This document shows, piece after piece, positions 1-64,000 of a DNA stretch of 64,000 nucleotides (position 1 is the first letter of the stretch; each line of letters opens with the position of its first letter). Both the position numbers and the translations under genes were made by a program. The stretch is taken from contig JAVZNE010000002.1 in assembly GCA_038882975.1 (NCBI GenBank), forward strand, positions 1 through 64,000, in the 5' to 3' direction. The stretch is from Candidatus Bathyarchaeia archaeon (GTDB lineage Archaea > Thermoproteota > Bathyarchaeia > Bathyarchaeales > Bathycorpusculaceae). Under the pieces are notes generated by a model. The model had not been told where the DNA came from. It was given only the letters and a program-made list of their open reading frames with translations, and did not search any database.

Positions 1-1
1 A

Positions 2-229
2 GACTGCCCTCCCGTGGAAAACTATAATATGGGAAGCTATTGGACGGGTGAAAACCACGCTGAAGCCGTCAGATTCATAGTTGACAGGGCTAGGTGGGCT
101 GAACCCATCATAGAAGAGGAGCTTTACACGCTCATAGACTTTTACTTGGCTCTTGAAAACTGGGATTTGAAAAGTCCTCTTCCGCCTTTCACTTCAAACG
201 AGGAGCTTTTCAGCTGGGGGCTGCTTTAA
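2..229 (+). CDS. Hypothetical protein, 3' part (truncated by window start)
   Basis: Frame is open from position 2 to TAA at 227-229 and is followed by the element's recurrent intergenic motif. Confidence 0.55.
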   Translation, partial: DCPPVENYNMGSYWTGENHAEAVRFIVDRARWAEPIIEEELYTLIDFYLALENWDLKSPLPPFTSNEELFSWGLL

Positions 230-252
230 CCTTTTTCTAGCTGGGGTGTGTT

Positions 253-480
253 ATGGTCAAAGCCACGTTTGAACCGCCTAAGTGTCCACACTGCGGAGCC
301 AACTTGTTCAGGGTTGTTGAGCGAAACAGAATAGTCTATGCCTTTAAACCAGAAGAGGGAAGGTTTATCGAGGTTGACGGAGAAGCTGAAATGGAATGCC
401 CAGAATGCCACGCAGACCTATACGATTTATTCCCAGACGGAGTCTGCAACTTCGTCAGCAACAGTGGTGAAAAACCTTGA
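253..480 (+). CDS. Small Zn-ribbon protein
   Basis: CPHC...CPEC pairs; GGGGTG SD at 243-248. Confidence 0.7.
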   Translation: MVKATFEPPKCPHCGANLFRVVERNRIVYAFKPEEGRFIEVDGEAEMECPECHADLYDLFPDGVCNFVSNSGEKP

Positions 481-809
481 AAATAACAACCAAGAAGGCT
501 TACCCCTTCAGAAGCTTCTATGAGGGCAAGAAGCGACTAGCCTTCTACGTGATAAGCGTTTTGGGCAAGGAATCGCAAATCACCATATACTCAGACCTAA
601 TAAAGAAAGCTAACCCAGAAATAGACTCTTTAGGCGTTAGGAAAAGCGAGTTTGAAAACGACACCTTCAGGGTTCAAGAGTTCCTCGAGAAGTATCTTCC
701 AAAAGAACTTGCTGAAGCCATATTCAAATACGCCAGAAAAGACTTAGGCTGCAAAGGTGGCTTTTCACTTAAAGCCTACATAGGTTGGAAGGGAAAGGAT
801 ACGCGGTGA
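477..809 (+). CDS. Hypothetical protein with C-terminal FSLKAY motif
   Basis: TTGA overlap with the upstream stop; 110-aa ORF. Confidence 0.6.
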   Translation: MKITTKKAYPFRSFYEGKKRLAFYVISVLGKESQITIYSDLIKKANPEIDSLGVRKSEFENDTFRVQEFLEKYLPKELAEAIFKYARKDLGCKGGFSLKAYIGWKGKDTR

Positions 810-1033
810 GTTTCGTTGATAAAAAGGAAATTCCTCTGTGGAAGAGGCTTATTATAAGGGTTGTTGGCAACGCCTACGCCTATGAAAGAGACTCAATACG
901 CTACTATTTTGGTTACTGCCCAAAGTACGGATACTTTATAGACCATCCAGCCGGATACTATGGAAAGCTTCACTGCCCAAAATGCATTGAAGAAACAGAG
1001 CTCAGAATCGCATCTCAAAAACGAGCATTTTAG
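806..1033 (+). CDS. Small putative Zn-binding protein
   Basis: GTGA overlap with the upstream stop; CPKY...HCPKC. Confidence 0.6.
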   Translation: MSFVDKKEIPLWKRLIIRVVGNAYAYERDSIRYYFGYCPKYGYFIDHPAGYYGKLHCPKCIEETELRIASQKRAF

Positions 1034-1068
1034 TTGTTTCTTTCTCCTTTTTCTTCGGGGTGTTTTCT

Positions 1069-1982
1069 TTGATAAAGGTGATGCTTTGTCAGACAGGGGA
1101 TTTAAGCGACCTTAAAAGGCAGGGTTTTGTTGCGGAGCCGAAAGGGTGGGTTCAAACCCCACGCCGGCAGATACGATGGAACAAGATGTGTGATTATCAA
1201 GGAGAAGGGCGAGGTTACGCTTCAGAACCGCCATGGCATAATCTATACGGTGAGGCTTCCGGAGATTGTTGAGGCTGCAAAGGCTATTCCTGGAAGCTTC
1301 ATAATCGACGGTGAAGTGGTTTACGTAAACCCAGAAACAGGGCGGGAGGAGTTTACGCCTTGCCAGAGGCGTTGCAGCACCCAGTTTCCGGATCCTCTCT
1401 TGATACGCAAGTACCCCGTAGTCTTCAAGGCTTTCGACATTATAAAGCTTGGAAGCGAGTATGTTGTTGACAAGCCCTACTGGAAGAGGAAGACGCTTCT
1501 AAGAGGGTTAATAGGCAAGTCTGGTGTCATACAGTTTGTTCAGTATAGGCGGGATGTTGAGAGAGCTTGTTGGAGGTTGTTGAGCAGCAGAGGGAAGGCC
1601 TAATCCTCAAGGATTTTAACAGCCGCTACGCTTTAGGCGAACGCTCATGGAGCTGGCTTAAAATAAAGAACTGGCGGACTGAAGAGTGCCTTGTCGTGGG
1701 CTACTGTCCCAGCAGCAAGGGCAGACAATTCGGAAGCCTAGTTTTGGCCAGCCCGAGGGATGGAAGCTTCAGGGGATGCGTTGGCTCAGGCTTCAACGAC
1801 TATGAAATGGCTAAGATATGGGAAGTCCTCAACCACAGCCAGAAAACGAAAAGCCCTACCCTGAAACGCTTGTAGGCGAGCCCTACATAGCCGTCAAAGC
1901 CAACCTAAAAGTCCTCGTCAAATACTATGAAACCACGGAGAACGGGCATTTGAGGCATCCGGTGTTCATCAAAATCCTCTAG
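1069..1982 (+). pseudogene. ATP-dependent DNA ligase (LigD/LigC-type ligase domain, ~295 aa when reconstructed), interrupted by a 28-nt BHB-type insertion and two 1-nt deletions
   Basis: Motifs spread over four reading segments: I EPK/YDGTR, III IIDGEVV, IIIa FKAFDII, IV REGLILK, V WLKIK, VI GHLRHPVF. TTG start at 1069 after GGGGTG; stop TAG at 1980-1982; 914-28+2=888 nt is in frame. Confidence 0.85.
1143..1170 (+). other. Candidate archaeal BHB-type mRNA intron (28 nt) in the ligase catalytic Lys codon
   Basis: Central helix GCCG(1137-1140)/CGGC(1165-1168), 3-nt bulges AAA(1141-1143) and AGA(1169-1171), inner hairpin GTGGG-TTCAAAC-CCCAC. Cutting after the 2nd nt of each bulge gives GAG CCG AAA TAC GAT GGA ACA AGA = EPKYDGTR. 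Confidence 0.75.
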
Positions 1983-2011
1983 CCTCCCTTTTTCTTTCAC
2001 GGGGTGCTTCT

Positions 2012-2797
2012 ATGCCCCTAAGGATAAAGACTGCTGGAATAGAAGTAGACGTCAAAATGAAGCCTGTGGGCAACGAGATTATGGTGCCTCAGCCAGAGAT
2101 CCAAATGCGCAGAATTGACACAGGCGACCTTCTAGAGAAGGTTAGGGTTGTGGCTGACCGCCGTTTCCTATGGATTGGACATGGAAAGGAGCTAGCCACG
2201 GAAACAAGGCTCATAGACCCGGAGACTGGAAAGCAGGTGCCAAGCAGCGAGGCTCTTGAAATTCTATCCCACTACAGCTACAAGCTTGTTGATTCTAAGG
2301 GCAACGTTGTTGACGAGAGGGAGATGGGCGAGCTTATAGAATACTATTACGTGGACGAGAAGGGCGATGAACACGTTGTCCGGCCATTCGAAAGAACACA
2401 GCTTTTGGACATTCCGCCTGAGAATTGGGTTCCATCAACAGTAGTGGACGAGTTTGTTATTACAGCTGTCTATGAACTCTACACGGACAAGAAATTGGAC
2501 ATGGTTAAGCTTTGGGAGCTCGCCGAGAAAATGCTCAAAGAGGATAAGGTTGGCGTAACCACATATAGCCACGGAAGAGGTTTCGTAAGCTACTATGCAT
2601 TTCTGTGCCCAATAATGGTGAATGGAAAGTTCGGCTGGCTTTTGAAGCTGACGGACACTAAGATGAGGTTCGACCATTTGATGGAGATACCGGCCAAGAT
2701 TCCGCTGCCCGTTAAGCAGGCTCCAACCCTTGAGAGGCTACCGCCAGTCCAGCTTATAGTGGCAACAGCCAAGAAAAAGAAGCAGCAGACAGGCTAA
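2012..2797 (+). CDS. Divergent Ku-like DNA end-binding protein
   Basis: Segments parallel the prokaryotic Ku core: IEVDVKMKPV; RLIDPETGKQVPSSE; ERTQLLDI..NWVPSTVVDEFVITAVYEL; LWELAEKMLKEDKVGV..YYAFLCP; basic C-terminal tail; directly downstream of the ligase. Confidence 0.6.
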   Translation: MPLRIKTAGIEVDVKMKPVGNEIMVPQPEIQMRRIDTGDLLEKVRVVADRRFLWIGHGKELATETRLIDPETGKQVPSSEALEILSHYSYKLVDSKGNVVDEREMGELIEYYYVDEKGDEHVVRPFERTQLLDIPPENWVPSTVVDEFVITAVYELYTDKKLDMVKLWELAEKMLKEDKVGVTTYSHGRGFVSYYAFLCPIMVNGKFGWLLKLTDTKMRFDHLMEIPAKIPLPVKQAPTLERLPPVQLIVATAKKKKQQTG

Positions 2798-2825
2798 ACC
2801 CTTTTTCTCCTTTTCGGGGTGCCTT

Positions 2826-3764
2826 TTGGATAAGAAGAGCAACCTAGAGGAGTTGCTTTACAGGGTTAGGCTTAAGAGAGCCAAAGAAGGCGATGCCAAG
2901 CAGCTTTTCAAGGGCGTTATGGACGAGGTTTACCACGCTACTGGGCATTCGACCAGGCGTTGCTGGGAGATAGCCATAGAGCTTGTAGCTGACCATTTAG
3001 GCATAATAGAGGAGCCTTGGCGGTACTCGCTTCCAGATCTGCCTAAAAGCCAGCTTTTCAAGGGAGAAATAAAGCCTACAAAATGCGAGGCTCCTAAGGA
3101 TTTGGCTGAACGTGTCAGGCAGACAGGCCTAATTGAAGAGTTTGTGGAGGCTGCAAGGGCTAAGCCATGGGACTACATTGGCGAAGTATTCTTAGAGGAG
3201 AGGCTTTCAAACAACAGGCTTGGACAGATGCTAACGCCTAGAAGCGTTGTCCAGCTTATGCTCCAAATGGTCATGGCGGACTATTTTCTCAAGAAGGAGA
3301 GGGTTTGGGTTGACGCTGAAACATTGCTTTGGGCTGCAGAATACACGCTTAAGCACGGCCCACCCTTATGGGCGAGCAAAGCCTTGGAGAGGGCCTCCAA
3401 AAACATTGAAAGCCTCAAAAGACCCCAAACAATTCTCGACCCTGCAGTTGGGACTGGACGCTTTCTTATAGAAGCGAGCCTCATGTATTCGGACGAGCCC
3501 CTTGTGCTATTTGGCATAGACATTGATGTTTGGATGTATAGGGCTTGCCTAGTCAACATGGCCTTGTTCAGCAGACACCCATACAGCATTGTCTGTGCAA
3601 ACTCGCTCTTAATAGATCCAAAATATGCTGGGCCATCAAGCCCGCTGTGGGATTACGGAAACCTTTGGGAGCCGGCTGACGTTTCAAAATTCTACATTAA
3701 GCCCCCGCCCATAACGGCTGATAAATTCAACCTGGCAGAGTGGATCAAAATCAGGCGTAAATAG
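2826..3764 (+). CDS. HsdM/N-6 DNA methylase-like protein, short, lacking a canonical NPPY/F motif IV
   Basis: GQMLTP, ILDPAVGTGRFL (SAM-binding motif I), GIDID, CANSL; protein ends soon after. Confidence 0.75.
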   Translation: MDKKSNLEELLYRVRLKRAKEGDAKQLFKGVMDEVYHATGHSTRRCWEIAIELVADHLGIIEEPWRYSLPDLPKSQLFKGEIKPTKCEAPKDLAERVRQTGLIEEFVEAARAKPWDYIGEVFLEERLSNNRLGQMLTPRSVVQLMLQMVMADYFLKKERVWVDAETLLWAAEYTLKHGPPLWASKALERASKNIESLKRPQTILDPAVGTGRFLIEASLMYSDEPLVLFGIDIDVWMYRACLVNMALFSRHPYSIVCANSLLIDPKYAGPSSPLWDYGNLWEPADVSKFYIKPPPITADKFNLAEWIKIRRK

Positions 3765-3792
3765 CCCTTCTTTTTCTGTCCGGGGTGGCGTT

Positions 3793-4233
3793 ATGGGAAC
3801 CATAAGGAGCGAATACTCCATTGAGCAGTTTGAGGCTGCCCTTCAGAGGTTCGCCCATGAAGTTACTGGCATGATGCAGAGGATAGACGAGATACATGTC
3901 AGGTCAGAAAACGTGGCTGTCGACTTGGAGTTCAGATACGGCGTTAAGGGCGAGATAACGAAGATATACGTGTCGTTTTACAAGAGGGACAAGCCAGACT
4001 CTTGGGGAGAATGGCTGTCCTTCACGGTCGAGCCTAAGGACTATGTTGACAGCCCCCACATAACAAAGATCCATTATGAAGGGGCAAGCGACAAGCAGTA
4101 CAGCGAGAAAATCCTAGCATGGCTTAAAAGCCTCCTAGGCTCAGAGAAACCAGCAATAAGCTTCTCCCTAAAAGACTTCTCAAAGAAGGTTGACAGAAAG
4201 CTCACGGACTACAAGGCTTTTTCGAAGGGTTAA
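3793..4233 (+). CDS. Hypothetical protein with C-terminal FSLKDF and RKLTDY motifs
   Basis: 146-aa ORF, GGGGTG SD. Confidence 0.7.
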   Translation: MGTIRSEYSIEQFEAALQRFAHEVTGMMQRIDEIHVRSENVAVDLEFRYGVKGEITKIYVSFYKRDKPDSWGEWLSFTVEPKDYVDSPHITKIHYEGASDKQYSEKILAWLKSLLGSEKPAISFSLKDFSKKVDRKLTDYKAFSKG

Positions 4234-4235
4234 AC

Positions 4236-4646
4236 ATGGAATCCCTTGTCAGAATGTTCAGAGAATCGCTTTTCAAAGCCTTCTACGATTGGCTTGAAAA
4301 GAACAAGACTGCCATAGGCGAGAAATGGTATGTTTACGCCTTTAATGAAGCTAAGAAAGCTGAGGATTTAGCCGACAATGCAATAGGCGTTGTTGGAGCA
4401 GCCATGTGGATTTTCAACACGATAGCGAACTGCGGCGTAATGGCAGGCGTAGGGCCAGACGGCTACAGCTTACAATATTTGGAAAACTCCAAAATCGATG
4501 AGGCCTCAACAAGAAGGCTTCTAATGATGATTGTGGCGTGTCTAAACCTTCAATATCTGCCCATTGAAGAGGCTAAGAAGCCCATTCTAATAATTAGCCG
4601 CAGCAAGTTTTCTTTGAAGCTTTTTGTGGAGGATAGGAAATCATAA
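4236..4646 (+). CDS. Hypothetical protein with C-terminal FSLKLF motif
   Basis: 136-aa ORF starting 2 nt after the upstream stop. Confidence 0.65.
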   Translation: MESLVRMFRESLFKAFYDWLEKNKTAIGEKWYVYAFNEAKKAEDLADNAIGVVGAAMWIFNTIANCGVMAGVGPDGYSLQYLENSKIDEASTRRLLMMIVACLNLQYLPIEEAKKPILIISRSKFSLKLFVEDRKS

Positions 4647-4681
4647 ATACCAGCTTGTGGTATGAGTTTTATGGTGTTGGT

Positions 4682-4870
4682 ATGCCTAAGGGACCTGAAT
4701 GGCTGACTGTGAGGCTGACTCCGGAGCTTATGGAGAAAATGAACTCCTATATTCTGGCAGTGGCCAACAAAATGGGACGCATACCTCAAGGCCTAAAAAC
4801 CAAGATAGTCCATGAAGCCCTCGAGGAATGGTTCAAAAACCACGGCGACGACCTCGAAAGGTTCACATAA
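4682..4870 (+). CDS. Ribbon-helix-helix DNA-binding protein
   Basis: LTVRLTPELMEKM...KIVHEALEEWF pattern; ATG at 4682. Confidence 0.65.
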   Translation: MPKGPEWLTVRLTPELMEKMNSYILAVANKMGRIPQGLKTKIVHEALEEWFKNHGDDLERFT

Positions 4871-4896
4871 CTTTTTCTATTATGGGGTGAAAACAG

Positions 4897-6393
4897 CTAC
4901 CTAACAAACTCAATCCTAAAGCCCCTCTCGGTTATGGCGTAAAGCCTCTTCTGATATTTTTCAAACTCCTCCTCGGTAATGAGGATTATGTGCTCTGGCT
5001 CTTCTTTTGCTGAATGCATTAAACGACCAAACCTTTGGCTTTCCTGCATCCTGCTCCCATAAAGATAAGCCACTTCAACAACGCGTTCGACGTCTGGCAA
5101 ACTTATTCCCTCATCGCCAACACGACTGACAACACAAGCCTGACTTTCCCGGATAACTTCAAGCCTGTCCTTTGTTTCTCCGTAAACAAATGGTATGTTG
5201 AAGGTTTTGGCTATCTTCTCGCCCAAATCAAGCCAATCACAGAAAATCAATGTCTTAACGGGTATTTGCAGTAGCTCGCCAAGCTTACGCATTTTCTCAC
5301 GGTTATCGCTTAAAATATAAACTCTGAAGGTTGGTTTTCGCACAACCTGAAGCCTAATCAGTTCCTCCCAGCTCATGCCCACCGGAAAGCCTGTCAAAGC
5401 AATAATGTAGTTTTCGCGCCCATCCTCACGATAAGGCGAACCGCTAAAGCCCATACGGTATTTAGCCTTCAAAGTAGCCAAGCGGACAAACGAGTTTGCA
5501 GGAAGATGTTGACACTCGTCAAAAATGATTAGGCTGTATTCGTTGTTTTTGACCTTGTTATATGCGTGGTAGGTTATAACTTCTATTTCGTGGCGGTATT
5601 GTGGAATATATTTTGCTATGCGTTCAAGCCACTGCTCCTTAAGCGTTAAAGTTGGCACGACAACGAGTTTTCTGCCCTTAATTCTTGCAAGGGCATATAT
5701 TCCAAAAAGGCTTTTCCCGCTACCGAAAGCCCAGAAAACTCCTATAGCCCCTTTGTTCAGGAACTCGTTCCAAGCGTATTCCTGGTAGCTTCGCAGCGTT
5801 ATGCCATCGTAGGGCCTAAGGTCTTCTTCTTTTACTGGAATGGGCATGAAGGGTAATGTGCCGTCCTCAATCATTTGGGCGATTAGCTTAAACTCGTAGC
5901 CCTTCTTTATGCGGAGCCTGTCCTCGCCTTCACGCCTCGTTATAAAATGCTTGTATCGGCGTAGGGCTTCTTCTTGCAGTTCCTTGCCAGTCAGCAACAT
6001 GCCATCGTAGACTTTGAAGGGCAAGGGCTTGGCGAACTTGAACTTTTCTTCCAGGCTTGGCGGGATTTCGCTGAACCACTTGACGTAGCGGTTTACGGCG
6101 AAGATGTTGTAGCTTTTTGTTGAGCGTTCAAGCCAGCCTATGCTGAAATTAAGCCATTTTGGGGCGATAACATACCATTCATTAGCCCTTTTAGGAATAA
6201 TAACGTATGGCTCTTCGAAGAAGGATTCTAAAAATTCTCGGCGTATCTGGCTGAAGCGGAAAAGCTCCATTTTACGCTCAAAGTCGCTGCGGATTTGACT
6301 CTGCAAAATGTCGATTGAATGTTTTAATTCTTCCAGCTTTGCGAGGGCTTCAGCAACTTTTTTGCTGACATCAGCCGTGTCGAACTCGCTCAA
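4897..6393 (-). CDS. XPB/Rad25-like SF2 helicase (ResIII-type) with N-terminal coiled coil
   Basis: LRSYQ Q-motif, GSGKS Walker A, DECQH, SGSP, EGISLP, QRFGR. Confidence 0.85.
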   Translation of the reverse strand: MSEFDTADVSKKVAEALAKLEELKHSIDILQSQIRSDFERKMELFRFSQIRREFLESFFEEPYVIIPKRANEWYVIAPKWLNFSIGWLERSTKSYNIFAVNRYVKWFSEIPPSLEEKFKFAKPLPFKVYDGMLLTGKELQEEALRRYKHFITRREGEDRLRIKKGYEFKLIAQMIEDGTLPFMPIPVKEEDLRPYDGITLRSYQEYAWNEFLNKGAIGVFWAFGSGKSLFGIYALARIKGRKLVVVPTLTLKEQWLERIAKYIPQYRHEIEVITYHAYNKVKNNEYSLIIFDECQHLPANSFVRLATLKAKYRMGFSGSPYREDGRENYIIALTGFPVGMSWEELIRLQVVRKPTFRVYILSDNREKMRKLGELLQIPVKTLIFCDWLDLGEKIAKTFNIPFVYGETKDRLEVIRESQACVVSRVGDEGISLPDVERVVEVAYLYGSRMQESQRFGRLMHSAKEEPEHIILITEEEFEKYQKRLYAITERGFRIEFVR

Positions 6394-6509
6394 GCTTTTA
6401 GCTTCTCCTTGATTTTTCTGTTGTATTTCTCGATGAGGGCTGAGTAGGCTTCCAGGTCTAAAGCCGTCCGCTCAAGCCTCTCTGCAAGGGACAAAAGCCT
6501 ATTAGCCAA
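6390..6509 (-). CDS. 39-aa coiled-coil protein (not in ORF track)
   Basis: MANRLLSLAERLERTALDLEAYSALIEKYNRKIKEKLKA; overlaps both the ParB stop and the helicase start (TTGA). Confidence 0.55.
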   Translation of the reverse strand: MANRLLSLAERLERTALDLEAYSALIEKYNRKIKEKLKA

Positions 6510-7482
6510 CGATAGGCTGTTCAAAACCTCTTTCCCCAGCCATTTTAATGGCTTTCTGCGCTACTTCTTCCCGCTGTTCTTCAGTTAGTTTTTCCCAAAA
6601 GACGATGAAGATTGAGGCTTTAATGACGTCTTTCAAGTATTTGCCTTTGTATCTCTCGTATATGTAGTCGATTAAAATCATTGGATAATGCTCTTTTAAC
6701 TCCATGATCCTTTCGTAGGCCACCTCTTCCGGAGTTTTCGGCTTTAAGGGAGGTGCTACAATTTTTTCAGCTTCTTCAACAAGCTTGGGCTTTGGGAGTT
6801 CAAGGATTCTTTCGGCTTCTTCAGGTTTTGTGATGAAGGCTTTGGCGACTTTCCTTGCTTCTTTTGCGCTTAGCCCCTTTTCAGTTATTGTTTCAACGAG
6901 TTTTGGCTGCTTATCTTCTGGCAGGGAAGCTATGACCTCGATGTGTTTTCCAGATAAGGGCTGTCCCGTGAAAGCTTTTTGGAGGATCTTCTTCCTTGCC
7001 TCCTTCTCCACTTTCATGCGTTTGAGTATTTGCCACACGCGCCGCTCGCTTACCCTAAACATTTCAGCCAATTGGGTGCCGGTGAACCCTTTCTGGTAGA
7101 AATAGTTGAAGCATATGGCTTCAAGCATTGGGTCGACAAAGCCCCTTTCCTTGTTACGCTTGTAGTTTATGATGTATGCTTCGTCGCGGGTGCACTCTAT
7201 TATTATGGCCCGCATTTCAGTCCATTTGAGAAGCCTTGCGATTTCCCACCTTGTGTGTCCGTCAATGATTTCGTATTTGGCAGATGGGTATTTCCCTTTG
7301 GCTTCTTCGATCTCTTCAGGGGTCATCCTCCTAACAAGCAGGGGGTCTATGCTGTTCAAGTCCTTGGTTTTCATGTCTTCCCTGAGCATGTCCTCTTCTT
7401 CCCTGCCGATAACCGTGAAGTGCATTGGCAGGGGCTTCAACTGCTCAATAGGGATAAGCTCAATTTCCGCCATTTTCACCAT
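6502..7482 (-). CDS. ParB/Srx-family protein with HTH
   Basis: PLLVR...YEIIDGHTRWEIA ParB motif; HTH GFTGTQLAEMFRVSERRVWQIL. Confidence 0.85.
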   Translation of the reverse strand: MVKMAEIELIPIEQLKPLPMHFTVIGREEEDMLREDMKTKDLNSIDPLLVRRMTPEEIEEAKGKYPSAKYEIIDGHTRWEIARLLKWTEMRAIIIECTRDEAYIINYKRNKERGFVDPMLEAICFNYFYQKGFTGTQLAEMFRVSERRVWQILKRMKVEKEARKKILQKAFTGQPLSGKHIEVIASLPEDKQPKLVETITEKGLSAKEARKVAKAFITKPEEAERILELPKPKLVEEAEKIVAPPLKPKTPEEVAYERIMELKEHYPMILIDYIYERYKGKYLKDVIKASIFIVFWEKLTEEQREEVAQKAIKMAGERGFEQPIVG

Positions 7483-7530
7483 CCCAAAATATCAACCCAA
7501 CATACTGAACCCGGTTCAGTATGTTGAAGG

Positions 7531-8532
7531 CTAGCCGATGTCTTCTATGCCCCTCTCCGTTATCCTGATCGTCCGAGACTGTCTGGGCAGATAACTGGAA
7601 TCTATTAGCGTGGCTATGCTGACGTTTGGCTTGTCCGTTTCTTGCAGGTATATGCGGTTGTTGGCTCCATAAGCCATGACGTAGCCGCCTATAGGCGGCC
7701 TCAAAAACTCGGGTCTAGTAGTTGTGTACTGAGCTACGGGTGTTGCTTGAACCTGGTTTGTGACGAGCACAGCCATGTCATAAGCCCTTGCCAGTTTTAT
7801 TAGCAGGCCTATGGCGTAGTTCAGCTTCTGCTGCCTTGGGCATAACAGCTCGCGTCCAGGATACTCCCTTCTGAAAGGGGATACAAAGCTATCAATGGCC
7901 AAGTAGCGGACACCTTTTTCTTTGATGAACTTGTGGGCTGTTTCAAGGGTTGCTGTAAGGTCTGAGGATGAGGGAACCCTCCGCAGGTGAATGGGGCTTA
8001 TCGCCTCGTCTGGGTCAAGATCCCTCGCCTTTGCGATTTGGCGTATCCGGGTTACGCTTAGGGTGGCCTCCGTGTCCAAGATTAGAACGTCTCCGCCTAA
8101 GGCTTTAGGCGCTAAAACGGATGTTGTGTAGACAAGCTCTGTTTTGCCGCAGGCGTAGCTTCCACAAACCTCAGTTATCTCCTGAGTCCTTATACCGCCG
8201 CCCAAAATCTCGTCAAGAGCCCTTGCGCCCGTTGGAATTGTTTTGCGCCTAAGCTCTTCCTCGTAAAGCTCTTTGGCGGACATTATGCGAATGTCAAGTT
8301 TGCTTCGCGCCTCCCTTATGAGGGCTTCAGCCTTTTCGAGGGTAAAACCCATTTTCTCGCCGATTCTTTGGAAGAGGAAGTGGGGCACTTCAGCAGCAAT
8401 AGACTCTAAAGTATAATAGCCCGCCTCCTTAAGCAGAGCTGCAAACTCGGGCGTTACACCTTTAAGCTTTAGAAGGGGATCCCTAAACTCTTCGAACTCG
8501 CACCCGCTTATTTGGCTAACAACTTCACTCAA
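7531..8532 (-). CDS. RadA/Rad51 paralog (divergent)
   Basis: N-terminal HhH LKGVTP, LDEILGGG, Walker A GSYACGKT, DTE, Walker B LAIDS, RQQKLN, TNQV. Confidence 0.85.
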   Translation of the reverse strand: MSEVVSQISGCEFEEFRDPLLKLKGVTPEFAALLKEAGYYTLESIAAEVPHFLFQRIGEKMGFTLEKAEALIREARSKLDIRIMSAKELYEEELRRKTIPTGARALDEILGGGIRTQEITEVCGSYACGKTELVYTTSVLAPKALGGDVLILDTEATLSVTRIRQIAKARDLDPDEAISPIHLRRVPSSSDLTATLETAHKFIKEKGVRYLAIDSFVSPFRREYPGRELLCPRQQKLNYAIGLLIKLARAYDMAVLVTNQVQATPVAQYTTTRPEFLRPPIGGYVMAYGANNRIYLQETDKPNVSIATLIDSSYLPRQSRTIRITERGIEDIG

Positions 8533-8686
8533 CACTCTCCCCTCCTTTAAGCCTCTTTTCCAAAAACTCCTTAACGGCCATGCAAACAATGGAGCTTATC
8601 GACTTGCCTGTTTCACGGCTTAAATCCTCAATCCTCTCAAGATCTTCCTGCTCGATGGAGGCTGAAACCTTCACTTTGCGAGCCAA
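8525..8686 (-). CDS. CopG-like RHH protein, 53 aa (not in ORF track)
   Basis: MARKVKVSASIEQEDLERIEDLSRETGKSISSIVCMAVKEFL; GGAGG SD. Confidence 0.75.
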   Translation of the reverse strand: MARKVKVSASIEQEDLERIEDLSRETGKSISSIVCMAVKEFLEKRLKGGESVE

Positions 8687-8697
8687 AACTCCTCCTC

Positions 8698-8859
8698 CTA
8701 AACGCTCACGGAAACCATTTCAGTCAGGAAGCGTCGAATGTCGCAAAAGTTGAGTTTTGGATATCGGCTGCGAACCCACTCGGCAAGCCAGGCCAGCTCC
8801 TCGCGGATAAACTCGCGGTCTTCTACCGAAACCACGTCTGCGTATGATTTTCCGCTCAT
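8698..8859 (-). CDS. Hypothetical protein, 53 aa (not in ORF track)
   Basis: MSGKSYADVVSVEDREFIREELAWLAEWVRSRYPKLNFCDIRRFLTEMVSVSV; fills the operon gap. Confidence 0.55.
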   Translation of the reverse strand: MSGKSYADVVSVEDREFIREELAWLAEWVRSRYPKLNFCDIRRFLTEMVSVSV

Positions 8860-8862
8860 TTT

Positions 8863-9027
8863 TCAGTCCCTCTTTGCAAGGTTCTTCTCGAAATACTCGT
8901 TGATGATGAGCCGTAGAACCTCTGTGTTGTTTGTCAGGCCCTTGGCGCTTTTTATCCTTAGGAAGCGGGTTCTAACTTCGCCTTTCAGCTTCACGCGGAT
9001 GTCCAGGATGTTTTTGCCTTCAGACAT
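8863..9027 (-). CDS. RHH-like protein, family B copy 1
   Basis: LDIRVKLKGEVRTRFLRIK..KGLTNNTEVLRLIINEYF; paralogous to 9388-9588 and 9585-9758. Confidence 0.7.
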   Translation of the reverse strand: MSEGKNILDIRVKLKGEVRTRFLRIKSAKGLTNNTEVLRLIINEYFEKNLAKRD

Positions 9028-9033
9028 ATTTAT

Positions 9034-9110
9034 CCACACAATATAGTTTTTTGTGGCTTTTTGCAATATAAAACTTTTGATAGTTGCAAAAAGTGGAAAA
9101 ACTTATAAAC
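9034..9110. promoter_or_regulatory. Divergent promoter region with operator-like inverted repeats
   Basis: CTTTTTGCAA(9057-9066)-N17-TTGCAAAAAG(9084-9093) perfect IR flanking a minus-strand TTTTATAT box; CCACA/TGTGG IR at 9034-9056; plus-strand TTATAAA near 9103. Confidence 0.55.
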
Positions 9111-9145
9111 AAATAGCTTCAAATACATTATTGAAGGTGGAGCGT

Positions 9146-9292
9146 ATGGCAAGAAAGAGGGGAGTAACAGTATTCCTAGACCCAGAAGACCTCAAGTTCC
9201 TAAAGAAGAAGAACAGCGAAACCGGGCGCAGCCTTTCAACGCTAATTCGCGAAGCCGTAAAGAACTGGATTAGGATGGAGAAAGCGAAATGA
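9146..9292 (+). CDS. CopG-like RHH protein, paralog of 8525-8686
   Basis: MARKRGVTVFLDPEDLKFLKKKNSETGRSLSTLIREAVKNWI. Confidence 0.75.
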   Translation: MARKRGVTVFLDPEDLKFLKKKNSETGRSLSTLIREAVKNWIRMEKAK

Positions 9293-9387
9293 GCATAACG
9301 CTAAGAAGCCTTAAATATGGGGTGGGCTATACCTTGAAGGGCGTGTGTCAAATGTACACATTTTGCGACAAAATGGAGGAGTCTTAA

Positions 9388-9588
9388 ATGGCGAAGGGCT
9401 CAAAGGAAGGAGAAGTTTTAAAGGTTTACTTGAGGGCTGAGGGCGAAATAGCAGAACGCTTCCTAAAGATTAAGGAGCATTTGGGGCTCAAAAACTACAC
9501 TGAGGTTATCCGCGCATTAATAAACGATTACTGGAGAGAACACGAAGAGGAGATAAGGAAAAGCCTAAAATCATCAAAAAAGGGCTAA
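9388..9588 (+). CDS. RHH-like protein, family B copy 2
   Basis: LKVYLRAEGEIAERFLKIKEHLGLKNYTEVIRALINDYW; GGAGG SD. Confidence 0.7.
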   Translation: MAKGSKEGEVLKVYLRAEGEIAERFLKIKEHLGLKNYTEVIRALINDYWREHEEEIRKSLKSSKKG

Positions 9589-9758
9589 CATTTACCGCTC
9601 TTATTTCTGGCAAGCTTTTTCTCAAAGTATTCGTTGATTATGAGCCTAAGAACCTCTTCGTTTGCCAGCCCCTTAAACCTTTTAATCTCAAGGAATCTGT
9701 CTTTCACTTTCCCTTTCAAAGAAGCCTGTATTTCTAAAGCCTTGTTCTCCCCAGACAT
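9585..9758 (-). CDS. RHH-like protein, family B copy 3, 57 aa (not in ORF track)
   Basis: MSGENKALEIQASLKGKVKDRFLEIKRFKGLANEEVLRLIINEYFEKKLAR; shares EVLRLIINEYFEK with 8863-9027. Confidence 0.7.
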   Translation of the reverse strand: MSGENKALEIQASLKGKVKDRFLEIKRFKGLANEEVLRLIINEYFEKKLARNKSGKC

Positions 9759-9906
9759 TCCCTTTCACCGCCGTGGCATGCCAAAACAGGATACATGGAA
9801 GCCGCTAATTAAATTAATGAACAATTTTTTGTATGCTGAAGCTGAGGGTAAAACGTTTCTGCCTGCAGAAACGCCTATAAGCGCAAATTTTTCGGCCAGC
9901 CCATAT

Positions 9907-10191
9907 TTAAGTTGGATTTGCATTTTCATGTAAAAATTCAGCTCCAATAAGCCTTTCGGGCGTTGGTTTTTCTCGGGTGTTGTTCGGCGTGCAGAAGCGT
10001 TTTCTTGGGGTTAAAGCTATGACTAGGCAACTGCCTTTAACACTTATTTCAACGTCTAGATCCTGACCTATGAAGGGCTTGACCGTTTTATGGAATTTGC
10101 GTGGGATGTCCAGCGATAGGCGCTCATACTCGTAGGCGTATTTGCCGCCGAGATAACGTTTCCTCGATAGCCTGCGCTGAATCCTAACCAA
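9907..10191 (-). CDS. Basic hypothetical protein, possibly AbrB-like fold
   Basis: RLSLDIPRKF...GQDLDVEI..GSCLVI pattern. Confidence 0.45.
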   Translation of the reverse strand: MVRIQRRLSRKRYLGGKYAYEYERLSLDIPRKFHKTVKPFIGQDLDVEISVKGSCLVIALTPRKRFCTPNNTREKPTPERLIGAEFLHENANPT

Positions 10192-10212
10192 ACCTTCACC
10201 TCTAGAATCCGC

Positions 10213-11193
10213 CTATTCCTCCTTTTCTGCTTCCTCAATCTTTTCCTCAGGTGCGTCTTCTATGCCCTTTGCTGTTATGCGGAAAATGCATTCGCCCTCT
10301 GGCAGGCATGGTGAGTCGAAGACCCTTGCAATGCGTTTACCTTCGCCCTTAGCCCGCCTCAGCCAAACCCTCGTGGTGGATGCATGGGCTACGATGTTGC
10401 CTCCAGCCGGCCTGTCCGCGGCTTGGCCTCCCCATTGAGGCGTTGGATCCGACTGGGCTTGGTTCGTTACTACTACGGCTAGGTTTAGGATTTCAGCCAG
10501 GCGTAGTAGCTTGTGCATGTAAAGGTTTAGCTTCTGCTGTCGGTCGGCTAATGTTTCCCTTCCTAAGTATTCGCCTCTAAAATGGGATATGACCGAGTCC
10601 ACAACCACGAGTTTCACGTTTTCCTCTGCGCATTTTTCAAAAGCATTGTCCAGCAGGAACATTTGATGGTCTGATGTGTAAACCCTTGATAGTATTATGT
10701 TGTGGAGTGTTTGGCCTGGATCCAGCCCGTTTTCCGCCGCTATTTGGTAGACGCGGTTGGAGCTAAACGTTCCCTCAGTGTCAAAGTAAAGTACGGATCC
10801 GCCTAGGCCGCCCTGTTCTGGTTTGAGCTGTGCTGTAACGCAGAGCATTAGACAGAGTTGGGTTTTTCCGGAACCATACTGTCCCACAAGTTCTGTTATG
10901 GCCTGGGTTTCTATACCGCCGCCTAAAAGAGCGTCAAGGGCCTTGCTTCCAGTAGTGCATCTTAGGCGTTTTTTGGTCATTTCCCAATGTTCATAGGCTG
11001 TTATGAATCTGCAGCCTAAAAGCTCCCTTGCAGCCTCTACTATTCGTTGGGCTGCTTCAAGCTTCTCGTATCCAGCCTTCTCCTTAACCTCCCTTGCAGG
11101 AGTGACAGCCAAGGTTTCAACGTTTGGGAAGCCTGCGTCCCTAAGCCTTTTAGCTACTGATTTGCCCACGCCTGGAATCTTCTCTAACTCCAT
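10213..11193 (-). CDS. radA: DNA repair and recombination protein RadA (element copy)
   Basis: LEKIPGVG HhH, FITA polymerisation motif, GQYGSGKTQ, DTEGTF, VVVDS, RQQKLN, GGNIVAHASTTR. Confidence 0.85.
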   Translation of the reverse strand: MELEKIPGVGKSVAKRLRDAGFPNVETLAVTPAREVKEKAGYEKLEAAQRIVEAARELLGCRFITAYEHWEMTKKRLRCTTGSKALDALLGGGIETQAITELVGQYGSGKTQLCLMLCVTAQLKPEQGGLGGSVLYFDTEGTFSSNRVYQIAAENGLDPGQTLHNIILSRVYTSDHQMFLLDNAFEKCAEENVKLVVVDSVISHFRGEYLGRETLADRQQKLNLYMHKLLRLAEILNLAVVVTNQAQSDPTPQWGGQAADRPAGGNIVAHASTTRVWLRRAKGEGKRIARVFDSPCLPEGECIFRITAKGIEDAPEEKIEEAEKEE

Positions 11194-11378
11194 GATGTGT
11201 CCTCCCTTGAACGTGTGGATTCGCCCCATTCAATGTCTGTGTCTGCTATTTTGTTCCAGCAACGCCTGCAAATGGGCAGCCTATCACCCTTATAGAGTAT
11301 GAACACTTCAATGTCCGTGTTTCTGCATTTTCCATTCCACGGGTTCCTGCAATGCTCAGCCTTGGACACGTGCTCCAT
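11184..11378 (-). CDS. Small Cys-rich (Zn-finger-like) protein
   Basis: CRNPWNGKC...ICRRCW; start at ATG 11378 or GTG 11369. Confidence 0.55.
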   Translation of the reverse strand: MEHVSKAEHCRNPWNGKCRNTDIEVFILYKGDRLPICRRCWNKIADTDIEWGESTRSREDTSWS

Positions 11379-11619
11379 TCCTCCTTGTTGTTTTCCAGCC
11401 GTTACCATGCAAGCCGGATTTAGCAAACTCTTCAACCAGCTCGGTTTGGTGGTTTTGCAGGAACTCTTTAAGAGCCTCTTTCCGGCTTTGCCAGCTATAC
11501 TCATGGCTTGTAAATTTGCCCCAGTAATGCGGATATCTCCTATGAAGAAGTTCCAAGAGAAGCTTGCGCTGGAGAACCGACAAGCCCTCAAGCTCCAAAT
11601 TCAAAGCTTTAGAGAGCAT
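11356..11619 (-). CDS. Hypothetical protein
   Basis: 87-aa ORF leading the radA operon. Confidence 0.5.
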   Translation of the reverse strand: MLSKALNLELEGLSVLQRKLLLELLHRRYPHYWGKFTSHEYSWQSRKEALKEFLQNHQTELVEEFAKSGLHGNGWKTTRRNGARVQG

Positions 11620-11790
11620 TGGCGTTCAGCCTCCAACCGCAAACTATGCGGTTCATGGAAAAGCGTATAAAAAAGCAACGGCGAATAGACCCTTTCAAAC
11701 AGTGGAGAGAGTTGAGTTAAAGTGAAATAAAAGCCCAAAGAGTGCGTTAATCTTAAATCTGATACGCCTTAAACTTTAATGTGGGCTTTG

Positions 11791-12052
11791 TTGACTGAAA
11801 AACCCGAGGAAGAAAGGCTTCCAGTTTCAGAGAAAGTGAAAGTTTTGCGTTTTCAAACCTTGTTTAAGGGTGGGCGTTGGTGGGCTGCCGCAGGCCTATT
11901 CGAGTCTTTTGGTAGAAAACAAACACATAGCTCTATACTTATGGTTTAAGCGTGGAGACTCATGGAAGAGGCGTCAAAAATTTGTTTTCAGGTCTAGGGA
12001 GGAGTGGGAGAAGGCCAAAAAAGCCATTGAAAGCCTTGCAGCGGAGTTATAG
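11791..12052 (+). pseudogene. Frameshifted small protein, PC4/Whirly-like ssDNA-binding pattern
   Basis: N-half ...TLFKGGRWWAAAGLFESFGRK joins C-half HIALYLWFKRGDSWKRRQKFVFRSREEWEKAK across AAACAAAC at ~11917-11924. Confidence 0.5.
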
Positions 12053-12055
12053 GCG

Positions 12056-13939
12056 ATGCTGGCTGAGAAACGCTATGTCTGGCACCCTCTGTTAAAGGAG
12101 AAAGCCGTAGAAGATAGGCTTTACCAGAACAGGATTCTGGAAAGAGCCCGCAAATGCAACACGCTTGTTGTTTTGCCAACAGCCCTTGGAAAAACAGTCA
12201 TAGCCCTGCTATTGGCTATTGAGAAGGCTGAAGAGGGCAAAATATTCTTTTTAGCGCCTACCAGGCCCTTAGTCCAGCAGCACCACCAAACATTTCTGGA
12301 AAAAACATGGTTTGACGAAGCCGAACTAGCGCTTGTTACTGGGCGTTATCCGCCAAACCATAGAGCCGCCCTATATAATAGGGCTAAGGTTGTTTTTGCA
12401 ACTCCGCAGTGTGTTTGGAACGACTTGAAGAGCGGGCTTTTAAGGCTGGATAATGTTTCGCTTATAATTTTTGATGAGGCTCATAGGGCTAGGGGAAACT
12501 ACGCCTACGTGGGCATAGCCACATACTACTTTAGACAGTGCCGCAAACCCCTAGTTTTAGGCTTGACAGCCTCTCCAGGCGGAAGCGAAGAAAAAATAGC
12601 TGAAGTCTGCAGGAATTTGGGCATTATAGCCATAGAGCACCGAACAGACGAGGATAAGGACGTTAAGCCCTACATACAGCCCATAGAGGTTGAATGGCGC
12701 CGTGTGAAGCCTCCAGAACAGTATTTGGCTGTTAGGGACAAGCTTAGGCAGATGCTTGTTGAACGCGTTAAAGGGTTGCAGGCTCTTGGCGTTTTAACAG
12801 ACAAGCAGCCAGCCTTCATAACAAGGCGCGATTTAGTTGAGCTTAACGATGAGCTGCAGCGTAGGCTTGGAGGAGGGGAGGGCGGATACCTATACCAGCT
12901 TAAAGTGGAGGCCACAGCAGCCCTAAGCATAGCCCACATGATAGAGCTAATAGAATCGCAAGGTCCAGAAACCCTTGATGCCTTCATTGAGAAAAGCCTA
13001 AAACGCATGGCCATGGAGGGAAGCAGAGGCCACAAATCAATCTTAAACGATCCGCTTTTTATAGAGGCTAGAAAAGCGCTTAGAAGCTGTATGGCAACAC
13101 AAAACCCGAAGGTGAAAGAGCTCGTCAAAGTTTTGGAGGCTCAGCTTCAAGCCAAACCAGACTCGAGGCTAATAGTTTTCACGCAGTACCGCGACACGGT
13201 AAACACTCTTCTAAAAAACCTAAACAACAATTCTAGGCTTAAGGTTGAACGTTTCGTTGGTCAAGGCGAGAGGGAAGGCGACCCTGGAATGAACCAGGAA
13301 CAGCAGCGTGAAGTGCTTGAAAAGCTTAGAAGCGGAGAAACAAACGTTTTGGTGGCCACAAGCATAGCTGAGGAAGGCTTAGACATTCCGGAAGTGGACC
13401 ACGTTGTTTTTTATGAGCCTGTTCCGAGCGAGATACGCTACATACAGCGTAGGGGTAGAACAGGAAGACGAGTAGCAGGAAAAGTAACAATCTTAATAGC
13501 CGAAGACACTGTTGACGAGGCCTTCTACTGGTCAAGCATTTCAAGAGCAAGAAAAATGAAACGAATAATAAGCCAACTAAACAGGAAACTGCCAGAACTG
13601 CTAAAGGAGAAAGCCACGCCAACCATAACCCTACTGGACTACCAGCCCCAAACACGGCAAGCCCCAATAAACACCCAAACACTTCAAGCACAAGCAGAGG
13701 TGACTATGCCCAAAAAAGAGCTCTGGAAACCCCAAACAATACAGACGAAAGGCCTAAGCCAAGCCATGAAATGGCTCATGGAAAACCTTCCAAACCAAAC
13801 AATAACAATAGAAGAAGTCGTCCAACGGGCTTATGAGGAGGAAGGCCTGGAAAAGGCAGCGGTTGAAACAGCCATATGGCGCCTAACACAACAAGGCCAA
13901 ATATACCAGCCAGAACCAGGAAAGATAAGAAAACTGTAA
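12056..13939 (+). CDS. Hef/FANCM-like SF2 helicase lacking the ERCC4 nuclease domain, with C-terminal winged helix
   Basis: RLYQ, LPTALGKT, DEAHRA, TASPG, TSIAEEGLDIP, QRRGRTGR; C-terminus VETAIWRLTQQGQIYQPEPGKI. Confidence 0.85.
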   Translation: MLAEKRYVWHPLLKEKAVEDRLYQNRILERARKCNTLVVLPTALGKTVIALLLAIEKAEEGKIFFLAPTRPLVQQHHQTFLEKTWFDEAELALVTGRYPPNHRAALYNRAKVVFATPQCVWNDLKSGLLRLDNVSLIIFDEAHRARGNYAYVGIATYYFRQCRKPLVLGLTASPGGSEEKIAEVCRNLGIIAIEHRTDEDKDVKPYIQPIEVEWRRVKPPEQYLAVRDKLRQMLVERVKGLQALGVLTDKQPAFITRRDLVELNDELQRRLGGGEGGYLYQLKVEATAALSIAHMIELIESQGPETLDAFIEKSLKRMAMEGSRGHKSILNDPLFIEARKALRSCMATQNPKVKELVKVLEAQLQAKPDSRLIVFTQYRDTVNTLLKNLNNNSRLKVERFVGQGEREGDPGMNQEQQREVLEKLRSGETNVLVATSIAEEGLDIPEVDHVVFYEPVPSEIRYIQRRGRTGRRVAGKVTILIAEDTVDEAFYWSSISRARKMKRIISQLNRKLPELLKEKATPTITLLDYQPQTRQAPINTQTLQAQAEVTMPKKELWKPQTIQTKGLSQAMKWLMENLPNQTITIEEVVQRAYEEEGLEKAAVETAIWRLTQQGQIYQPEPGKIRKL

Positions 13940-13970
13940 AAAAGGATTCACTTAATTATTTAATTGCATA

Positions 13971-13982
13971 CCGCCCGGTCCA
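13971..13982 (+). repeat. Candidate attR: tRNA-Ala 3'-end fragment
   Basis: CCGCCCGGTCCA resembles the archaeal tRNA-Ala T-stem plus acceptor 3' strand (CCGGTCC-A with U70) and sits at the element/host junction; short match, partner copy not in window. Confidence 0.45.
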
Positions 13983-14074
13983 CTACTTCTCTAACATTTA
14001 AAAAAAGGCTTTTGACGCGTAAATTTTTTATATCCTTGGATGGATTATCCATCCAACAAAAAGGAGAAAACAAC

Positions 14075-15535
14075 TTGAGAGAAAAAATACTTGTATTACT
14101 TGCAATTGTCTGTTTTTGCACAATAGTGTATTGTCCTCAAGTAAAAATATGCGCCGCACAAGGCCTCGATTTCAAACTAGTGGATGTACTACTCGATTAT
14201 GGAAATGGAACACACGTGTGGGCCTCATGCATACTGCAATCCGGTGCCTACACCGTATACAATGCAACACGGCTGGTCGCATCATCTTTAAATGTCACAT
14301 GGTATGATGGTTTAGCCTTTGTGGGAGCCATAGATGGTGTTTGGAATAGTTATCCCTACTTTTGGATTTGGTGGTATTGGAACAGTTCTGAATCCCGGTG
14401 GGTTATGGGACCGGTGGCATGTAACCAGTATGTCCTTGAAGACTGCGACATAGTGGCATGGTACTATGAAGACTGTATCGGTTGGCCTCCTAGCCCTCCA
14501 CCAGATCCTCCCGTGACAAAAGTTGATGTTTTACTGGATTACGGAAATGGAACCATAACTTGGTATGAAAATTTAGAAGTGCTTGGCTTCGCTTCGGTTT
14601 TGAAAGCTACAAAGGCCGTTGCCACTGTGGAATATTCTTTGTGGGGCACCGACGTCTTTGTTGACGCCATAAACAACGTCTGGAACGACTACATCTCATT
14701 CGTCTACTTCTGGATTTACTGGTACTGGAACCACTCGGCTAAGTGCTGGGAGGTAGGAGCTGTTGCATGCAACAAGCACCTGCTTTCTAGTGGGGACATC
14801 ATAGCATGGTACTATGAAGACTGCACCACGTGGCCGTTGGCACCGCCAACTCTAACACCGCATCCTAAAGCCAGCTTCACATGGGCGCCCGATATTCCCA
14901 AGATTGGCCAAACTGTAACCTTTGACGCTTCAGCCTCAAAGCCTAACGGAGGCATTATAATTGACTATGCATGGAATTTTGGAGATGGAAGCGTAGCCCA
15001 TGGCAAAATTGTTGCCCATACTTACAATAGTCCAGGAACATATATTGTAACTCTAAATGTCACAGACAGCAACGGCCTATGGGACGTTGAACAGAAACAG
15101 ATAATGGTAGTTCAGCCTTACGGCCCTAAAGCGAACTTTGAGGCTTTCCCAGAAACCGCAAAGGTTGGAGAAAAAATAAAGTTTGATGCTTCAGCTTCCC
15201 TCTCGGGATGGAATGGAACACACACGATGCCGATAACAGAGTACCGTTGGAACTTCGGCGACGGAAACATAACAGTCACAAACCAGCCAATAATATACCA
15301 TAGTTATAGTGCGGCGGGAAACTATTACGTAACATTGACTGTTTACGCACCCGGCGCAATCCTAGATACAGATTCTGCAACGGTGAAAGTAACAGTGTTC
15401 GCGGTGCCTGTTGGAGGCCAATCGGTTTCCGCGGAAACACATGCCGCAGAAAAAGGCCTAGCGGTCTATCTGGTTTTGGTGGCGCTTATTACTGCCACTT
15501 TTGCAGTTTTAAAGCGCAAGTCCATAAGAAGATGA
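14075..15535 (+). CDS. Surface protein with two DUF4430 (transcobalamin C-terminal-like) domains, two PKD domains and a C-terminal TM anchor
   Basis: Signal peptide; duplicated VDVLLDYGNGT...AIxxV...WxWxYWN...WYYEDC; two WNFGDG PKD repeats; VPVGG..TM..KRK tail. Confidence 0.75.
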   Translation: MREKILVLLAIVCFCTIVYCPQVKICAAQGLDFKLVDVLLDYGNGTHVWASCILQSGAYTVYNATRLVASSLNVTWYDGLAFVGAIDGVWNSYPYFWIWWYWNSSESRWVMGPVACNQYVLEDCDIVAWYYEDCIGWPPSPPPDPPVTKVDVLLDYGNGTITWYENLEVLGFASVLKATKAVATVEYSLWGTDVFVDAINNVWNDYISFVYFWIYWYWNHSAKCWEVGAVACNKHLLSSGDIIAWYYEDCTTWPLAPPTLTPHPKASFTWAPDIPKIGQTVTFDASASKPNGGIIIDYAWNFGDGSVAHGKIVAHTYNSPGTYIVTLNVTDSNGLWDVEQKQIMVVQPYGPKANFEAFPETAKVGEKIKFDASASLSGWNGTHTMPITEYRWNFGDGNITVTNQPIIYHSYSAAGNYYVTLTVYAPGAILDTDSATVKVTVFAVPVGGQSVSAETHAAEKGLAVYLVLVALITATFAVLKRKSIRR

Positions 15536-17328
15536 TGCCTATGAAAAAGTCTGGAAACACCCATTACATAGTGGTCCTCGGCTTCCTACTACTGTTACTG
15601 CTTTTCTCCCTTCTATTTCTTGTTGGAAAGAATAACGGGGCAACATCTGACGTTGGAGGAGAAACTTCACGAGAGAGTGATGCTGAGGATCATGTCTCCG
15701 TTTCTGAAACAACACCATTTAGTGGGGAAAACCCCTTGTCTAAAGCCTTAAACTATTTGAAAAACATTCAACAATCTGATGGCAAAATATCGGATTTCGC
15801 AACCTCATGTTGGGCGGTTATAGCGATTGCCGCCGCTGGCGAAAACCCCCACAGCTGGAAGGGATCAAGCGGAAAATCCATAGTTGACTACCTAATCGAG
15901 AACAGAGGCCAAGTTAATTTGAACGTTCCCACGGATGTTGCACGGTTTATTTTGGCAATGACCGCCGCTGGAGAGAATCCAAGAAGCATAGGCGGCACAA
16001 ATTATGTTGAAATTCTTAAAGGCTTCTTTTCCAATGGTCAGATTGGAAGCGAATCGCAATTAAATGACGACTTTTGGGCTATTATGGCGCTGGTTTCAGC
16101 CGGTGAAGCCACAAACTCGACAATTATTCAAGGATCAGTCAACTTTATTAAAGCACATCAAAACGCTGATGGCGGTTGGAGTTGGGCTGTTAGCGGAACA
16201 AGCGACGTGGACGACACTGCTGCAGCGATTATGGCTTTGGTTTCCGCTAGCGAAGACAGTTCAACTAGCAACATTGCAAACGCACTTCAGTATTTAAAAG
16301 GCCAACAACAACCTAATGGCGGATTTCCATGCTTTGGCGTTATAAACAGCGCTTCCGATTCTTGGGCTATAGGCGCCATATGCAGCGCTGGGCAAAACCC
16401 AAGAGACTGGAAAGTGAACAACATAAGCGTGATCGACCACCTCTTAAGTCTCCAAAATGCTGATGGCTCGTTCAATTGGACGCCAAGCACTTCAGCCAAC
16501 AAGGCGCTTATGACGTCCTATGCCATCGTCGCTCTATGTTCGAGACAGTATCCAACCAACGGCTTACCCGTCTACGTTAGAATTGAAGGAAAGCAAATAA
16601 CCATTTGGCGGCGCAAAGTTTTCGTGGCGGCATCCATAATCGTCGACGACGCCGGACAGACACACTATCTGCCAAAGCCAACGGTGCTTGGAGCCTTAGA
16701 CAAGGCGTCTGAAATCGGCGGATTCGCTTATAAAGTTAGACAAACAGCCTACGGCTTATACGTCTACTTGATAGCTGGAGAGGAAGCCACTGGACTATCC
16801 GGGTGGATGTACCGTGTAGACTATTACATGCCTAATGTTGGCATGGCTGATTTTGAATGGAATGTTACATCGCCTCCAAACCCGCCCCACAAGGAACTGC
16901 TAATATACTATGGTGATTGGACAAGTATGCCGCTGAAAATTTGGGTGAACAAGACTGAAGTACATCTTGGAGAAAACATAACGGTGCTTGTGACATACTA
17001 CAATGACACAAGCGGTGGTTGGCATCCCCTCCAAGGAGCAACGGTTCACTTCCTAAACAGAAGATACACAACCAACGCAACAGGCTATGTGACCATTACC
17101 GTGAGGTACGATCCGCCCGTCTGGGCTGAAAAGGAAGGTTTCATACGAAGTGACATAATCGAAGTTAAGATAATCAACAATCCAATAAGCTCTAACACAA
17201 CAAGTAATCAACAAAATTCTGAAAATACAACTCAAAAGAACGAAATAAACTCCTCCCTTTCTTTCGGATTTCTTGAGAGGCAGCTAGCTTGGCTAACATT
17301 TCAGTTTTGTGAAATAATAATCCGCTGA
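15532..17328 (+). CDS. Prenyltransferase/squalene-oxidase-repeat alpha-barrel plus DUF4430 surface protein (cobalamin-binding-like)
   Basis: QxxDG repeats (QQSDG, QNADGGW, QQPNGGF, QNADGSF), DVDDTAAAIMAL; C-terminal YGLYV..GWMYRV. Confidence 0.75.
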   Translation: MMPMKKSGNTHYIVVLGFLLLLLLFSLLFLVGKNNGATSDVGGETSRESDAEDHVSVSETTPFSGENPLSKALNYLKNIQQSDGKISDFATSCWAVIAIAAAGENPHSWKGSSGKSIVDYLIENRGQVNLNVPTDVARFILAMTAAGENPRSIGGTNYVEILKGFFSNGQIGSESQLNDDFWAIMALVSAGEATNSTIIQGSVNFIKAHQNADGGWSWAVSGTSDVDDTAAAIMALVSASEDSSTSNIANALQYLKGQQQPNGGFPCFGVINSASDSWAIGAICSAGQNPRDWKVNNISVIDHLLSLQNADGSFNWTPSTSANKALMTSYAIVALCSRQYPTNGLPVYVRIEGKQITIWRRKVFVAASIIVDDAGQTHYLPKPTVLGALDKASEIGGFAYKVRQTAYGLYVYLIAGEEATGLSGWMYRVDYYMPNVGMADFEWNVTSPPNPPHKELLIYYGDWTSMPLKIWVNKTEVHLGENITVLVTYYNDTSGGWHPLQGATVHFLNRRYTTNATGYVTITVRYDPPVWAEKEGFIRSDIIEVKIINNPISSNTTSNQQNSENTTQKNEINSSLSFGFLERQLAWLTFQFCEIIIR

Positions 17329-17343
17329 ATCTAACATGAACTG

Positions 17344-17910
17344 GTGGGCTGGATGGATTGCAGACGTGTTGCAATGTTGGCAATACTAACGGCATTATGC
17401 GTTGCGCTTCAGATAACCCCAAGGCCACCTAACGTTGAGGCCACATCCCTCATCTCCTTTTTGGTTGGATTCTTGTTCGGCGCAAGCTTCGGAGCTATTT
17501 TAGGAGCCTTAACAATGTTTATTAACGGATTTCTTTCGCCATGGGGTCTTGCCGGGATAATAATGCCCTTCCAAATGGTTGGGATGGCCCTAATAGGGCT
17601 CGCTGGAGGAGTTTACCGCAAAGTTTTAGGTGGAAATCCCAAAGAGGTAGTCAATACCACAAAAATTTTAAAATTGGAAGTTTCATTCCTTGCGGCTTTC
17701 CTCACCCTCATATATGATATACTGACGAATATTGGCTGGGCTCTGCCTTCAGAAACACCAATTATTGCCGCATTAATCCAAGGCGTATGGTACAGCGTAA
17801 TCCACGTAGTGTCAAATGCCGTGTTTATCGGAGGAGCATTTTTTATTCTGGTTAGGATCATAGGCAATTTGCTAGGTGAAAATCTATGGAGATCACAAAA
17901 AGAAGCTTAG
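17344..17910 (+). CDS. ECF transporter S component (CbrT-like)
   Basis: AMLAILTALCVAL..PPNVE..G..FG; ~6 TM; adjacent DUF4430 genes. Confidence 0.75.
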   Translation: MGWMDCRRVAMLAILTALCVALQITPRPPNVEATSLISFLVGFLFGASFGAILGALTMFINGFLSPWGLAGIIMPFQMVGMALIGLAGGVYRKVLGGNPKEVVNTTKILKLEVSFLAAFLTLIYDILTNIGWALPSETPIIAALIQGVWYSVIHVVSNAVFIGGAFFILVRIIGNLLGENLWRSQKEA

Positions 17911-18350
17911 TGATATTTGGCTTAGGATGGCTAACCTCCCTCGTGCTTATAGGCTGTATTGCCGGATACTATTACGTAGAATACCAAAACTTGCTCAAAA
18001 GATTTGAAGAGTACAAGCACCAGCCCTTGTTTATGCGCGTCAATATATACATTAATTACGCTGAGTGGAACGGAACCTCAGTTTGGTATAATAACACGTT
18101 TGTACCTTTAGGGTGCAGCCTTTTAAATGCAACCCAGATGGTTGCAGTTGTAAGCTTCACTTATCGGGAATCGTATGATGCAAGTTTTGTAGACGCTATA
18201 AACAACATCGCAAACAGCGGAGGTAGGTACTGGATGTGGTACCGTTGGACAGGTAGCCGTTGGGAATACGGGCATGTCGGTGCAGATAAATATGTTTTAT
18301 CCCCTGAAGAGACGGTGATGTGGCGATACGAGACTCCACATTACCCATGA
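17886..18350 (+). CDS. Membrane-anchored DUF4430 protein
   Basis: N-terminal TM; FVDAINNI..YWMWY..VGADKYVL. Confidence 0.7.
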   Translation: MEITKRSLVIFGLGWLTSLVLIGCIAGYYYVEYQNLLKRFEEYKHQPLFMRVNIYINYAEWNGTSVWYNNTFVPLGCSLLNATQMVAVVSFTYRESYDASFVDAINNIANSGGRYWMWYRWTGSRWEYGHVGADKYVLSPEETVMWRYETPHYP

Positions 18351-18363
18351 GGAGACAATGCTT

Positions 18364-19638
18364 TTACTCTTGCATTTTAAAGCGTAGAATAGCTGCTATT
18401 CCACCGAATGAATTTTTCAGCATCTGTCCCTCTTCAGTTTCTTCAGAGATTATTTCGACGTCTGTGTTTGTGTATTCGGCTACTTGGGCGAAGTTTTCTA
18501 TAAGTTCCTGCTTTTCAGTGATGCTTAAGGATGGGGCTTTACAGTTTGGACATGGCTTTCCAACAAGGCTTTGTTCAAAACTTGTTAGCATGGGTCCCCT
18601 AATGGTCTGCTGCTCCTCATAACCACATGCACTGCACTTGACCCCCACACGTGCGATATCGAGACCTTCTGAAAGCAGCAAGGTCTTAACTGCGCCAGCT
18701 TCCAAGGCTTTCCTAACGGCTTCTTCCCCATAAGTGGCAAGACCAGTATCGTGACCTATTTCGTATAGGAATTGCTGGATTATTTGCCTCTCTTCTATGT
18801 AGCGGATTTTTCTCATAATCTCTGGCGCCTTGTCGACGATCTCTTTTACTCCTTGCTCGTCAACATAAGCCGTATCAACAGTGTCGATGATTTTCTCTTT
18901 CAGCTGGTAGTTTAGGTAGTCGCCCTTCTCGAAGTCGTATTTGGTTGGTCCGGGTCCACCAATTATTATACCTTTCAGATTCTCTATAGGGAGGAAAATT
19001 TCGTTTGCGTGTTCGCCTACACGCCTAAAATACTCTTGTAAACGCATTTCCCTAAGCCTTTCAAACCTTCTGGCGGATTGCCCCCCAGCACGTGTTTTCC
19101 CCGGAACACCAGATGTTACTTCCCTGACTATTTCGAGTCTTCTGCCCTGAAGGATTGCGAGGGTTGCGGCTGTCGCATCTATGAGGAGTATGCCATAAGT
19201 CTCTTTTTCTCGCAAAAGTTCTTGTAAATGTTCCGTGTGAAAGCGTGAATCACACCTGTAAAGGTATATGTTTATGGGTTCAGGCGGTATAATCACGTAG
19301 GTTTCGATTTTTTCGCTTCCAGCACCATTTTGAGGAACTGCACCACAAAATATTACTAGTCCGTTTTCAGGGGTTTCTTTGAAAAGTTTTAGGCGTTGCT
19401 GAACCTTGACGATAGCGTCTTGGACGTTTTTGCGGGTTGTTGTGGATTTTATGTTTGAAGCGGTGCCATACTCTTCTCTAAGCATGTTCATGACTTCGCT
19501 TATCTGCTTACCGGGTGGAATGTAAAGCGAAATAAGCTCTGTTCCTCGTCCCTCTTTGTTGGCTAGCGTGTTCAGTATCTTTTTTAACCGGAAGAGTTCG
19601 AGGGACGTCCTCTTTTTAGGGGCGCTCAAATTTTTCAC
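18364..19638 (-). CDS. prf1: Peptide chain release factor aRF1
   Basis: TASNIKS, YRCDSRF, AGGQSARRF. Confidence 0.97.
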   Translation of the reverse strand: MKNLSAPKKRTSLELFRLKKILNTLANKEGRGTELISLYIPPGKQISEVMNMLREEYGTASNIKSTTTRKNVQDAIVKVQQRLKLFKETPENGLVIFCGAVPQNGAGSEKIETYVIIPPEPINIYLYRCDSRFHTEHLQELLREKETYGILLIDATAATLAILQGRRLEIVREVTSGVPGKTRAGGQSARRFERLREMRLQEYFRRVGEHANEIFLPIENLKGIIIGGPGPTKYDFEKGDYLNYQLKEKIIDTVDTAYVDEQGVKEIVDKAPEIMRKIRYIEERQIIQQFLYEIGHDTGLATYGEEAVRKALEAGAVKTLLLSEGLDIARVGVKCSACGYEEQQTIRGPMLTSFEQSLVGKPCPNCKAPSLSITEKQELIENFAQVAEYTNTDVEIISEETEEGQMLKNSFGGIAAILRFKMQE

Positions 19639-19701
19639 TTGAAGTTTAATGCTATAAGGCTACATGGCAACGAGCCAAATAAGAATATTGGAAAATAAAG
19701 G

Positions 19702-20691
19702 TTAGGACAAACCTAAAACTTCTTTTAGAAAAGCCTTGTACGGCCCAAGTTTTCCGCCGTAGTTGCCAGCTGAAATTCGCAAAACGCCTGGAACATTTAT
19801 AGCTGCTTTTATGCCTCCCCCCATAGCCTTTTTGATAGCCTCAACCGTTAAGCCGTTGATAACTATCTCGTAAACGGAGTTGACATCCTCTGGCAGTTGA
19901 GAGTCTGCCACAACTTTTTTCAATGTCGGACAGAAGGGATGGTTTGTTGAAGCCTTAAGCTTGTATTTTAGGGAGCCAGCCTTTGAGCCGGACCGACAGA
20001 CTCCGCCTGGAAATGGCATTATAACCCCATTAGCGGCATTTTTTACTGCCTTTACAGCTTCTTCTGCGGCTTGTAGTCCAGAGTTCTTGTCCTTTGCCAG
20101 TATGAGAAAGTTTCCCCCAGCAACAGCCTCCATAACGCCGAAAGAGTCTTCCACTATAAATTCGCCTTCCATAACCGGGATTCTCCAAACCTTTCTGCCA
20201 CCCACAATTCCTTTCTTCTGGAAGCCGTCGCCAAAATAGCGGAGACTGCGCCCAACCTTCATTCTTCTTCTCGCTTCTGGAAGGGCATCAAAAGCCGCTG
20301 TTGTAGGACAAGTCATGACGCACTGCCCAATGCGGAGTATTAGCTGATTCTTCAGATCGAAACGGCTTCTATTGTAAATTTGAATTAAAGCCCCAACTCT
20401 TCCATCAGGAGTTCTCTCCCTTGAAACAAGCCCCTCAACTCCAGCCTCAGCAGGAGCCATAATAACGCTGGTTGCGAAACCTGTTGCCACCTCAGCGGCG
20501 GTTAAAGCCCACTTTTCACTATCCGCAGTGATAAGCACCCTTCCAGCCCACATGGGAAACATTTCCGCAAAAGTGTCCGAGACTTTTACTGTATGTCCTT
20601 TCTGAGACTTTATTATGAGACATGGTCCAAACTTGTCCTTTTCGTCATAGCCGACCATTTCAAGTCTGGTTTCACTTTGCATCGTTTTCAA
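19702..20691 (-). CDS. ftr: Formylmethanofuran-H4MPT N-formyltransferase
   Basis: DTFAEMF, TGFATSVI, TPDGR, RIGQCVMTCPT, SGSK, SAGNYGGKLG. Confidence 0.95.
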   Translation of the reverse strand: MKTMQSETRLEMVGYDEKDKFGPCLIIKSQKGHTVKVSDTFAEMFPMWAGRVLITADSEKWALTAAEVATGFATSVIMAPAEAGVEGLVSRERTPDGRVGALIQIYNRSRFDLKNQLILRIGQCVMTCPTTAAFDALPEARRRMKVGRSLRYFGDGFQKKGIVGGRKVWRIPVMEGEFIVEDSFGVMEAVAGGNFLILAKDKNSGLQAAEEAVKAVKNAANGVIMPFPGGVCRSGSKAGSLKYKLKASTNHPFCPTLKKVVADSQLPEDVNSVYEIVINGLTVEAIKKAMGGGIKAAINVPGVLRISAGNYGGKLGPYKAFLKEVLGLS

Positions 20692-20840
20692 CCTAGCTTT
20701 GAGGATAGGCGTAATCTCATTTAAGACTTTTCGCTAGACACAACAAAATGCTATGTTATTAACTCATAATTAAATAGTCCTAAACAGCAAAAAGCTCAAC
20801 TTAAACTATTTATTCTTTAAACTCTATAAAGGTGCTTGCC

Positions 20841-21890
20841 ATGAAAACTGCCAAAGTTAGCTTTGAAGAGTCCATCGCTGAAGCTGTCGTCAAAACTGGA
20901 AAATGTGTTGGCTGTGGCACATGCGTGCTTGTCTGTCCTTTTAACTGCCTCGAATATGTTGGAGAAAAGCCCAACATAGTAAAGGAGTGTAAAGTTTGTG
21001 GCATATGCGCGCAAGTATGCCCACAATACGATTTTCCATTATCAGAAATTGAGAACTTTGTGTTTGGAAGAGAACGAAGTCCCGATGAAGTTTTTGGAAT
21101 TTATAGAAGAATCGCCTTGGCAAGGGCTAATGATAAACAAATTTTAGAGAAATGTCAAGACGGCGGAGCTGTAACAGCTTTACTTCTTTTCGCCCTAAAT
21201 AACGGCATTATTAATGGTGCGATAGTTACGAAAAGTGAACGAGAAAATCCATTTTACCCACGCCCCACACTTGCCACAACAGCTGATGATGTATTGCAGG
21301 CGGCTGGAACGAAGTACTTTTACTCGCCCAACATCCTTGCCATAGCAAAGTCTTTGAAACAAAAACTTGGAAAGGTAGCACTTGTTGGAACACCATGCCA
21401 TATTCGCGCCGCACGAAAAATACAGTTTGCCGGGCTCAAGAAATATACTATTCCGTTAAAGCTTCTGATTGGACTGGCATGCTCCGAGTGTTTCATTTAT
21501 GACGGGCTTATGAAGGAGCACATTCATAGAAAGTTGGGAGTAGACCCAAACTGTATTAAAAAAGTCAATATCAAGGGCAAGATGCTGTTGACGCTGGAAT
21601 CCGAAACTGTGGCAATACCACTAGCAGAGGCAAAACAATACGCTAGAAAAAGCTGCCACTTCTGCGAAGACTTCAGCTCAGAGTTGGCGGACATCTCTGT
21701 TGGCGGACTTGGACTTGAAGGATGGACCTTTGTAATTATACGCACAGAACAAGGCGAAGAAATATTTTCCAACGCAGAAAAAGCTGGAGCCATCATAACT
21801 AAAGAGGCAAGCACCGAAGCCAATGCTCTAAACTTGCTGATTAAGCTTTCAGGGAAGAAAAGGGCCGCAGCTAAGGAGTTGACAAAATAA
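20841..21890 (+). CDS. F420 hydrogenase/dehydrogenase beta-subunit family (FrhB/FpoF-like) with 2x[4Fe-4S]
   Basis: CVGCGTCVLVCP, CKVCGICAQVCP, QDGGAVT, VGTPCH, ADISVG. Confidence 0.88.
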   Translation: MKTAKVSFEESIAEAVVKTGKCVGCGTCVLVCPFNCLEYVGEKPNIVKECKVCGICAQVCPQYDFPLSEIENFVFGRERSPDEVFGIYRRIALARANDKQILEKCQDGGAVTALLLFALNNGIINGAIVTKSERENPFYPRPTLATTADDVLQAAGTKYFYSPNILAIAKSLKQKLGKVALVGTPCHIRAARKIQFAGLKKYTIPLKLLIGLACSECFIYDGLMKEHIHRKLGVDPNCIKKVNIKGKMLLTLESETVAIPLAEAKQYARKSCHFCEDFSSELADISVGGLGLEGWTFVIIRTEQGEEIFSNAEKAGAIITKEASTEANALNLLIKLSGKKRAAAKELTK

Positions 21891-21968
21891 GGAGAGGCTA
21901 ACACATGCTTTTCTGAAATACTTATAAAGATTGTTTTCTAAATATGGCTTCTAGTTCGATGCCTCAAG

Positions 21969-22856
21969 GTGCACCCCTTGAAGAAAGTCAAGATTGGCGT
22001 CTTCAAATGTGGCAACATTGGGACCGCGCCCTTGCTTGAACTTCTTTTCGATGAACTGGCGGATAGAGAGGACATAAGCGTTCGAACAATAACGACTGGG
22101 GCGAAAATGCTCGCGGAAGAGGTTGAAGAAGCCATACCGAAAATCTTTGACTTCAACCCAGACTTCATAATTTTCATTTCACCAAATCCAGCAGTTCAAG
22201 GACCCCGAAAAGCCATGGAAATTCTCTCTGAAAAGAAGGTTCCAAGCATGTTCATTTCCGATGCTCCGGGCAAACGCCTCAAAGAGGAATTTGAAAAACA
22301 AGGCTTCGGCTACATCATAGTTATGGGTGACCCTCTCATAGGCGCTAGGAAAGAGTTTCTGGACCCCACTGAAATGGCAATTTTCAATTCAAACGTGATA
22401 AAGGTGCTGGCGATCACAGGCGTCTACAGAATGATTTACCAAGAAATTGACCGAATTATCCACTGCTGCAAGGAAGGCATAACTTTTGAGTTGCCACGGC
22501 TAATTATAGATACCGACAATATTAGGGATAACTCTGACTTTAGGAATCCATACGCCCTTGCAAAGGCTATGGCAGCATATGAACTGACGAAGAAGATTGC
22601 AGAGATAAACACACGAGCATGCTTCATGGAGAAAGAGAAGGAAAAATATATTCCATTGGTCGCTTGTGCACATGAAATTGCGCAAGTTGCAGCCAGTCTC
22701 GCCGAAGAGGCTAGGGAAATTGAGAAGTATGCTGATACGCTTGTTAGGAGACCTCACTCTAAGGAGGGAAGATTAAAGGTTAAGGATAAGTTGATGTTGC
22801 CTCCCGCTTTTGACGAAGAAATTTATCAAAAGTGGCTTAAGAGGTTAAGGGCTTAA
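21969..22856 (+). CDS. mtd: F420-dependent methylene-H4MPT dehydrogenase
   Basis: KIGVFKCGNIGT..LFDELADREDI, SPN, DPLIGARKEFLDPTEMA. Confidence 0.95.
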   Translation: MHPLKKVKIGVFKCGNIGTAPLLELLFDELADREDISVRTITTGAKMLAEEVEEAIPKIFDFNPDFIIFISPNPAVQGPRKAMEILSEKKVPSMFISDAPGKRLKEEFEKQGFGYIIVMGDPLIGARKEFLDPTEMAIFNSNVIKVLAITGVYRMIYQEIDRIIHCCKEGITFELPRLIIDTDNIRDNSDFRNPYALAKAMAAYELTKKIAEINTRACFMEKEKEKYIPLVACAHEIAQVAASLAEEAREIEKYADTLVRRPHSKEGRLKVKDKLMLPPAFDEEIYQKWLKRLRA

Positions 22857-22952
22857 CAACTTTAGCTTTTATATATACGCTATTAATACATATATATGGT
22901 ATTTCGAATAAGTATATATTTTCCGCTTCCTATTTGGCTGTTAGGTGAAAAA

Positions 22953-24665
22953 ATGAAAGCTCTTGAAATAACACCGTTGGAAGGAAAAACATTAAGAGTC
23001 ATAATAGTTGAGAAGGAATACAGCGAGCCGTTCTGGATTGCAGAACCTACAAATAATCATGTACCCAAAAATATCCTTTCATCCAGATTTAAGCCATCCG
23101 TTGCCTTCTGCAGCTTCTTTGAAAAAGTAGTCGACGAGGTTAAACCAGACTTCATAACTGAAGAGTTGGGAAACCGCACAACCAAAGAGTTCAACGAAGC
23201 AAATGTTCTCGCCCAAATAAGCCAGAAGGCGAAAATTCCATTCTTCGCCGTCGACATCGACGAAAATGCGCGGGGCTACGTGGCTTCCCTCATTGAAGAG
23301 AAGAGACAGCTTAGGGATAAAATATTGAAGGCGTTGGAGGAAATGCCTGAAAACAGTGCAGAAAAGGAGTATTTGATAGCTTATGGGCAGTGCTTGCAAC
23401 AGGAAATTGAAGAGTTAGAGCGCGAAGCGAAGTTTTCAGTTAGGGAAAGTTGGATAGCCATGGGCATTCTTGAAAAAGCCAGAGGCATGGAAAAAACGGA
23501 AATCACATGCTTGCACATATCAAGTCCAGAACATGTGAGCGGAGTCAAAAAGCTTTTAGAGTCTGTTGACGTTGATGTAGAGGCAATTCAGCCGACAAAA
23601 AAATTAGTCATTACAAAGGAGAAAACACCGATGGCTGAGATTGAGGATTTACTTAAATCCATGCAAATCCAAGTTAAACCAGTCATCAGGACTTCGTCTG
23701 AAGAGGCTCCCTACATCCTCTTCTTCCTGGACACAGACAAGAGGGCGAGCCCATTCGACATTTGCATGGCTTACGACGCCGGATTTAGCGTGGTAGTTCC
23801 ATACGAAAACGTGACCACCGAAGAAGCGAAGAAAATAGTGCAAGACGCCATTTTCTCCAGAGACCCGAAGGGGATTAAGCGCACATGCTTCTTCGTAGGC
23901 GGGAAAGACATGGAAAAAGCTGAGGAGGTCTTAAAAATTGTACGCGAAACTATGTTTCCACCTTTCCAAGCCAACACTATCATTGATCCGGCTGGTGCCT
24001 ATACAACAGCTGCAGCCATGGTGGCTAAAGTTGAAGATGCAATTGCTAAGGCTAAGCTTGGAAATTTGAAGGACAAAAGGGTGGCAATTTTTGGCACAGG
24101 AGCCGTTGGAAGGGTTGCAGCCATTTTGTTAGCCAAGCTTGGATGCACCGTCAAGATTGTTAGCCCAAATCCTGACAGAAAAGACGGAGACGAATACGTT
24201 TCAAAGCTGTCCACTCTGCTCAGTGAAAGATATGGCGTGGACGTTGAAGGTGTTTTCGCCCCAACACCAGAGAAAAAGATTGAGGTTATAAATGATGCAG
24301 ATGTTATTCTCTGCGCGTCCGTTGCAGGCGTCCGCATAATAACCAAAGACATGCTGAACGCGGTAAAATTTGTCAAAGTTATAGCCGATGTCAACGCTGT
24401 TCCACCTCTTGGGGTGGAAGGAATGAAACTTGAAGATGACATGAGAGAATTTGCCCCAGGGATCTTCGGTATAGGTCCACTAACTATCGGGAGACTCAAA
24501 TACAAACTTGAACGCGAAATCTTAAAGGAAGCCAGAAGAAACGGCAAAGGAACAGTCTATAATTATAACTACGCAATGGAGTTGGCAAGAAAAATACTGA
24601 GAGGCGAACTTCCGGCCGCTAAACTTGCAGTCACCGTCAGTTATCCACCAAAGGAACGAAAGTAA
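22953..24665 (+). CDS. NAD(P)-dependent methylene-H4MPT dehydrogenase (MtdA/MtdB family) fused to an N-terminal ~250-aa domain
   Basis: C-part SPFDICMAYDAG, DPAGAYTTAAAMVA, GTGAVG, DVNAVPPLG. Confidence 0.85.
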   Translation: MKALEITPLEGKTLRVIIVEKEYSEPFWIAEPTNNHVPKNILSSRFKPSVAFCSFFEKVVDEVKPDFITEELGNRTTKEFNEANVLAQISQKAKIPFFAVDIDENARGYVASLIEEKRQLRDKILKALEEMPENSAEKEYLIAYGQCLQQEIEELEREAKFSVRESWIAMGILEKARGMEKTEITCLHISSPEHVSGVKKLLESVDVDVEAIQPTKKLVITKEKTPMAEIEDLLKSMQIQVKPVIRTSSEEAPYILFFLDTDKRASPFDICMAYDAGFSVVVPYENVTTEEAKKIVQDAIFSRDPKGIKRTCFFVGGKDMEKAEEVLKIVRETMFPPFQANTIIDPAGAYTTAAAMVAKVEDAIAKAKLGNLKDKRVAIFGTGAVGRVAAILLAKLGCTVKIVSPNPDRKDGDEYVSKLSTLLSERYGVDVEGVFAPTPEKKIEVINDADVILCASVAGVRIITKDMLNAVKFVKVIADVNAVPPLGVEGMKLEDDMREFAPGIFGIGPLTIGRLKYKLEREILKEARRNGKGTVYNYNYAMELARKILRGELPAAKLAVTVSYPPKERK

Positions 24666-24680
24666 CTCATAAAGCAAAGG

Positions 24681-25697
24681 CTAAGACGGAACCTTAAAAG
24701 ACTGGTTGATGGTGATCTCCGCGATGTCCGCTGAATACTCCGCTATACGCTGGATGCCATCCCTTATAGAGCAGCATGCGCAAATAACCTCTGTGTCTTT
24801 TTCCCTCAAAAATGCCAATGATGCGATTTCCCTATCCAATTTCTCTATTTTAGCTTGATTCTCAATAACCTCATTGGCTGTTTTTACGTCTTTTGCGAAA
24901 AGGGAATTTACCGCATTGTCGTAAAGCGTTAACGCGTCACACCCAGCTGAATACATCTTCTCTAACAAGGGTTTTGAGACTTCTTTCCCGCCTCCTTCCA
25001 TCATAATTACGTGCTTCGCCACGTTGGCAGCTTGGTCTGAAACTTGCTCTATACGATGAATAAGGGTCTGATAATCCAAACAATCGATGGGTTCTACGGC
25101 AAGCTGATTAGCCAACGCAGGATCGACAGCTGCTCTGCGCACAAGCCTCAGCAGGAAAAAGGAGAAGTGATCAACTTCATCGTCTATCATATAAACGGAT
25201 TTCGCAAGAGCTGCATCCTGATCTTTGAGGGCATTGAAGGCATCACGACACATGGAGCTTGATATTTTATACATCCTATTAATTCCGGTCTCAATGGACG
25301 CTTTAGACTCGTCTATGAGAGTTGCAATGTGCATTTCTTTAGTGTCTGCTTCCATTATCCTCATGTAGAGCATCTGCACAATCTTTCGGATGGCTTTCTG
25401 CTGAGGCACTGTAAAAAACTTGTCTGAAACAAGTCTAATGTAGGAATAACCATTCAGGTAACAGGCAATTATGCCACGAATGACAAAGGATATGTCCTTC
25501 TCCGATTCAACATGAAGAGTTATTTTCGCGGGTTCCCGCTCCTTCCGCGCACCAGGAAAAACAACAAGAGAGCGATCTCTATTCATCGCAATAGAAACAA
25601 CATCTCCACTTTTAAGCTCGTTTAACTCCGTCCAATACTTTGGAAGCGAAATAACAAGAGAGGAGCGGCCAAGAGACATTATTTTACGCTGCTCCAT
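24681..25697 (-). CDS. AbrB-PhoU phosphate-uptake-regulator family protein
   Basis: RKIMSLGRSSLVISLPKYW; DDEVD, RIEQVSD and RIAEY PhoU repeats. Confidence 0.88.
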   Translation of the reverse strand: MEQRKIMSLGRSSLVISLPKYWTELNELKSGDVVSIAMNRDRSLVVFPGARKEREPAKITLHVESEKDISFVIRGIIACYLNGYSYIRLVSDKFFTVPQQKAIRKIVQMLYMRIMEADTKEMHIATLIDESKASIETGINRMYKISSSMCRDAFNALKDQDAALAKSVYMIDDEVDHFSFFLLRLVRRAAVDPALANQLAVEPIDCLDYQTLIHRIEQVSDQAANVAKHVIMMEGGGKEVSKPLLEKMYSAGCDALTLYDNAVNSLFAKDVKTANEVIENQAKIEKLDREIASLAFLREKDTEVICACCSIRDGIQRIAEYSADIAEITINQSFKVPS

Positions 25698-25837
25698 ACA
25701 AACCTCCACCGTTAAAACATTAACTAGAAATCTCAGATATATATTTCTATAAACAATATAGCTACGAGGCTTTTCTTAAACTCGGTTTGAATAGCTTAAA
25801 TAGTTAAAATGGAGGATTTCCGCAAGGATATAACACA

Positions 25838-27073
25838 ATGGTGAAAATTAGGAAAAGTGAAACAAGTAAACCCTTGACAGTTGCTAAAATTCACAAAATA
25901 TTGGCAATTGGCATAGACACGACTTTTATTGCCGCGTCTGCAAAAAGCGCTGGCTACAACGTTTATGCCGTTGACTACTTTGACGACGTTGACTTAAAAG
26001 AGGTTTGCGACTATTACAAGCCTGCAATAAAGTATTGTAAGGACAGGAGCACCTTTTTTAATCCGTATGCTCTCTTTAAAGCGGCGAAAGATATTTTGAA
26101 GAGGTGCCATGTAGATGCTATTTTGCTTTCTTCAGGTCTTGACGACCAGTTTGATATTCTCTATAAGCTGAATAGCATTGCGCCGATATTGGGGAACCTA
26201 CCCAGCATTATTAGAAAAGTTCGCGAAAAACGAAGATTCTTTAACGAACTTAAAGAGTTAGGAATCCCTTATCCCGAGACAGCTGTTATAAAAGGTGTTT
26301 TTGAAGCAAAGGAAGCTGCTGCTAACATGGGGTATCCAGTTGTCCTTAAACCAGTCGGTGGTTTTGGTGGGACGGGAATAAGAGCGGCGTCGAATCCCTC
26401 AGAATTAGAGGGCGCTTTTTCCCTGGTGTCAAAAATAGCTGACGAAGTTGTTGTCCAAAAATTGATTAGAGGCGTTTATGCAAGCATATCCTTTTTGGCT
26501 GGTGAAAAAGAGGTTAAGATTTTATCCATAAATGAACAACTGTTAGGGCTGTCATCAGTTTTTCAAAGCGAGCCTTTCGGCTACTGCGGTAACATCGTGC
26601 CTCTTCAAACAACTAAATTGCTTTTCGAAAAATGTCGGTTCATAACTGAAAAAATCGCTTTGCACTTTGGTCTTATAGGTTCGAACGGCATCGACGTCGT
26701 CATTTCAGAAGATGGAACACCCTATGTAATAGAGGTTAACCCGCGGTTTCAAGGAACCTTGGGCTGTGTGGAAAAAGTTTTAGGAATCAACCTTGTCGAC
26801 GCCCACGTTAAAGCTTGCCTATACAATGAACTGCCAACAATAAAGCCGTCTTCAAATTTTTGCACACGCCTCATCTTGTATGCTCCTAGACGCATTGTGG
26901 TTCCAGACCTTACAACTTTAAAAGGGGTGCGAAATATCCCTCCTCCGCACAGCATAGTTGAAAAAGGAGAACCCTTATGCTCTGTTTTGGCTGAAGGAGA
27001 AAGCCGCGAAATATCCCTCCAGAAAGCTAGCAATCTAGCTAAGGTTATTTATAGCAAGCTTCAACCACTTTAG
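25838..27073 (+). CDS. ATP-grasp domain protein (type commonly linked to H4MPT/methanofuran clusters)
   Basis: VLKPVGGFGGTG, GSNGID, VIEVNPRFQG. Confidence 0.8.
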   Translation: MVKIRKSETSKPLTVAKIHKILAIGIDTTFIAASAKSAGYNVYAVDYFDDVDLKEVCDYYKPAIKYCKDRSTFFNPYALFKAAKDILKRCHVDAILLSSGLDDQFDILYKLNSIAPILGNLPSIIRKVREKRRFFNELKELGIPYPETAVIKGVFEAKEAAANMGYPVVLKPVGGFGGTGIRAASNPSELEGAFSLVSKIADEVVVQKLIRGVYASISFLAGEKEVKILSINEQLLGLSSVFQSEPFGYCGNIVPLQTTKLLFEKCRFITEKIALHFGLIGSNGIDVVISEDGTPYVIEVNPRFQGTLGCVEKVLGINLVDAHVKACLYNELPTIKPSSNFCTRLILYAPRRIVVPDLTTLKGVRNIPPPHSIVEKGEPLCSVLAEGESREISLQKASNLAKVIYSKLQPL

Positions 27074-27795
27074 ATAGACAATTTCAATTTGCGCACAGCA
27101 TTTATTATCGGCGGACCCACTATGGATGTTATAATGGCGGATAAACTCACTTTTATTGGGGTTTCAACGGCACCTAATGCCCATATAGCCTTGAGGCTGG
27201 CGACTCCATAGCCGTAAAATAAATTGTAGGTTTGACACGGCACAAAAATGAAAATGCGGAAAAGAACATCCGCCTCTAAGCCGATAAACACGCTTAGGAC
27301 GAGAATATAGATTAAACGTTTTTCCGATTTTGTATCCCACAAACTTTTCCACTTTGATGTTATAACAGCTAAAAATAGCAATATAGCAAAAGCCAAATAG
27401 ACATCCCACATCCCCCAAAAAGGAAGTTGCCACGAAACTGGTGCGACAAAAAAGCCTCCTAAAAGGGCGAAATAATATGTTAAAACCATGCCCCATCTTC
27501 TTCTGAAAACGAGTGCTGAAATCATAGCTCCAAGGGGAGCGCCAAGTGTGAAAAGAAACTCGTATGCATCAACGTAATTTATGAAGTGCCCAATCATAAC
27601 CCCAATAAAGTTTGAAAGGAAGCCAGCTAACGGACCAAGCAATATTCCAGTTATTGGTTCGGATATGAAAATCCAACTGTACCAAACCCCAGAGTATGGC
27701 AGGATTGGCGGGACAATTAGCGAATCACAAATTATGTTGAAGGCGGCGCAAACAGAAATTAACGCTATAAAAGTAGACCTCTCAAGTTTTTCCAA
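27070..27795 (-). CDS. Membrane protein, ECF S-component-like
   Basis: Multiple TM helices; PITGILLGP..G motif. Confidence 0.6.
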   Translation of the reverse strand: MEKLERSTFIALISVCAAFNIICDSLIVPPILPYSGVWYSWIFISEPITGILLGPLAGFLSNFIGVMIGHFINYVDAYEFLFTLGAPLGAMISALVFRRRWGMVLTYYFALLGGFFVAPVSWQLPFWGMWDVYLAFAILLFLAVITSKWKSLWDTKSEKRLIYILVLSVFIGLEADVLFRIFIFVPCQTYNLFYGYGVASLKAIWALGAVETPIKVSLSAIITSIVGPPIINAVRKLKLSI

Positions 27796-27868
27796 CCAGA
27801 TCCCTTTGCTGTCTTATTTCTCTAAACTAAAACATGCTTAACATGCTTATACTTAACAGTTTTTGGCA

Positions 27869-28483
27869 TCAGCCAAGGAATAGTTGGATAAGGAATATGA
27901 TCAGTGCTGTTAATGCACCCACAGTTAACATTGCTACGCCGTAGAGCCATCCGTTCTCCTTTGCTATTTTACCCAAGTATATACCTAAAAGAAAGAGAAC
28001 CGCCAAGGAAAGCGGTATTGAAGTGAAGTAAGCACTGGATATGGAGACTATTCTCATGGACGCCAGAATGAAGGGTGCTAGCGAGATTATGGCTGTTAAT
28101 GCTGGTGATAACGCATCTATTAATGCTACGTAGAACACCACAAAGTGTGCCGCCTCATAATGTACCGGGTCAACATGATTTCTTGTTTCTTCCATTTCCT
28201 TTAAGTGGCGTTCCCTTTCGGCTTTTTCAGCCATGAAAGCCCCGAAAAACCCGGAAACTCCCATCGCTAAGCATGCGCCAAAGCCAGCGAGTAAAATAAC
28301 TTCTGGTTTTGCCACTCCAGCCATCCATGAGCCTAAAACTATGCCGAAGATAGTCATAGCGCCGTCAAATCCGTTCATTACAAAGTATCTTCTAGCCAAT
28401 TCACCTGCCTTTGTTATGCGGAGGTAAACCCTAACTTTTCTGAAGAGGATTTTTAGAGAATTACCCAACTGGCGACTTTTCAC
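27869..28483 (-). CDS. VIT1/CCC1 family transporter
   Basis: MNGFDG, AMGVSGFFGAFMAEKAE. Confidence 0.8.
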   Translation of the reverse strand: MKSRQLGNSLKILFRKVRVYLRITKAGELARRYFVMNGFDGAMTIFGIVLGSWMAGVAKPEVILLAGFGACLAMGVSGFFGAFMAEKAERERHLKEMEETRNHVDPVHYEAAHFVVFYVALIDALSPALTAIISLAPFILASMRIVSISSAYFTSIPLSLAVLFLLGIYLGKIAKENGWLYGVAMLTVGALTALIIFLIQLFLG

Positions 28484-28593
28484 CTTTCGAGGGCAGAGAG
28501 TTAAAGCCCATGATTCAAACGCGGTTTTAATACCACAACTGTTTAATATAAAGCTTTAGAATTCTCACTCAACTCTTGAAAGGAGGAAAACAT

Positions 28594-29637
28594 GTGACTC
28601 TTGCGGAAACTCTGGAAAAACTCTCAAACGCTTGTGGAGTGGCTGGAAGAGAGGAAGAAGTTAGAAGCCTACTGAAAAACATGCTAAAGCCCCATGTAGA
28701 CGAAGTTAAGGAAGACAAGCTTGGAAACGTTATAGGCATTAGAAAAGGCAGTAAAGACGCGCCGAAGGTTATGCTGGCAGCCCACATGGATGAAATTGGA
28801 CTTTTTGTAAAAACCATCTCAAAGGAGGGATTTCTCCAGTTCACAAAAATCGGCGGAATAGACGACCGCATATTGCTCGCCCAAAAAGTGATAGTGCATA
28901 CGGAAAAAGGCCCCTTACATGGCATAATTGGTTCTAAGCCTCCCCACATACAAAAGGAGGAGGAACGCAAAAAGGTCATGACCTATGATGAGCTTTTCAT
29001 AGACATCGGAGCGGAAAACCAGGAAGAAGCCAAAAAGATGGGCGTAAAAATTGGAGACCCCGTAAGCTTTGACATAAAATTCGCCAAAATGAGCGACGAC
29101 ATAGTTATTGGAAAAGCCTTCGATGACCGAGTCGGCTGCGCAGTAATGGTTGAAGCAATGAAACAGCTCAAAGAGGCAGAATGCACAGTTTACGCTGTTG
29201 GAACAGTGCAAGAAGAGGTAGGCTTAAGAGGGGCAACAACAGCGGCATTTGGCATATACCCCGACGTGGGCATAGCCCTAGACGTTACCATAGCTGGCGA
29301 TGTTCCAGGCGTAAAAGAGGTAGAAGCCCCCGTAAAGCTGCGGAAAGGTCCGTCAATAACTGTGGCTGACTATGGGCTTATAACCCATCCAAAAGTTCTA
29401 CGGTTGCTTGTTGACGTGGCTGAGGAGAACAAGATTCCATACCAGCTTGAAACCGGTTTACAAGGCTCAACAGACGCTGCCCGCATATCCCTAACAAGGG
29501 AAGGAGTCCCCAGCGGCGTTATATCGGTGCCGACACGCTACATTCACAGTCCAGCATCCCTACTAAGCCTAAAGGACGCTGAAAACGCCGTCAAGCTAAC
29601 AGTGGCAGCCATCCAGAAAATTCCAAAACACTTCTAA
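28594..29637 (+). CDS. M42 family aminopeptidase (TET/FrvX)
   Basis: AHMDEIG, KAFDDRVG, VQEEVGLRG, PTRYIHS. Confidence 0.93.
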   Translation: MTLAETLEKLSNACGVAGREEEVRSLLKNMLKPHVDEVKEDKLGNVIGIRKGSKDAPKVMLAAHMDEIGLFVKTISKEGFLQFTKIGGIDDRILLAQKVIVHTEKGPLHGIIGSKPPHIQKEEERKKVMTYDELFIDIGAENQEEAKKMGVKIGDPVSFDIKFAKMSDDIVIGKAFDDRVGCAVMVEAMKQLKEAECTVYAVGTVQEEVGLRGATTAAFGIYPDVGIALDVTIAGDVPGVKEVEAPVKLRKGPSITVADYGLITHPKVLRLLVDVAEENKIPYQLETGLQGSTDAARISLTREGVPSGVISVPTRYIHSPASLLSLKDAENAVKLTVAAIQKIPKHF

Positions 29638-29723
29638 AGGCCTCTTCTATAGAAGCGCAATTCTTGTTTGCCAAACGTGAAACAATTTAAAATCATAAAG
29701 ACTTTTACTATATCGATAAAACT

Positions 29724-30161
29724 ATGTCAGAGAAAGGAAACTTTGAATTTCTTGAGCACATGGCGGACGCGTATATTGCCGCCCACGGAAGAAACCTAGC
29801 TGAAGCCTTTGAAAACGCCGCAGCCGCCATGTTTGAAGTAATGACGGACATAGAAAAGGTCAACCCAGAAGTTGAGGATTATGTTGAAGTTGAAGCAATA
29901 GATGAGTACGCTCTACTTTATAGTTGGCTTGAAGAACTCCTTGTTAAATCAGAGATTAATGGGATGCTATATTCAAAGTTTGAAATATTTGAGATTGCTA
30001 AAACGGCGGACGGTTTTAGGCTCAAAGCCAAAATATGGGGCGAGAGGTTCAACCCTGAAAAGCATACTCAAAGAGTTGGCGTAAAAGCTGTTACATACCA
30101 TCAAATGGAGATTATTAAGGAAACAGATAAAACAACCGTGAAATTTATACTCGATATTTAA
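29724..30161 (+). CDS. Archease (RtcB cofactor)
   Basis: FEFLEHMAD, VKAVTYH, C-terminal LDI. Confidence 0.93.
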   Translation: MSEKGNFEFLEHMADAYIAAHGRNLAEAFENAAAAMFEVMTDIEKVNPEVEDYVEVEAIDEYALLYSWLEELLVKSEINGMLYSKFEIFEIAKTADGFRLKAKIWGERFNPEKHTQRVGVKAVTYHQMEIIKETDKTTVKFILDI

Positions 30162-30814
30162 GCCAGACCGAGGCTTTTCAACCCTTTCAATATTTCTTGA
30201 ACAATAACATCTGGCGGCGTTTCCAATTTTTCACATTTTACCTCTACAAACGGAACCTTCTTCTCCCTATAATATTCAAGTAGGGGTTGTGTTTGCTTTT
30301 CATAAACCATTATACGCCGTTTAATAACTTCTGGCGTGTCGTCGGAACGCTGGTACAAAGGTCCGCCACAGTTATCACAAACCATATCGTTTTTTGGCTT
30401 TAAAAAGAGCATGTTATAAATTGCACCACAGTTTTTACATATCCTCCTAGAAGACAAGCGCTCAATGATTATCCAGTCGGGCACTATGAGATGGATTATG
30501 GCGTCTATTTTTGCTATTTCATCAAGAGCTTTGGCTTGCTCAATTGTTCTAGGATAGCCGTCTAAAATGAAGCCTTTGTCCCTTGGAATTTTAGCCAAAC
30601 TTCCCTTTAAAACTTCAAGAGTTATGTCGTCTGGCACAAGCAAACCTTTCTCTACATAAGCTCTTACTTTCCTTCCAAAAGGCGTATCCTCTTTTATCAT
30701 CTCTCGGAAGAGGTCTCCTGTAGCGATGACTGCAACGCCAAGTATCTCCTTAAGCCTTGAGGCATAAGTCCCCTTCCCGGAGCCCGGTGCCCCAAAGATT
30801 ACCAGATTGACCAC
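30158..30814 (-). CDS. adk: Adenylate kinase (Zn-lid type)
   Basis: GAPGSGKGT, LDGYPR, CKNC...CDNC lid, QRSDD. Confidence 0.95.
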   Translation of the reverse strand: MVNLVIFGAPGSGKGTYASRLKEILGVAVIATGDLFREMIKEDTPFGRKVRAYVEKGLLVPDDITLEVLKGSLAKIPRDKGFILDGYPRTIEQAKALDEIAKIDAIIHLIVPDWIIIERLSSRRICKNCGAIYNMLFLKPKNDMVCDNCGGPLYQRSDDTPEVIKRRIMVYEKQTQPLLEYYREKKVPFVEVKCEKLETPPDVIVQEILKGLKSLGLA

Positions 30815-31059
30815 TGCTTCACATCTCCGATTTTGGCAATCTTGTAAGAGTTTAGAGATAGAGTTAAAAATGTTTGCTGCGACCGGTATTTCACCTGAGA
30901 TAACGGATAATGAAAGATATTTCTTTTACAAGTGTTTCTGGGATTACTGCTTTACCCTTTCTTTTTGTTCAGCTTAACGAAGCTCATTTTTCTTCACGCA
31001 AAACGTTTAAGGCGCAAGGTGAAACTTTAAACTTCACCAATTAATGGAACGTGTAAAGA

Positions 31060-31977
31060 TTGAGCGTATTAAAGTTAGACAAGCACATTTTTATGATTGA
31101 CGCCGAGGTATCTGGGATACAGCGTTTTATTGCCAGCTATGTCTTGATAGGCGAAAAAATGGCCATAGTTGAGACTGGTCCCACGTCCTCCATCCAAAAT
31201 CTTGTCCGTGGCTTAACGCGTTTGGGCATAAAACCTGATGACGTTTCCTACATTGCTGTTTCACATATTCACTTGGACCACGGAGGAGGCGTCGGCTCTC
31301 TTGCAAGACATTTTCAAAAAGCAAAGGTCATAGTTCACGAAAAGGGGGCACCGCATCTTGCAAATCCTGAAAAGCTTTGGCAGCAGTCAAAGATGGTTCT
31401 AGGAGATGTGGCTGAAATCTATGGTGAACCAGAACCAGTTTCAGCGGATCGTATCATAGCCGCTAAAGATGGCATGACCTTTGAAATTGGAAAGGGCATA
31501 ACGCTAAAGGTTGTGGAAACGCTTGGACACGCTTCCCACCATTTAAGCTATTATGAACCTTTAAGCAATGGCATTTTCGTGGGTGATGCCGCCGGAATAT
31601 ATTTGAGTGATATAGACGTCATAGTCCCAACAACACCCTTTCCATTTAGACTGGACATGGCTTTGGCCTCTTTGAACAAGTTGGTACATCTAAAGCCTTC
31701 AGCCTTGTATTATACACATTTTGGCAAGGCAGAAAATGCTGTGGAAAAACTTCGTGCGTATGCTGATCAGCTTAAGCTTTGGGCTAGCATTGCAAAGCAA
31801 TCCTTGGATGAAGGTGAGGGTTTAGAGGAGATTAGCCAGAGAATTGCAGAGAATGACGGGGCTGTTAAAAGGGCTCTGGAGCACATTAAACTGCATAGGG
31901 TTTTGGGTGAAACAGTTCTTAAAACAAGCGTTTTGGGCGTAGTGGAGTTCGTGAAAAATTTTGGACTCCCAATCTAG
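31060..31977 (+). CDS. Metallo-beta-lactamase-fold hydrolase
   Basis: SHIHLDHGGG, GHASHH, GDAAG, THFG. Confidence 0.88.
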   Translation: MSVLKLDKHIFMIDAEVSGIQRFIASYVLIGEKMAIVETGPTSSIQNLVRGLTRLGIKPDDVSYIAVSHIHLDHGGGVGSLARHFQKAKVIVHEKGAPHLANPEKLWQQSKMVLGDVAEIYGEPEPVSADRIIAAKDGMTFEIGKGITLKVVETLGHASHHLSYYEPLSNGIFVGDAAGIYLSDIDVIVPTTPFPFRLDMALASLNKLVHLKPSALYYTHFGKAENAVEKLRAYADQLKLWASIAKQSLDEGEGLEEISQRIAENDGAVKRALEHIKLHRVLGETVLKTSVLGVVEFVKNFGLPI

Positions 31978-32048
31978 TCTTATTGGTTTATATGCCAAAA
32001 TGCTTTATATTTAGCGTTTACTTGAGAAAGGCTTAGGGTGAAAATGTT

Positions 32049-33530
32049 ATGGGCGAAGAAGGAGAGGGAAGACCTCCCTCTGAAAAAGTGCCCCTTGAAA
32101 AAGTGAACGATTACACTTGGCGTATCCCAAAGTATAAACCCGGGATGCGCGTTCCGGGCATAATTTTTGCGGATAAAATGTTACTGGAGAAGATGCAGAC
32201 GGACAGAACCCTTGAGCAGTGCGCGAATGTTGCCCACCTGCCCGGCATATACAAGTATTCCATAACATTGCCGGATGGACACGAGGGTTACGGCTTTCCA
32301 ATTGGTGGTGTGGCTGCAACAGACTATAACGAGGGCGTAATTAGCCCAGGTGGAGTTGGTTACGACATAAACTGTGGTGTGCGCCTTCTGACAACAAACC
32401 TTTCGGAACAAGACCTAAAACCCAAGCTGGTTCAGTTGACAAACGCCATTTTTGAGAATGTTCCGTGCGGTCTTGGAAGCCGTCGAAAAGATTTCAAAGT
32501 GACAATCCATGACTTGGACAGGCTTGCAATAGAAGGCGTACAGTGGGTTATAGACCAGGGTCTGGGCTGGGATGAAGACGCGGAGCACTGCGAAGAGCAT
32601 GGCTGCATGAAAAACGCCAACCCGGACAAGGTTTCAACAACCGCCAAGAACAGAGGGCTAACACAGATAGGCACGTTGGGCTCTGGGAACCACTTCCTAG
32701 AAATTCAGAAAGTTGACAAAATCTATAATGAGCGAACGGCAAAAGCCTTTGGAATCGAGCATGAAGGACAAGTAACCGTCATGATTCATTGCGGCTCAAG
32801 AGGTTTTGGACACCAAATCTGCTCAGACTACTTGCGGGTTATGGAGAGAGCCGTCCACAAATACAAAATAGTTTTGCCAGACAGAGAGCTTGCATGCGCA
32901 CCCGGAAATAGCAACGAAGCCGAAGACTATTATGAGGCTATGGCCTGCGCCGTGAACTATGCTTTTGCAAATAGGCAGGCAATAATGCACTGGGTTCGCC
33001 AAAGCTTCCAGCAAGTTTTTAAAGAAGACCCCGAAAAGTTCGGCCTAAAACTCGTCTACGACGTGGCCCACAACATCGCAAAAATAGAAAACCACAAGGT
33101 TAACGGCGAACAACGAAAAGTTTGGGTTCACAGAAAAGGCGCCACAAGAGCCTTCCCGCCAGAGCATCCGGAAATCCCATCAGACTACAGAAGCGTCGGA
33201 CAGCCAGTAATAATACCAGGAAGCATGGGAACAAGCTCATGGATTCTAGTAGGCACCGAAAAAGCCATGGAAATAAGCTTCGGCTCAACAGCCCACGGCG
33301 CCGGAAGAATGCTAAGCCGAGCAGCCGCAAAACGTAAGTTCTATGGCGGAGACGTGAAGAAAAGCCTTGAACAGCGAGGCATAGCCGTCAGAGCGGCAAG
33401 TGCAGTCGTATTAGCCGAAGAGGCAGACCCAGCATATAAAAACGTTGACATAGTGGCAGAGGTCAGCCACAAAGTCGGCATAGCCACAAAAGTCGCCAGA
33501 CTCGTGCCACTGGCCGTTGTAAAAGGCTAA
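32049..33530 (+). CDS. rtcB: tRNA-splicing ligase RtcB
   Basis: PDGHEGYGFPIGGV, DINCG, GNHF, HCGSRG, HRKGAT, PGSMG, HGAGR. Confidence 0.97.
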   Translation: MGEEGEGRPPSEKVPLEKVNDYTWRIPKYKPGMRVPGIIFADKMLLEKMQTDRTLEQCANVAHLPGIYKYSITLPDGHEGYGFPIGGVAATDYNEGVISPGGVGYDINCGVRLLTTNLSEQDLKPKLVQLTNAIFENVPCGLGSRRKDFKVTIHDLDRLAIEGVQWVIDQGLGWDEDAEHCEEHGCMKNANPDKVSTTAKNRGLTQIGTLGSGNHFLEIQKVDKIYNERTAKAFGIEHEGQVTVMIHCGSRGFGHQICSDYLRVMERAVHKYKIVLPDRELACAPGNSNEAEDYYEAMACAVNYAFANRQAIMHWVRQSFQQVFKEDPEKFGLKLVYDVAHNIAKIENHKVNGEQRKVWVHRKGATRAFPPEHPEIPSDYRSVGQPVIIPGSMGTSSWILVGTEKAMEISFGSTAHGAGRMLSRAAAKRKFYGGDVKKSLEQRGIAVRAASAVVLAEEADPAYKNVDIVAEVSHKVGIATKVARLVPLAVVKG

Positions 33531-33548
33531 AACCAAAAATTTACGTAG

Positions 33549-33638
33549 TGGCGGGCGGGGTGGGATTTGAACCCACGATCACAAGCTCTCTTCGTGCGTT
33601 AGGAGGCTTGCGCCCTATCCTTGCTAGGCTACCCGCCC
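33549..33638 (-). tRNA. tRNA-Arg(CCT) with a 12-nt canonical intron (33588-33599); CCA encoded
   Basis: Acceptor GGGCGGG/CCCGCCC, anticodon arm CAAGC-CT-CCT-A[intron]A-GCTTG, T-arm GTGGG-TTCAAAT-CCCAC. Confidence 0.92.
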
Positions 33639-33731
33639 ACCACGATTAGAAAATAACAACAATCTCAACTTAAATGTATCTTGACACGGAAAACTTAAAC
33701 ATTGGAAAACCTTTTGAGAATACTTGCTAGC

Positions 33732-33850
33732 GCGGGGGTACCCGAGCCAGGTCTAAATGGGCTGTTTGGGGCGAAGACAGCCTAAGATAAGGGGGAGGAC
33801 TTAAGATCCTCTGGCGTAGGCCTCCGTGGGTTCAAATCCCACCCCCCGCA
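33732..33850 (+). tRNA. tRNA-Leu(TAA) with a 34-nt non-canonical D-arm intron (33757-33790)
   Basis: GCGGGGG/CCCCCGC acceptor, GAGGA-CT-TAA-GA-TCCTC, long variable arm; intron helix GTCT/AGAT, AAA bulge, inner stem TGGGCTGT/ACAGCCTA. Confidence 0.9.
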
Positions 33851-33958
33851 CTAATTTATCAGTTAAATGCTTGGATGCTGTGTTGTAAGTTGGATGTCTC
33901 CATTAAACGCCATGAAAGCTAAAGTTTTATATTCCATCCGAAGTCAAAATAGTGACCG

Positions 33959-34387
33959 GTGAAGATGGTGCCTCTCACCTTAAAAGTCCGAGACATACTA
34001 GAGAGCGGGGTGATAGCTCTTGAAAGCAATCAAACGGCCAGAGAAGCATTAAGGAGCATGATGGAAAATGATGTGTGGTCAATTGTTGTTAATGTCAACG
34101 GTGTTCCTTCCGGAGTCGTTACCGAGAGGGATTTATTGAAGAGGGTTATAGCCAAAAACCTAAACATTGACAAAGTGTTATTGAAGGATATAATGTCGTG
34201 TCCTTTGATAACTATAAAACCAGACGCGACATTTGGTGAAGCATGGGACCTTATGGTTGAGAAAAATGTTAGACGCTTATACGTTATTGACAAGGGAAAA
34301 ATTATAGGAAGAGTTACACAAACGGGCCTATTTAAAAAACTATTAGACGTATTGTTGGCATTAGCATCTCTAAAATACACGCTATAA
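33959..34387 (+). CDS. CBS-pair protein
   Basis: GVVTERD, IMSCPLITI, VRRLYV..G. Confidence 0.85.
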   Translation: MKMVPLTLKVRDILESGVIALESNQTAREALRSMMENDVWSIVVNVNGVPSGVVTERDLLKRVIAKNLNIDKVLLKDIMSCPLITIKPDATFGEAWDLMVEKNVRRLYVIDKGKIIGRVTQTGLFKKLLDVLLALASLKYTL

Positions 34388-34493
34388 ATATCTTTTTCAT
34401 CTCAACGCAAACGAGTATTTTTAAGCTGTTGGCTCATCATAAAAATGCTTATAGCCAAAAGAAAGTAAAATGCGTAATGTGGAGTTATAAAGT

Positions 34494-34673
34494 ATGTCTG
34501 AAGAATGTCCTCATGATAAAACGGAGTTCCTTGGGGAGCAGAAAGGTGAAAAAGGGGTTAATCGCTACTATAGATGTTTAAAATGCGGTCGCGTCTTAAT
34601 ATTGTCTGAAAACGGTGTTTTATATGGTGTAAAAAAGAAAAACAAGAGCAACAGCAGCAAGCCCACTAAATAA
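34494..34673 (+). CDS. Small Zn-ribbon protein, 59 aa (not in ORF track)
   Basis: MSEECPHDK...YYRCLKCG. Confidence 0.6.
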   Translation: MSEECPHDKTEFLGEQKGEKGVNRYYRCLKCGRVLILSENGVLYGVKKKNKSNSSKPTK

Positions 34674-34789
34674 AACGTTACAAGATTCTATTCATTCTCA
34701 CACCATTGATTTAAGTAGGTAACGTTATGATCTCACTCCATAATGCAAATTAAAGAGTATAATCTTCCATTTCATGAGGTTTATGGATA

Positions 34790-35986
34790 ATGACCGTGAA
34801 ACTCTGTGTGCCAACTACTTTTGAGGACTCTTTCCTGGAAAAATTGAAGGAGCTGAATTGCAAATATTCGAAAACAAATATTCAAGTCTACGAGGTTTAC
34901 GGCTCACTTAAAACATCTATACTGGGAACAGAATGGCCCTCAACAGTTCTTCCTGAAATCGACGAAAATGGGCTTGCCCGACACGTTAAGAAAGCCCATT
35001 CTTGTGGTTTTAAGTTTGCATATACGTTAAATGCTGTTTGCATGAACCTGGTTGAATATACCGAAGAGGGGAGAAAAAACCTCAATAAGCTTTTAGAAAA
35101 ACTTGTAGAAGTGAAAGTTGATACTTTGATAGTTGCAATACCCTATCTTATTGAGTATATAGCAGAGAACTATCCCGAATTCAGGATTAACGCTTCTTCA
35201 TTGTGCTATATAGATTCTTTGAACAAGGCACGCGTTTACGAGAGTTTAGGGGCTTCTAGACTTACTTTGAGCGAGGATATTAATCGCTGTTTCAGCTTGC
35301 TAAAGCTCATAAGGGAAAACGTAAAAGCTGAACTGGAAGTGATAGCTAACAACGGCTGCCTGCTTAAATGCCCTTTTAGGACCTATCATAACACGATAAC
35401 AGCCCATGTCTCGCAAAGCGTGCTCTACGATCCAATAGGATTCACATACAAGCCTTACCCCCTCATGAGGTGCACGTTAGAGAGGTTAAGTAATCACAAA
35501 GAAATAATTAAGGCTCCATGGTTTAGACCGGAGGACATTAAGTACTACTCTACGATAGGAATAGATTATATCAAAATAGCTGGACGCGGATTGCCCGCGG
35601 AAGACCTATTAAAACTGGTTGAAGCCTACCTTTCAGGCGGATATGAGGGCGATATTTACGCCTTAATTGATAATTCTTACATGCATTTCTGCTGCGACAT
35701 GTTTGACCCAACAGCTGAACTGCTGCCACCATTGAAATTATCCATTGACAATCGATCCTTAGACAGCTGGTATGAATACTTCGTAAACAACAATCCACCG
35801 TGTATGGCTGGATGTGGAAACTGCAACTACTGTGAAGAAGTTGCAAAAAAGGTTGTTAAGACGGATCCTTATGTCGAGAAAATGTACATTGGAAGAATAA
35901 AGAACATGATAGGAAAGATCACGTCGTCTAAACCTCCAATAAAAATACAGCAAAGCGACAGAGGTAGGATTGTAGCTTACACTTGA
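34790..35986 (+). CDS. Peptidase U32 family Fe-S protein
   Basis: YTLNAVC, NNGCLLKCP, RCT, KIAGR; C-terminal Cys cluster. Confidence 0.85.
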   Translation: MTVKLCVPTTFEDSFLEKLKELNCKYSKTNIQVYEVYGSLKTSILGTEWPSTVLPEIDENGLARHVKKAHSCGFKFAYTLNAVCMNLVEYTEEGRKNLNKLLEKLVEVKVDTLIVAIPYLIEYIAENYPEFRINASSLCYIDSLNKARVYESLGASRLTLSEDINRCFSLLKLIRENVKAELEVIANNGCLLKCPFRTYHNTITAHVSQSVLYDPIGFTYKPYPLMRCTLERLSNHKEIIKAPWFRPEDIKYYSTIGIDYIKIAGRGLPAEDLLKLVEAYLSGGYEGDIYALIDNSYMHFCCDMFDPTAELLPPLKLSIDNRSLDSWYEYFVNNNPPCMAGCGNCNYCEEVAKKVVKTDPYVEKMYIGRIKNMIGKITSSKPPIKIQQSDRGRIVAYT

Positions 35987-36063
35987 AGGCTGCTGAGACG
36001 AAAGCTTAAAAATTTGTTTCCGCCTTTGATAAAACCATGCATTAAAAGAGGACCATTTAAAAC

Positions 36064-37149
36064 ATGAATGCTTTAACCCGTATAATTGAGAATTGCACTG
36101 AATGCCAACTCTGCGTCCAAGAATGCCCTTTTCTTTTGAAGCATAATAAAACACCCAAAAAAATAGCTGAGGAACTTGCAGAAAGTGTTGATGAAAGCAA
36201 AAATTATGTTATGGAATGTTTTTTATGTGGCTTATGTCAGGCGGTCTGCCCCCTAGATTTAGATTTCCCTCAAGTTATTTCGCATGCACGACAAAAACTG
36301 GCATGGAAGACCGCCAAAAACCCATGCTACAAGCTTTCCCTACCTGACGAGCCTCTCTTTTTCCCAACAGCATATAGGTTACATAAAAACTGGCGATATG
36401 ATTCATTAAGAAAGAAATCTTTTAAGTATGCTTTTTTCCCAGGATGCGCCATGTCTTGTTATTCTCCTGAAGCCACCGTGAAAGTCTACGAAAAGCTTGC
36501 AGAAAGATTCAATGATGTAGGTTTAGTTGATCAATGTTGCGGTAAACCGCTAGCTGACGTGGGCTTACAAGAGAGAGCTTCAAAATGGCTTGAGCGGCTA
36601 GAATCCTATATGAAAGAGCATGGTTGCACAGATATCATAACTGCCTGCCCCATGTGTTATTACTATTTGCAGTCCATGTTTCAAGGCGAATTTCATATCC
36701 TTACAATCTACGAAGTTTTACGGGATTCTTTCAAAGAAAGTATGCGAACAATAGATTTAAAAGTCACAGTTCACGACAGCTGCCCAGACAGATTTAAAGG
36801 AATTTTCGCCAGACAGATTAGAGAAATGTTCGGAAATAATCAGCTTGTAGAAATGCCCCACCACAAAGAAAAGTCTGTGTGTTGCGGGGCTGGAGGGTTG
36901 GTCTCATGTGTAGACCCGAACCTTACAGCCGCTTCCTCAATGACTAGGGTTAGCGAGTTCCTGGAGTCTGGAGCTGATTTAATGGTTGTTTACTGTTACA
37001 CGTGCGCACAAGTGTTTTGGGCTTCTCAGCCCATGATGCAAACAAAACATGTTATAGATTTAGCCCTAAAAACTCAAGACGCGTCGGAAAACGTTAAGAG
37101 TTTGGAAGTTGGCAGGTTTGCAGAGAAGTTGTTGATGGGGAAAATGTAA
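36064..37149 (+). CDS. HdrD/GlpC-like Fe-S oxidoreductase with CCG domains
   Basis: CTECQLCVQECP, CFLCGLCQAVCP, FPGC, CCG, CPMC, HDSC, CCGAGG. Confidence 0.85.
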   Translation: MNALTRIIENCTECQLCVQECPFLLKHNKTPKKIAEELAESVDESKNYVMECFLCGLCQAVCPLDLDFPQVISHARQKLAWKTAKNPCYKLSLPDEPLFFPTAYRLHKNWRYDSLRKKSFKYAFFPGCAMSCYSPEATVKVYEKLAERFNDVGLVDQCCGKPLADVGLQERASKWLERLESYMKEHGCTDIITACPMCYYYLQSMFQGEFHILTIYEVLRDSFKESMRTIDLKVTVHDSCPDRFKGIFARQIREMFGNNQLVEMPHHKEKSVCCGAGGLVSCVDPNLTAASSMTRVSEFLESGADLMVVYCYTCAQVFWASQPMMQTKHVIDLALKTQDASENVKSLEVGRFAEKLLMGKM

Positions 37150-37183
37150 TTTTAGCCATAAAACCTCTCTTAGCGTTTAAAGG

Positions 37184-37648
37184 TCACCATGGAATCCCTA
37201 AAGGATAGTATGGATCGTTATAGCGTAAAGCTTTGCTCATGCAGTGTTTTACACAGAAGGGCGTTTCCAAGTTTTTGTCCATGCACATATCGCATTTCTC
37301 GATTTTTCCAGTTTCTGGGTTAAGCCATATAGCGTGAATTGGACAAGCCTCTATGCATTTTCCACATCCATTGCACAAATCCTTGTTGACGGTTACGATG
37401 CCGTTGTTTCGCTTTTTTAAGGCCTCCGTAGGACAAGCGTCTACACATTTGGGCTTTTCACATTGCGTGCAACGAACTATCCTAAACTTCACCGTCAATT
37501 TTCCATTCTTATTATAATGCGGCCCGTTTCTCTCAACTTTGATTCGGAAAACTCCGGCTGGTAAGTTGTTGATTTGCTTGCAGGCAACCTCACATGAATG
37601 ACACCCAACACAAAGTTGTGGGTTCACCGCCAAATTCTTATTTGCCAT
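37184..37648 (-). CDS. 4Fe-4S dicluster subunit (DmsB-like)
   Basis: CVGCHSCEVACK, CTQCEKPKCVDACP, CNGCGKCIEACP, KCDMC. Confidence 0.9.
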   Translation of the reverse strand: MANKNLAVNPQLCVGCHSCEVACKQINNLPAGVFRIKVERNGPHYNKNGKLTVKFRIVRCTQCEKPKCVDACPTEALKKRNNGIVTVNKDLCNGCGKCIEACPIHAIWLNPETGKIEKCDMCMDKNLETPFCVKHCMSKALRYNDPYYPLGIPW

Positions 37649-37650
37649 GT

Positions 37651-39810
37651 TCAATCCTCCGCCTTGTAAATTTTGCAAAGACGCCCCCTCATAACCGATG
37701 TTCCAACTATGGGTTCATAGCCATAGGCAGGTTTCAGTGGCATTATAACGTTTATGTTAGGTTCAAAAGTTTTCTTCTCATATGTTCTCTCCTCCGGATA
37801 CCACCATAAAGCTTGAGCGGACACAACTTGTGGATGAATGCCATAAGTTAGCGCAGCCTTCATCTTTACACGCCCATCGATGTTAGGAGTTTCAATGTAA
37901 ACCCAGTCTCCATCTTTAACGCCAAGTTTCTCGGCTGTTTCAGGGTGAATTTCAACCAAGGGATCGGGTAAAAGCTCCCGCAAGTAGGGAATGTTATGGC
38001 CCATAGTCTGATAAGAGGATATGTGTCTCGCACCCGTTATCAGTATCAGCGGGTATTCCATCGTCAGTTCAGGGGTTGAGTATGGGCTTTCTGGAGGCTC
38101 AACATAGTTTGGCAGTGGGTCATATCCGTACTTTTCGAGAAGAGTTGAATATAACTCGCACTTGCCCGTGGGGGTTTTAAAACCAGGCTTGCCGTCTTCC
38201 CGAAACATGCCTTTTTTATATCTTTCTTCAACAACTTTGGAGAACACATACCCTTTTTCCTTAAACTCCTCGAAAGTCATGCCTAACTCCTTTAGGCGAT
38301 GGTCCAAAAACTCTTTATAAGAGGATACTGAAAAGGGAGGTTTAAGGCCCATCCTTTTTATGAGCTCGAAGAGCACCTCGTTGTCGTCTCTACATTCACT
38401 AATGGGCTCTATGGCCTTTTGACGCGCTGCTATAAAGCGTGTGTAGCAAAACGCGTCACATATATCATCGCACTCGAGATATGTTGCTGAAGGTAAAACA
38501 TAATCTGCAAGCTCAGCGGTTGGCGTCATGAAGAAATCCATCACAACCAGTAATTCTAAATTTTTAAAAGCTTCAATGACCTTTCTGCTGTCTTCAAAGC
38601 TTACGGCGAGATTAGAGGTTGCGATCAAAGCTTTAACTGGATAGGGCTTCCCAGTCAACATGGCTTCAATAACGCTTGGCGGATGGGTTAGACATCTAAA
38701 AGAGTCAGGCCCAGAAAGTAGTGGATAATTTTCAGCTCCTATGGCTTTTTTCTCTATTTCCCTGTTTAAGCGTAGCTGCCTTTTAATGTTCATGTAGGTG
38801 AGTTTTATTGGATAGTTTGGGATCTCTGCTCCTCCTTTTACATCCAGGTTGCCAGTTATAGCCACCATAATTGACAACGCCCTACTGGCTTGCACTGAAT
38901 TGTAGCTCATCGACACTCCGAGGTGAGACTGAAGCGACGCTGGTTTTGAGGTGGCATAAACTTCAGCCGCCCTAATTATTTCTTCTTTGGGCACCCAAGT
39001 GATTTCTTCAACCTTTTCTGGTGGATATCCTTGAACTCTCTTAGCTAATTCGTCAAAACCGTAACACCACTTTTCCACAAAATCAGCGTCGTAAAGTTTC
39101 CGGTTTATTATAACGTTAAGCATGCCGAGAGCGAGAGCGCCGTCGGTCCCGGGTCTAACTTGCAACCAAATATCTGCCATTGCTGCCAACTCGGTTAAAC
39201 GCGGATCCACAACTATGAGCTTCGCCCCTTTACTCTTGGCTTCAATAATTTTCTTTCCCAGTGGTGGATAAGTATGCAGAGGATTGAAGCCCCACAAGAC
39301 TATGCATTTGCTTTTTCTGTAATCTGGCACCCCAAGTTCGCATGTATACACCTCTCCACATGTGAGCAGGTCAGCTGTTAGGTGGGGGGTGTAACAGTAG
39401 TGGCAATTCCCAATTAGTTGGTTAGGAGAGCCCAACGCGGCTAGAAATAAACTTAATCCAATGGCCACCCTTTTTGGGTAAGTTCCATAAGAAACCGCAA
39501 TGGCCTGAGACCCATACTCGTTTTTTATCCTTAAAAACTCCCTACTTATATCGTTTAAAGCCTCTTCCCACGTTATGCATTTCCACAGTCCCTCTCCCCT
39601 TGCTCCAGCCCTTTTAAGGGGATACCTTAATCTTTCCGGATGATAAACTAGTTGCAGGAAGGATAAGCCTTTAGGACACATGTAACCTTCATTCAAGGGA
39701 TGTTGTGGGTCGCCTTCAATCCTAAAGGCTTTTCCGTTTTCGTCAACGTGAACTAGAACTCCACATTCGCACATGCAACCTCCACATACAGTCCTTACAA
39801 TTCTAGTCAT
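37651..39810 (-). CDS. Mo/W-bis-PGD oxidoreductase, acetylene-hydratase-like clade (Cys ligand)
   Basis: CGGCMCEC...CPKG Fe-S motif, HYCYTP putative Cys ligand, VVDPR, PGTD, TGKCEL, molydop-binding C-terminus. Confidence 0.88.
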   Translation of the reverse strand: MTRIVRTVCGGCMCECGVLVHVDENGKAFRIEGDPQHPLNEGYMCPKGLSFLQLVYHPERLRYPLKRAGARGEGLWKCITWEEALNDISREFLRIKNEYGSQAIAVSYGTYPKRVAIGLSLFLAALGSPNQLIGNCHYCYTPHLTADLLTCGEVYTCELGVPDYRKSKCIVLWGFNPLHTYPPLGKKIIEAKSKGAKLIVVDPRLTELAAMADIWLQVRPGTDGALALGMLNVIINRKLYDADFVEKWCYGFDELAKRVQGYPPEKVEEITWVPKEEIIRAAEVYATSKPASLQSHLGVSMSYNSVQASRALSIMVAITGNLDVKGGAEIPNYPIKLTYMNIKRQLRLNREIEKKAIGAENYPLLSGPDSFRCLTHPPSVIEAMLTGKPYPVKALIATSNLAVSFEDSRKVIEAFKNLELLVVMDFFMTPTAELADYVLPSATYLECDDICDAFCYTRFIAARQKAIEPISECRDDNEVLFELIKRMGLKPPFSVSSYKEFLDHRLKELGMTFEEFKEKGYVFSKVVEERYKKGMFREDGKPGFKTPTGKCELYSTLLEKYGYDPLPNYVEPPESPYSTPELTMEYPLILITGARHISSYQTMGHNIPYLRELLPDPLVEIHPETAEKLGVKDGDWVYIETPNIDGRVKMKAALTYGIHPQVVSAQALWWYPEERTYEKKTFEPNINVIMPLKPAYGYEPIVGTSVMRGRLCKIYKAED

Positions 39811-39981
39811 AAAGGGCCCTCTTCGAAGAAAACACCTTAACGACAGTAGGTGATATATCCCTTTCTTTACCTCCAACTTAAATAATGCTTATAGGATTAT
39901 AGGGCTAAGCATCATTTAAGCATGCGTTTGATAAATGGTCGGATTGGGTTTAAAAAGAGGAGAATGAGACTTGGTTTATGT

Positions 39982-42546
39982 TTATGACCTATTCGCTGGG
40001 AACTGCATGAAAGGTACAAGGCCTACTGCTCTGTATACCTTGCATAGGAGGGCTCTGTTCTGCCAAGAGCCCGTGTAGGGGTCTAGGGTTTCAAGGTCAT
40101 CTGGTACGAGCACATTTGTATTGGATATCCAATTGCCGTACCACCAGTATTTGTCGCCGGGAAGCTCGGGATACCACCAGCTGGCTTCAGCATTTACAAC
40201 CTTGGGATGTATGGCGCTTGATATTTTGGCTTTCATAAGGATTTTGCCTCTTTTGGTTTCTATCCAAACCCATTCGCCTTCAGCTATGCCAAGCTCCCGT
40301 GCTGTCTCGGGGTGTATTTCAACCAGCGGGTCAGGATGCTGTTCCCGCATCCCCATGCCCCATTGTCTCAGCTCAGAGTGGAATTGTGGCCTAAACCTTC
40401 CACCAGTTGTGAGTATTAATGGGTATTCTTTGGCTAGCTCCGGTTGCGTTACTGGACTTTCATATGGCTCAATATAGTACGGAAGAGGACTCTTTCCTAA
40501 CTGTTTAAATATCGTCACCCAAATTTCAGCTCTGCCAGTAGGAGTACCGAAACCTCTTGGTCTGCCAGTGTTCGGATTAATGTGCTCATAGCTCCTCGGT
40601 GTCCATGTAGCTATTACGTATAAGTCCTTTGCCTCTTCGAGCGTAAAACCTATTGGCTCCAATCTTGCATTATCAGCCTCTTCCAGAGTTTCCCATGGAA
40701 AAGCGTCTCTCCACTTCTCTTCTGGAAGCAGTCTTTTTGCAAGCTCTCTGAAAATCCAGTATTCATCTTTTCTTTCGCCTAAAGGTTCGATTGCCTTTTC
40801 CCAAACCGTTAATCCAGGATGGAAGTCTTCAAAAGTGGCTACGTAGGGTCTTTCAAGGGACTTCGTTGCAGCTGGCAACACATAGTCTGCAAAGGTGCAT
40901 GATGGATTCATCCACCTATCTATTACAACTGTTAATTCTAAATTAGGGCTGCTTAATGCTTGATAAACGAGTTTAGTATTGGGAGCCCACACAGCAGGAT
41001 TTCCAGCCCATATTATTAGACTCTTGACTGGATACGGTTTACCGGAGATTATTGCTCGAGCTAAAACTGGCCAGTTAACACCAAACATGTGGCCTGAAAC
41101 ACACGGGTTGATTCTCCAAACCCTTTTGTAGTGAGGCTTTACTAGGTCGAACATGGGCCAAGCCATTATTGGAAATATGTCCGCTCCAAGCTGTTTCTTC
41201 TTCATTTCAGGTGAAAGATGATCTTGATAGTCCAGCAAAGCCTCCCTCAGAAACATTCTCCCGCCTATCTCTGGGCCTGGCTGCGTCATGATGTCCCCGC
41301 CGACCACATCTAAGTTTCCTGTGAGAATTCTTAACATGCAGCGGGCTATTTCAACAGACATCGAAGCTCTACCAAGCTGATCTGGGGCTACGCCCCTATA
41401 CATACATGCAGGCTTTGTTGTAGCATAAAGCCTAGCTGACTCCACTAAGAGTTTCTCTGGAACCCACGTAACCTCAGACATCTTTTCTGGAGGATACTCC
41501 ATAACCCTTTCCTTGAGGGCTGTGAAAGCAGTTTTACATTCAACAGTCTGACCGTCAACAGTCTCCACTTTGAAGTACCCTTCCGACTCAACTTTAACAT
41601 CCTCATCTGGAATAGGCTCACCGCCCAGCGTGTAGAATTGCTGCATCACCGGATCCCATATGACTGGACCCCTCTTTTTGTCTATAGCCACGTATCTGTC
41701 ATCTCTGCCGCCTTTAACAATGTCTTTTTCCGTGAGCCACCAATCTTTATCTATTCTAAGCAACAATGGTCCGTTGGACCACCTTTCAATAAACCCTTGG
41801 TCATACAGCTTCTCTTTAAGTATGACATACATCCATGCTAAGAAAACCCCAGCGTCCGTTCCAGGCCTCAGCTGAAGCCAATAATCCGCCACTCTAGCCT
41901 CTTCAGTGAACCTCGGATCCAACACTATGAGGTGAACTTCCTCCCCGCTTGCCTTCCGCCTCATTATGTTGTTCCATTGTTGTGGAAGCGACTCCGAAGG
42001 ATGCCGGCTGTCCAGAACTATACATTTTGAATTGGCTATGTCCGGTGTATGTGTATTGTTACCGTAAATGCAGTACTGCATGGAAACGTCGCATGTGGAG
42101 CATATGGTTCCGGGCGAAGAAATATTGCCGGGGTTGCCTATCGCAAACGCAAACCTAGATCTTGCCCAATAAAGGTCGCTTCTATAAGTTCCTTCAATGA
42201 AGGCTATGCACTCAGGCCCATACTTATCAATAAGCTCTCTAAGTTTGGCAGCGATTTCATCCAATGCTTGATTCCACGATATTCTTTGCCATTGTCCCGA
42301 CCCTCTTTCGCCGATACGTTTAAGTGGATACTTAAGTTGATCAGGATGGTAAATGAAGTCAACCATGTGACGTATTCTCTCTTCACATACAAATCCACGG
42401 CTCACAGGATGCTCCGGATTACCTGTGACCTTCACAAGACGCCCAGTCTTTTTATCCACGTAAGCCAGCAGACCGCAACGGCACCAACACCCTGGCTCAC
42501 CACTGTGACAGCCGATTTTTTTAACTTCGAGTTCCTCTTCAGACAT
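39982..42546 (-). CDS. Mo/W-bis-PGD oxidoreductase, acetylene-hydratase/catechol-dehydroxylase-like clade
   Basis: CHSGEPGCWCRCG...C N-terminus, GTICSTC, LDPR, PGTD, GTPTGRAE, WWYPE. Confidence 0.88.
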   Translation of the reverse strand: MSEEELEVKKIGCHSGEPGCWCRCGLLAYVDKKTGRLVKVTGNPEHPVSRGFVCEERIRHMVDFIYHPDQLKYPLKRIGERGSGQWQRISWNQALDEIAAKLRELIDKYGPECIAFIEGTYRSDLYWARSRFAFAIGNPGNISSPGTICSTCDVSMQYCIYGNNTHTPDIANSKCIVLDSRHPSESLPQQWNNIMRRKASGEEVHLIVLDPRFTEEARVADYWLQLRPGTDAGVFLAWMYVILKEKLYDQGFIERWSNGPLLLRIDKDWWLTEKDIVKGGRDDRYVAIDKKRGPVIWDPVMQQFYTLGGEPIPDEDVKVESEGYFKVETVDGQTVECKTAFTALKERVMEYPPEKMSEVTWVPEKLLVESARLYATTKPACMYRGVAPDQLGRASMSVEIARCMLRILTGNLDVVGGDIMTQPGPEIGGRMFLREALLDYQDHLSPEMKKKQLGADIFPIMAWPMFDLVKPHYKRVWRINPCVSGHMFGVNWPVLARAIISGKPYPVKSLIIWAGNPAVWAPNTKLVYQALSSPNLELTVVIDRWMNPSCTFADYVLPAATKSLERPYVATFEDFHPGLTVWEKAIEPLGERKDEYWIFRELAKRLLPEEKWRDAFPWETLEEADNARLEPIGFTLEEAKDLYVIATWTPRSYEHINPNTGRPRGFGTPTGRAEIWVTIFKQLGKSPLPYYIEPYESPVTQPELAKEYPLILTTGGRFRPQFHSELRQWGMGMREQHPDPLVEIHPETARELGIAEGEWVWIETKRGKILMKAKISSAIHPKVVNAEASWWYPELPGDKYWWYGNWISNTNVLVPDDLETLDPYTGSWQNRALLCKVYRAVGLVPFMQFPANRS

Positions 42547-42947
42547 GAGAATATTCTCCTTAAAGAAGAGAAGGTGTGGCACCAGTTAATAAAAAAATTT
42601 CGGTAACATCTAGTTCTAATTTAAATGGTGCTTTATGATTCTAGGCATTGTAAAAATTAAATTATGAAGCCAACAGAACCATTTCGAGGTATAGTGTTGT
42701 CCGCTCGTCTAGGATGGATATGCTGTTTACGGGAGATGGTGTTAACCTTTGTCTTGGTTTGCTTTATGCGTAGGGAGCTTTCCAAACGGTTTTGAGAAAT
42801 GAACCATTTTCATGGACCACGACTCAAACACAGATACCATACATAGCATAGCTGCAGTTTACGTGTCTCCCTTAACAATGTACCTGCTAGAGAACCTTGG
42901 TGCAGTTAAAGTTAAAATTTATTTGTTTCCCTTATGGAATGTACTTT

Positions 42948-44345
42948 ATGGATGCTCTCGCCGAAACGAATAGCCTCTGCCCAGAGTGCCTCCAAGTCGT
43001 TCCTGCTAAGATAACCACTGACGGTGCAAGAGTTTACATAGAGAAATTTTGCGGACAGCATGGAAAAACAACAGCCTTAATATGGAGTGACCTTAAACTC
43101 TACACACGGGCACTGCGTTTTTCTAGACCGGGTAAACCAGCTAAACCCCATATTAAAAACATTGTTAGAGGTTGCCCCTTTGACTGTGGCCTTTGCCCTT
43201 CTCATAGGCAACATACATGCCTAGCTATATTAGAGGTTACAGACGCTTGCAACCTTTTATGTCCAGTATGCCTCGCGGATTCAAAAAGCATTCCTAAATG
43301 GAACCCAACAATCGAAGACTTTGAAATGATGCTTAAAGAACTTTTAAGGTGCGAGGGCAAACCCACTGCCATTCAGCTGTCAGGAGGAGAACCAACAATT
43401 AGAAAAGACCTCCTTGACATAGTAGGGTTGTGTAAGGATTTAGGCTTTAAGTTGATTGAGATAGACACAAATGGCATAGAGCTGGCGAAAAATCCAAGTC
43501 TAGCTAAAGATTTAGCAGATATTGAAATCAGCGGAATATACTTGCAATTTGATGGTTTATTCCGGGAAGTTTATCAAATAATCAGGGGGCGTGATTTAAC
43601 AAAAATTAAGGAAAAAGCTATTAAAAACTGTTTAAACGCGGGTTTGAGCGTAACCTTGGCAGTAACCGTTATAAAAGGCGTTAACGAGCATCATCTGTGG
43701 GATATAATTAAATACGCGGTGTCAAGGAAAGCCATAGGAGTTAACTTCCAACCTTTTGCCGCTCTTGGGAGATATCCGTTAACCCTATTTAACCCATTAA
43801 ATAGGACAACTATAAGTGATGTACAAATAGGGATTGAACAACAAAGCTGCGGAAAAGTTAAAGCTGTCGATTTCATGCCAGTGCCGTGTCCCGACCCAAG
43901 ATGTTCATCGCTATTATACGCCTATTACCGCACAAACAGAGAGCTACACACAATGAACACGCTTGCTGACATGGAGCAATTAATAGATAAATATTCACTC
44001 AAAAATGAGTTCATAGAGTTTGACAAGCTGTTAAAGGCTGTAGCCGATGAGCTCAATATTTCAAATACCTTCCTTAGAAAATTCAAACCTCAAGCAATCG
44101 GTTCACCCCTCAGACTCTTACTAGAATATTTGAAGCCGGAAGGCTTCTTTTCCGTAGGGTGCCACTTCGCCCAAGACGCTTGGACAGTTAATTTAGAAAG
44201 ACTATCAAAGTGCTGTGTCCACGAATTGAGGGAAAACGGAAGACTTGTACCATTCTGTCTCTACAATATTACATCCACGGATGGTGAAAAGCTGTACAGA
44301 AACAGCGATTTATTCCTTAGATCATCTGGAGTTCGACGGGTATAG
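42948..44345 (+). CDS. Radical SAM protein of the MJ0619/Tes-related family
   Basis: SLCPEC..FCGQHG, GCPFDCGLC, CNLLCPVC, SGGEP, YLQFDG, CCVH..VPFC. Confidence 0.8.
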   Translation: MDALAETNSLCPECLQVVPAKITTDGARVYIEKFCGQHGKTTALIWSDLKLYTRALRFSRPGKPAKPHIKNIVRGCPFDCGLCPSHRQHTCLAILEVTDACNLLCPVCLADSKSIPKWNPTIEDFEMMLKELLRCEGKPTAIQLSGGEPTIRKDLLDIVGLCKDLGFKLIEIDTNGIELAKNPSLAKDLADIEISGIYLQFDGLFREVYQIIRGRDLTKIKEKAIKNCLNAGLSVTLAVTVIKGVNEHHLWDIIKYAVSRKAIGVNFQPFAALGRYPLTLFNPLNRTTISDVQIGIEQQSCGKVKAVDFMPVPCPDPRCSSLLYAYYRTNRELHTMNTLADMEQLIDKYSLKNEFIEFDKLLKAVADELNISNTFLRKFKPQAIGSPLRLLLEYLKPEGFFSVGCHFAQDAWTVNLERLSKCCVHELRENGRLVPFCLYNITSTDGEKLYRNSDLFLRSSGVRRV

Positions 44346-44589
44346 GTGACTGTTGATTTATACAGTTAATTATCGCGTTAAAGTTTGGATTTTCACCTGA
44401 AAGATTAAGTTTGCCGCCTGAAAGCTTAACGATGAAATCCTTGGCGCATTGTTTGAAAGTCATGACGAAAGTGGCATAAATCATCGGTTCAAGTTTAGGC
44501 TCCGTCGTTATTTCATAATTTGTCTCAGCAACCTTTTTAACAACCACCAGAAGTTTTGGGGGTAAATTTGATCTCGGTAAGAATATCAT
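44317..44589 (-). CDS. Hypothetical protein
   Basis: 90-aa ORF with ATG and upstream GAGGT. Confidence 0.5.
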   Translation of the reverse strand: MIFLPRSNLPPKLLVVVKKVAETNYEITTEPKLEPMIYATFVMTFKQCAKDFIVKLSGGKLNLSGENPNFNAIINCINQQSPIPVELQMI

Positions 44590-44760
44590 GCTGAAACCTC
44601 TCAGCTAAAAAGTAAATGATCAAATTAAAGCTTTTCGCATTTATACCAGTGCTTCAATATTTTCGTCTAGGTGTTGGAGGAATAGGCGTTCAGACTGAAA
44701 AATAAACCTTACTGAAAATTAAATATCGCCTTGATTAGAAAATAAGCAAAGGGAGAAGAA

Positions 44761-45108
44761 ATGTCTGCCATATTGTGTCCCAAAATTAAACTGTGGTTTG
44801 TCAATGAAAATAATGAGCCCATATTAGGCGAAGGCCTTGCGAGGCTATTAGAAGCCATTGAAAAGTACGGCTCCATCACTCAGGCGTCATCAAATTTAAA
44901 TATGTCCTATCGATACGCTCTTCACAGAATTTCCCTTGCAGAGAAACGCTTAGGGTTTAAACTTGTCCAGAGACATCGCGGCGGGGTTTTGGGAGGTTCT
45001 TCAGAATTGACGACTAAAGGAAAGGTGCTTCTTGAAAAGTATGAAAAACTAGAAAAGGAAGTGGCTAAATTCCTAAAAACTGGGAGGCATAGATTTAAAA
45101 TTAGATAG
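44761..45108 (+). CDS. modE: ModE-family winged-helix regulator (DNA-binding domain only)
   Basis: LGEGLARLLEAIEKYGSITQAS..MSYR..RGGVLGGSSELT. Confidence 0.85.
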   Translation: MSAILCPKIKLWFVNENNEPILGEGLARLLEAIEKYGSITQASSNLNMSYRYALHRISLAEKRLGFKLVQRHRGGVLGGSSELTTKGKVLLEKYEKLEKEVAKFLKTGRHRFKIR

Positions 45109-45126
45109 CATATTTCTGTTAAACTC

Positions 45127-45921
45127 TTAAAGTTGCTTAGGTCTAATTATTATTTGCTGGCAAGCGTTTTTGAAACCTGGAGTCCCGCCTCCCTCTGAGA
45201 CCACTTGTAGAACTTTATTGCTATCTGTGATTCTTATACCACCTATGATTGTAACACCGCGCTTGAAAAGAGGATCTGGAAACATATTCGCTGTTGGACC
45301 TACAAGGGCTACTTCTTTTGCAGTTTTAGAAAGTTCCAAGAGATGATCTATGGTTCCATTGGCTAAAGTTGTTCCAGTGATTATGGCAATGGTGGCTTGC
45401 GGGAGGATTTCATCGGCTGCTGTGTCTGGAAAAACGTTTGCCTCACGCATCCTCGGGTTTCTTTCTAATATGAAAATTTTTCTGGTTTTCTCCATGATTT
45501 TTGGGATGAAGGGATGAATATTTCCTACAAGGACAACTGTATCATTTCGCCTGATTTTAAGTTGATCGATAAGGTCTCCTTCAGCAATCACGTATCTATC
45601 CAGATTTTTCTCCATAGCCAGCTGAGATAGGGCGTTTAAAGCTGCTACGCCTACGACGGCCTCGCTTAAATCCCATGATAAAGATAATTCAGCGATTTTT
45701 ATGGCAGAGCTGCCGGCTAAGGTTCCGGCTTTTCTCCAAATTTGGCAGCAATTTGGCGCTATTTCGCTGCTGAAAGTGTAACATAATCCTACATGTCCCG
45801 TACTCAGTTGAACTGCAGTATAACCCAATCCAATAAGAACCCTTTTGGCTTGTATCGCATTTATATCCTCAATTTGAGCCTTAACAAAGTGCAATAATTC
45901 TCTGATTATTTTTCCCGGCAC
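45127..45921 (-). CDS. DUF4213/DUF364 Rossmann-like protein
   Basis: GVAALNAL, VG..HP, ITGTTLANGTI, VGPT. Confidence 0.8.
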   Translation of the reverse strand: MPGKIIRELLHFVKAQIEDINAIQAKRVLIGLGYTAVQLSTGHVGLCYTFSSEIAPNCCQIWRKAGTLAGSSAIKIAELSLSWDLSEAVVGVAALNALSQLAMEKNLDRYVIAEGDLIDQLKIRRNDTVVLVGNIHPFIPKIMEKTRKIFILERNPRMREANVFPDTAADEILPQATIAIITGTTLANGTIDHLLELSKTAKEVALVGPTANMFPDPLFKRGVTIIGGIRITDSNKVLQVVSEGGGTPGFKNACQQIIIRPKQL

Positions 45922-45974
45922 GACGGAAACCTCAAGGTTGGATTTTCGGTTAGAAGGAATATTAAAGCTTTTAT

Positions 45975-46002
45975 ATCGATGTTACAAATTTATAATATCG
46001 CT
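45975..46002. promoter_or_regulatory. Candidate ModE-binding palindrome
   Basis: ATCGATGTTA-N8-TAATATCGCT; CG-to-CG span of 24 nt, as in the ModE consensus ATCGNTATATA-N6-TATATANCGAT; lies between divergent genes near modE. Confidence 0.5.
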
Positions 46003-46029
46003 TTAAGCCAAAATCAACAACACAAGGGG

Positions 46030-46614
46030 ATGAAAGGAATGGAAGAAGTAAAGTTGGCTGAGATGCTTCATGGACATCTATCTCCGGGAGTTGCTCTCGG
46101 GATTCGAATGGGACAAATTGGGTTAGAAAAGTTGAACCTTTCGAAGGGGGATAAAAGGCTTTTCGCCGTCGTCGAAACAGCGCTGTGCTTGGCTGACGGC
46201 GTTCAAGTAAGCACTGGATGCACGCCCGGGCACTCCTCTTTATGCGTTAAAGATTTCGGAAAACTCGCCGTCTGCATAGCTAGATCAGATACAAAGGAGG
46301 GGGTGCGATTGTCTCTGAAGCATGAACGTGTACCCTCGACGGTTGAGGACTGGATTATGCGCAGGAGAAAGTTTAGCCACGATGAGGAGGAGAAAGTTGT
46401 CAGAGAAATACTACGTTTAGACGAGGCGTTTTTTCATGTAGAGCATGTGGCCGTTGAACCGTTCTCGAATTTTGAAGAAGCAACAATAGTAAAGTGCGAC
46501 GCATGTAGTGAATGGGTTGTTGAAACAAAAACGGTCAAAGCTAAGGAAAAAATCCTTTGTAAATCATGCAGCGGTGCAAGATACTACCAGCCACTTAAAC
46601 CTTCCAGCAAATAG
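46030..46614 (+). CDS. FmdE family protein with C-terminal Zn finger
   Basis: HGHLSPGVALG, CLADGVQ..GCTPG, CDAC..CKSC. Confidence 0.88.
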   Translation: MKGMEEVKLAEMLHGHLSPGVALGIRMGQIGLEKLNLSKGDKRLFAVVETALCLADGVQVSTGCTPGHSSLCVKDFGKLAVCIARSDTKEGVRLSLKHERVPSTVEDWIMRRRKFSHDEEEKVVREILRLDEAFFHVEHVAVEPFSNFEEATIVKCDACSEWVVETKTVKAKEKILCKSCSGARYYQPLKPSSK

Positions 46615-46634
46615 AACTTTGAGGAGGTTAAGAG

Positions 46635-47744
46635 ATGCGGAAAAGCCTTCTCGCCCTAATAATTTCCATTTTGCTATTAGCCTTATGTTTGACAGCTTAC
46701 CACGCGTGGCTTTCTCCAAACCGCAACGAAGGAACCATTGTGGTTACTGACGCCCTCGGCAGAACCGTCAAAATAAAAACGCCGATAAACAAGGTGATAA
46801 TAACCGGAAAAAGCGCATGGCCTATAATAACAGTGGCGTACATGTTTCCAAACGCCAAAAACGTTCTAATTAATTTAAGTGCAAGTATAAATGTCCCACT
46901 GTTCCAGAAAATCGACCCAAACATAAAATCCAAAACTGTTCAAACAACTGAGCTCAGTGCTGAGGCAATAGCTGGGGCAAAACCAGACGTTGTTATACTC
47001 AAGTCTACCATGACCATGAAGGAATTAGGCGACCAGCTTGAAGGGTTAGACATTAAAGTTGTCTATGTTGATTTTGAAAACTTGGAAAACTACATTCGAG
47101 ACTTAAAAGTGCTAGGAAAAATTTTCATGGACGAGAAAAGAGGCGAAAAATTAGCAAGATACTACAATGAAACATACAATTTCATTACATCAAGAACTAA
47201 AACGCTTGCAATCAATGAACGCGAAAAAGTTCTATTCCTATATTACAGTACCAAAGGCGGCATTATCACATTTAACGTGCCAGGCAGCGGTTGGCTGCAA
47301 ACATTCATGATAGAAGCCGCAGGAGGCTCCTCATTATCAAAGGAACTATCTGGAGCCGGATGGAACCCCGTGAATTTTGAGCAAATTGCAAAATGGAACC
47401 CGGACGTAATATTCCTTGTCACTTACTCAAAATCTCCGACGTCCAGCGACTTAAAAAGGCAACTTCTAGAAAACGCCACTTGGAGTAGCATATCTGCCGT
47501 TCAAAGCGGGAGGGTTTACGCTGTTCCAGACGACTGTAACGTTGGCGCTTTAGGAAGTTGGGATTGCCCAGGCTCGCGTTGGATCATCGGACTAGAATGG
47601 ATGGCAAAGAAAATAAACCCAGAACTTTTCAGCAGCGACTTAGACATTATAGCGGAAACTAGAAAGTTCTACATGGAAATGTATGGCCTAAGCCAGTCAG
47701 ACGCTGAAGCAATCATTAACCAAATTACTGGAGATTTTCCATAG
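46635..47744 (+). CDS. Type-II ABC transporter substrate-binding protein (FecB/BtuF fold)
   Basis: VTDALGRTV, AKPDVVI, EQIAKWNPDVI, AVQSGRVY. Confidence 0.88.
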   Translation: MRKSLLALIISILLLALCLTAYHAWLSPNRNEGTIVVTDALGRTVKIKTPINKVIITGKSAWPIITVAYMFPNAKNVLINLSASINVPLFQKIDPNIKSKTVQTTELSAEAIAGAKPDVVILKSTMTMKELGDQLEGLDIKVVYVDFENLENYIRDLKVLGKIFMDEKRGEKLARYYNETYNFITSRTKTLAINEREKVLFLYYSTKGGIITFNVPGSGWLQTFMIEAAGGSSLSKELSGAGWNPVNFEQIAKWNPDVIFLVTYSKSPTSSDLKRQLLENATWSSISAVQSGRVYAVPDDCNVGALGSWDCPGSRWIIGLEWMAKKINPELFSSDLDIIAETRKFYMEMYGLSQSDAEAIINQITGDFP

Positions 47745-47755
47745 TACCTCAAAGG

Positions 47756-48739
47756 GTGGCGTTAGTGGCCAAACATACCAGCCGATTTCTAGCGCTTGTA
47801 TGCATATTGACCCTCACATTTATAATTTCCATTTTATTTGTCGGTAGGTACACGTTTAATATTTTTCAACTCATGAATGACGAGTTAGCCTTAAACATAA
47901 TTCTGAAAATTCGGTTACCCCGTGTGCTGACGGCAATGATGCTTGGCATGGCTTTGTCCGTTGCCGGGGCGGCTATGCAATCTGCCTTTAAAAACCCCCT
48001 AGTAGGCCCAGAAATTTTGGGTGTAAGCCAAGGAGCAGCATTCGGCGCAGCATTGGCTATACTTTTTCTCCCCGGAGACCCTTTAAAAGTGGAGCTTCTT
48101 TCAACAGTCTTTGGTTTATCGGCGCTAGTGGCGTCTTACGCTATTTCTTCGGCGATAAGGTATGGTGGGAGAATACTTAGACTTGTATTAGCCGGTTTGG
48201 CGGTTTCAGCCATGTTTTCGGCTGGCGTAGGCGTCATGAAATATTTGGCAGACCCTCTTAAACAACTGCCCGAGTTAACTTTTTGGCTTTTAGGAGGCTT
48301 ATCCGGCGTTGTTTGGAGGGACTTCTTTTACATGGCTCCATTAGCAGCCGCAGCCATCGCAATACTATTCATTGTTAGATGGCGAATAAACCTATTAACA
48401 CTAGATGACGACGTAATCACATCACTTGGAACAGACCCCAAGAAACTTAGAGCGTTAGTTGTTGCTTTAGCAGTGATCGCCACGGCAGCAGTGACCTCCG
48501 TGGCCGGGATCATAGGATGGATTGGGTTAACAGTTCCCCATATCTGCAGAAAGCTTTTCGGAGCTGAAAGCAGCAAGGTTATACCTGCGTCTATACTGCT
48601 AGGCGCCATACTGATGATTATTTTCGACGATATTGCACGGGCGGTATCAGCTGGTGAAATTCCCCTAGGCATAGTCACGTCGTTCCTAGGCGCCATCTTA
48701 TTTGTGTTATTCCTTTCAAGAGGAGTGCCACATGAATAA
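47756..48739 (+). CDS. FecCD/BtuC-family permease
   Basis: IRLPRV, NPLVGPEILGVSQGA, GIIGWIGL..PH, GEIPLG. Confidence 0.9.
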   Translation: MALVAKHTSRFLALVCILTLTFIISILFVGRYTFNIFQLMNDELALNIILKIRLPRVLTAMMLGMALSVAGAAMQSAFKNPLVGPEILGVSQGAAFGAALAILFLPGDPLKVELLSTVFGLSALVASYAISSAIRYGGRILRLVLAGLAVSAMFSAGVGVMKYLADPLKQLPELTFWLLGGLSGVVWRDFFYMAPLAAAAIAILFIVRWRINLLTLDDDVITSLGTDPKKLRALVVALAVIATAAVTSVAGIIGWIGLTVPHICRKLFGAESSKVIPASILLGAILMIIFDDIARAVSAGEIPLGIVTSFLGAILFVLFLSRGVPHE

Positions 48740-49526
48740 AATAGTCCTCAATAATCTAAGGTACCGGTACCCTATTTCTAAAACAAACGTGCTAAGGGGA
48801 GTAAACCTACAAATTCCAGAAGGCAAAGTCACGGCTTTACTGGGGCCAAACGGGTCGGGAAAATCCACACTTTTCAAAGTTTTGCTTAAAGTTTTAAGCC
48901 CATACGAAGGCGATGTATACGTAAACGGTGAAGATTTAAAACACATTAATGTTGATGCCTTAAGCAGAACGATAGCCTGGGTCCCCCAGGAGGAGGATGC
49001 GCTGTTTCCATACACAGTTTTAGACTATGTACTTTTGGGTAGAACACCCCATCTTGGCTTCTTTGATATGCCAAGCAAAAAAGACAAGGAAATTGCATAC
49101 AACGTTTTAACACGGCTAAACTTGTCCAATATAACCCATAGAAATGTTCCAACATTAAGTGGTGGCGAAAAGAAACTTGTTTCTATAGCTAGAGCACTTG
49201 TCCAAGAGTCGGATACTCTCGTCTTAGACGAGCCCACAGCACACTTAGACATTGGAAACAAGGTGAAAGTATTGAACATAATTAGAAAGATGGCTGACTC
49301 TGGAAAAACAGTTATATTCTCAACACATGACCCCAACGAAGCCTTCCTAGTTGCCGATAAAGTAGCCATAATAAACAATGGCGAGATTGTGAGTGAAGGC
49401 CCACCAGCTGCAGCCATGACGGAAGAGTTGTTGGAAAAAGTTTATGGCGTACCAGTTACTGTGCAGAGAGTGAATGATAAGCAGGTTTTGATGGGCATTG
49501 ACCCCGAAAGTTTTAGATCCACTTAA
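48732..49526 (+). CDS. ABC ATPase (FecE/BtuD-like)
   Basis: GPNGSGKS, LSGGE, LDEPT, THD. Confidence 0.9.
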   Translation: MNKIVLNNLRYRYPISKTNVLRGVNLQIPEGKVTALLGPNGSGKSTLFKVLLKVLSPYEGDVYVNGEDLKHINVDALSRTIAWVPQEEDALFPYTVLDYVLLGRTPHLGFFDMPSKKDKEIAYNVLTRLNLSNITHRNVPTLSGGEKKLVSIARALVQESDTLVLDEPTAHLDIGNKVKVLNIIRKMADSGKTVIFSTHDPNEAFLVADKVAIINNGEIVSEGPPAAAMTEELLEKVYGVPVTVQRVNDKQVLMGIDPESFRST

Positions 49527-50283
49527 TCAAAAGTTCAATTTCCTCCGCTTGACCGATATCATTTAGGGAGGAGACCATACCGACCAAAACCTTTCTTATA
49601 AACAGGCTGGGAAAAGATTTTAAAGGTACAATCTTCCCGTTAACCTTTAAAACTACATCCTTCTTGCCATAAAGTGGACATGCCTTCAAATTTGCGGTTC
49701 CAGCGATTATAGCCTTTGCAAGCTCATGACATGAATTGTACCCACATTCCCCGCAATGCGCAAAGCTGGGAAAAAATGGAAGAGCCTTTTGCACAACTAT
49801 GTCGGCAAGCCTCCTCGACTCTAGCTTGCAATTAAGTACGGGAACACCGAGCACTGAAGCCTTTTCCACTTCTTCTTTAGATTCAGTTATAACTCCTGAA
49901 ATTGCAATGGCTAAACCATCACAGAATGCTCGTGCTTCAGCAGCATTTTTCGCTGCAACTATTTTTGCCACAGTTTTCTCGCTTTCAAAACCCTCTAAAA
50001 GGAGATAATCAAATCCCGGAAAGAAGCCGTTTATCTCTCCTAAGCTAAGTTTCCTTTTAATGAAAAGTACCGTCTCATTTACAGCAGACCCCGCTACGAT
50101 TTCAGCACCAGCCTCTCCATGCATCCACGTTTCCTTTCCAGGTGTGTCAATCCACTTAACATTTGGCATTTCCTTCACAGACCCAACTTTATAGCCTCTG
50201 CCCTTAAGCTCGCGGGTTAAATATTGAATAACTGTGGTTTTTCCGGAGTGTTTGCCTCCAACAACAGCCACAATCTTTACCAT
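49513..50283 (-). CDS. mobB: MobB with C-terminal Fe-S domain
   Basis: GGKHSGKTT, DTPGKET, LEGF; CGECGYNSC..C. Confidence 0.85.
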   Translation of the reverse strand: MVKIVAVVGGKHSGKTTVIQYLTRELKGRGYKVGSVKEMPNVKWIDTPGKETWMHGEAGAEIVAGSAVNETVLFIKRKLSLGEINGFFPGFDYLLLEGFESEKTVAKIVAAKNAAEARAFCDGLAIAISGVITESKEEVEKASVLGVPVLNCKLESRRLADIVVQKALPFFPSFAHCGECGYNSCHELAKAIIAGTANLKACPLYGKKDVVLKVNGKIVPLKSFPSLFIRKVLVGMVSSLNDIGQAEEIELLIKWI

Positions 50284-50357
50284 CGAAGACCACGAGAAAA
50301 GCATACACACAAACTATATAAATACATTTAACTTCTCTCGCTTTGGCGTGTTTATAC

Positions 50358-51632
50358 ATGAAAAGAACAGCCCAAAAAAGGACGCTCAAACTGACTTCCT
50401 ATCCAAAGGCTTTAGAAAAGCTCTTTGAAACCTTCCAAAAACCAATAAGCTACGAAACTGTCTCAATAGAAGAGTCGATGGGCCGTGTTTTGGCCGAAGA
50501 CATAGTGGCAGATGCTGATATCCCCCAAACCGACATCGCAACAGTTGATGGATACGCACTCAAACATGAAGATGTAACTGAGGCTTCGATAACACACCCC
50601 GTTTTTTTAAAGATTGTTGGAAAACTCTATCCATGGAACAACTCATCCGATGCTAAACTAGCAAATGGGCAAGCAGTCTACGTTACATGCGGAGCACCAA
50701 TACCGGAAGGAGCTGACTCAGTGATAATGGTTGAAAAAACAATTCTGCACGACGGCAAAATCGAGGTACGAAACCCTGTAAAAAAGGGAGAAAACGTAGC
50801 CCATGCTGGAGAAGACATCAAAAAAGGAAATCTAATTCTCAAAAAAGGAAACGTTCTAAGGCCGCAAGACATAGGAGTTTTGGCAGGCTTAGGAATCAAA
50901 CAAGTTAAAGTATTCAGAAAGCCACGAGTGGCAATTATCGCAACTGGAAACGAACTTATTGAACTGAGCCAAAAAGACCCAACGAGGATTGTTGACAATT
51001 ACGCCCTCATAATTTCAGGTTTAATTTTAAATATGGGAGGGGAACCTGTAAGGCTCGGTATAGCACCCGACGATCTTCAGGAGACCAAAGATAAAATCAG
51101 CGAAGCTCTTGAAAATGTGGACATAGTGGTAACCATAGGAGGCTGTTCCGTGGGCGAGAAAGATTTTGTTCCAGACGCAATTAACTCCCTCAGCCAACCT
51201 GGAGTGCTAATCCACGGAATAAAAGTGAAACCCGGAAAAGTAACAGGATTTGGAATAGTTAAAGGAAAACCAGTTGTAATGCTTCCCGGGCTGTTTGCAT
51301 CCACCATGGCTGGCTTTTACCTGATTCTCGCACCGCTAATCGCTTCATATGCAGGCTTAGAGAGGAAGCAAATGTTTCCAATAATTACAGCTAAAATGAG
51401 CCAGAATTTAGATTCCGACGGTAAGCCTCATTATAGGTTTTTGCCTGTTCGCATTCGACAGCAGAAGGGAAAATTTTACGCACAAATAGTCTCTGGAGGC
51501 CCGAACAGTTTAAACAGATTTCTGAACTCTAACGGTTTCATATTGATTCCTCCGAAAAAAAGTTTAAGGAAGGATGAGGAAGTAAATGTTGCATTGTTCA
51601 GCAAAGAAGAATTCCACATGTTCTTCAATTAA
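50358..51632 (+). CDS. moeA: Molybdopterin molybdotransferase
   Basis: GRVLAED, VDGYA, TGNEL, GGCSVG..D, KPGK, LPG. Confidence 0.92.
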   Translation: MKRTAQKRTLKLTSYPKALEKLFETFQKPISYETVSIEESMGRVLAEDIVADADIPQTDIATVDGYALKHEDVTEASITHPVFLKIVGKLYPWNNSSDAKLANGQAVYVTCGAPIPEGADSVIMVEKTILHDGKIEVRNPVKKGENVAHAGEDIKKGNLILKKGNVLRPQDIGVLAGLGIKQVKVFRKPRVAIIATGNELIELSQKDPTRIVDNYALIISGLILNMGGEPVRLGIAPDDLQETKDKISEALENVDIVVTIGGCSVGEKDFVPDAINSLSQPGVLIHGIKVKPGKVTGFGIVKGKPVVMLPGLFASTMAGFYLILAPLIASYAGLERKQMFPIITAKMSQNLDSDGKPHYRFLPVRIRQQKGKFYAQIVSGGPNSLNRFLNSNGFILIPPKKSLRKDEEVNVALFSKEEFHMFFN

Positions 51633-51648
51633 AAAGGAAGTGAAAAAC

Positions 51649-52200
51649 ATGATTGTAATGGCCGTTGTTGGAGTAAGCAAATCTGGCAAAACAACGACAA
51701 TAGAATACTTAGCATCGAGGCTTACAAAAGAGGGATACAAAGTAGGCTCAATAAAGCACATCCATCACCCAGACTTTTCAATAGACACCGAAGGCACAGA
51801 CACGTGGAGACACATGCATGCGGGAGCAAAAGTAACAGTTGCCCTCGCACCTAAAGAAACAACAATCATTAAAAAAACGGACCATATTCCAAATAACCTG
51901 GACAACATTATCAAACTACTTAAAGACGAAAATCTAGACATAATATTCATTGAAGGACTACATTCACTCACGGCCAAAAGGAAAGACATCCCAAAAATCA
52001 TAACAGCAAAAGATGATCAAGATCTCATGAAAACATTGGAAGGAACTGAACCAATACTAGCAGTAACAGGAGTTATAACCAGTAAGAAAACAAAAATAAG
52101 CAAAGTTAACGTGCCCATGATCGATTTAAATAGGGAAGGCGCCACACTACTGAGACTCGTTAAAAATAAGCTGAGCGTCAAAAAATTAAGCGAGACTTAA
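51649..52200 (+). CDS. mobB: Molybdopterin-guanine dinucleotide biosynthesis protein B
   Basis: GVSKSGKTT, IKHIHH, DTEGTDTWRH..AGA, IEG. Confidence 0.88.
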   Translation: MIVMAVVGVSKSGKTTTIEYLASRLTKEGYKVGSIKHIHHPDFSIDTEGTDTWRHMHAGAKVTVALAPKETTIIKKTDHIPNNLDNIIKLLKDENLDIIFIEGLHSLTAKRKDIPKIITAKDDQDLMKTLEGTEPILAVTGVITSKKTKISKVNVPMIDLNREGATLLRLVKNKLSVKKLSET

Positions 52201-52212
52201 AGAGGAAGTGTT

Positions 52213-53265
52213 TTGGTTAAAAAATGCGCAATAGTGCTTGCAGGAGGAAAAGCTGAAAGATTCCAAGTAAAGGATAGTCCATGGATAGATAAGGCATTGG
52301 CAAACGTTATCGGCAAACCGCTGCTTATACATGTAATTGAAAGGGTAAAGCCAGTAGTTGAAGAAATCATAATCTGCGTTAATAATGAAACGCGAAGACG
52401 CAAATACATGAGAGTGTTGCGAAACTTTCTAATAAAAAATGACTATGTAAAAATTGTGAAAGACTTTAAAATTCCATCTATCAGCGGCCCAGCTGTGGCA
52501 ATAGCCACTGGGCTGAGCGTTTCAAATGCTGACCACTGTATTATAGTGCCATGTGACACACCATTTATACAGCCAGCTGTGGTTGATTATCTTTTTAACG
52601 CTATTGGAGATGCAAGCATAGCCGTTCCAATACATGCGGATGGAAGTGCAGAGACACTAATGTTTACATGCGAAAGGGGAAAAATCGCTGAGATATCAGA
52701 AACGCTTTGTTGGCTTGGACGCGACAGACCGGACGACTTGCTAAGGGGATCGCCAAAAGTGAAATTTATCTCAACCAAAAGACTAAAAAATTTGGATCCA
52801 GAGTTCAAGAGTTTCATCAATATAAATTTCCAGAAGGACTTGGCTGAATTACGGACAAGAGTTACTCTGAATGGACCAATAAAAAGAAATGTGTGCATAA
52901 ATTTAGGTGCTCCAAAGAGCTTTGAGCTGAAAATGCTGAAAAAGGCTGCAGAAAAATACCTGCATAATAAATTTATTGAAGCAGTGAAAGTTTTTTCATC
53001 CCTATCCAACTTTTTTGAGGAAAGAAGATTATACTTTTGGGCGGGACTTTGTTGGGAAAAGGAAGGTAGCGCCATACAAACCCTAATAAAAAATCGAAGA
53101 GACATGGAGACCAAAAGCGAATGGCGAGAAAAAAGTAAACAAGCGTTTAGAAAAGCTGTGCAGAATTACGCCTTAGAAGCAGAAATTTTTACTCGAAAAC
53201 AAATCTATCTCTTAGCTAAACGTGCAAAAGAAGATGAGCTTTGGTGTAAACATCTATCTTCCTAG
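52213..53265 (+). CDS. mobA: Molybdenum cofactor guanylyltransferase with helical C-terminal extension
   Basis: LAGGKAERF..DKAL, GPAVAI..G, PCDTP, FININ. Confidence 0.85.
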   Translation: MVKKCAIVLAGGKAERFQVKDSPWIDKALANVIGKPLLIHVIERVKPVVEEIIICVNNETRRRKYMRVLRNFLIKNDYVKIVKDFKIPSISGPAVAIATGLSVSNADHCIIVPCDTPFIQPAVVDYLFNAIGDASIAVPIHADGSAETLMFTCERGKIAEISETLCWLGRDRPDDLLRGSPKVKFISTKRLKNLDPEFKSFININFQKDLAELRTRVTLNGPIKRNVCINLGAPKSFELKMLKKAAEKYLHNKFIEAVKVFSSLSNFFEERRLYFWAGLCWEKEGSAIQTLIKNRRDMETKSEWREKSKQAFRKAVQNYALEAEIFTRKQIYLLAKRAKEDELWCKHLSS

Positions 53266-53961
53266 GTAGGCTTCTTTCACTTTTGGGTTTTTTAAGAGCT
53301 CTTCAGGGGCTCCTTCTAAAACTATTCTTCCATTCTCAATCACATAAGCCCTCTTTGAAAGCTTTAAGGACGCCAGAACATTTTGCTCAACAAGCAGAAT
53401 GGCAACCTTTTCCACATCGTTTATCTTTTTTACAGTATCAAATATGGATGCGGCTAGTTTGGGCGCAATTCCAAGCGACGGCTCATCCAATAATAGTAGT
53501 TTTGGCCTCAGCATTAGCGCCCTTCCAATAGCTAGCATTTGCTGTTCTCCTCCGCTTAGAGTCCCAGCCAGCTGACTACGCCTTTCCTTAAGCCTTGGAA
53601 AGAGGTTAAAAACAATCTCAAAAGTTTCGTCTTTTTTCTTCCATGCTTGGGGCAGATATGCGCCCATTTTTAGATTCTCTTCCACTGTTAGGTTTGGAAA
53701 GAGTCTCCTGCCCTCCATGACGTGAGCTATGCCCAAAGCAGCTCTTTTGTGCGGTTTTAACGTAGATATATCCTTATCAAAAAATTTGATTCGCCCTTCT
53801 CTTGGATACAGCTGACCGCTTATGGTCCTTAACAATGTTGTCTTGCCGGCGCCGTTACTCCCAATAACCGCAACAAGTTCGCCCGTTGAAACATTTAGAC
53901 TTACATCCCTTAAAACTTGTAGATCCCCGTAAGCAGCGCTAACCTTCTCTACCTCAAGCAT
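53254..53961 (-). CDS. livF: Liv-type ABC ATPase
   Basis: GSNGAGKT, LSGGEQQM, LDEPSLG, EQN. Confidence 0.9.
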   Translation of the reverse strand: MLEVEKVSAAYGDLQVLRDVSLNVSTGELVAVIGSNGAGKTTLLRTISGQLYPREGRIKFFDKDISTLKPHKRAALGIAHVMEGRRLFPNLTVEENLKMGAYLPQAWKKKDETFEIVFNLFPRLKERRSQLAGTLSGGEQQMLAIGRALMLRPKLLLLDEPSLGIAPKLAASIFDTVKKINDVEKVAILLVEQNVLASLKLSKRAYVIENGRIVLEGAPEELLKNPKVKEAYLGR

Positions 53962-53970
53962 AACATCACC

Positions 53971-54690
53971 TCACGCGGAGTGGGGGCCTAAATATGCCTC
54001 TATTACTCTTATATCAGCTGCTATTTTTTCTGGTGGACCATCCGCTATAACCTTACCTTGATGTAGAACTATTATACGTTCCGCCAATGACATAACAACT
54101 CTCATCACATGCTCTGTTAACATTATCGTTAAGCCTTCCTTCCAAATCTTCTTAACAATGTCTATCATCTCGTCTGTTTCGGCAGGATTTAAGCCAGCGA
54201 AGGTTTCATCAAGCAATAAGATCCTTGGATTGGTTGCCAAGGCCCTTGCCAATTCACATCTTCTTCTAAAGTTGAAGTTTAATTTATTAACCGGCAGATC
54301 AGCGTACTCGTCCATCATCAAAAAGCGTAATATATCTTTTGCGCGTTCTTTCGCCTTTTCCAAGGAAAAATTTGCGCCTAAAGCACCAACGGTCACATTT
54401 TCAAGCAATGTCAAATTTAAGAACGGACGGGGAATCTGAAATGTTCGAGCGATTCCAGATTTGCATATTTTATGGCTAGGTAGACCAACAATATTTTTCC
54501 CATTAAATATTATTTTGCCAGATGTTGGCTTGTAAAAGCCTGTAATGCAATTGTATAGGGTTGTTTTGCCTGCGCCATTAGGGCCTATAAGACCGATGAT
54601 GCTTCCTTCTTCAACCTCAAAGTTAACGTCGTCTAGGGCGACTACCCCGCCAAAGCGTTTGGAAACTCCTTTTATTTCAAGGATTGACAT
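53971..54690 (-). CDS. livG: Liv-type ABC ATPase
   Basis: GPNGAGKT, IARTFQ, LDE..AGL, EH, EAYLG. Confidence 0.9.
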   Translation of the reverse strand: MSILEIKGVSKRFGGVVALDDVNFEVEEGSIIGLIGPNGAGKTTLYNCITGFYKPTSGKIIFNGKNIVGLPSHKICKSGIARTFQIPRPFLNLTLLENVTVGALGANFSLEKAKERAKDILRFLMMDEYADLPVNKLNFNFRRRCELARALATNPRILLLDETFAGLNPAETDEMIDIVKKIWKEGLTIMLTEHVMRVVMSLAERIIVLHQGKVIADGPPEKIAADIRVIEAYLGPHSA

Positions 54691-54702
54691 TCTAATGGCA
54701 CC

Positions 54703-55704
54703 TCATAGAGCTTTAAGAAAGCTTAACTTTGCCTTTAAAAGTCCCCATATACCTTTTCTTGCAAGAAAGAATATCAAAATAAAGACTGCCCCAAACACAA
54801 CAAGATCCATTCCAGCCCTAAATCCGAATGAAACTCGAAGATATTCTCCAACCCCTATTCTTATTACAGAACCAACTGCCGGGCCGATAATGGTCTGCGC
54901 CCCTCCAATAACAGTTATTAAAACTGGTTCAATCGAGGTAAACAATGAAAGCACTCCTCCAGGCTCCATAGACGGGTCTATATACGAAATATAAACTGCG
55001 TATAAAGCCCCTACAGTACCAGCAATAAAGCCACTCACCAACATTGCTAACATTTTTAGTCTAAAAGGGTTCACCCCTAACGTTGACGCAGCGTCTTCGT
55101 CTTCTCTAATCGATTGGAGTAGCAGCCCGTAACGAGATTTGGATATGTAACTAACAACGAAAAACGACACAAGTAGAAGGATGAAAGATATGTAATAATA
55201 AGGAAGCTTCTCGGCAAAATTTATTACAAAAAAGGGTGTAGACACGGATGCGGGACGGGGTATTGAGATCCCTAAAGCCCCTTGTGTGAACTCCGTATTC
55301 AACACTACAAGTCTTATAACCTCAGTAGATGCCAGAGTTGCCAAAGCGAAATATGGGCCCCTAACCCTAAAGCACACAGCACCTATCGCCAAACCTATCA
55401 ACGATCCAACAGCGCCGCCGAGGATTATACCTAACCATGGACTAGCTTCAAAGTAATCAACATAAAATGTTAACAGCCCAACGGTGTATGCTCCCATGCC
55501 AAAGAAGGCTGCGTGTCCCAAAGACGATTGGCCTGCAAAACCTGAAAGCAGGTTCCATGACTGGGCAAGTGTAGCGAATAGTAAGATTAGTATTAACATA
55601 TGCATAAGGTAAGTTTGATGTGCCACAAATATGGGGGCCGCCAAGGCGATTAATATCAGGATAATTATCGCGATGGTTTTTGAGTTTATCTTTGGGTACT
55701 TCAT
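54703..55704 (-). CDS. livM: Liv-type ABC permease
   Basis: WNLLSGFAGQSSLGHAAFFG, GPYFALAT, IREDEDAA. Confidence 0.88.
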   Translation of the reverse strand: MKYPKINSKTIAIIILILIALAAPIFVAHQTYLMHMLILILLFATLAQSWNLLSGFAGQSSLGHAAFFGMGAYTVGLLTFYVDYFEASPWLGIILGGAVGSLIGLAIGAVCFRVRGPYFALATLASTEVIRLVVLNTEFTQGALGISIPRPASVSTPFFVINFAEKLPYYYISFILLLVSFFVVSYISKSRYGLLLQSIREDEDAASTLGVNPFRLKMLAMLVSGFIAGTVGALYAVYISYIDPSMEPGGVLSLFTSIEPVLITVIGGAQTIIGPAVGSVIRIGVGEYLRVSFGFRAGMDLVVFGAVFILIFFLARKGIWGLLKAKLSFLKAL

Positions 55705-55708
55705 GAAA

Positions 55709-56590
55709 TCAACCCTTTGTGAACAACCCCTTTGGTCTAAATATTAGGATTAAAATGAAAAGGGCGAATCCAACAGCTGGAGTTAATGCGTATGGAACCC
55801 AGATTGTAGATACAGACTGCGCCACACCTATGATCATTCCTCCAAAAAAGGCTCCAAGAACATTTCCTAATCCTGCAAGAACACATATGATCAACGCGTA
55901 TAGCGTAAGCAATACACCAAGGTATGGATATATGTAGTAAATAAGGGAAAGGATAGCGCCTCCACAACCAGCCAATGCGATGCCAAGCCCGCCGCCTATT
56001 AACCTAATTCTTTCGGAGGATACTCCAAGGGATTCGGCAGCGTCTACATCTTGACTTACTGCTCTTATAGCAATACCCAGTTTGGTTTTTGACAGAAAAA
56101 GCTGTGTCGAAATTATTAATGCTAATGTTACTGCAAATGCAACTAAATATGCGCCACCAACAGATACCGGCCCCACTCGATAAGTCTCAAGCGAGATGCT
56201 AATGATCCTGTAGTCGCCACCCCATACAAGAAGCATAACATTTTCTACAAAGATGGATAAACCGAAAGTTAAGATTATTGACCCAAGCATTTCACCTATT
56301 AAATATTTGAATATGACTTTTGTTATAGCCATGCCACCAATAAAAAACAGGATAAACACTATCACAAAGGCTAATGCAAACGACACCATAGATGGAGGAA
56401 TGTTAAACCATATCTGGAAGTATTCGAAAAGGAAATAGGTTGTAAACATTCCCAATACGGCGAAGTCGCCGTGTGCCAAATTTTTTATGCCCATGACACC
56501 GAAAATTAAGCTCATTCCCATAGCTATAGTTGAATAGATTACACCGAGAATAAGACCATGTACGATCGTTGACGCCAGCAGATCTAGCAT
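55709..56590 (-). CDS. livH: Liv-type ABC permease
   Basis: GMSLIFGVM..NLAHG, TKLGIAIRAVSQD. Confidence 0.88.
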   Translation of the reverse strand: MLDLLASTIVHGLILGVIYSTIAMGMSLIFGVMGIKNLAHGDFAVLGMFTTYFLFEYFQIWFNIPPSMVSFALAFVIVFILFFIGGMAITKVIFKYLIGEMLGSIILTFGLSIFVENVMLLVWGGDYRIISISLETYRVGPVSVGGAYLVAFAVTLALIISTQLFLSKTKLGIAIRAVSQDVDAAESLGVSSERIRLIGGGLGIALAGCGGAILSLIYYIYPYLGVLLTLYALIICVLAGLGNVLGAFFGGMIIGVAQSVSTIWVPYALTPAVGFALFILILIFRPKGLFTKG

Positions 56591-56762
56591 TTGACCTCAC
56601 CGAGTTTCCTTGAGTTTAACGTAATTTTAGCGTATATATTCTAAACTTTCTATATAAAAGCTACGGTATTTTCCAATACTGCGTTAATTTAGGCGGAAAC
56701 ATCAGTTGAAGAAACACGAAAATTTTATAAGCTGTATTCTTTCACTTATTTCCGTGGTATAT

Positions 56763-58160
56763 ATGAAGAAAATTGAATTAATTATGGGAGGTATTGCTGT
56801 CATCGCTTTGATCCTCTCTATAGTATCGTTGGGTTACCTTTATACGATAACGTCTGGCATTGAGTCTAGGCTTTCCAGCGTTGAGGAGCAGCTTAACGCT
56901 TTGACAGCGAAGCCTTTGCTGTGGGGTTATGAGTTGAGGGTTGGGATATGTCTGCCGCTTTCTGGGGCTATGGCTGCTTTCGGTCAATCGGGATTACGAG
57001 GTGCGGAGCTGGCAACCGAGGAAATCAACTTTGCTGGGGGCATTTTAGGAGCCAGGATTAAGTTATACATTGAGGATTTTGCTGGAGATCCTAAAGTTGC
57101 GGTTTCAGCAACTGAGAAGCTCATAACAACCAATAAAGTACACGTTTTAAGAGGATACTTCACAAGCTCTGGAGCCATGTCAGCCATGCCAACAGCCGAA
57201 AGCTATAAATGCCCTGTACTTTCCATAGGCAGCAGCGCCAAAGAGCTCTGTCAAAAAGGATGGAAATACTGGTTTAAGACCCCGCCCAACAGTACAATGT
57301 TCGCTAAAGTATCTGTGGAGTTCTTAAAAAGCGAAATTGTACCTAGATTAAACCTCGGAAGACCTTTGAAGGTCGCAGTGCTGCACGAAAACACCTTAAT
57401 GGGAGTTTCAGACAAAAACGAGTTCCTAGCGGTTGTTAACGCATCAGAAGTCAATTGGCAGATAGTAGCCGTCAAAGACTATACGGCGGGCTCCTTGGAC
57501 TTTAGGCCAGTTTTAGAAACAATTAAGGCAGCGGGACCTGACGTTTTGGCTATGTCCGGCTACCTCACAGACAGCGTGTTAATAGCTAAGCAATCAAAAG
57601 AGATCGGATTAAACCCGTTGTTTATAAGCATTGGAGGGGCTGGCATGCAAACGCCAGCGCTTATTGACTTGGCTGGGGGAGATGTGGCATATTGGTTTGT
57701 AGCCAATGAGTACTGGTGGGACAGGGCATATCCAAGCCGCGAGGCCGGGAGGAAAGTTGCCGAAGCGTTTGTAGATAGATACGGTGTTCCCCCAGACTTC
57801 CAAGGGTGGGCGGGCTATGCGGGGCAATACATGCTCAAAGAACTATATGAAAAACTAGCAGAAACCCAGGCTGATGCCCTAAAAGATGCTTTCCAAAACA
57901 ATAAAGTGGAGGTTATACGTAACATGACTAGGGATGGCTTAGCAACTTTAAAGCTCTACTTGGACTGGACTGGAGAGCTATACTTCGAACCAAATGGTCA
58001 ATTGGCGTATTCGCTGACTGGCCCATGCATGGGATGCACAATAATACAAGTTCAACCAGCCACACAAGATGACTTGTGGTCCACTAAAGGGTACACGTTC
58101 CGCACGGTCTTCTCATCAGTCTATAAGGTCGCAGATCCGATAATCCCGCCAAGAACTTAA
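56763..58160 (+). CDS. Liv/LivK-family substrate-binding protein, membrane anchored
   Basis: N-terminal TM plus coiled coil; VGICLPLSG..G..G..LA..EIN..GG..G. Confidence 0.85.
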   Translation: MKKIELIMGGIAVIALILSIVSLGYLYTITSGIESRLSSVEEQLNALTAKPLLWGYELRVGICLPLSGAMAAFGQSGLRGAELATEEINFAGGILGARIKLYIEDFAGDPKVAVSATEKLITTNKVHVLRGYFTSSGAMSAMPTAESYKCPVLSIGSSAKELCQKGWKYWFKTPPNSTMFAKVSVEFLKSEIVPRLNLGRPLKVAVLHENTLMGVSDKNEFLAVVNASEVNWQIVAVKDYTAGSLDFRPVLETIKAAGPDVLAMSGYLTDSVLIAKQSKEIGLNPLFISIGGAGMQTPALIDLAGGDVAYWFVANEYWWDRAYPSREAGRKVAEAFVDRYGVPPDFQGWAGYAGQYMLKELYEKLAETQADALKDAFQNNKVEVIRNMTRDGLATLKLYLDWTGELYFEPNGQLAYSLTGPCMGCTIIQVQPATQDDLWSTKGYTFRTVFSSVYKVADPIIPPRT

Positions 58161-58322
58161 ACGCCACATACTTCGTGACTTATTTTTCTCTTCTCTACAT
58201 ATGGTAATCCTTTGTTCAGCTTTAAACAGTAAAGTGGGCTTTTCGAAAGGAAATGGTAAAAAGCTATCATAACTATAGCAAAAATTATTGGCAAAACTGT
58301 GTGACTGGATGGCAGAATAGAC

Positions 58323-58925
58323 ATGAGGAAAACCTTAGTAGTTATAGCGTTAATAACCCTTTCAGTGGGAGTTTTCGTTTCCTTTTCATTTCAAGCACAA
58401 TACAGTGAACAAGTTGTAGCATATGACTGGACAATACACCCACGGGAACTAGCCCCGCCCAAAGAAGAGAATACAATCCCACAAAATGAGAATGAGTTTT
58501 CTACAACTGGCCTGGCATTCATTAGCATCACGAAGACCCAGGATGTTATAAAAAAATTTCCAAAGCTAACTGTTATAGCACTCGAATTGAACGTAACGGC
58601 ATCGCAGCCAGTTAGGGTAATAGTGGGTAGACTAATTCATTCAGATCCAGTTACCTTTGACCATGTAATATTTAACAGCTCAAGTACAACTTTCTCTGAA
58701 AGTATCACAACAAAAGGAACAGAGGCGGACTTTTTGGAAATAAGGAATGAAGGAGACACTTCAGTAAATGTCATGGGCAACGTGAAAGTTATCGGAGAGA
58801 TTGTTCATGCCAAGTACCCTTACATGAATATCGGCACCCTGATTTTCTTGTCTGGACTTGTCTTGCTAGTTTACGGAATCGCCATTAAGCCAAAAAAGAG
58901 AATCAAATATCTTAAAGGTTCATAA
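58323..58925 (+). CDS. Hypothetical membrane protein
   Basis: N- and C-terminal TM segments. Confidence 0.6.
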   Translation: MRKTLVVIALITLSVGVFVSFSFQAQYSEQVVAYDWTIHPRELAPPKEENTIPQNENEFSTTGLAFISITKTQDVIKKFPKLTVIALELNVTASQPVRVIVGRLIHSDPVTFDHVIFNSSSTTFSESITTKGTEADFLEIRNEGDTSVNVMGNVKVIGEIVHAKYPYMNIGTLIFLSGLVLLVYGIAIKPKKRIKYLKGS

Positions 58926-58993
58926 ATTTCTGCCACTAAATATTTAATTAAACGCCAATACATACAAAGCCACGATACCTCTCTTAGCAAACG

Positions 58994-61585
58994 GTGACAA
59001 AAATGTATAGGATTGATGATGGAACATTGCGGTACACAAACTGTACTAAGGGTGGACCGGTATTTGTTTATGTAAAAGATGGAAGAATTGTTCGTATTGA
59101 ACCCCTTGAATTGAGCCCTGAGGATGCTGAGTCATGGGTTATCGAGGCAAGGGGAAAAACCTTTAAACCGCCAAGGAAAGCCAACGTAGCCGCTTGGACC
59201 CTGTCCGTGAGGGCGAAGGTTTACGCACTCAATAGGATTTTGCAACCACTAAAAAGGGTGGACTTCAACCCGGAGGGACAAAGAAACCCGGAGAATCGAG
59301 GAAAATCCACATATGAACCAATCAGTTGGGAAGAGGCCCTAAACATTTTAGCCTCAGAAATTGAACGCATAAACAAAAATTATGGCCCCGCGGCAATTTT
59401 AACAACGGCTTCTTCGCATCACAGCTGGGGGAACATAGGCTATAGAACAAGTGCATATCACAGGTTTATGGCAATTCTAGGAGCAACGTATGCAGACCAC
59501 AACCCTGACAGTTGGGAAGGCTGGTTCTGGGGTGCAATGCACCACTGGGGTTTTTCATGGAGACTTGGAATACCCGAACAATACGACCTCCTTGAAGACG
59601 CCCTAAAATATTGCGAAATGATAGTTTTCTGGTCATGCGACCCCCACGCCACGCTTGGAACATACGGAGGCCACGAATCAGTCCCGTGGAGATTTTGGCT
59701 TAAAGAATTAGGAGTAAAAATGGTTTTTATTGATCCCTTTTATAATTGGACCGCCATAAACTTCGCCGACAAGTGGCTAGCTCCAAAGCCCGGAACAGAC
59801 ACAGCTCTAGCCTTAGCCATCGCCTATACATGGATAAAAGAAGATACATACGACAAAGACTACATTGAAAAACGCACCTTAGGATTCGAAAAATGGAGAA
59901 GCTACGTTTTAGGCGAAGAAGACGGCGTTCCAAAAACTCCCGAATGGGCGGAAAAAATATGCGATGTACCAGCCCGCGAAATAAGAGCCCTTGCAAGGGA
60001 ATGGGCAAGAAAACGCACAATGCTTGCCTGTGGACGCGGCGGAATGGGAGGCGCCTGCAGAGCCTCCTACGGCCATGAATGGGCGAGAATGATGGTCTTA
60101 TTAGCAGCCATGCAAGGATTAGGAAAGCCTGGACGAAACATCTGGGGGACAACAGCGGGCGTGCCATACAACGGGAAATTCTACTTTCCAGGCTATGCTG
60201 AAGGGGGAATCTCCGGCGACGCAACAAACACAGCGGCAGCTACCTTACTTTCAAGAGGAATAACCAGGATGCCTGTCAGATGGACGACAAACGAGCCTCA
60301 AGGACAGCATGTTCTAAGGCTTTTAATTCCGGAGGCTGTTTTAAACCCGCCGTTGAGATGGAGGGGAAAAGGCTTTGCGGGAGCTTTCCCGGAAGCCCAA
60401 TTCAAAGAGTATAAGTACCCAGAGGATGGATTCCCACTGGCTAGAATGTTCTGGAGGTACGGCGCATCCTATATCTCAACAATGACCGAGACCAACAGAT
60501 GGGTTAAAATGTACAGAAGCCCGAAGCTCGATTTTGTCGTTTGCCAAGCAATATGGTTTGAAGGGGAAGCCAAATTTGCGGATCTAATCCTTCCAGCATG
60601 TACAAATTTTGAAAGATGGGACATTGGAGAGTGGGCAACTTCCGGCGGCTACACTCCGCACTTGTCCTACTCGACAAACCATCGCATCATAGTACTACAA
60701 ATGAAATGCATAGAACCCTTAGGAGAATCGAAATCCGACTACGAAATATTCGCCGCCGTCGCGAAAAAACTTGGATTTTACGAAAAATACACGGAGAACG
60801 GCATGACCGAGTTAGATTGGGTTAAAAGAATGTTTGAAGTCACAGACTTGTCAAAATATATTACGTGGGAGGAATTTTTTAAGAAGGGATATTTTGTCGT
60901 GCCTCTGCCTAAACCATACAAGCCAACTCCGGCGCTGAGATGGTTCGCCGAGGGGAGAAAAAGAGACACGCCAGACACTGGCCTCGCGGGAGGTAGAATA
61001 ATGGGTATACCTGATGGATACGGTCTGGGAACAACATCTGGCCTCCTAGAGTTTGAAGCTAGCACTTTAAAAAGGTTTAACCCAAATGATCCTGAAAGGC
61101 CGCCCGTACCCAAATACATTCCTTCATGGGAAGGCCCGGAAAGCCCGATTTCACAAAAGTATCCCCTTCAGCTGATTTCTCCGCATCCAAGGTATTCGTT
61201 TTTCACACAATATGATGGAAAAGACAGCTGGATTAACGATATCCCAGACCACAGACGCAAGGGTAAGGATGGTTATTACTATTGGATACTTAGGATAAAC
61301 CCTGTAGATGCAAATAGAAGGGGCATCTGCAATGGAGACATCATTAAAGTTTACAACGACAGAGGTGCCGTGATATGCATAGCTGAGGTTACCGAAAGAA
61401 TACGTCCCGGAGTTGTGCATGCCTATGAGGGAAGCGCGGTTTACGACCCTATAGATGAGCCTGGAAAGTCTCCGGACCGTGGAGGTTGCGTAAACTTGCT
61501 GACCCCTTCACGTCTAATGTCTAAAAATGCCAGTGGAATGGCGCCCAACTCGTGTCTTGTGGAAGTTTGCAAGTTAGGAGAGTAG
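58994..61585 (+). CDS. athL: Pyrogallol-phloroglucinol transhydroxylase large subunit homolog (Mo-bis-PGD, Ser ligand)
   Basis: GGPVFVYVKDG, IEARGKTF.PPRK, SSHHSWGNIGYR, ADHNPDSWEGW, GFSWRLG.PEQYDLLED, FYFPGYAEGGISGD: long blocks matching Pelobacter acidigallici AthL as I recall it. Confidence 0.85.
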   Translation: MTKMYRIDDGTLRYTNCTKGGPVFVYVKDGRIVRIEPLELSPEDAESWVIEARGKTFKPPRKANVAAWTLSVRAKVYALNRILQPLKRVDFNPEGQRNPENRGKSTYEPISWEEALNILASEIERINKNYGPAAILTTASSHHSWGNIGYRTSAYHRFMAILGATYADHNPDSWEGWFWGAMHHWGFSWRLGIPEQYDLLEDALKYCEMIVFWSCDPHATLGTYGGHESVPWRFWLKELGVKMVFIDPFYNWTAINFADKWLAPKPGTDTALALAIAYTWIKEDTYDKDYIEKRTLGFEKWRSYVLGEEDGVPKTPEWAEKICDVPAREIRALAREWARKRTMLACGRGGMGGACRASYGHEWARMMVLLAAMQGLGKPGRNIWGTTAGVPYNGKFYFPGYAEGGISGDATNTAAATLLSRGITRMPVRWTTNEPQGQHVLRLLIPEAVLNPPLRWRGKGFAGAFPEAQFKEYKYPEDGFPLARMFWRYGASYISTMTETNRWVKMYRSPKLDFVVCQAIWFEGEAKFADLILPACTNFERWDIGEWATSGGYTPHLSYSTNHRIIVLQMKCIEPLGESKSDYEIFAAVAKKLGFYEKYTENGMTELDWVKRMFEVTDLSKYITWEEFFKKGYFVVPLPKPYKPTPALRWFAEGRKRDTPDTGLAGGRIMGIPDGYGLGTTSGLLEFEASTLKRFNPNDPERPPVPKYIPSWEGPESPISQKYPLQLISPHPRYSFFTQYDGKDSWINDIPDHRRKGKDGYYYWILRINPVDANRRGICNGDIIKVYNDRGAVICIAEVTERIRPGVVHAYEGSAVYDPIDEPGKSPDRGGCVNLLTPSRLMSKNASGMAPNSCLVEVCKLGE

Positions 61586-61589
61586 AGCT

Positions 61590-62450
61590 GTGAAAAAATG
61601 GGTTATGATCGTAGATGTGGATAAGTGCATAGCATGCTATGCTTGTTTCACTGCATGTAAAGATGAATTTTGGAGCAATGACCACCTCCCATATTCAGCT
61701 GGCATCAAAAAACGGGAGCAGACACTCATAAGGCTCGAAAAAAGGGAACGAGGGAAATTTCCCCATGTGAAAGTGGCTTATATGCCAGTTCTGTGCATGC
61801 AATGCGATAACCCCCCATGCTTGAAAGCAGCTGAGGATAACGCTGTATACAAAAGGGAAGACGGAATAGTGATAATAGATCCCGTAAAAGCCTTGGGGCA
61901 GCAAGAGATAATGAAGGCATGCCCGTATAACGCGGTTTCATGGAACGACGAGAAAAACCTCCCCCAAAAGTGCACTTTTTGTATTCACAGAGTCGAAGAT
62001 GGTAGTGCACCTCGATGTGTCCAAGCATGTCCCAGCGGAGCACTGTTATTCGGCGATTTAAACGACCCAAAAGGCGAAATAAGCAAAGTCTTGAAGTCAG
62101 GTTTAGCAGAGCCATTTCACCCAGAATACGGCACTAAGCCAAACGTTTACTACATGGGCCTTTATAAAATGACAAAATATTTCATAGCGGGGAACGTTGC
62201 ATTTAAAGAAAACGACGAATGTGCGGAAGGAGTAGAGGTGACCTTGATAAACGAGGAAACCGGTGAAACTAAAAAATTAAAAACTGATACCTTCGGAGGC
62301 TTTGAATTTGACGGGTTGGAACCAAACACAAGATACCGCATAAAGTTAGATTACCCGGGATACGCCTCTAAAGAAATGCGACTGGAACTCGACGGTGCAG
62401 ACGTATATCTTGGGTACGTGTTTATAGAAAAGAGCAACAAAGACGCTTAA
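61590..62450 (+). CDS. bthL: Transhydroxylase small (Fe-S) subunit homolog with C-terminal beta-sandwich
   Basis: CIACYACFTACKDE, CMQCDNPPC, GIVIIDPVKA (third cluster missing, as in BthL), KCTFC, TDTFGGFEFD. Confidence 0.85.
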   Translation: MKKWVMIVDVDKCIACYACFTACKDEFWSNDHLPYSAGIKKREQTLIRLEKRERGKFPHVKVAYMPVLCMQCDNPPCLKAAEDNAVYKREDGIVIIDPVKALGQQEIMKACPYNAVSWNDEKNLPQKCTFCIHRVEDGSAPRCVQACPSGALLFGDLNDPKGEISKVLKSGLAEPFHPEYGTKPNVYYMGLYKMTKYFIAGNVAFKENDECAEGVEVTLINEETGETKKLKTDTFGGFEFDGLEPNTRYRIKLDYPGYASKEMRLELDGADVYLGYVFIEKSNKDA

Positions 62451-62506
62451 AACGTTAAATGTTAGATATAAAGATTTAATGGTTCTAAATCTTGGAGGTG
62501 AAATTG

Positions 62507-64000
62507 TTGCCAAATCAATCTCGTGTTAAAGTTGTGCGCACATCCGCATGGTCAGCCGGTCCTGGTTGCCATGGAGGTTGTGGGGTTGAGGTTTACGTAA
62601 AAGATGGCAAACTTGAGAAGGTGGAAGGCGATCCAAAGAATCCCTTCAACATGGGCAGGGTATGCGCCAGATGTCTGGCAATGAAACAGTATTTTTACCA
62701 TCCTCTACGATTGCTTTATCCTCTAAAACGAGTGGGGAAACGTGGCGAAAATAAATGGCAGAGAATCTCGTGGAGTGAGGCTTTCGACATTATAGAAAAG
62801 AAATTCCGAGAAATAAGTGAGAAATATGGCCCGGAAAGCATACTTTTTTGCCAGGGAACGGGCAGAGACATAGGAGCCGCTCTCACATTATTGGCGTATT
62901 CTGTTGGCAGCCCCAACTGGATTCAGCTCGGGTTAAGCGGGCATGCATGTTATACCCCAAGACTCGCCGCCATGTGGCTAACAACAGGCGAATATCAAGT
63001 ATTGGACGCTTCCCAATGGTTAGAAAAGAGATACGACGATCCCGAGTATAATCCTCCAAAATACATCATAGTTTGGGGCTATAACCTGCCAAGCACATGC
63101 CCAGACGGTTTCTTTGGACACTGGATAGTTGACCTAATGAAACATGGATCAAAGCTTATAGTGGTTGACCCAAGAGTTACGTGGCTTGCGTCAAGGGCGG
63201 AAATCCATTTACGCGTTAGACCCGGCACGGATGGGGCCTTAGCTTTGGGCATGTTAAAGGTGATTATTGATGAAAAACTTTATGATGAGGAGTTTGTTAA
63301 GAAGTGGACAAACGCCGCTTTTTTGGTTAGGACAGACACGAATAAGCTTCTTAGAGAGAATGATGTAAGCTCAAAGGGTAAACATGAAAACTTGGTTGTT
63401 TGGAATGAACGAAAAAATGATGTAACAATTTGGAACACAAAGAACCTAACCTATGAACCAATAGATACCGAGCCAGCTTTGGAAGGGTATTACAACGTCA
63501 CTTTGGCCAATGGCACCACCGTCCAATGTAAAACGGTATGGACAGCCTTAAAAGAAAGGGTTGCGGACTATACGCCGGAAAAAGTTGCAGAGATCACGTG
63601 GATTCCCGACCCCAGAGATATTGTTGAAGCGGCAAGGCTTTACGCCCAAAACAAGCCCTCAGCTATACATTGGGGGGTTGCCAGCTCAGACCATGCAGGG
63701 CCCAATGCAATCCCAACAGCTCAAGCAATAACCCAGCTATGGTGTGTTACAGGAAATTTAGACGCCCCTGGTGGAAATGTTATTGCAAGATACGCGTTTG
63801 GAGTCGTTGTTTACCCATTCCACGCTGGAGTTGGACCAGTGGCCCCTCCGGACACCTTCTACACGAAAAGATCAGGGGTGTGGAAGTACCCTGTTCTAAA
63901 AAACTTCCGGTCATGGGCCTTGTCAGACACGGCTTTAGAACAGATGTTTACTGGTGAACCCTACCCAATAAAAGCGGTATGGATGCAGACATGCAACCCG
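62507..64000 (+). CDS. Mo/W-bis-PGD oxidoreductase, catechol-dehydroxylase/acetylene-hydratase-like, truncated by window end (not in ORF track)
   Basis: GGAGGTG SD; MPNQSRVKVVRTSAWSAGPGCHGGCG...CARC, QGTGRD, GHACYTPR, VVDPR, RPGTD, TGNLD.PGG. Confidence 0.85.
   Translation, partial: MPNQSRVKVVRTSAWSAGPGCHGGCGVEVYVKDGKLEKVEGDPKNPFNMGRVCARCLAMKQYFYHPLRLLYPLKRVGKRGENKWQRISWSEAFDIIEKKFREISEKYGPESILFCQGTGRDIGAALTLLAYSVGSPNWIQLGLSGHACYTPRLAAMWLTTGEYQVLDASQWLEKRYDDPEYNPPKYIIVWGYNLPSTCPDGFFGHWIVDLMKHGSKLIVVDPRVTWLASRAEIHLRVRPGTDGALALGMLKVIIDEKLYDEEFVKKWTNAAFLVRTDTNKLLRENDVSSKGKHENLVVWNERKNDVTIWNTKNLTYEPIDTEPALEGYYNVTLANGTTVQCKTVWTALKERVADYTPEKVAEITWIPDPRDIVEAARLYAQNKPSAIHWGVASSDHAGPNAIPTAQAITQLWCVTGNLDAPGGNVIARYAFGVVVYPFHAGVGPVAPPDTFYTKRSGVWKYPVLKNFRSWALSDTALEQMFTGEPYPIKAVWMQTCNP

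What the first reader, a model, noticed from the sequence alone, without database searches (positions are those of the whole stretch)
1133..1175. Candidate BHB mRNA intron inside the catalytic lysine codon of a DNA ligase
Seen: motif I is split as E-P-K / 28 nt / Y-D-G-T-R with a frame change. The junction folds as a bulge-helix-bulge: 4-bp helix GCCG/CGGC, bulges AAA and AGA, inner hairpin 1144-1164 with one G-G mismatch, and a weak outer helix (A1136-U1172, G1134-C1174, C1133-G1175). The established EndA rule (cut after the 2nd nt of each bulge) removes exactly 1143-1170 and rebuilds AAA-TAC, i.e. KYDG. Established: archaeal protein-gene introns are very rare, the main example being cbf5, also at a catalytic residue. 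The host has RtcB, archease and a tRNA with a non-canonical intron. Inference: a mobile-element ligase whose expression depends on host tRNA splicing. Caveat: this copy has two further frameshifts.
Basis: partly seen in the sequence, partly recalled or inferred. Interest (0 to 1): 0.92.

Follow-up and report, generated by a model that had tools for sequence, protein, structure and literature searches.

The report
Mini-intron splitting an archaeal ligase gene
A DNA ligase gene carried by a mobile element of hot-spring archaea is interrupted, inside the codon of its catalytic lysine, by an 18-28 base insert shaped like a tRNA-type (bulge-helix-bulge) intron; this would be only the second archaeal protein-coding gene known to need such splicing.

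Summary
Window 1143-1170 (28 nt) splits the Lys codon of ligase motif I (E-P-K | Y-D-G-T-R) and shifts the frame.

Comparison makes the case; a single sequence would not.
- Of 30 alleles (window plus 29 loci), 23 carry an insert at this exact point (28, 26, 25 or 18 nt) and 7 have none.
- All 23 keep a 4-bp helix, an AAA bulge, an adjacent hairpin and an AGA/AAA bulge.
- All 7 hairpin pairs, and 2 of the 4 central-helix pairs, show compensatory changes.
- Cutting after the 2nd nt of each bulge gives the same codon order (…K-Y-D-G) that the intron-less alleles have.
- Intron-bearing alleles are under purifying selection (median dN/dS 0.098). Without splicing, all 23 stop within 1-42 codons.
- The host has a two-subunit EndA of crenarchaeal type, RtcB, archease and many tRNA introns.

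The outer helix next to the 3' site is weak, so this is a relaxed (HBh'-like) motif. No RNA data could be found, so splicing itself is inferred.

The window's own copy also has two 1-nt deletions. Closest known: the crenarchaeal cbf5 intron. Confidence 0.82; interest 0.85.

The parts
1069..1142 (+). Exon 1 of the ligase gene: N-terminus (…MLCQTGDLSDLKRQGFVAEP) plus the first two bases of the catalytic Lys codon. The start codon is uncertain: in-frame GTG 1060, TTG 1069, GTG 1078, ATG 1081.
   Evidence: The peptide is conserved in all 30 alleles. The intron-less L045 starts at the TTG equivalent.
1143..1170 (+). Predicted 28-nt intron, running from the 3rd base of the 5' bulge to the 2nd base of the 3' bulge.
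   Evidence: Inserts of 28, 26, 25 or 18 nt sit at the same point in 23 of 30 alleles.
1137..1140 (+). Central 4-bp helix, 5' strand (GCCG). It is exonic: the last base of the Glu codon plus the Pro codon CCG.
   Evidence: 4 of 4 pairs in 23 of 23 alleles; 100% paired; changed to GGAG/CTCC in L047. CCG in 22 of 23 intron alleles and in 0 of 7 intron-less alleles.
1165..1168 (+). Central 4-bp helix, 3' strand (CGGC), intronic.
1141..1143 (+). 5' bulge AAA (the Lys codon). Predicted cut after 1142.
   Evidence: AAA in 23 of 23 alleles. The MFE shows a 3-nt bulge in every allele.
1144..1164 (+). Inner hairpin (h'): a 7-bp stem with one G/G mismatch and a 7-nt loop. It resembles a tRNA T-arm.
   Evidence: 7 of 7 pairs have changes on both sides, 95.1% paired; one mismatch from a 17-mer that occurs exactly six times in the genome; the four places checked lie within ARAGORN tRNA genes.
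1169..1171 (+). 3' bulge or loop AGA. Predicted cut after 1170; A1171 completes the Lys codon.
   Evidence: AGA in 19 and AAA in 4 of 23 alleles. The adjacent outer helix is weak (63.9% paired).
1124..1131 (+). 5' strand of a distal exon-exon helix that pairs with 1180-1187.
   Evidence: 93.1% paired, and 3 of 8 pairs have changes on both sides. It is coding sequence, so its weight is limited.
1180..1187 (+). 3' strand of the distal exon-exon helix.
1171..1982 (+). Exon 2: the rest of the ligase (motif I from Y-D-G, nucleotidyltransferase and OB domains), with stop TAG at 1980-1982. This copy is broken by 1-nt deletions after 1568 and at about 1838-1842.
   Evidence: the missing G after 1568 is present in contigs of three runs.
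1..4646 (+). Co-oriented block of small unknown genes, the ligase, a 261-aa unknown gene, an N6-methyltransferase-like gene and two more unknown genes. It is syntenic in the related loci and is part of the presumed integrated element. The contig starts here.
   Evidence: The integrase lies in the syntenic G401.
29742..30158 (+). Host archease.
   Evidence: PF01951, E 4.5e-45.
32217..33527 (+). Host RtcB RNA ligase.
   Evidence: PF01139, E 2.1e-180.
33549..33638 (-). Host tRNA-Arg(CCU) with a 12-nt intron, next to rtcB.

Best explanation
**What it is.** The 28 nt at 1143-1170 are an archaeal endonuclease-type intron in an mRNA. It has a relaxed bulge-helix-bulge motif of the HBh' kind.

**The fold.**
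- The exonic GCCG (end of the Glu codon plus the Pro codon) pairs with the intronic CGGC, giving the 4-bp central helix.
- The Lys codon AAA bulges out between that helix and an intronic hairpin.
- AGA follows the helix on the 3' side.

**The proposed reaction.**
1. The host's two-subunit splicing endonuclease EndA cuts after the 2nd base of each bulge.
2. RtcB, helped by archease, joins the exons.
3. This rebuilds the AAA codon followed by Tyr-Asp-Gly and restores the frame of a ~295-aa LigD-like ATP-dependent DNA ligase.
4. The short intron is released, probably as a circle.

**Context.** The gene sits in an integrase-associated element of hot-spring Thermoproteota of the Bathyarchaeia type. 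The intron is polymorphic in the element's population.

**Shown versus inferred.**
- Shown: the conserved structure, the compensatory changes, the intron-less alleles, purifying selection, and the host enzymes.
- Inferred: cleavage and ligation themselves.
For: **1. Same insertion point in many alleles.**
- 23 of 30 alleles have an insert: 13 of 28 nt, 5 of 26 nt, 4 of 25 nt and 1 of 18 nt.
- The other 7 alleles are contiguous there.

**2. Conserved geometry.**
- 4 of 4 central-helix pairs in 23 of 23 alleles.
- 5' bulge AAA in 23 of 23.
- 3' bulge AGA in 19 and AAA in 4.
- The hairpin abuts both the bulge and the helix.
- The unconstrained MFE reproduces helix, bulge and hairpin in every allele.

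**3. Covariation on a MAFFT alignment not fitted to the structure (A3).**
- Hairpin: 7 of 7 pairs have changes on both sides, 95.1% paired.
- Central helix: 100% paired. In L047 the exon changed Pro to Glu and the intron changed to match (GGAG/CTCC).
- 0 of 500 shuffles reach the observed values.
- Slid controls give 34-45% paired.

**4. Codon use at the helix.**
- The Pro codon is CCG in 22 of 23 intron alleles.
- It is CCC (6) or CCA (1) in the 7 intron-less alleles.
- 4 of 4 independent pairs on the tree go the same way.

**5. Reading frames.**
- Insert lengths fall in all three frame classes.
- Unspliced reading stops after 1-42 codons in 23 of 23 alleles.
- The in-frame 18-nt insert of L047 holds a TAG.

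**6. Selection on exon 2.**
- Of the 23 intron alleles, exon 2 is open to a stop at 268-281 codons in 17, runs open off the contig in 4 and is broken in 2.
- dN/dS among 14 complete intron alleles has median 0.098 and range 0.053-0.156, over the 76 of 91 pairs with usable dS.

**7. The junction is the natural gene.** The intron-less L045 encodes a 295-aa protein. It aligns end to end with the LigD ligase domain 1vs0, with K of EPKYDG on K of EGKWDG.

**8. Host machinery.**
- Two EndA paralogs are present.
- One is most similar to the chains 2cv8_A, 3p1z_B, 3ajv_B and 2zyz_B. I recall these as crenarchaeal catalytic subunits.
- In the other, the His aligned with 5x89's REHSKY is replaced.
- RtcB and archease are present.
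- 14 of 39 tRNA genes have introns.
- Passages read in PMC5829648 say that only (alpha-beta)2 and epsilon2 enzymes cut relaxed motifs.

**9. Precedent (passages of PMC2738675).** The cbf5 intron is 16-44 bp, splits the catalytic Asp codon, has a relaxed BHB, and is cut between the 2nd and 3rd bulge residues.
Against: **No RNA evidence.**
- No listed run is on record as RNA.
- Contigs of the four runs laid show no joint across the insert. They are short contigs, probably of DNA, so this is uninformative rather than negative.

**The 3' splice site is not a clean 3-nt bulge.** The adjacent outer helix is weak: 63.9% of cells paired and one position never pairs. Cleavage there would rest on the relaxed specificity known for crenarchaeal enzymes, which has not been tested for this lineage.

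**Limits of the sample.**
- Many of the 18 distinct rows are close kin, so cell counts overstate the number of independent events.
- The central-helix covariation rests on one allele, L047, which sits on a long branch.

**The window's own copy is further broken.** It has two 1-nt deletions, so in this genome the gene may be dead even if spliced.

**Hosts are mostly unknown.** The host is known only for the window, for L003 (G401) and, on a 6-kb MAG contig, for L002.
Confidence: 0.82

Rival explanations
1. Translational recoding. The ribosome bypasses the insert (hopping, as in phage T4 gene 60, recalled) or shifts frame, so that no RNA splicing is needed.
For: - A stable hairpin follows the Lys codon directly.
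- In 4 of 23 alleles the codon before the gap and the triplet before Tyr are both AAA.
Against: - In 19 of 23 alleles the landing triplet is AGA, which does not match AAA.
- Insert lengths of 28, 26, 25 and 18 nt need a different shift in each class.
- Bypassing does not explain the strictly kept 4-bp helix between exon and insert.
- Nor does it explain its compensatory change in L047 or the CCG codon constraint.
- In most alleles no stop codon follows the take-off codon directly.
Confidence: 0.05
2. The insert is removed at the RNA level, but by a route other than EndA plus RtcB. One option is another structure-specific nuclease. Another is that the T-arm-like hairpin recruits tRNA-processing enzymes.
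For: - In the largest allele group the hairpin is nearly identical to host tRNA T-arms.
- The 3' site lacks a clean bulge.
Against: - The T-arm likeness is absent in several alleles that keep the helix and bulges: L003, L029, L044/L050/L051 and L047.
- What is invariant is exactly the helix-bulge spacing that EndA measures.
- To my knowledge (recalled), no other archaeal enzyme pair is known to cut and rejoin RNA precisely.
Confidence: 0.06
3. The insert is a non-functional scar, and the interrupted genes are dead. A variant of this reading is that only the downstream part is made, as a protein without the catalytic lysine.
For: - The window's copy has two more frameshifts, and exon 2 of L050 is also broken.
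- A gene fragment exists in L004.
Against: - Exon 2 is intact in 17 of the 19 intron alleles that can be judged.
- dN/dS is about 0.1.
- The 25-codon exon 1 is conserved in all alleles.
- A scar would not show compensatory changes in 7 of 7 hairpin pairs.
Confidence: 0.05
4. Assembly or sequencing artefact, or a DNA-level repeat or attachment site inserted by the element.
For: - The window starts at a contig end, and the MAG copy has single-base deletions.
- The hairpin looks like a tRNA fragment, and tRNA genes are common integration sites (passage of PMC4090602).
Against: - The insert is present in 23 contigs from several collections.
- A Logan contig (record 19 of run X18, one of four runs from 3 studies that were laid) spans 1077-1209 without a gap.
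- The 25-nt core is unique in the genome at up to 3 mismatches.
- No direct repeats of 14 nt or more flank the element in G401.
- The insert always sits inside the same codon.
Confidence: 0.01

Closest known systems
cbf5 pre-mRNA intron of Crenarchaeota (Watanabe 2002, citation seen only; Yokobori 2009, PMC2738675: abstract, Background and passages read)
   Same: - A very short intron (16-44 bp there, 18-28 nt here).
[quoted passage not shown]
- The BHB is relaxed, with the predicted cut between the 2nd and 3rd bulge residues.
- The hosts have a hetero-oligomeric EndA.
- Alleles or lineages without the intron exist.
   Different: - Another gene: an ATP-dependent DNA ligase rather than a pseudouridine synthase.
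- Another catalytic residue: Lys, split after its 2nd base, rather than Asp, split after its 1st.
- The gene is on a presumed mobile element rather than a core chromosomal gene.
- The host lineage is of the Bathyarchaeia type.
- Presence and absence vary within a population of close alleles: at least 3-5 changes on the tree.
- The window's own cbf5 shows no interruption.
- Splicing is shown experimentally for cbf5 and not here.
BHB intron in the 5' UTR of HVO_1309 mRNA, Haloferax volcanii (PMC7714728, passages read)
   Same: An mRNA processed by the tRNA splicing endonuclease at a BHB.
   Different: That intron lies in an untranslated leader. It does not restore a reading frame or a catalytic residue.
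Non-canonical tRNA introns with HBh', hBH or BHL motifs in TACK archaea (PMC5829648 and PMC4090602, passages read)
   Same: - A 4-bp helix with one well-formed 3-nt bulge and a flanking helix, and a second site that is poorly structured.
- Substrates of (alpha-beta)2 enzymes carrying the lineage-specific loop.
- The host here has 14 of 39 tRNA genes with introns.
   Different: The flanks are protein-coding, so half of the central helix is constrained by codons (Glu-Pro).
IRE1-dependent splicing of HAC1/XBP1 mRNA, with an RtcB-type or tRNA ligase joining the exons (mentioned in PMC13149111, passages read; details recalled)
   Same: An mRNA intron is removed by a structure-specific endonuclease and a tRNA ligase, which changes the reading frame.
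   Different: It is eukaryotic, uses an unrelated endonuclease and a different RNA motif, and is a regulated stress response.
Putative 12-bp 'introns' in an archaeal virus genome (Peng et al., as described in a passage of PMC2738675)
   Same: Short inserts in protein-coding genes of an archaeal mobile genome.
   Different: Those inserts are multiples of 3, splicing was not shown, and no BHB is described in the passage read. Here the inserts break the frame and carry a conserved BHB core.

Membership tests
Archaeal endonuclease-type (BHB) intron | Central 4-bp helix between the two splice sites | tested here: met
   4 of 4 pairs in 23 of 23 alleles. 100% of cells paired, with compensatory change in 2 pairs.
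Archaeal endonuclease-type (BHB) intron | 3-nt bulge at the 5' splice site, flanked by the central helix and a second helix | tested here: met
   AAA bulge followed at once by a 4-9 bp hairpin stem in 23 of 23 alleles. All 7 stem pairs covary.
Archaeal endonuclease-type (BHB) intron | 3-nt bulge at the 3' splice site, closed by an outer helix (strict hBHBh' form) | tested here: inconclusive
   AGA or AAA follows the helix in 23 of 23 alleles. The adjacent 4 positions pair in only 63.9% of cells, and one never pairs. A distal 8-bp exon-exon helix is 93.1% paired. This fits the relaxed HBh'/BHL class, not the strict form.
Archaeal endonuclease-type (BHB) intron | Cutting after the 2nd nt of each bulge yields a functional product | tested here: met
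   The rule gives the codon order (…K-Y-D-G) that the 7 intron-less alleles have. It also gives a full LigD-like ligase.
Archaeal endonuclease-type (BHB) intron | Host has a splicing endonuclease able to cut relaxed motifs, and an RtcB ligase | tested here: met
   Two EndA paralogs of 192 and 186 aa are present. One is alpha-like. In the other, the His aligned with 5x89's REHSKY is replaced. RtcB and archease are present. The alpha subunit aligns without a gap to the N-terminal stretch of 2cv8_A. That this stretch is the Crenarchaea-specific loop is recalled, not tested.
Archaeal endonuclease-type (BHB) intron | Spliced RNA and an excised (circular) intron observed | not testable with these tools
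   No holder on record as RNA. No joint in the contigs laid.
ATP-dependent DNA ligase (nucleotidyltransferase superfamily, LigD-like minimal form) | Motif I K-x-D-G-x-R with the adenylated lysine | tested here: met
   Present only across the exon junction in intron alleles, and contiguous in intron-less alleles. It aligns to EGKWDGYR of 1vs0. A second entry, 6nhz, carries M at that position.
ATP-dependent DNA ligase (nucleotidyltransferase superfamily, LigD-like minimal form) | Adenylation domain plus OB domain | tested here: met
   PF01068 and PF04679/PF14743 hits on the fragments. PHROG 114, ATP-dependent DNA ligase, E 4.8e-39.
NHEJ ligase LigD (NCBIfam TIGR02779 equivalog domain) | Score above the curated cut-off | tested here: not met
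   162.6 bits against a cut-off of 227.75. It is LigD-like, but is not filed as LigD.
Integrated mobile element | Integrase, patchy distribution, defined ends | tested here: inconclusive
   A tyrosine integrase lies 4.3 kb upstream on the same strand in the syntenic G401. A close ligase homolog is found in 2 of 401 genomes of the phylum, in different families. No integrase is found in G000, because the contig ends. No flanking repeats are found. There is no close relative in IMG/VR.

The most novel reading that the evidence does not exclude
**Wider reading.** Endonuclease-type introns in protein-coding genes may not be a one-gene curiosity (cbf5). They could be a recurrent feature of mobile elements in archaea whose EndA accepts relaxed motifs.

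**What this case could then show.**
- The intron is polymorphic among close alleles, with at least 3-5 gains or precise losses.
- In its commonest form its hairpin copies the host tRNA T-arm.
- So it could be a recently born or horizontally spreading intron derived from tRNA sequence.
- It would also tie expression of the element's ligase to the host's tRNA-splicing machinery, working as a host-dependent switch.

**Consequence if true.** Many 'frameshifted pseudogenes' in such genomes would be misannotated spliced genes.
Probability: 0.3. Interest if true: 0.92.

Novelty: new member of a known kind. Interest (0 to 1): 0.85.

Why it matters
**State of the literature.** In the papers I could search, a BHB intron inside an archaeal coding sequence is reported for one gene only, cbf5. 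One further case lies in a 5' UTR (PMC7714728, passage of 2020). Searches found no ligase case and no later coding case.

**What a second case adds.**
- It shows that the tRNA-splicing system can be co-opted for mRNAs more than once.
- It supplies a natural series of intron-bearing and intron-less alleles, useful for studying intron gain and loss.
- It again places the intron in a catalytic codon, which makes the enzyme strictly dependent on splicing.
- It warns that short frame-breaking inserts in archaeal and mobile-element genes may be wrongly called pseudogenes.

**Testability.** The case can be tested directly with a ~90-nt transcript and two recombinant host proteins.

Tried and rejected
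**RNA evidence.** The look-up of sequencing runs listed 20 holders from 9 studies, all hot-spring metagenomes or 'organism A'. No holder is on record as RNA. Two runs labelled METATRANSCRIPTOMIC are marked 'probably DNA'. Read laying on X12, X18, X1 and X2 showed no joint. The contigs are short. This says nothing either way about splicing.

**Repeat or attachment-site idea.**
- The 25-nt core is unique in the genome at up to 3 mismatches.
- No direct repeat of 14 nt or more flanks the element in G401.

**Viral origin.** Two scans of IMG/VR found no close relative. One search found none. One search found one hit at 35% identity. The phage and plasmid collections gave only ligases below 40% identity.

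It is not well supported.

**Genome-wide scan for other BHB-split genes.**
- The second gave 1269 candidates in 1.4 Mb under loose rules. Those rules included a slip that let two stem mismatches pass. The result is chance level and was not followed up.
- It does show that a BHB-like pattern in one sequence is weak evidence by itself.

**Integrase in the window's genome.** Not found by tblastn. The contig ends inside the element.

**cbf5 of this genome.** One open frame of 280 aa with no sign of an intron.

**Other limits.**
- I did not ask for supplementary files. The cbf5 intron lengths come from a passage that cites an additional file I did not see.
- L004 was left out of all allele counts, because it holds only an internal fragment without the junction.
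- Duplicates L002, L031 and L035 were left out of the dN/dS set.
Full report
**1. The observation**

Reading the window confirms the finding.
- GAG CCG AAA lies at 1135-1143, in the frame of ORF 1060..1272. It encodes …R-Q-G-F-V-A-E-P-K.
- 28 nt later, TAC GAT GGA ACA AGA starts at 1172, in the frame of ORF 1127..1603.
- Pfam calls 1172-1600 an ATP-dependent DNA ligase adenylation domain (E 1e-18). The next two ORF pieces match the rest of that domain and the C-terminal/OB domain.
- So a small ligase gene runs from about 1069 to 1982. It is interrupted three times.

- GCCG (1137-1140) pairs with CGGC (1165-1168).
- AAA (1141-1143) and AGA (1169-1171) are unpaired.
- A hairpin occupies 1144-1164, with one G/G mismatch.

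On one sequence this is weak.
- The fold's z-score is -1.18.
- A loose scan of the whole 1.42-Mb genome for helix-bulge-hairpin patterns whose removal merges two open frames gave 1269 candidates.
- The case therefore rests on comparison.

**2. Relatives**

- A scan of species-representative genomes found three close loci: L002, L003, and the fragment L004.
- A metagenome scan with an alignment of the downstream protein found 27 more loci, L029-L055, at 61-94% amino-acid identity.
- L004 holds only an internal piece of the gene inside unrelated AT-rich DNA. It was left out.

Of the remaining 30 alleles (window plus 29 loci):

| Class | Count |
|---|---|
| Insert of 28 nt | 13 |
| Insert of 26 nt | 5 |
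| Insert of 25 nt | 4 |
| Insert of 18 nt | 1 |
| No insert, contiguous Glu-Pro-Lys-Tyr-Asp-Gly | 7 |

All 23 inserts sit at exactly the same point, inside the Lys codon. Some rows are duplicates of one sequence held in two collections. There are 18 distinct junction sequences.

**3. Structure conservation**

In all 23 insert-bearing alleles:
- The four bases before the Lys codon pair 4 of 4 with the four bases before the 3' triplet.
- The Lys codon AAA is the 5' bulge.
- A stem of 4-9 bp starts right after it and ends right before the 3' strand of the helix.
- The 3' triplet is AGA in 19 alleles and AAA in 4.
- Unconstrained MFE folds recover helix, 3-nt bulge and hairpin in every allele.

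On a plain MAFFT alignment of the 18 distinct rows (A3), one search gave:

| Element | Cells paired | Pairs with changes on both sides |
|---|---|---|
| Inner hairpin | 95.1% | 7 of 7 |
| Central helix | 100% | 2 of 4 |
| Distal exon-exon helix (1124-1131 with 1180-1187) | 93.1% | 3 of 8 |

- At least six different stem sequences occur in the hairpin.
- The central-helix changes are in L047. There the exon codon changed from Pro to Glu, and the intronic partner changed to match (GGAG/CTCC).
- No shuffle of 500 reached the observed pairing or covariation.
- Slid controls fell to 34-45% paired, against 89.8% observed.
- RNAalifold found the same consensus.

Caveats:
- The tested structure was derived from one of the rows.
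- Many rows are close kin.
- The distal helix is coding sequence and varies little.
- The 3' site is therefore not a clean bulge.

By the definitions in passages of PMC5829648 and PMC4090602, the motif is relaxed, of the HBh' or bulge-helix-loop kind. It is not a strict hBHBh'.

**4. The insert must be removed**

- The four insert lengths fall in all three frame classes, so no single frameshift rule fits.
- Read without removal, the upstream frame stops after 1-42 codons in 23 of 23 alleles.
- The 18-nt insert is in frame, but it contains a TAG.

The genes are nevertheless kept.
- Of the 23 insert-bearing alleles, the downstream frame is open to a stop at 268-281 codons in 17. It runs open off the contig in 4. 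It is broken in only 2, the window and L050.
- Among 14 complete intron-bearing alleles, dN/dS has median 0.098 and range 0.053-0.156. This covers the 76 of 91 pairs with 0.05 < dS < 3.
- The 25-codon upstream exon is conserved in all alleles.

The junction and the helix:
- Cutting after the 2nd base of each bulge is the rule stated for cbf5 in a passage of PMC2738675. It gives exactly the codon order of the intron-less alleles.
- One of these, L045, encodes a 295-aa protein that aligns end to end with the LigD ligase domain 1vs0. The lysine falls on the K of EGKWDGYR.
- The exonic half of the helix is constrained only when the insert is present. The Pro codon is CCG in 22 of 23 intron alleles, and CCC or CCA in all 7 intron-less ones.
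- 4 of 4 independent contrasts on the tree go that way. The sign test is underpowered, p 0.125.

**5. Host machinery**

- The genome (1.42 Mb, 15 contigs, 94.7% complete) has two EndA paralogs.
- One, of 192 aa, is most similar to chains 2cv8_A, 3p1z_B, 3ajv_B and 2zyz_B. I recall these as crenarchaeal catalytic subunits. It keeps the His-containing motif.
- The other, of 186 aa, has a Thr where the His of 5x89's REHSKY motif aligns. This fits a structural subunit.
- Together they suggest an (alpha-beta)2 enzyme. According to PMC5829648 (abstract and passages), this type and epsilon2 are the only ones that cut relaxed motifs.
- RtcB (window 32217-33527) and archease (29742-30158) are present.
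- ARAGORN finds introns in 14 of 39 tRNA genes.
- The genome's own cbf5 is uninterrupted.

**6. Element and distribution**

- The ligase lies in a co-oriented block of small unknown genes and a methyltransferase-like gene (window 1-4646). This block is syntenic in the related loci.
- The window is the start of its contig.
- In the syntenic genome G401 (L003), a tyrosine integrase lies about 4.3 kb upstream on the same strand. Host-like genes follow further on.
- In a sample of 401 genomes of the phylum, only G000 and G087 have a close homolog, and they belong to different families. The other 50 matches are 27-37% identical, in long open frames that I take to be cellular ligases.
- All but two of the 20 run rows that hold part of the stretch are hot-spring metagenomes, from 9 studies.
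- The ends of the element were not found. IMG/VR has no close relative.

**7. Gain and loss**

- On a DNA tree of the first 390 nt of exon 2, presence or absence of the intron needs 5 changes. At least 3 are forced by well-supported branches.
- Intron-less alleles are nested among intron-bearing ones.
- The helix and bulges are the same in both deep clades. This favours an old intron with repeated precise loss, or exchange between alleles. The tree is unrooted, so the direction is not shown.

**8. The other two frameshifts**

- They are single-base deletions relative to L031 and L003, after 1568 and at about 1838-1842.
- The missing G after 1568 is present in all contigs covering it in run X1 (depth 477.3 of 477.3) and in X18. 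In X2 it is present in part.
- One X1 contig is otherwise identical to the window.
- So this copy is either a decayed variant or carries consensus errors. Neither deletion is an intron.

**9. Literature**

- PMC2738675 (abstract, Background, passages): the cbf5 intron is 16-44 bp and lies in the catalytic Asp codon. Its BHB is relaxed and is cleaved by the hetero-oligomeric EndA. Splicing is not confirmed for any other gene.
- PMC7714728 (passages, 2020): cbf5 is the only earlier mRNA case, and the paper adds one in a 5' UTR.
- Five searches found no report of a BHB intron in a DNA ligase, nor a later coding example. The library lacks most subscription journals.

**10. Verdict**

- The mechanism is known from cbf5.
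- The new elements are the gene, the mobile-element setting, the host lineage and the allele polymorphism.
- RNA-level proof is missing.

Noticed in passing
window 1146-1162; host tRNAs such as window 33552-33638 (-) and 33771-33850 (+): In the largest allele group the intron's hairpin is a near-copy of the host tRNA T-arm. The 17-mer of L043's hairpin occurs exactly six times in the genome; the four places checked lie within ARAGORN tRNA genes. The window's differs by one base. Other alleles have unrelated hairpins, so the likeness may point to the intron's origin rather than its function.
   Followed up: partly
window 1568/1569 and 1838-1842: Two single-base deletions break the window's ligase copy. 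The first is absent from contigs of three sequencing runs, so it may be a consensus error of the assembly.
   Followed up: yes
window 798-1047: A 250-nt stretch holding an 82-aa Cys-rich ORF (785..1033) lies between the 110-aa ORF and the ligase. It is present in the window, L030, L031, L038, L040 and L048. In L003 about 18 nt stand in its place, and it is absent from most other loci. It is a variable cassette.
   Followed up: no
L004 2996-3342: A Nitrososphaeria MAG holds only an internal 347-nt fragment of the ligase gene (91% identical to window 1209-1555), inside AT-rich unrelated DNA. It is a remnant of the element.
   Followed up: partly
L092 12061-14670 (G401:C4:35060-37669): An 870-aa subtilase ORF carries an intein with a LAGLIDADG endonuclease domain.
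   Followed up: no
window 4897-11229 (-): A run of DNA-transaction genes follows the element block: an XPB/Rad25-like helicase, a ParB-like protein and two RadA/Rad51 paralogs. It is syntenic in G401. Whether it belongs to the element is unknown.
   Followed up: no
G000:C5:1-414: A second contig end carries a 66-82% identical (translated) copy of the region matching window 4212-4928. This suggests a second, diverged copy of the element's end in this MAG.
   Followed up: no
window 29742-33638: Archease, RtcB and an intron-bearing tRNA-Arg lie within 4 kb of each other, forming a small tRNA-splicing neighbourhood.
   Followed up: no
G000 genome: ARAGORN reports introns of 9 to 93 nt, and one of 292 nt, in 14 of 39 tRNA genes, at several positions. 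The positions were not checked with an archaeal-specific tool.
   Followed up: no
L050 about 1967-2300: Exon 2 of the intron-bearing allele L050 is interrupted after 99 codons. It is the only broken copy besides the window's.
   Followed up: no
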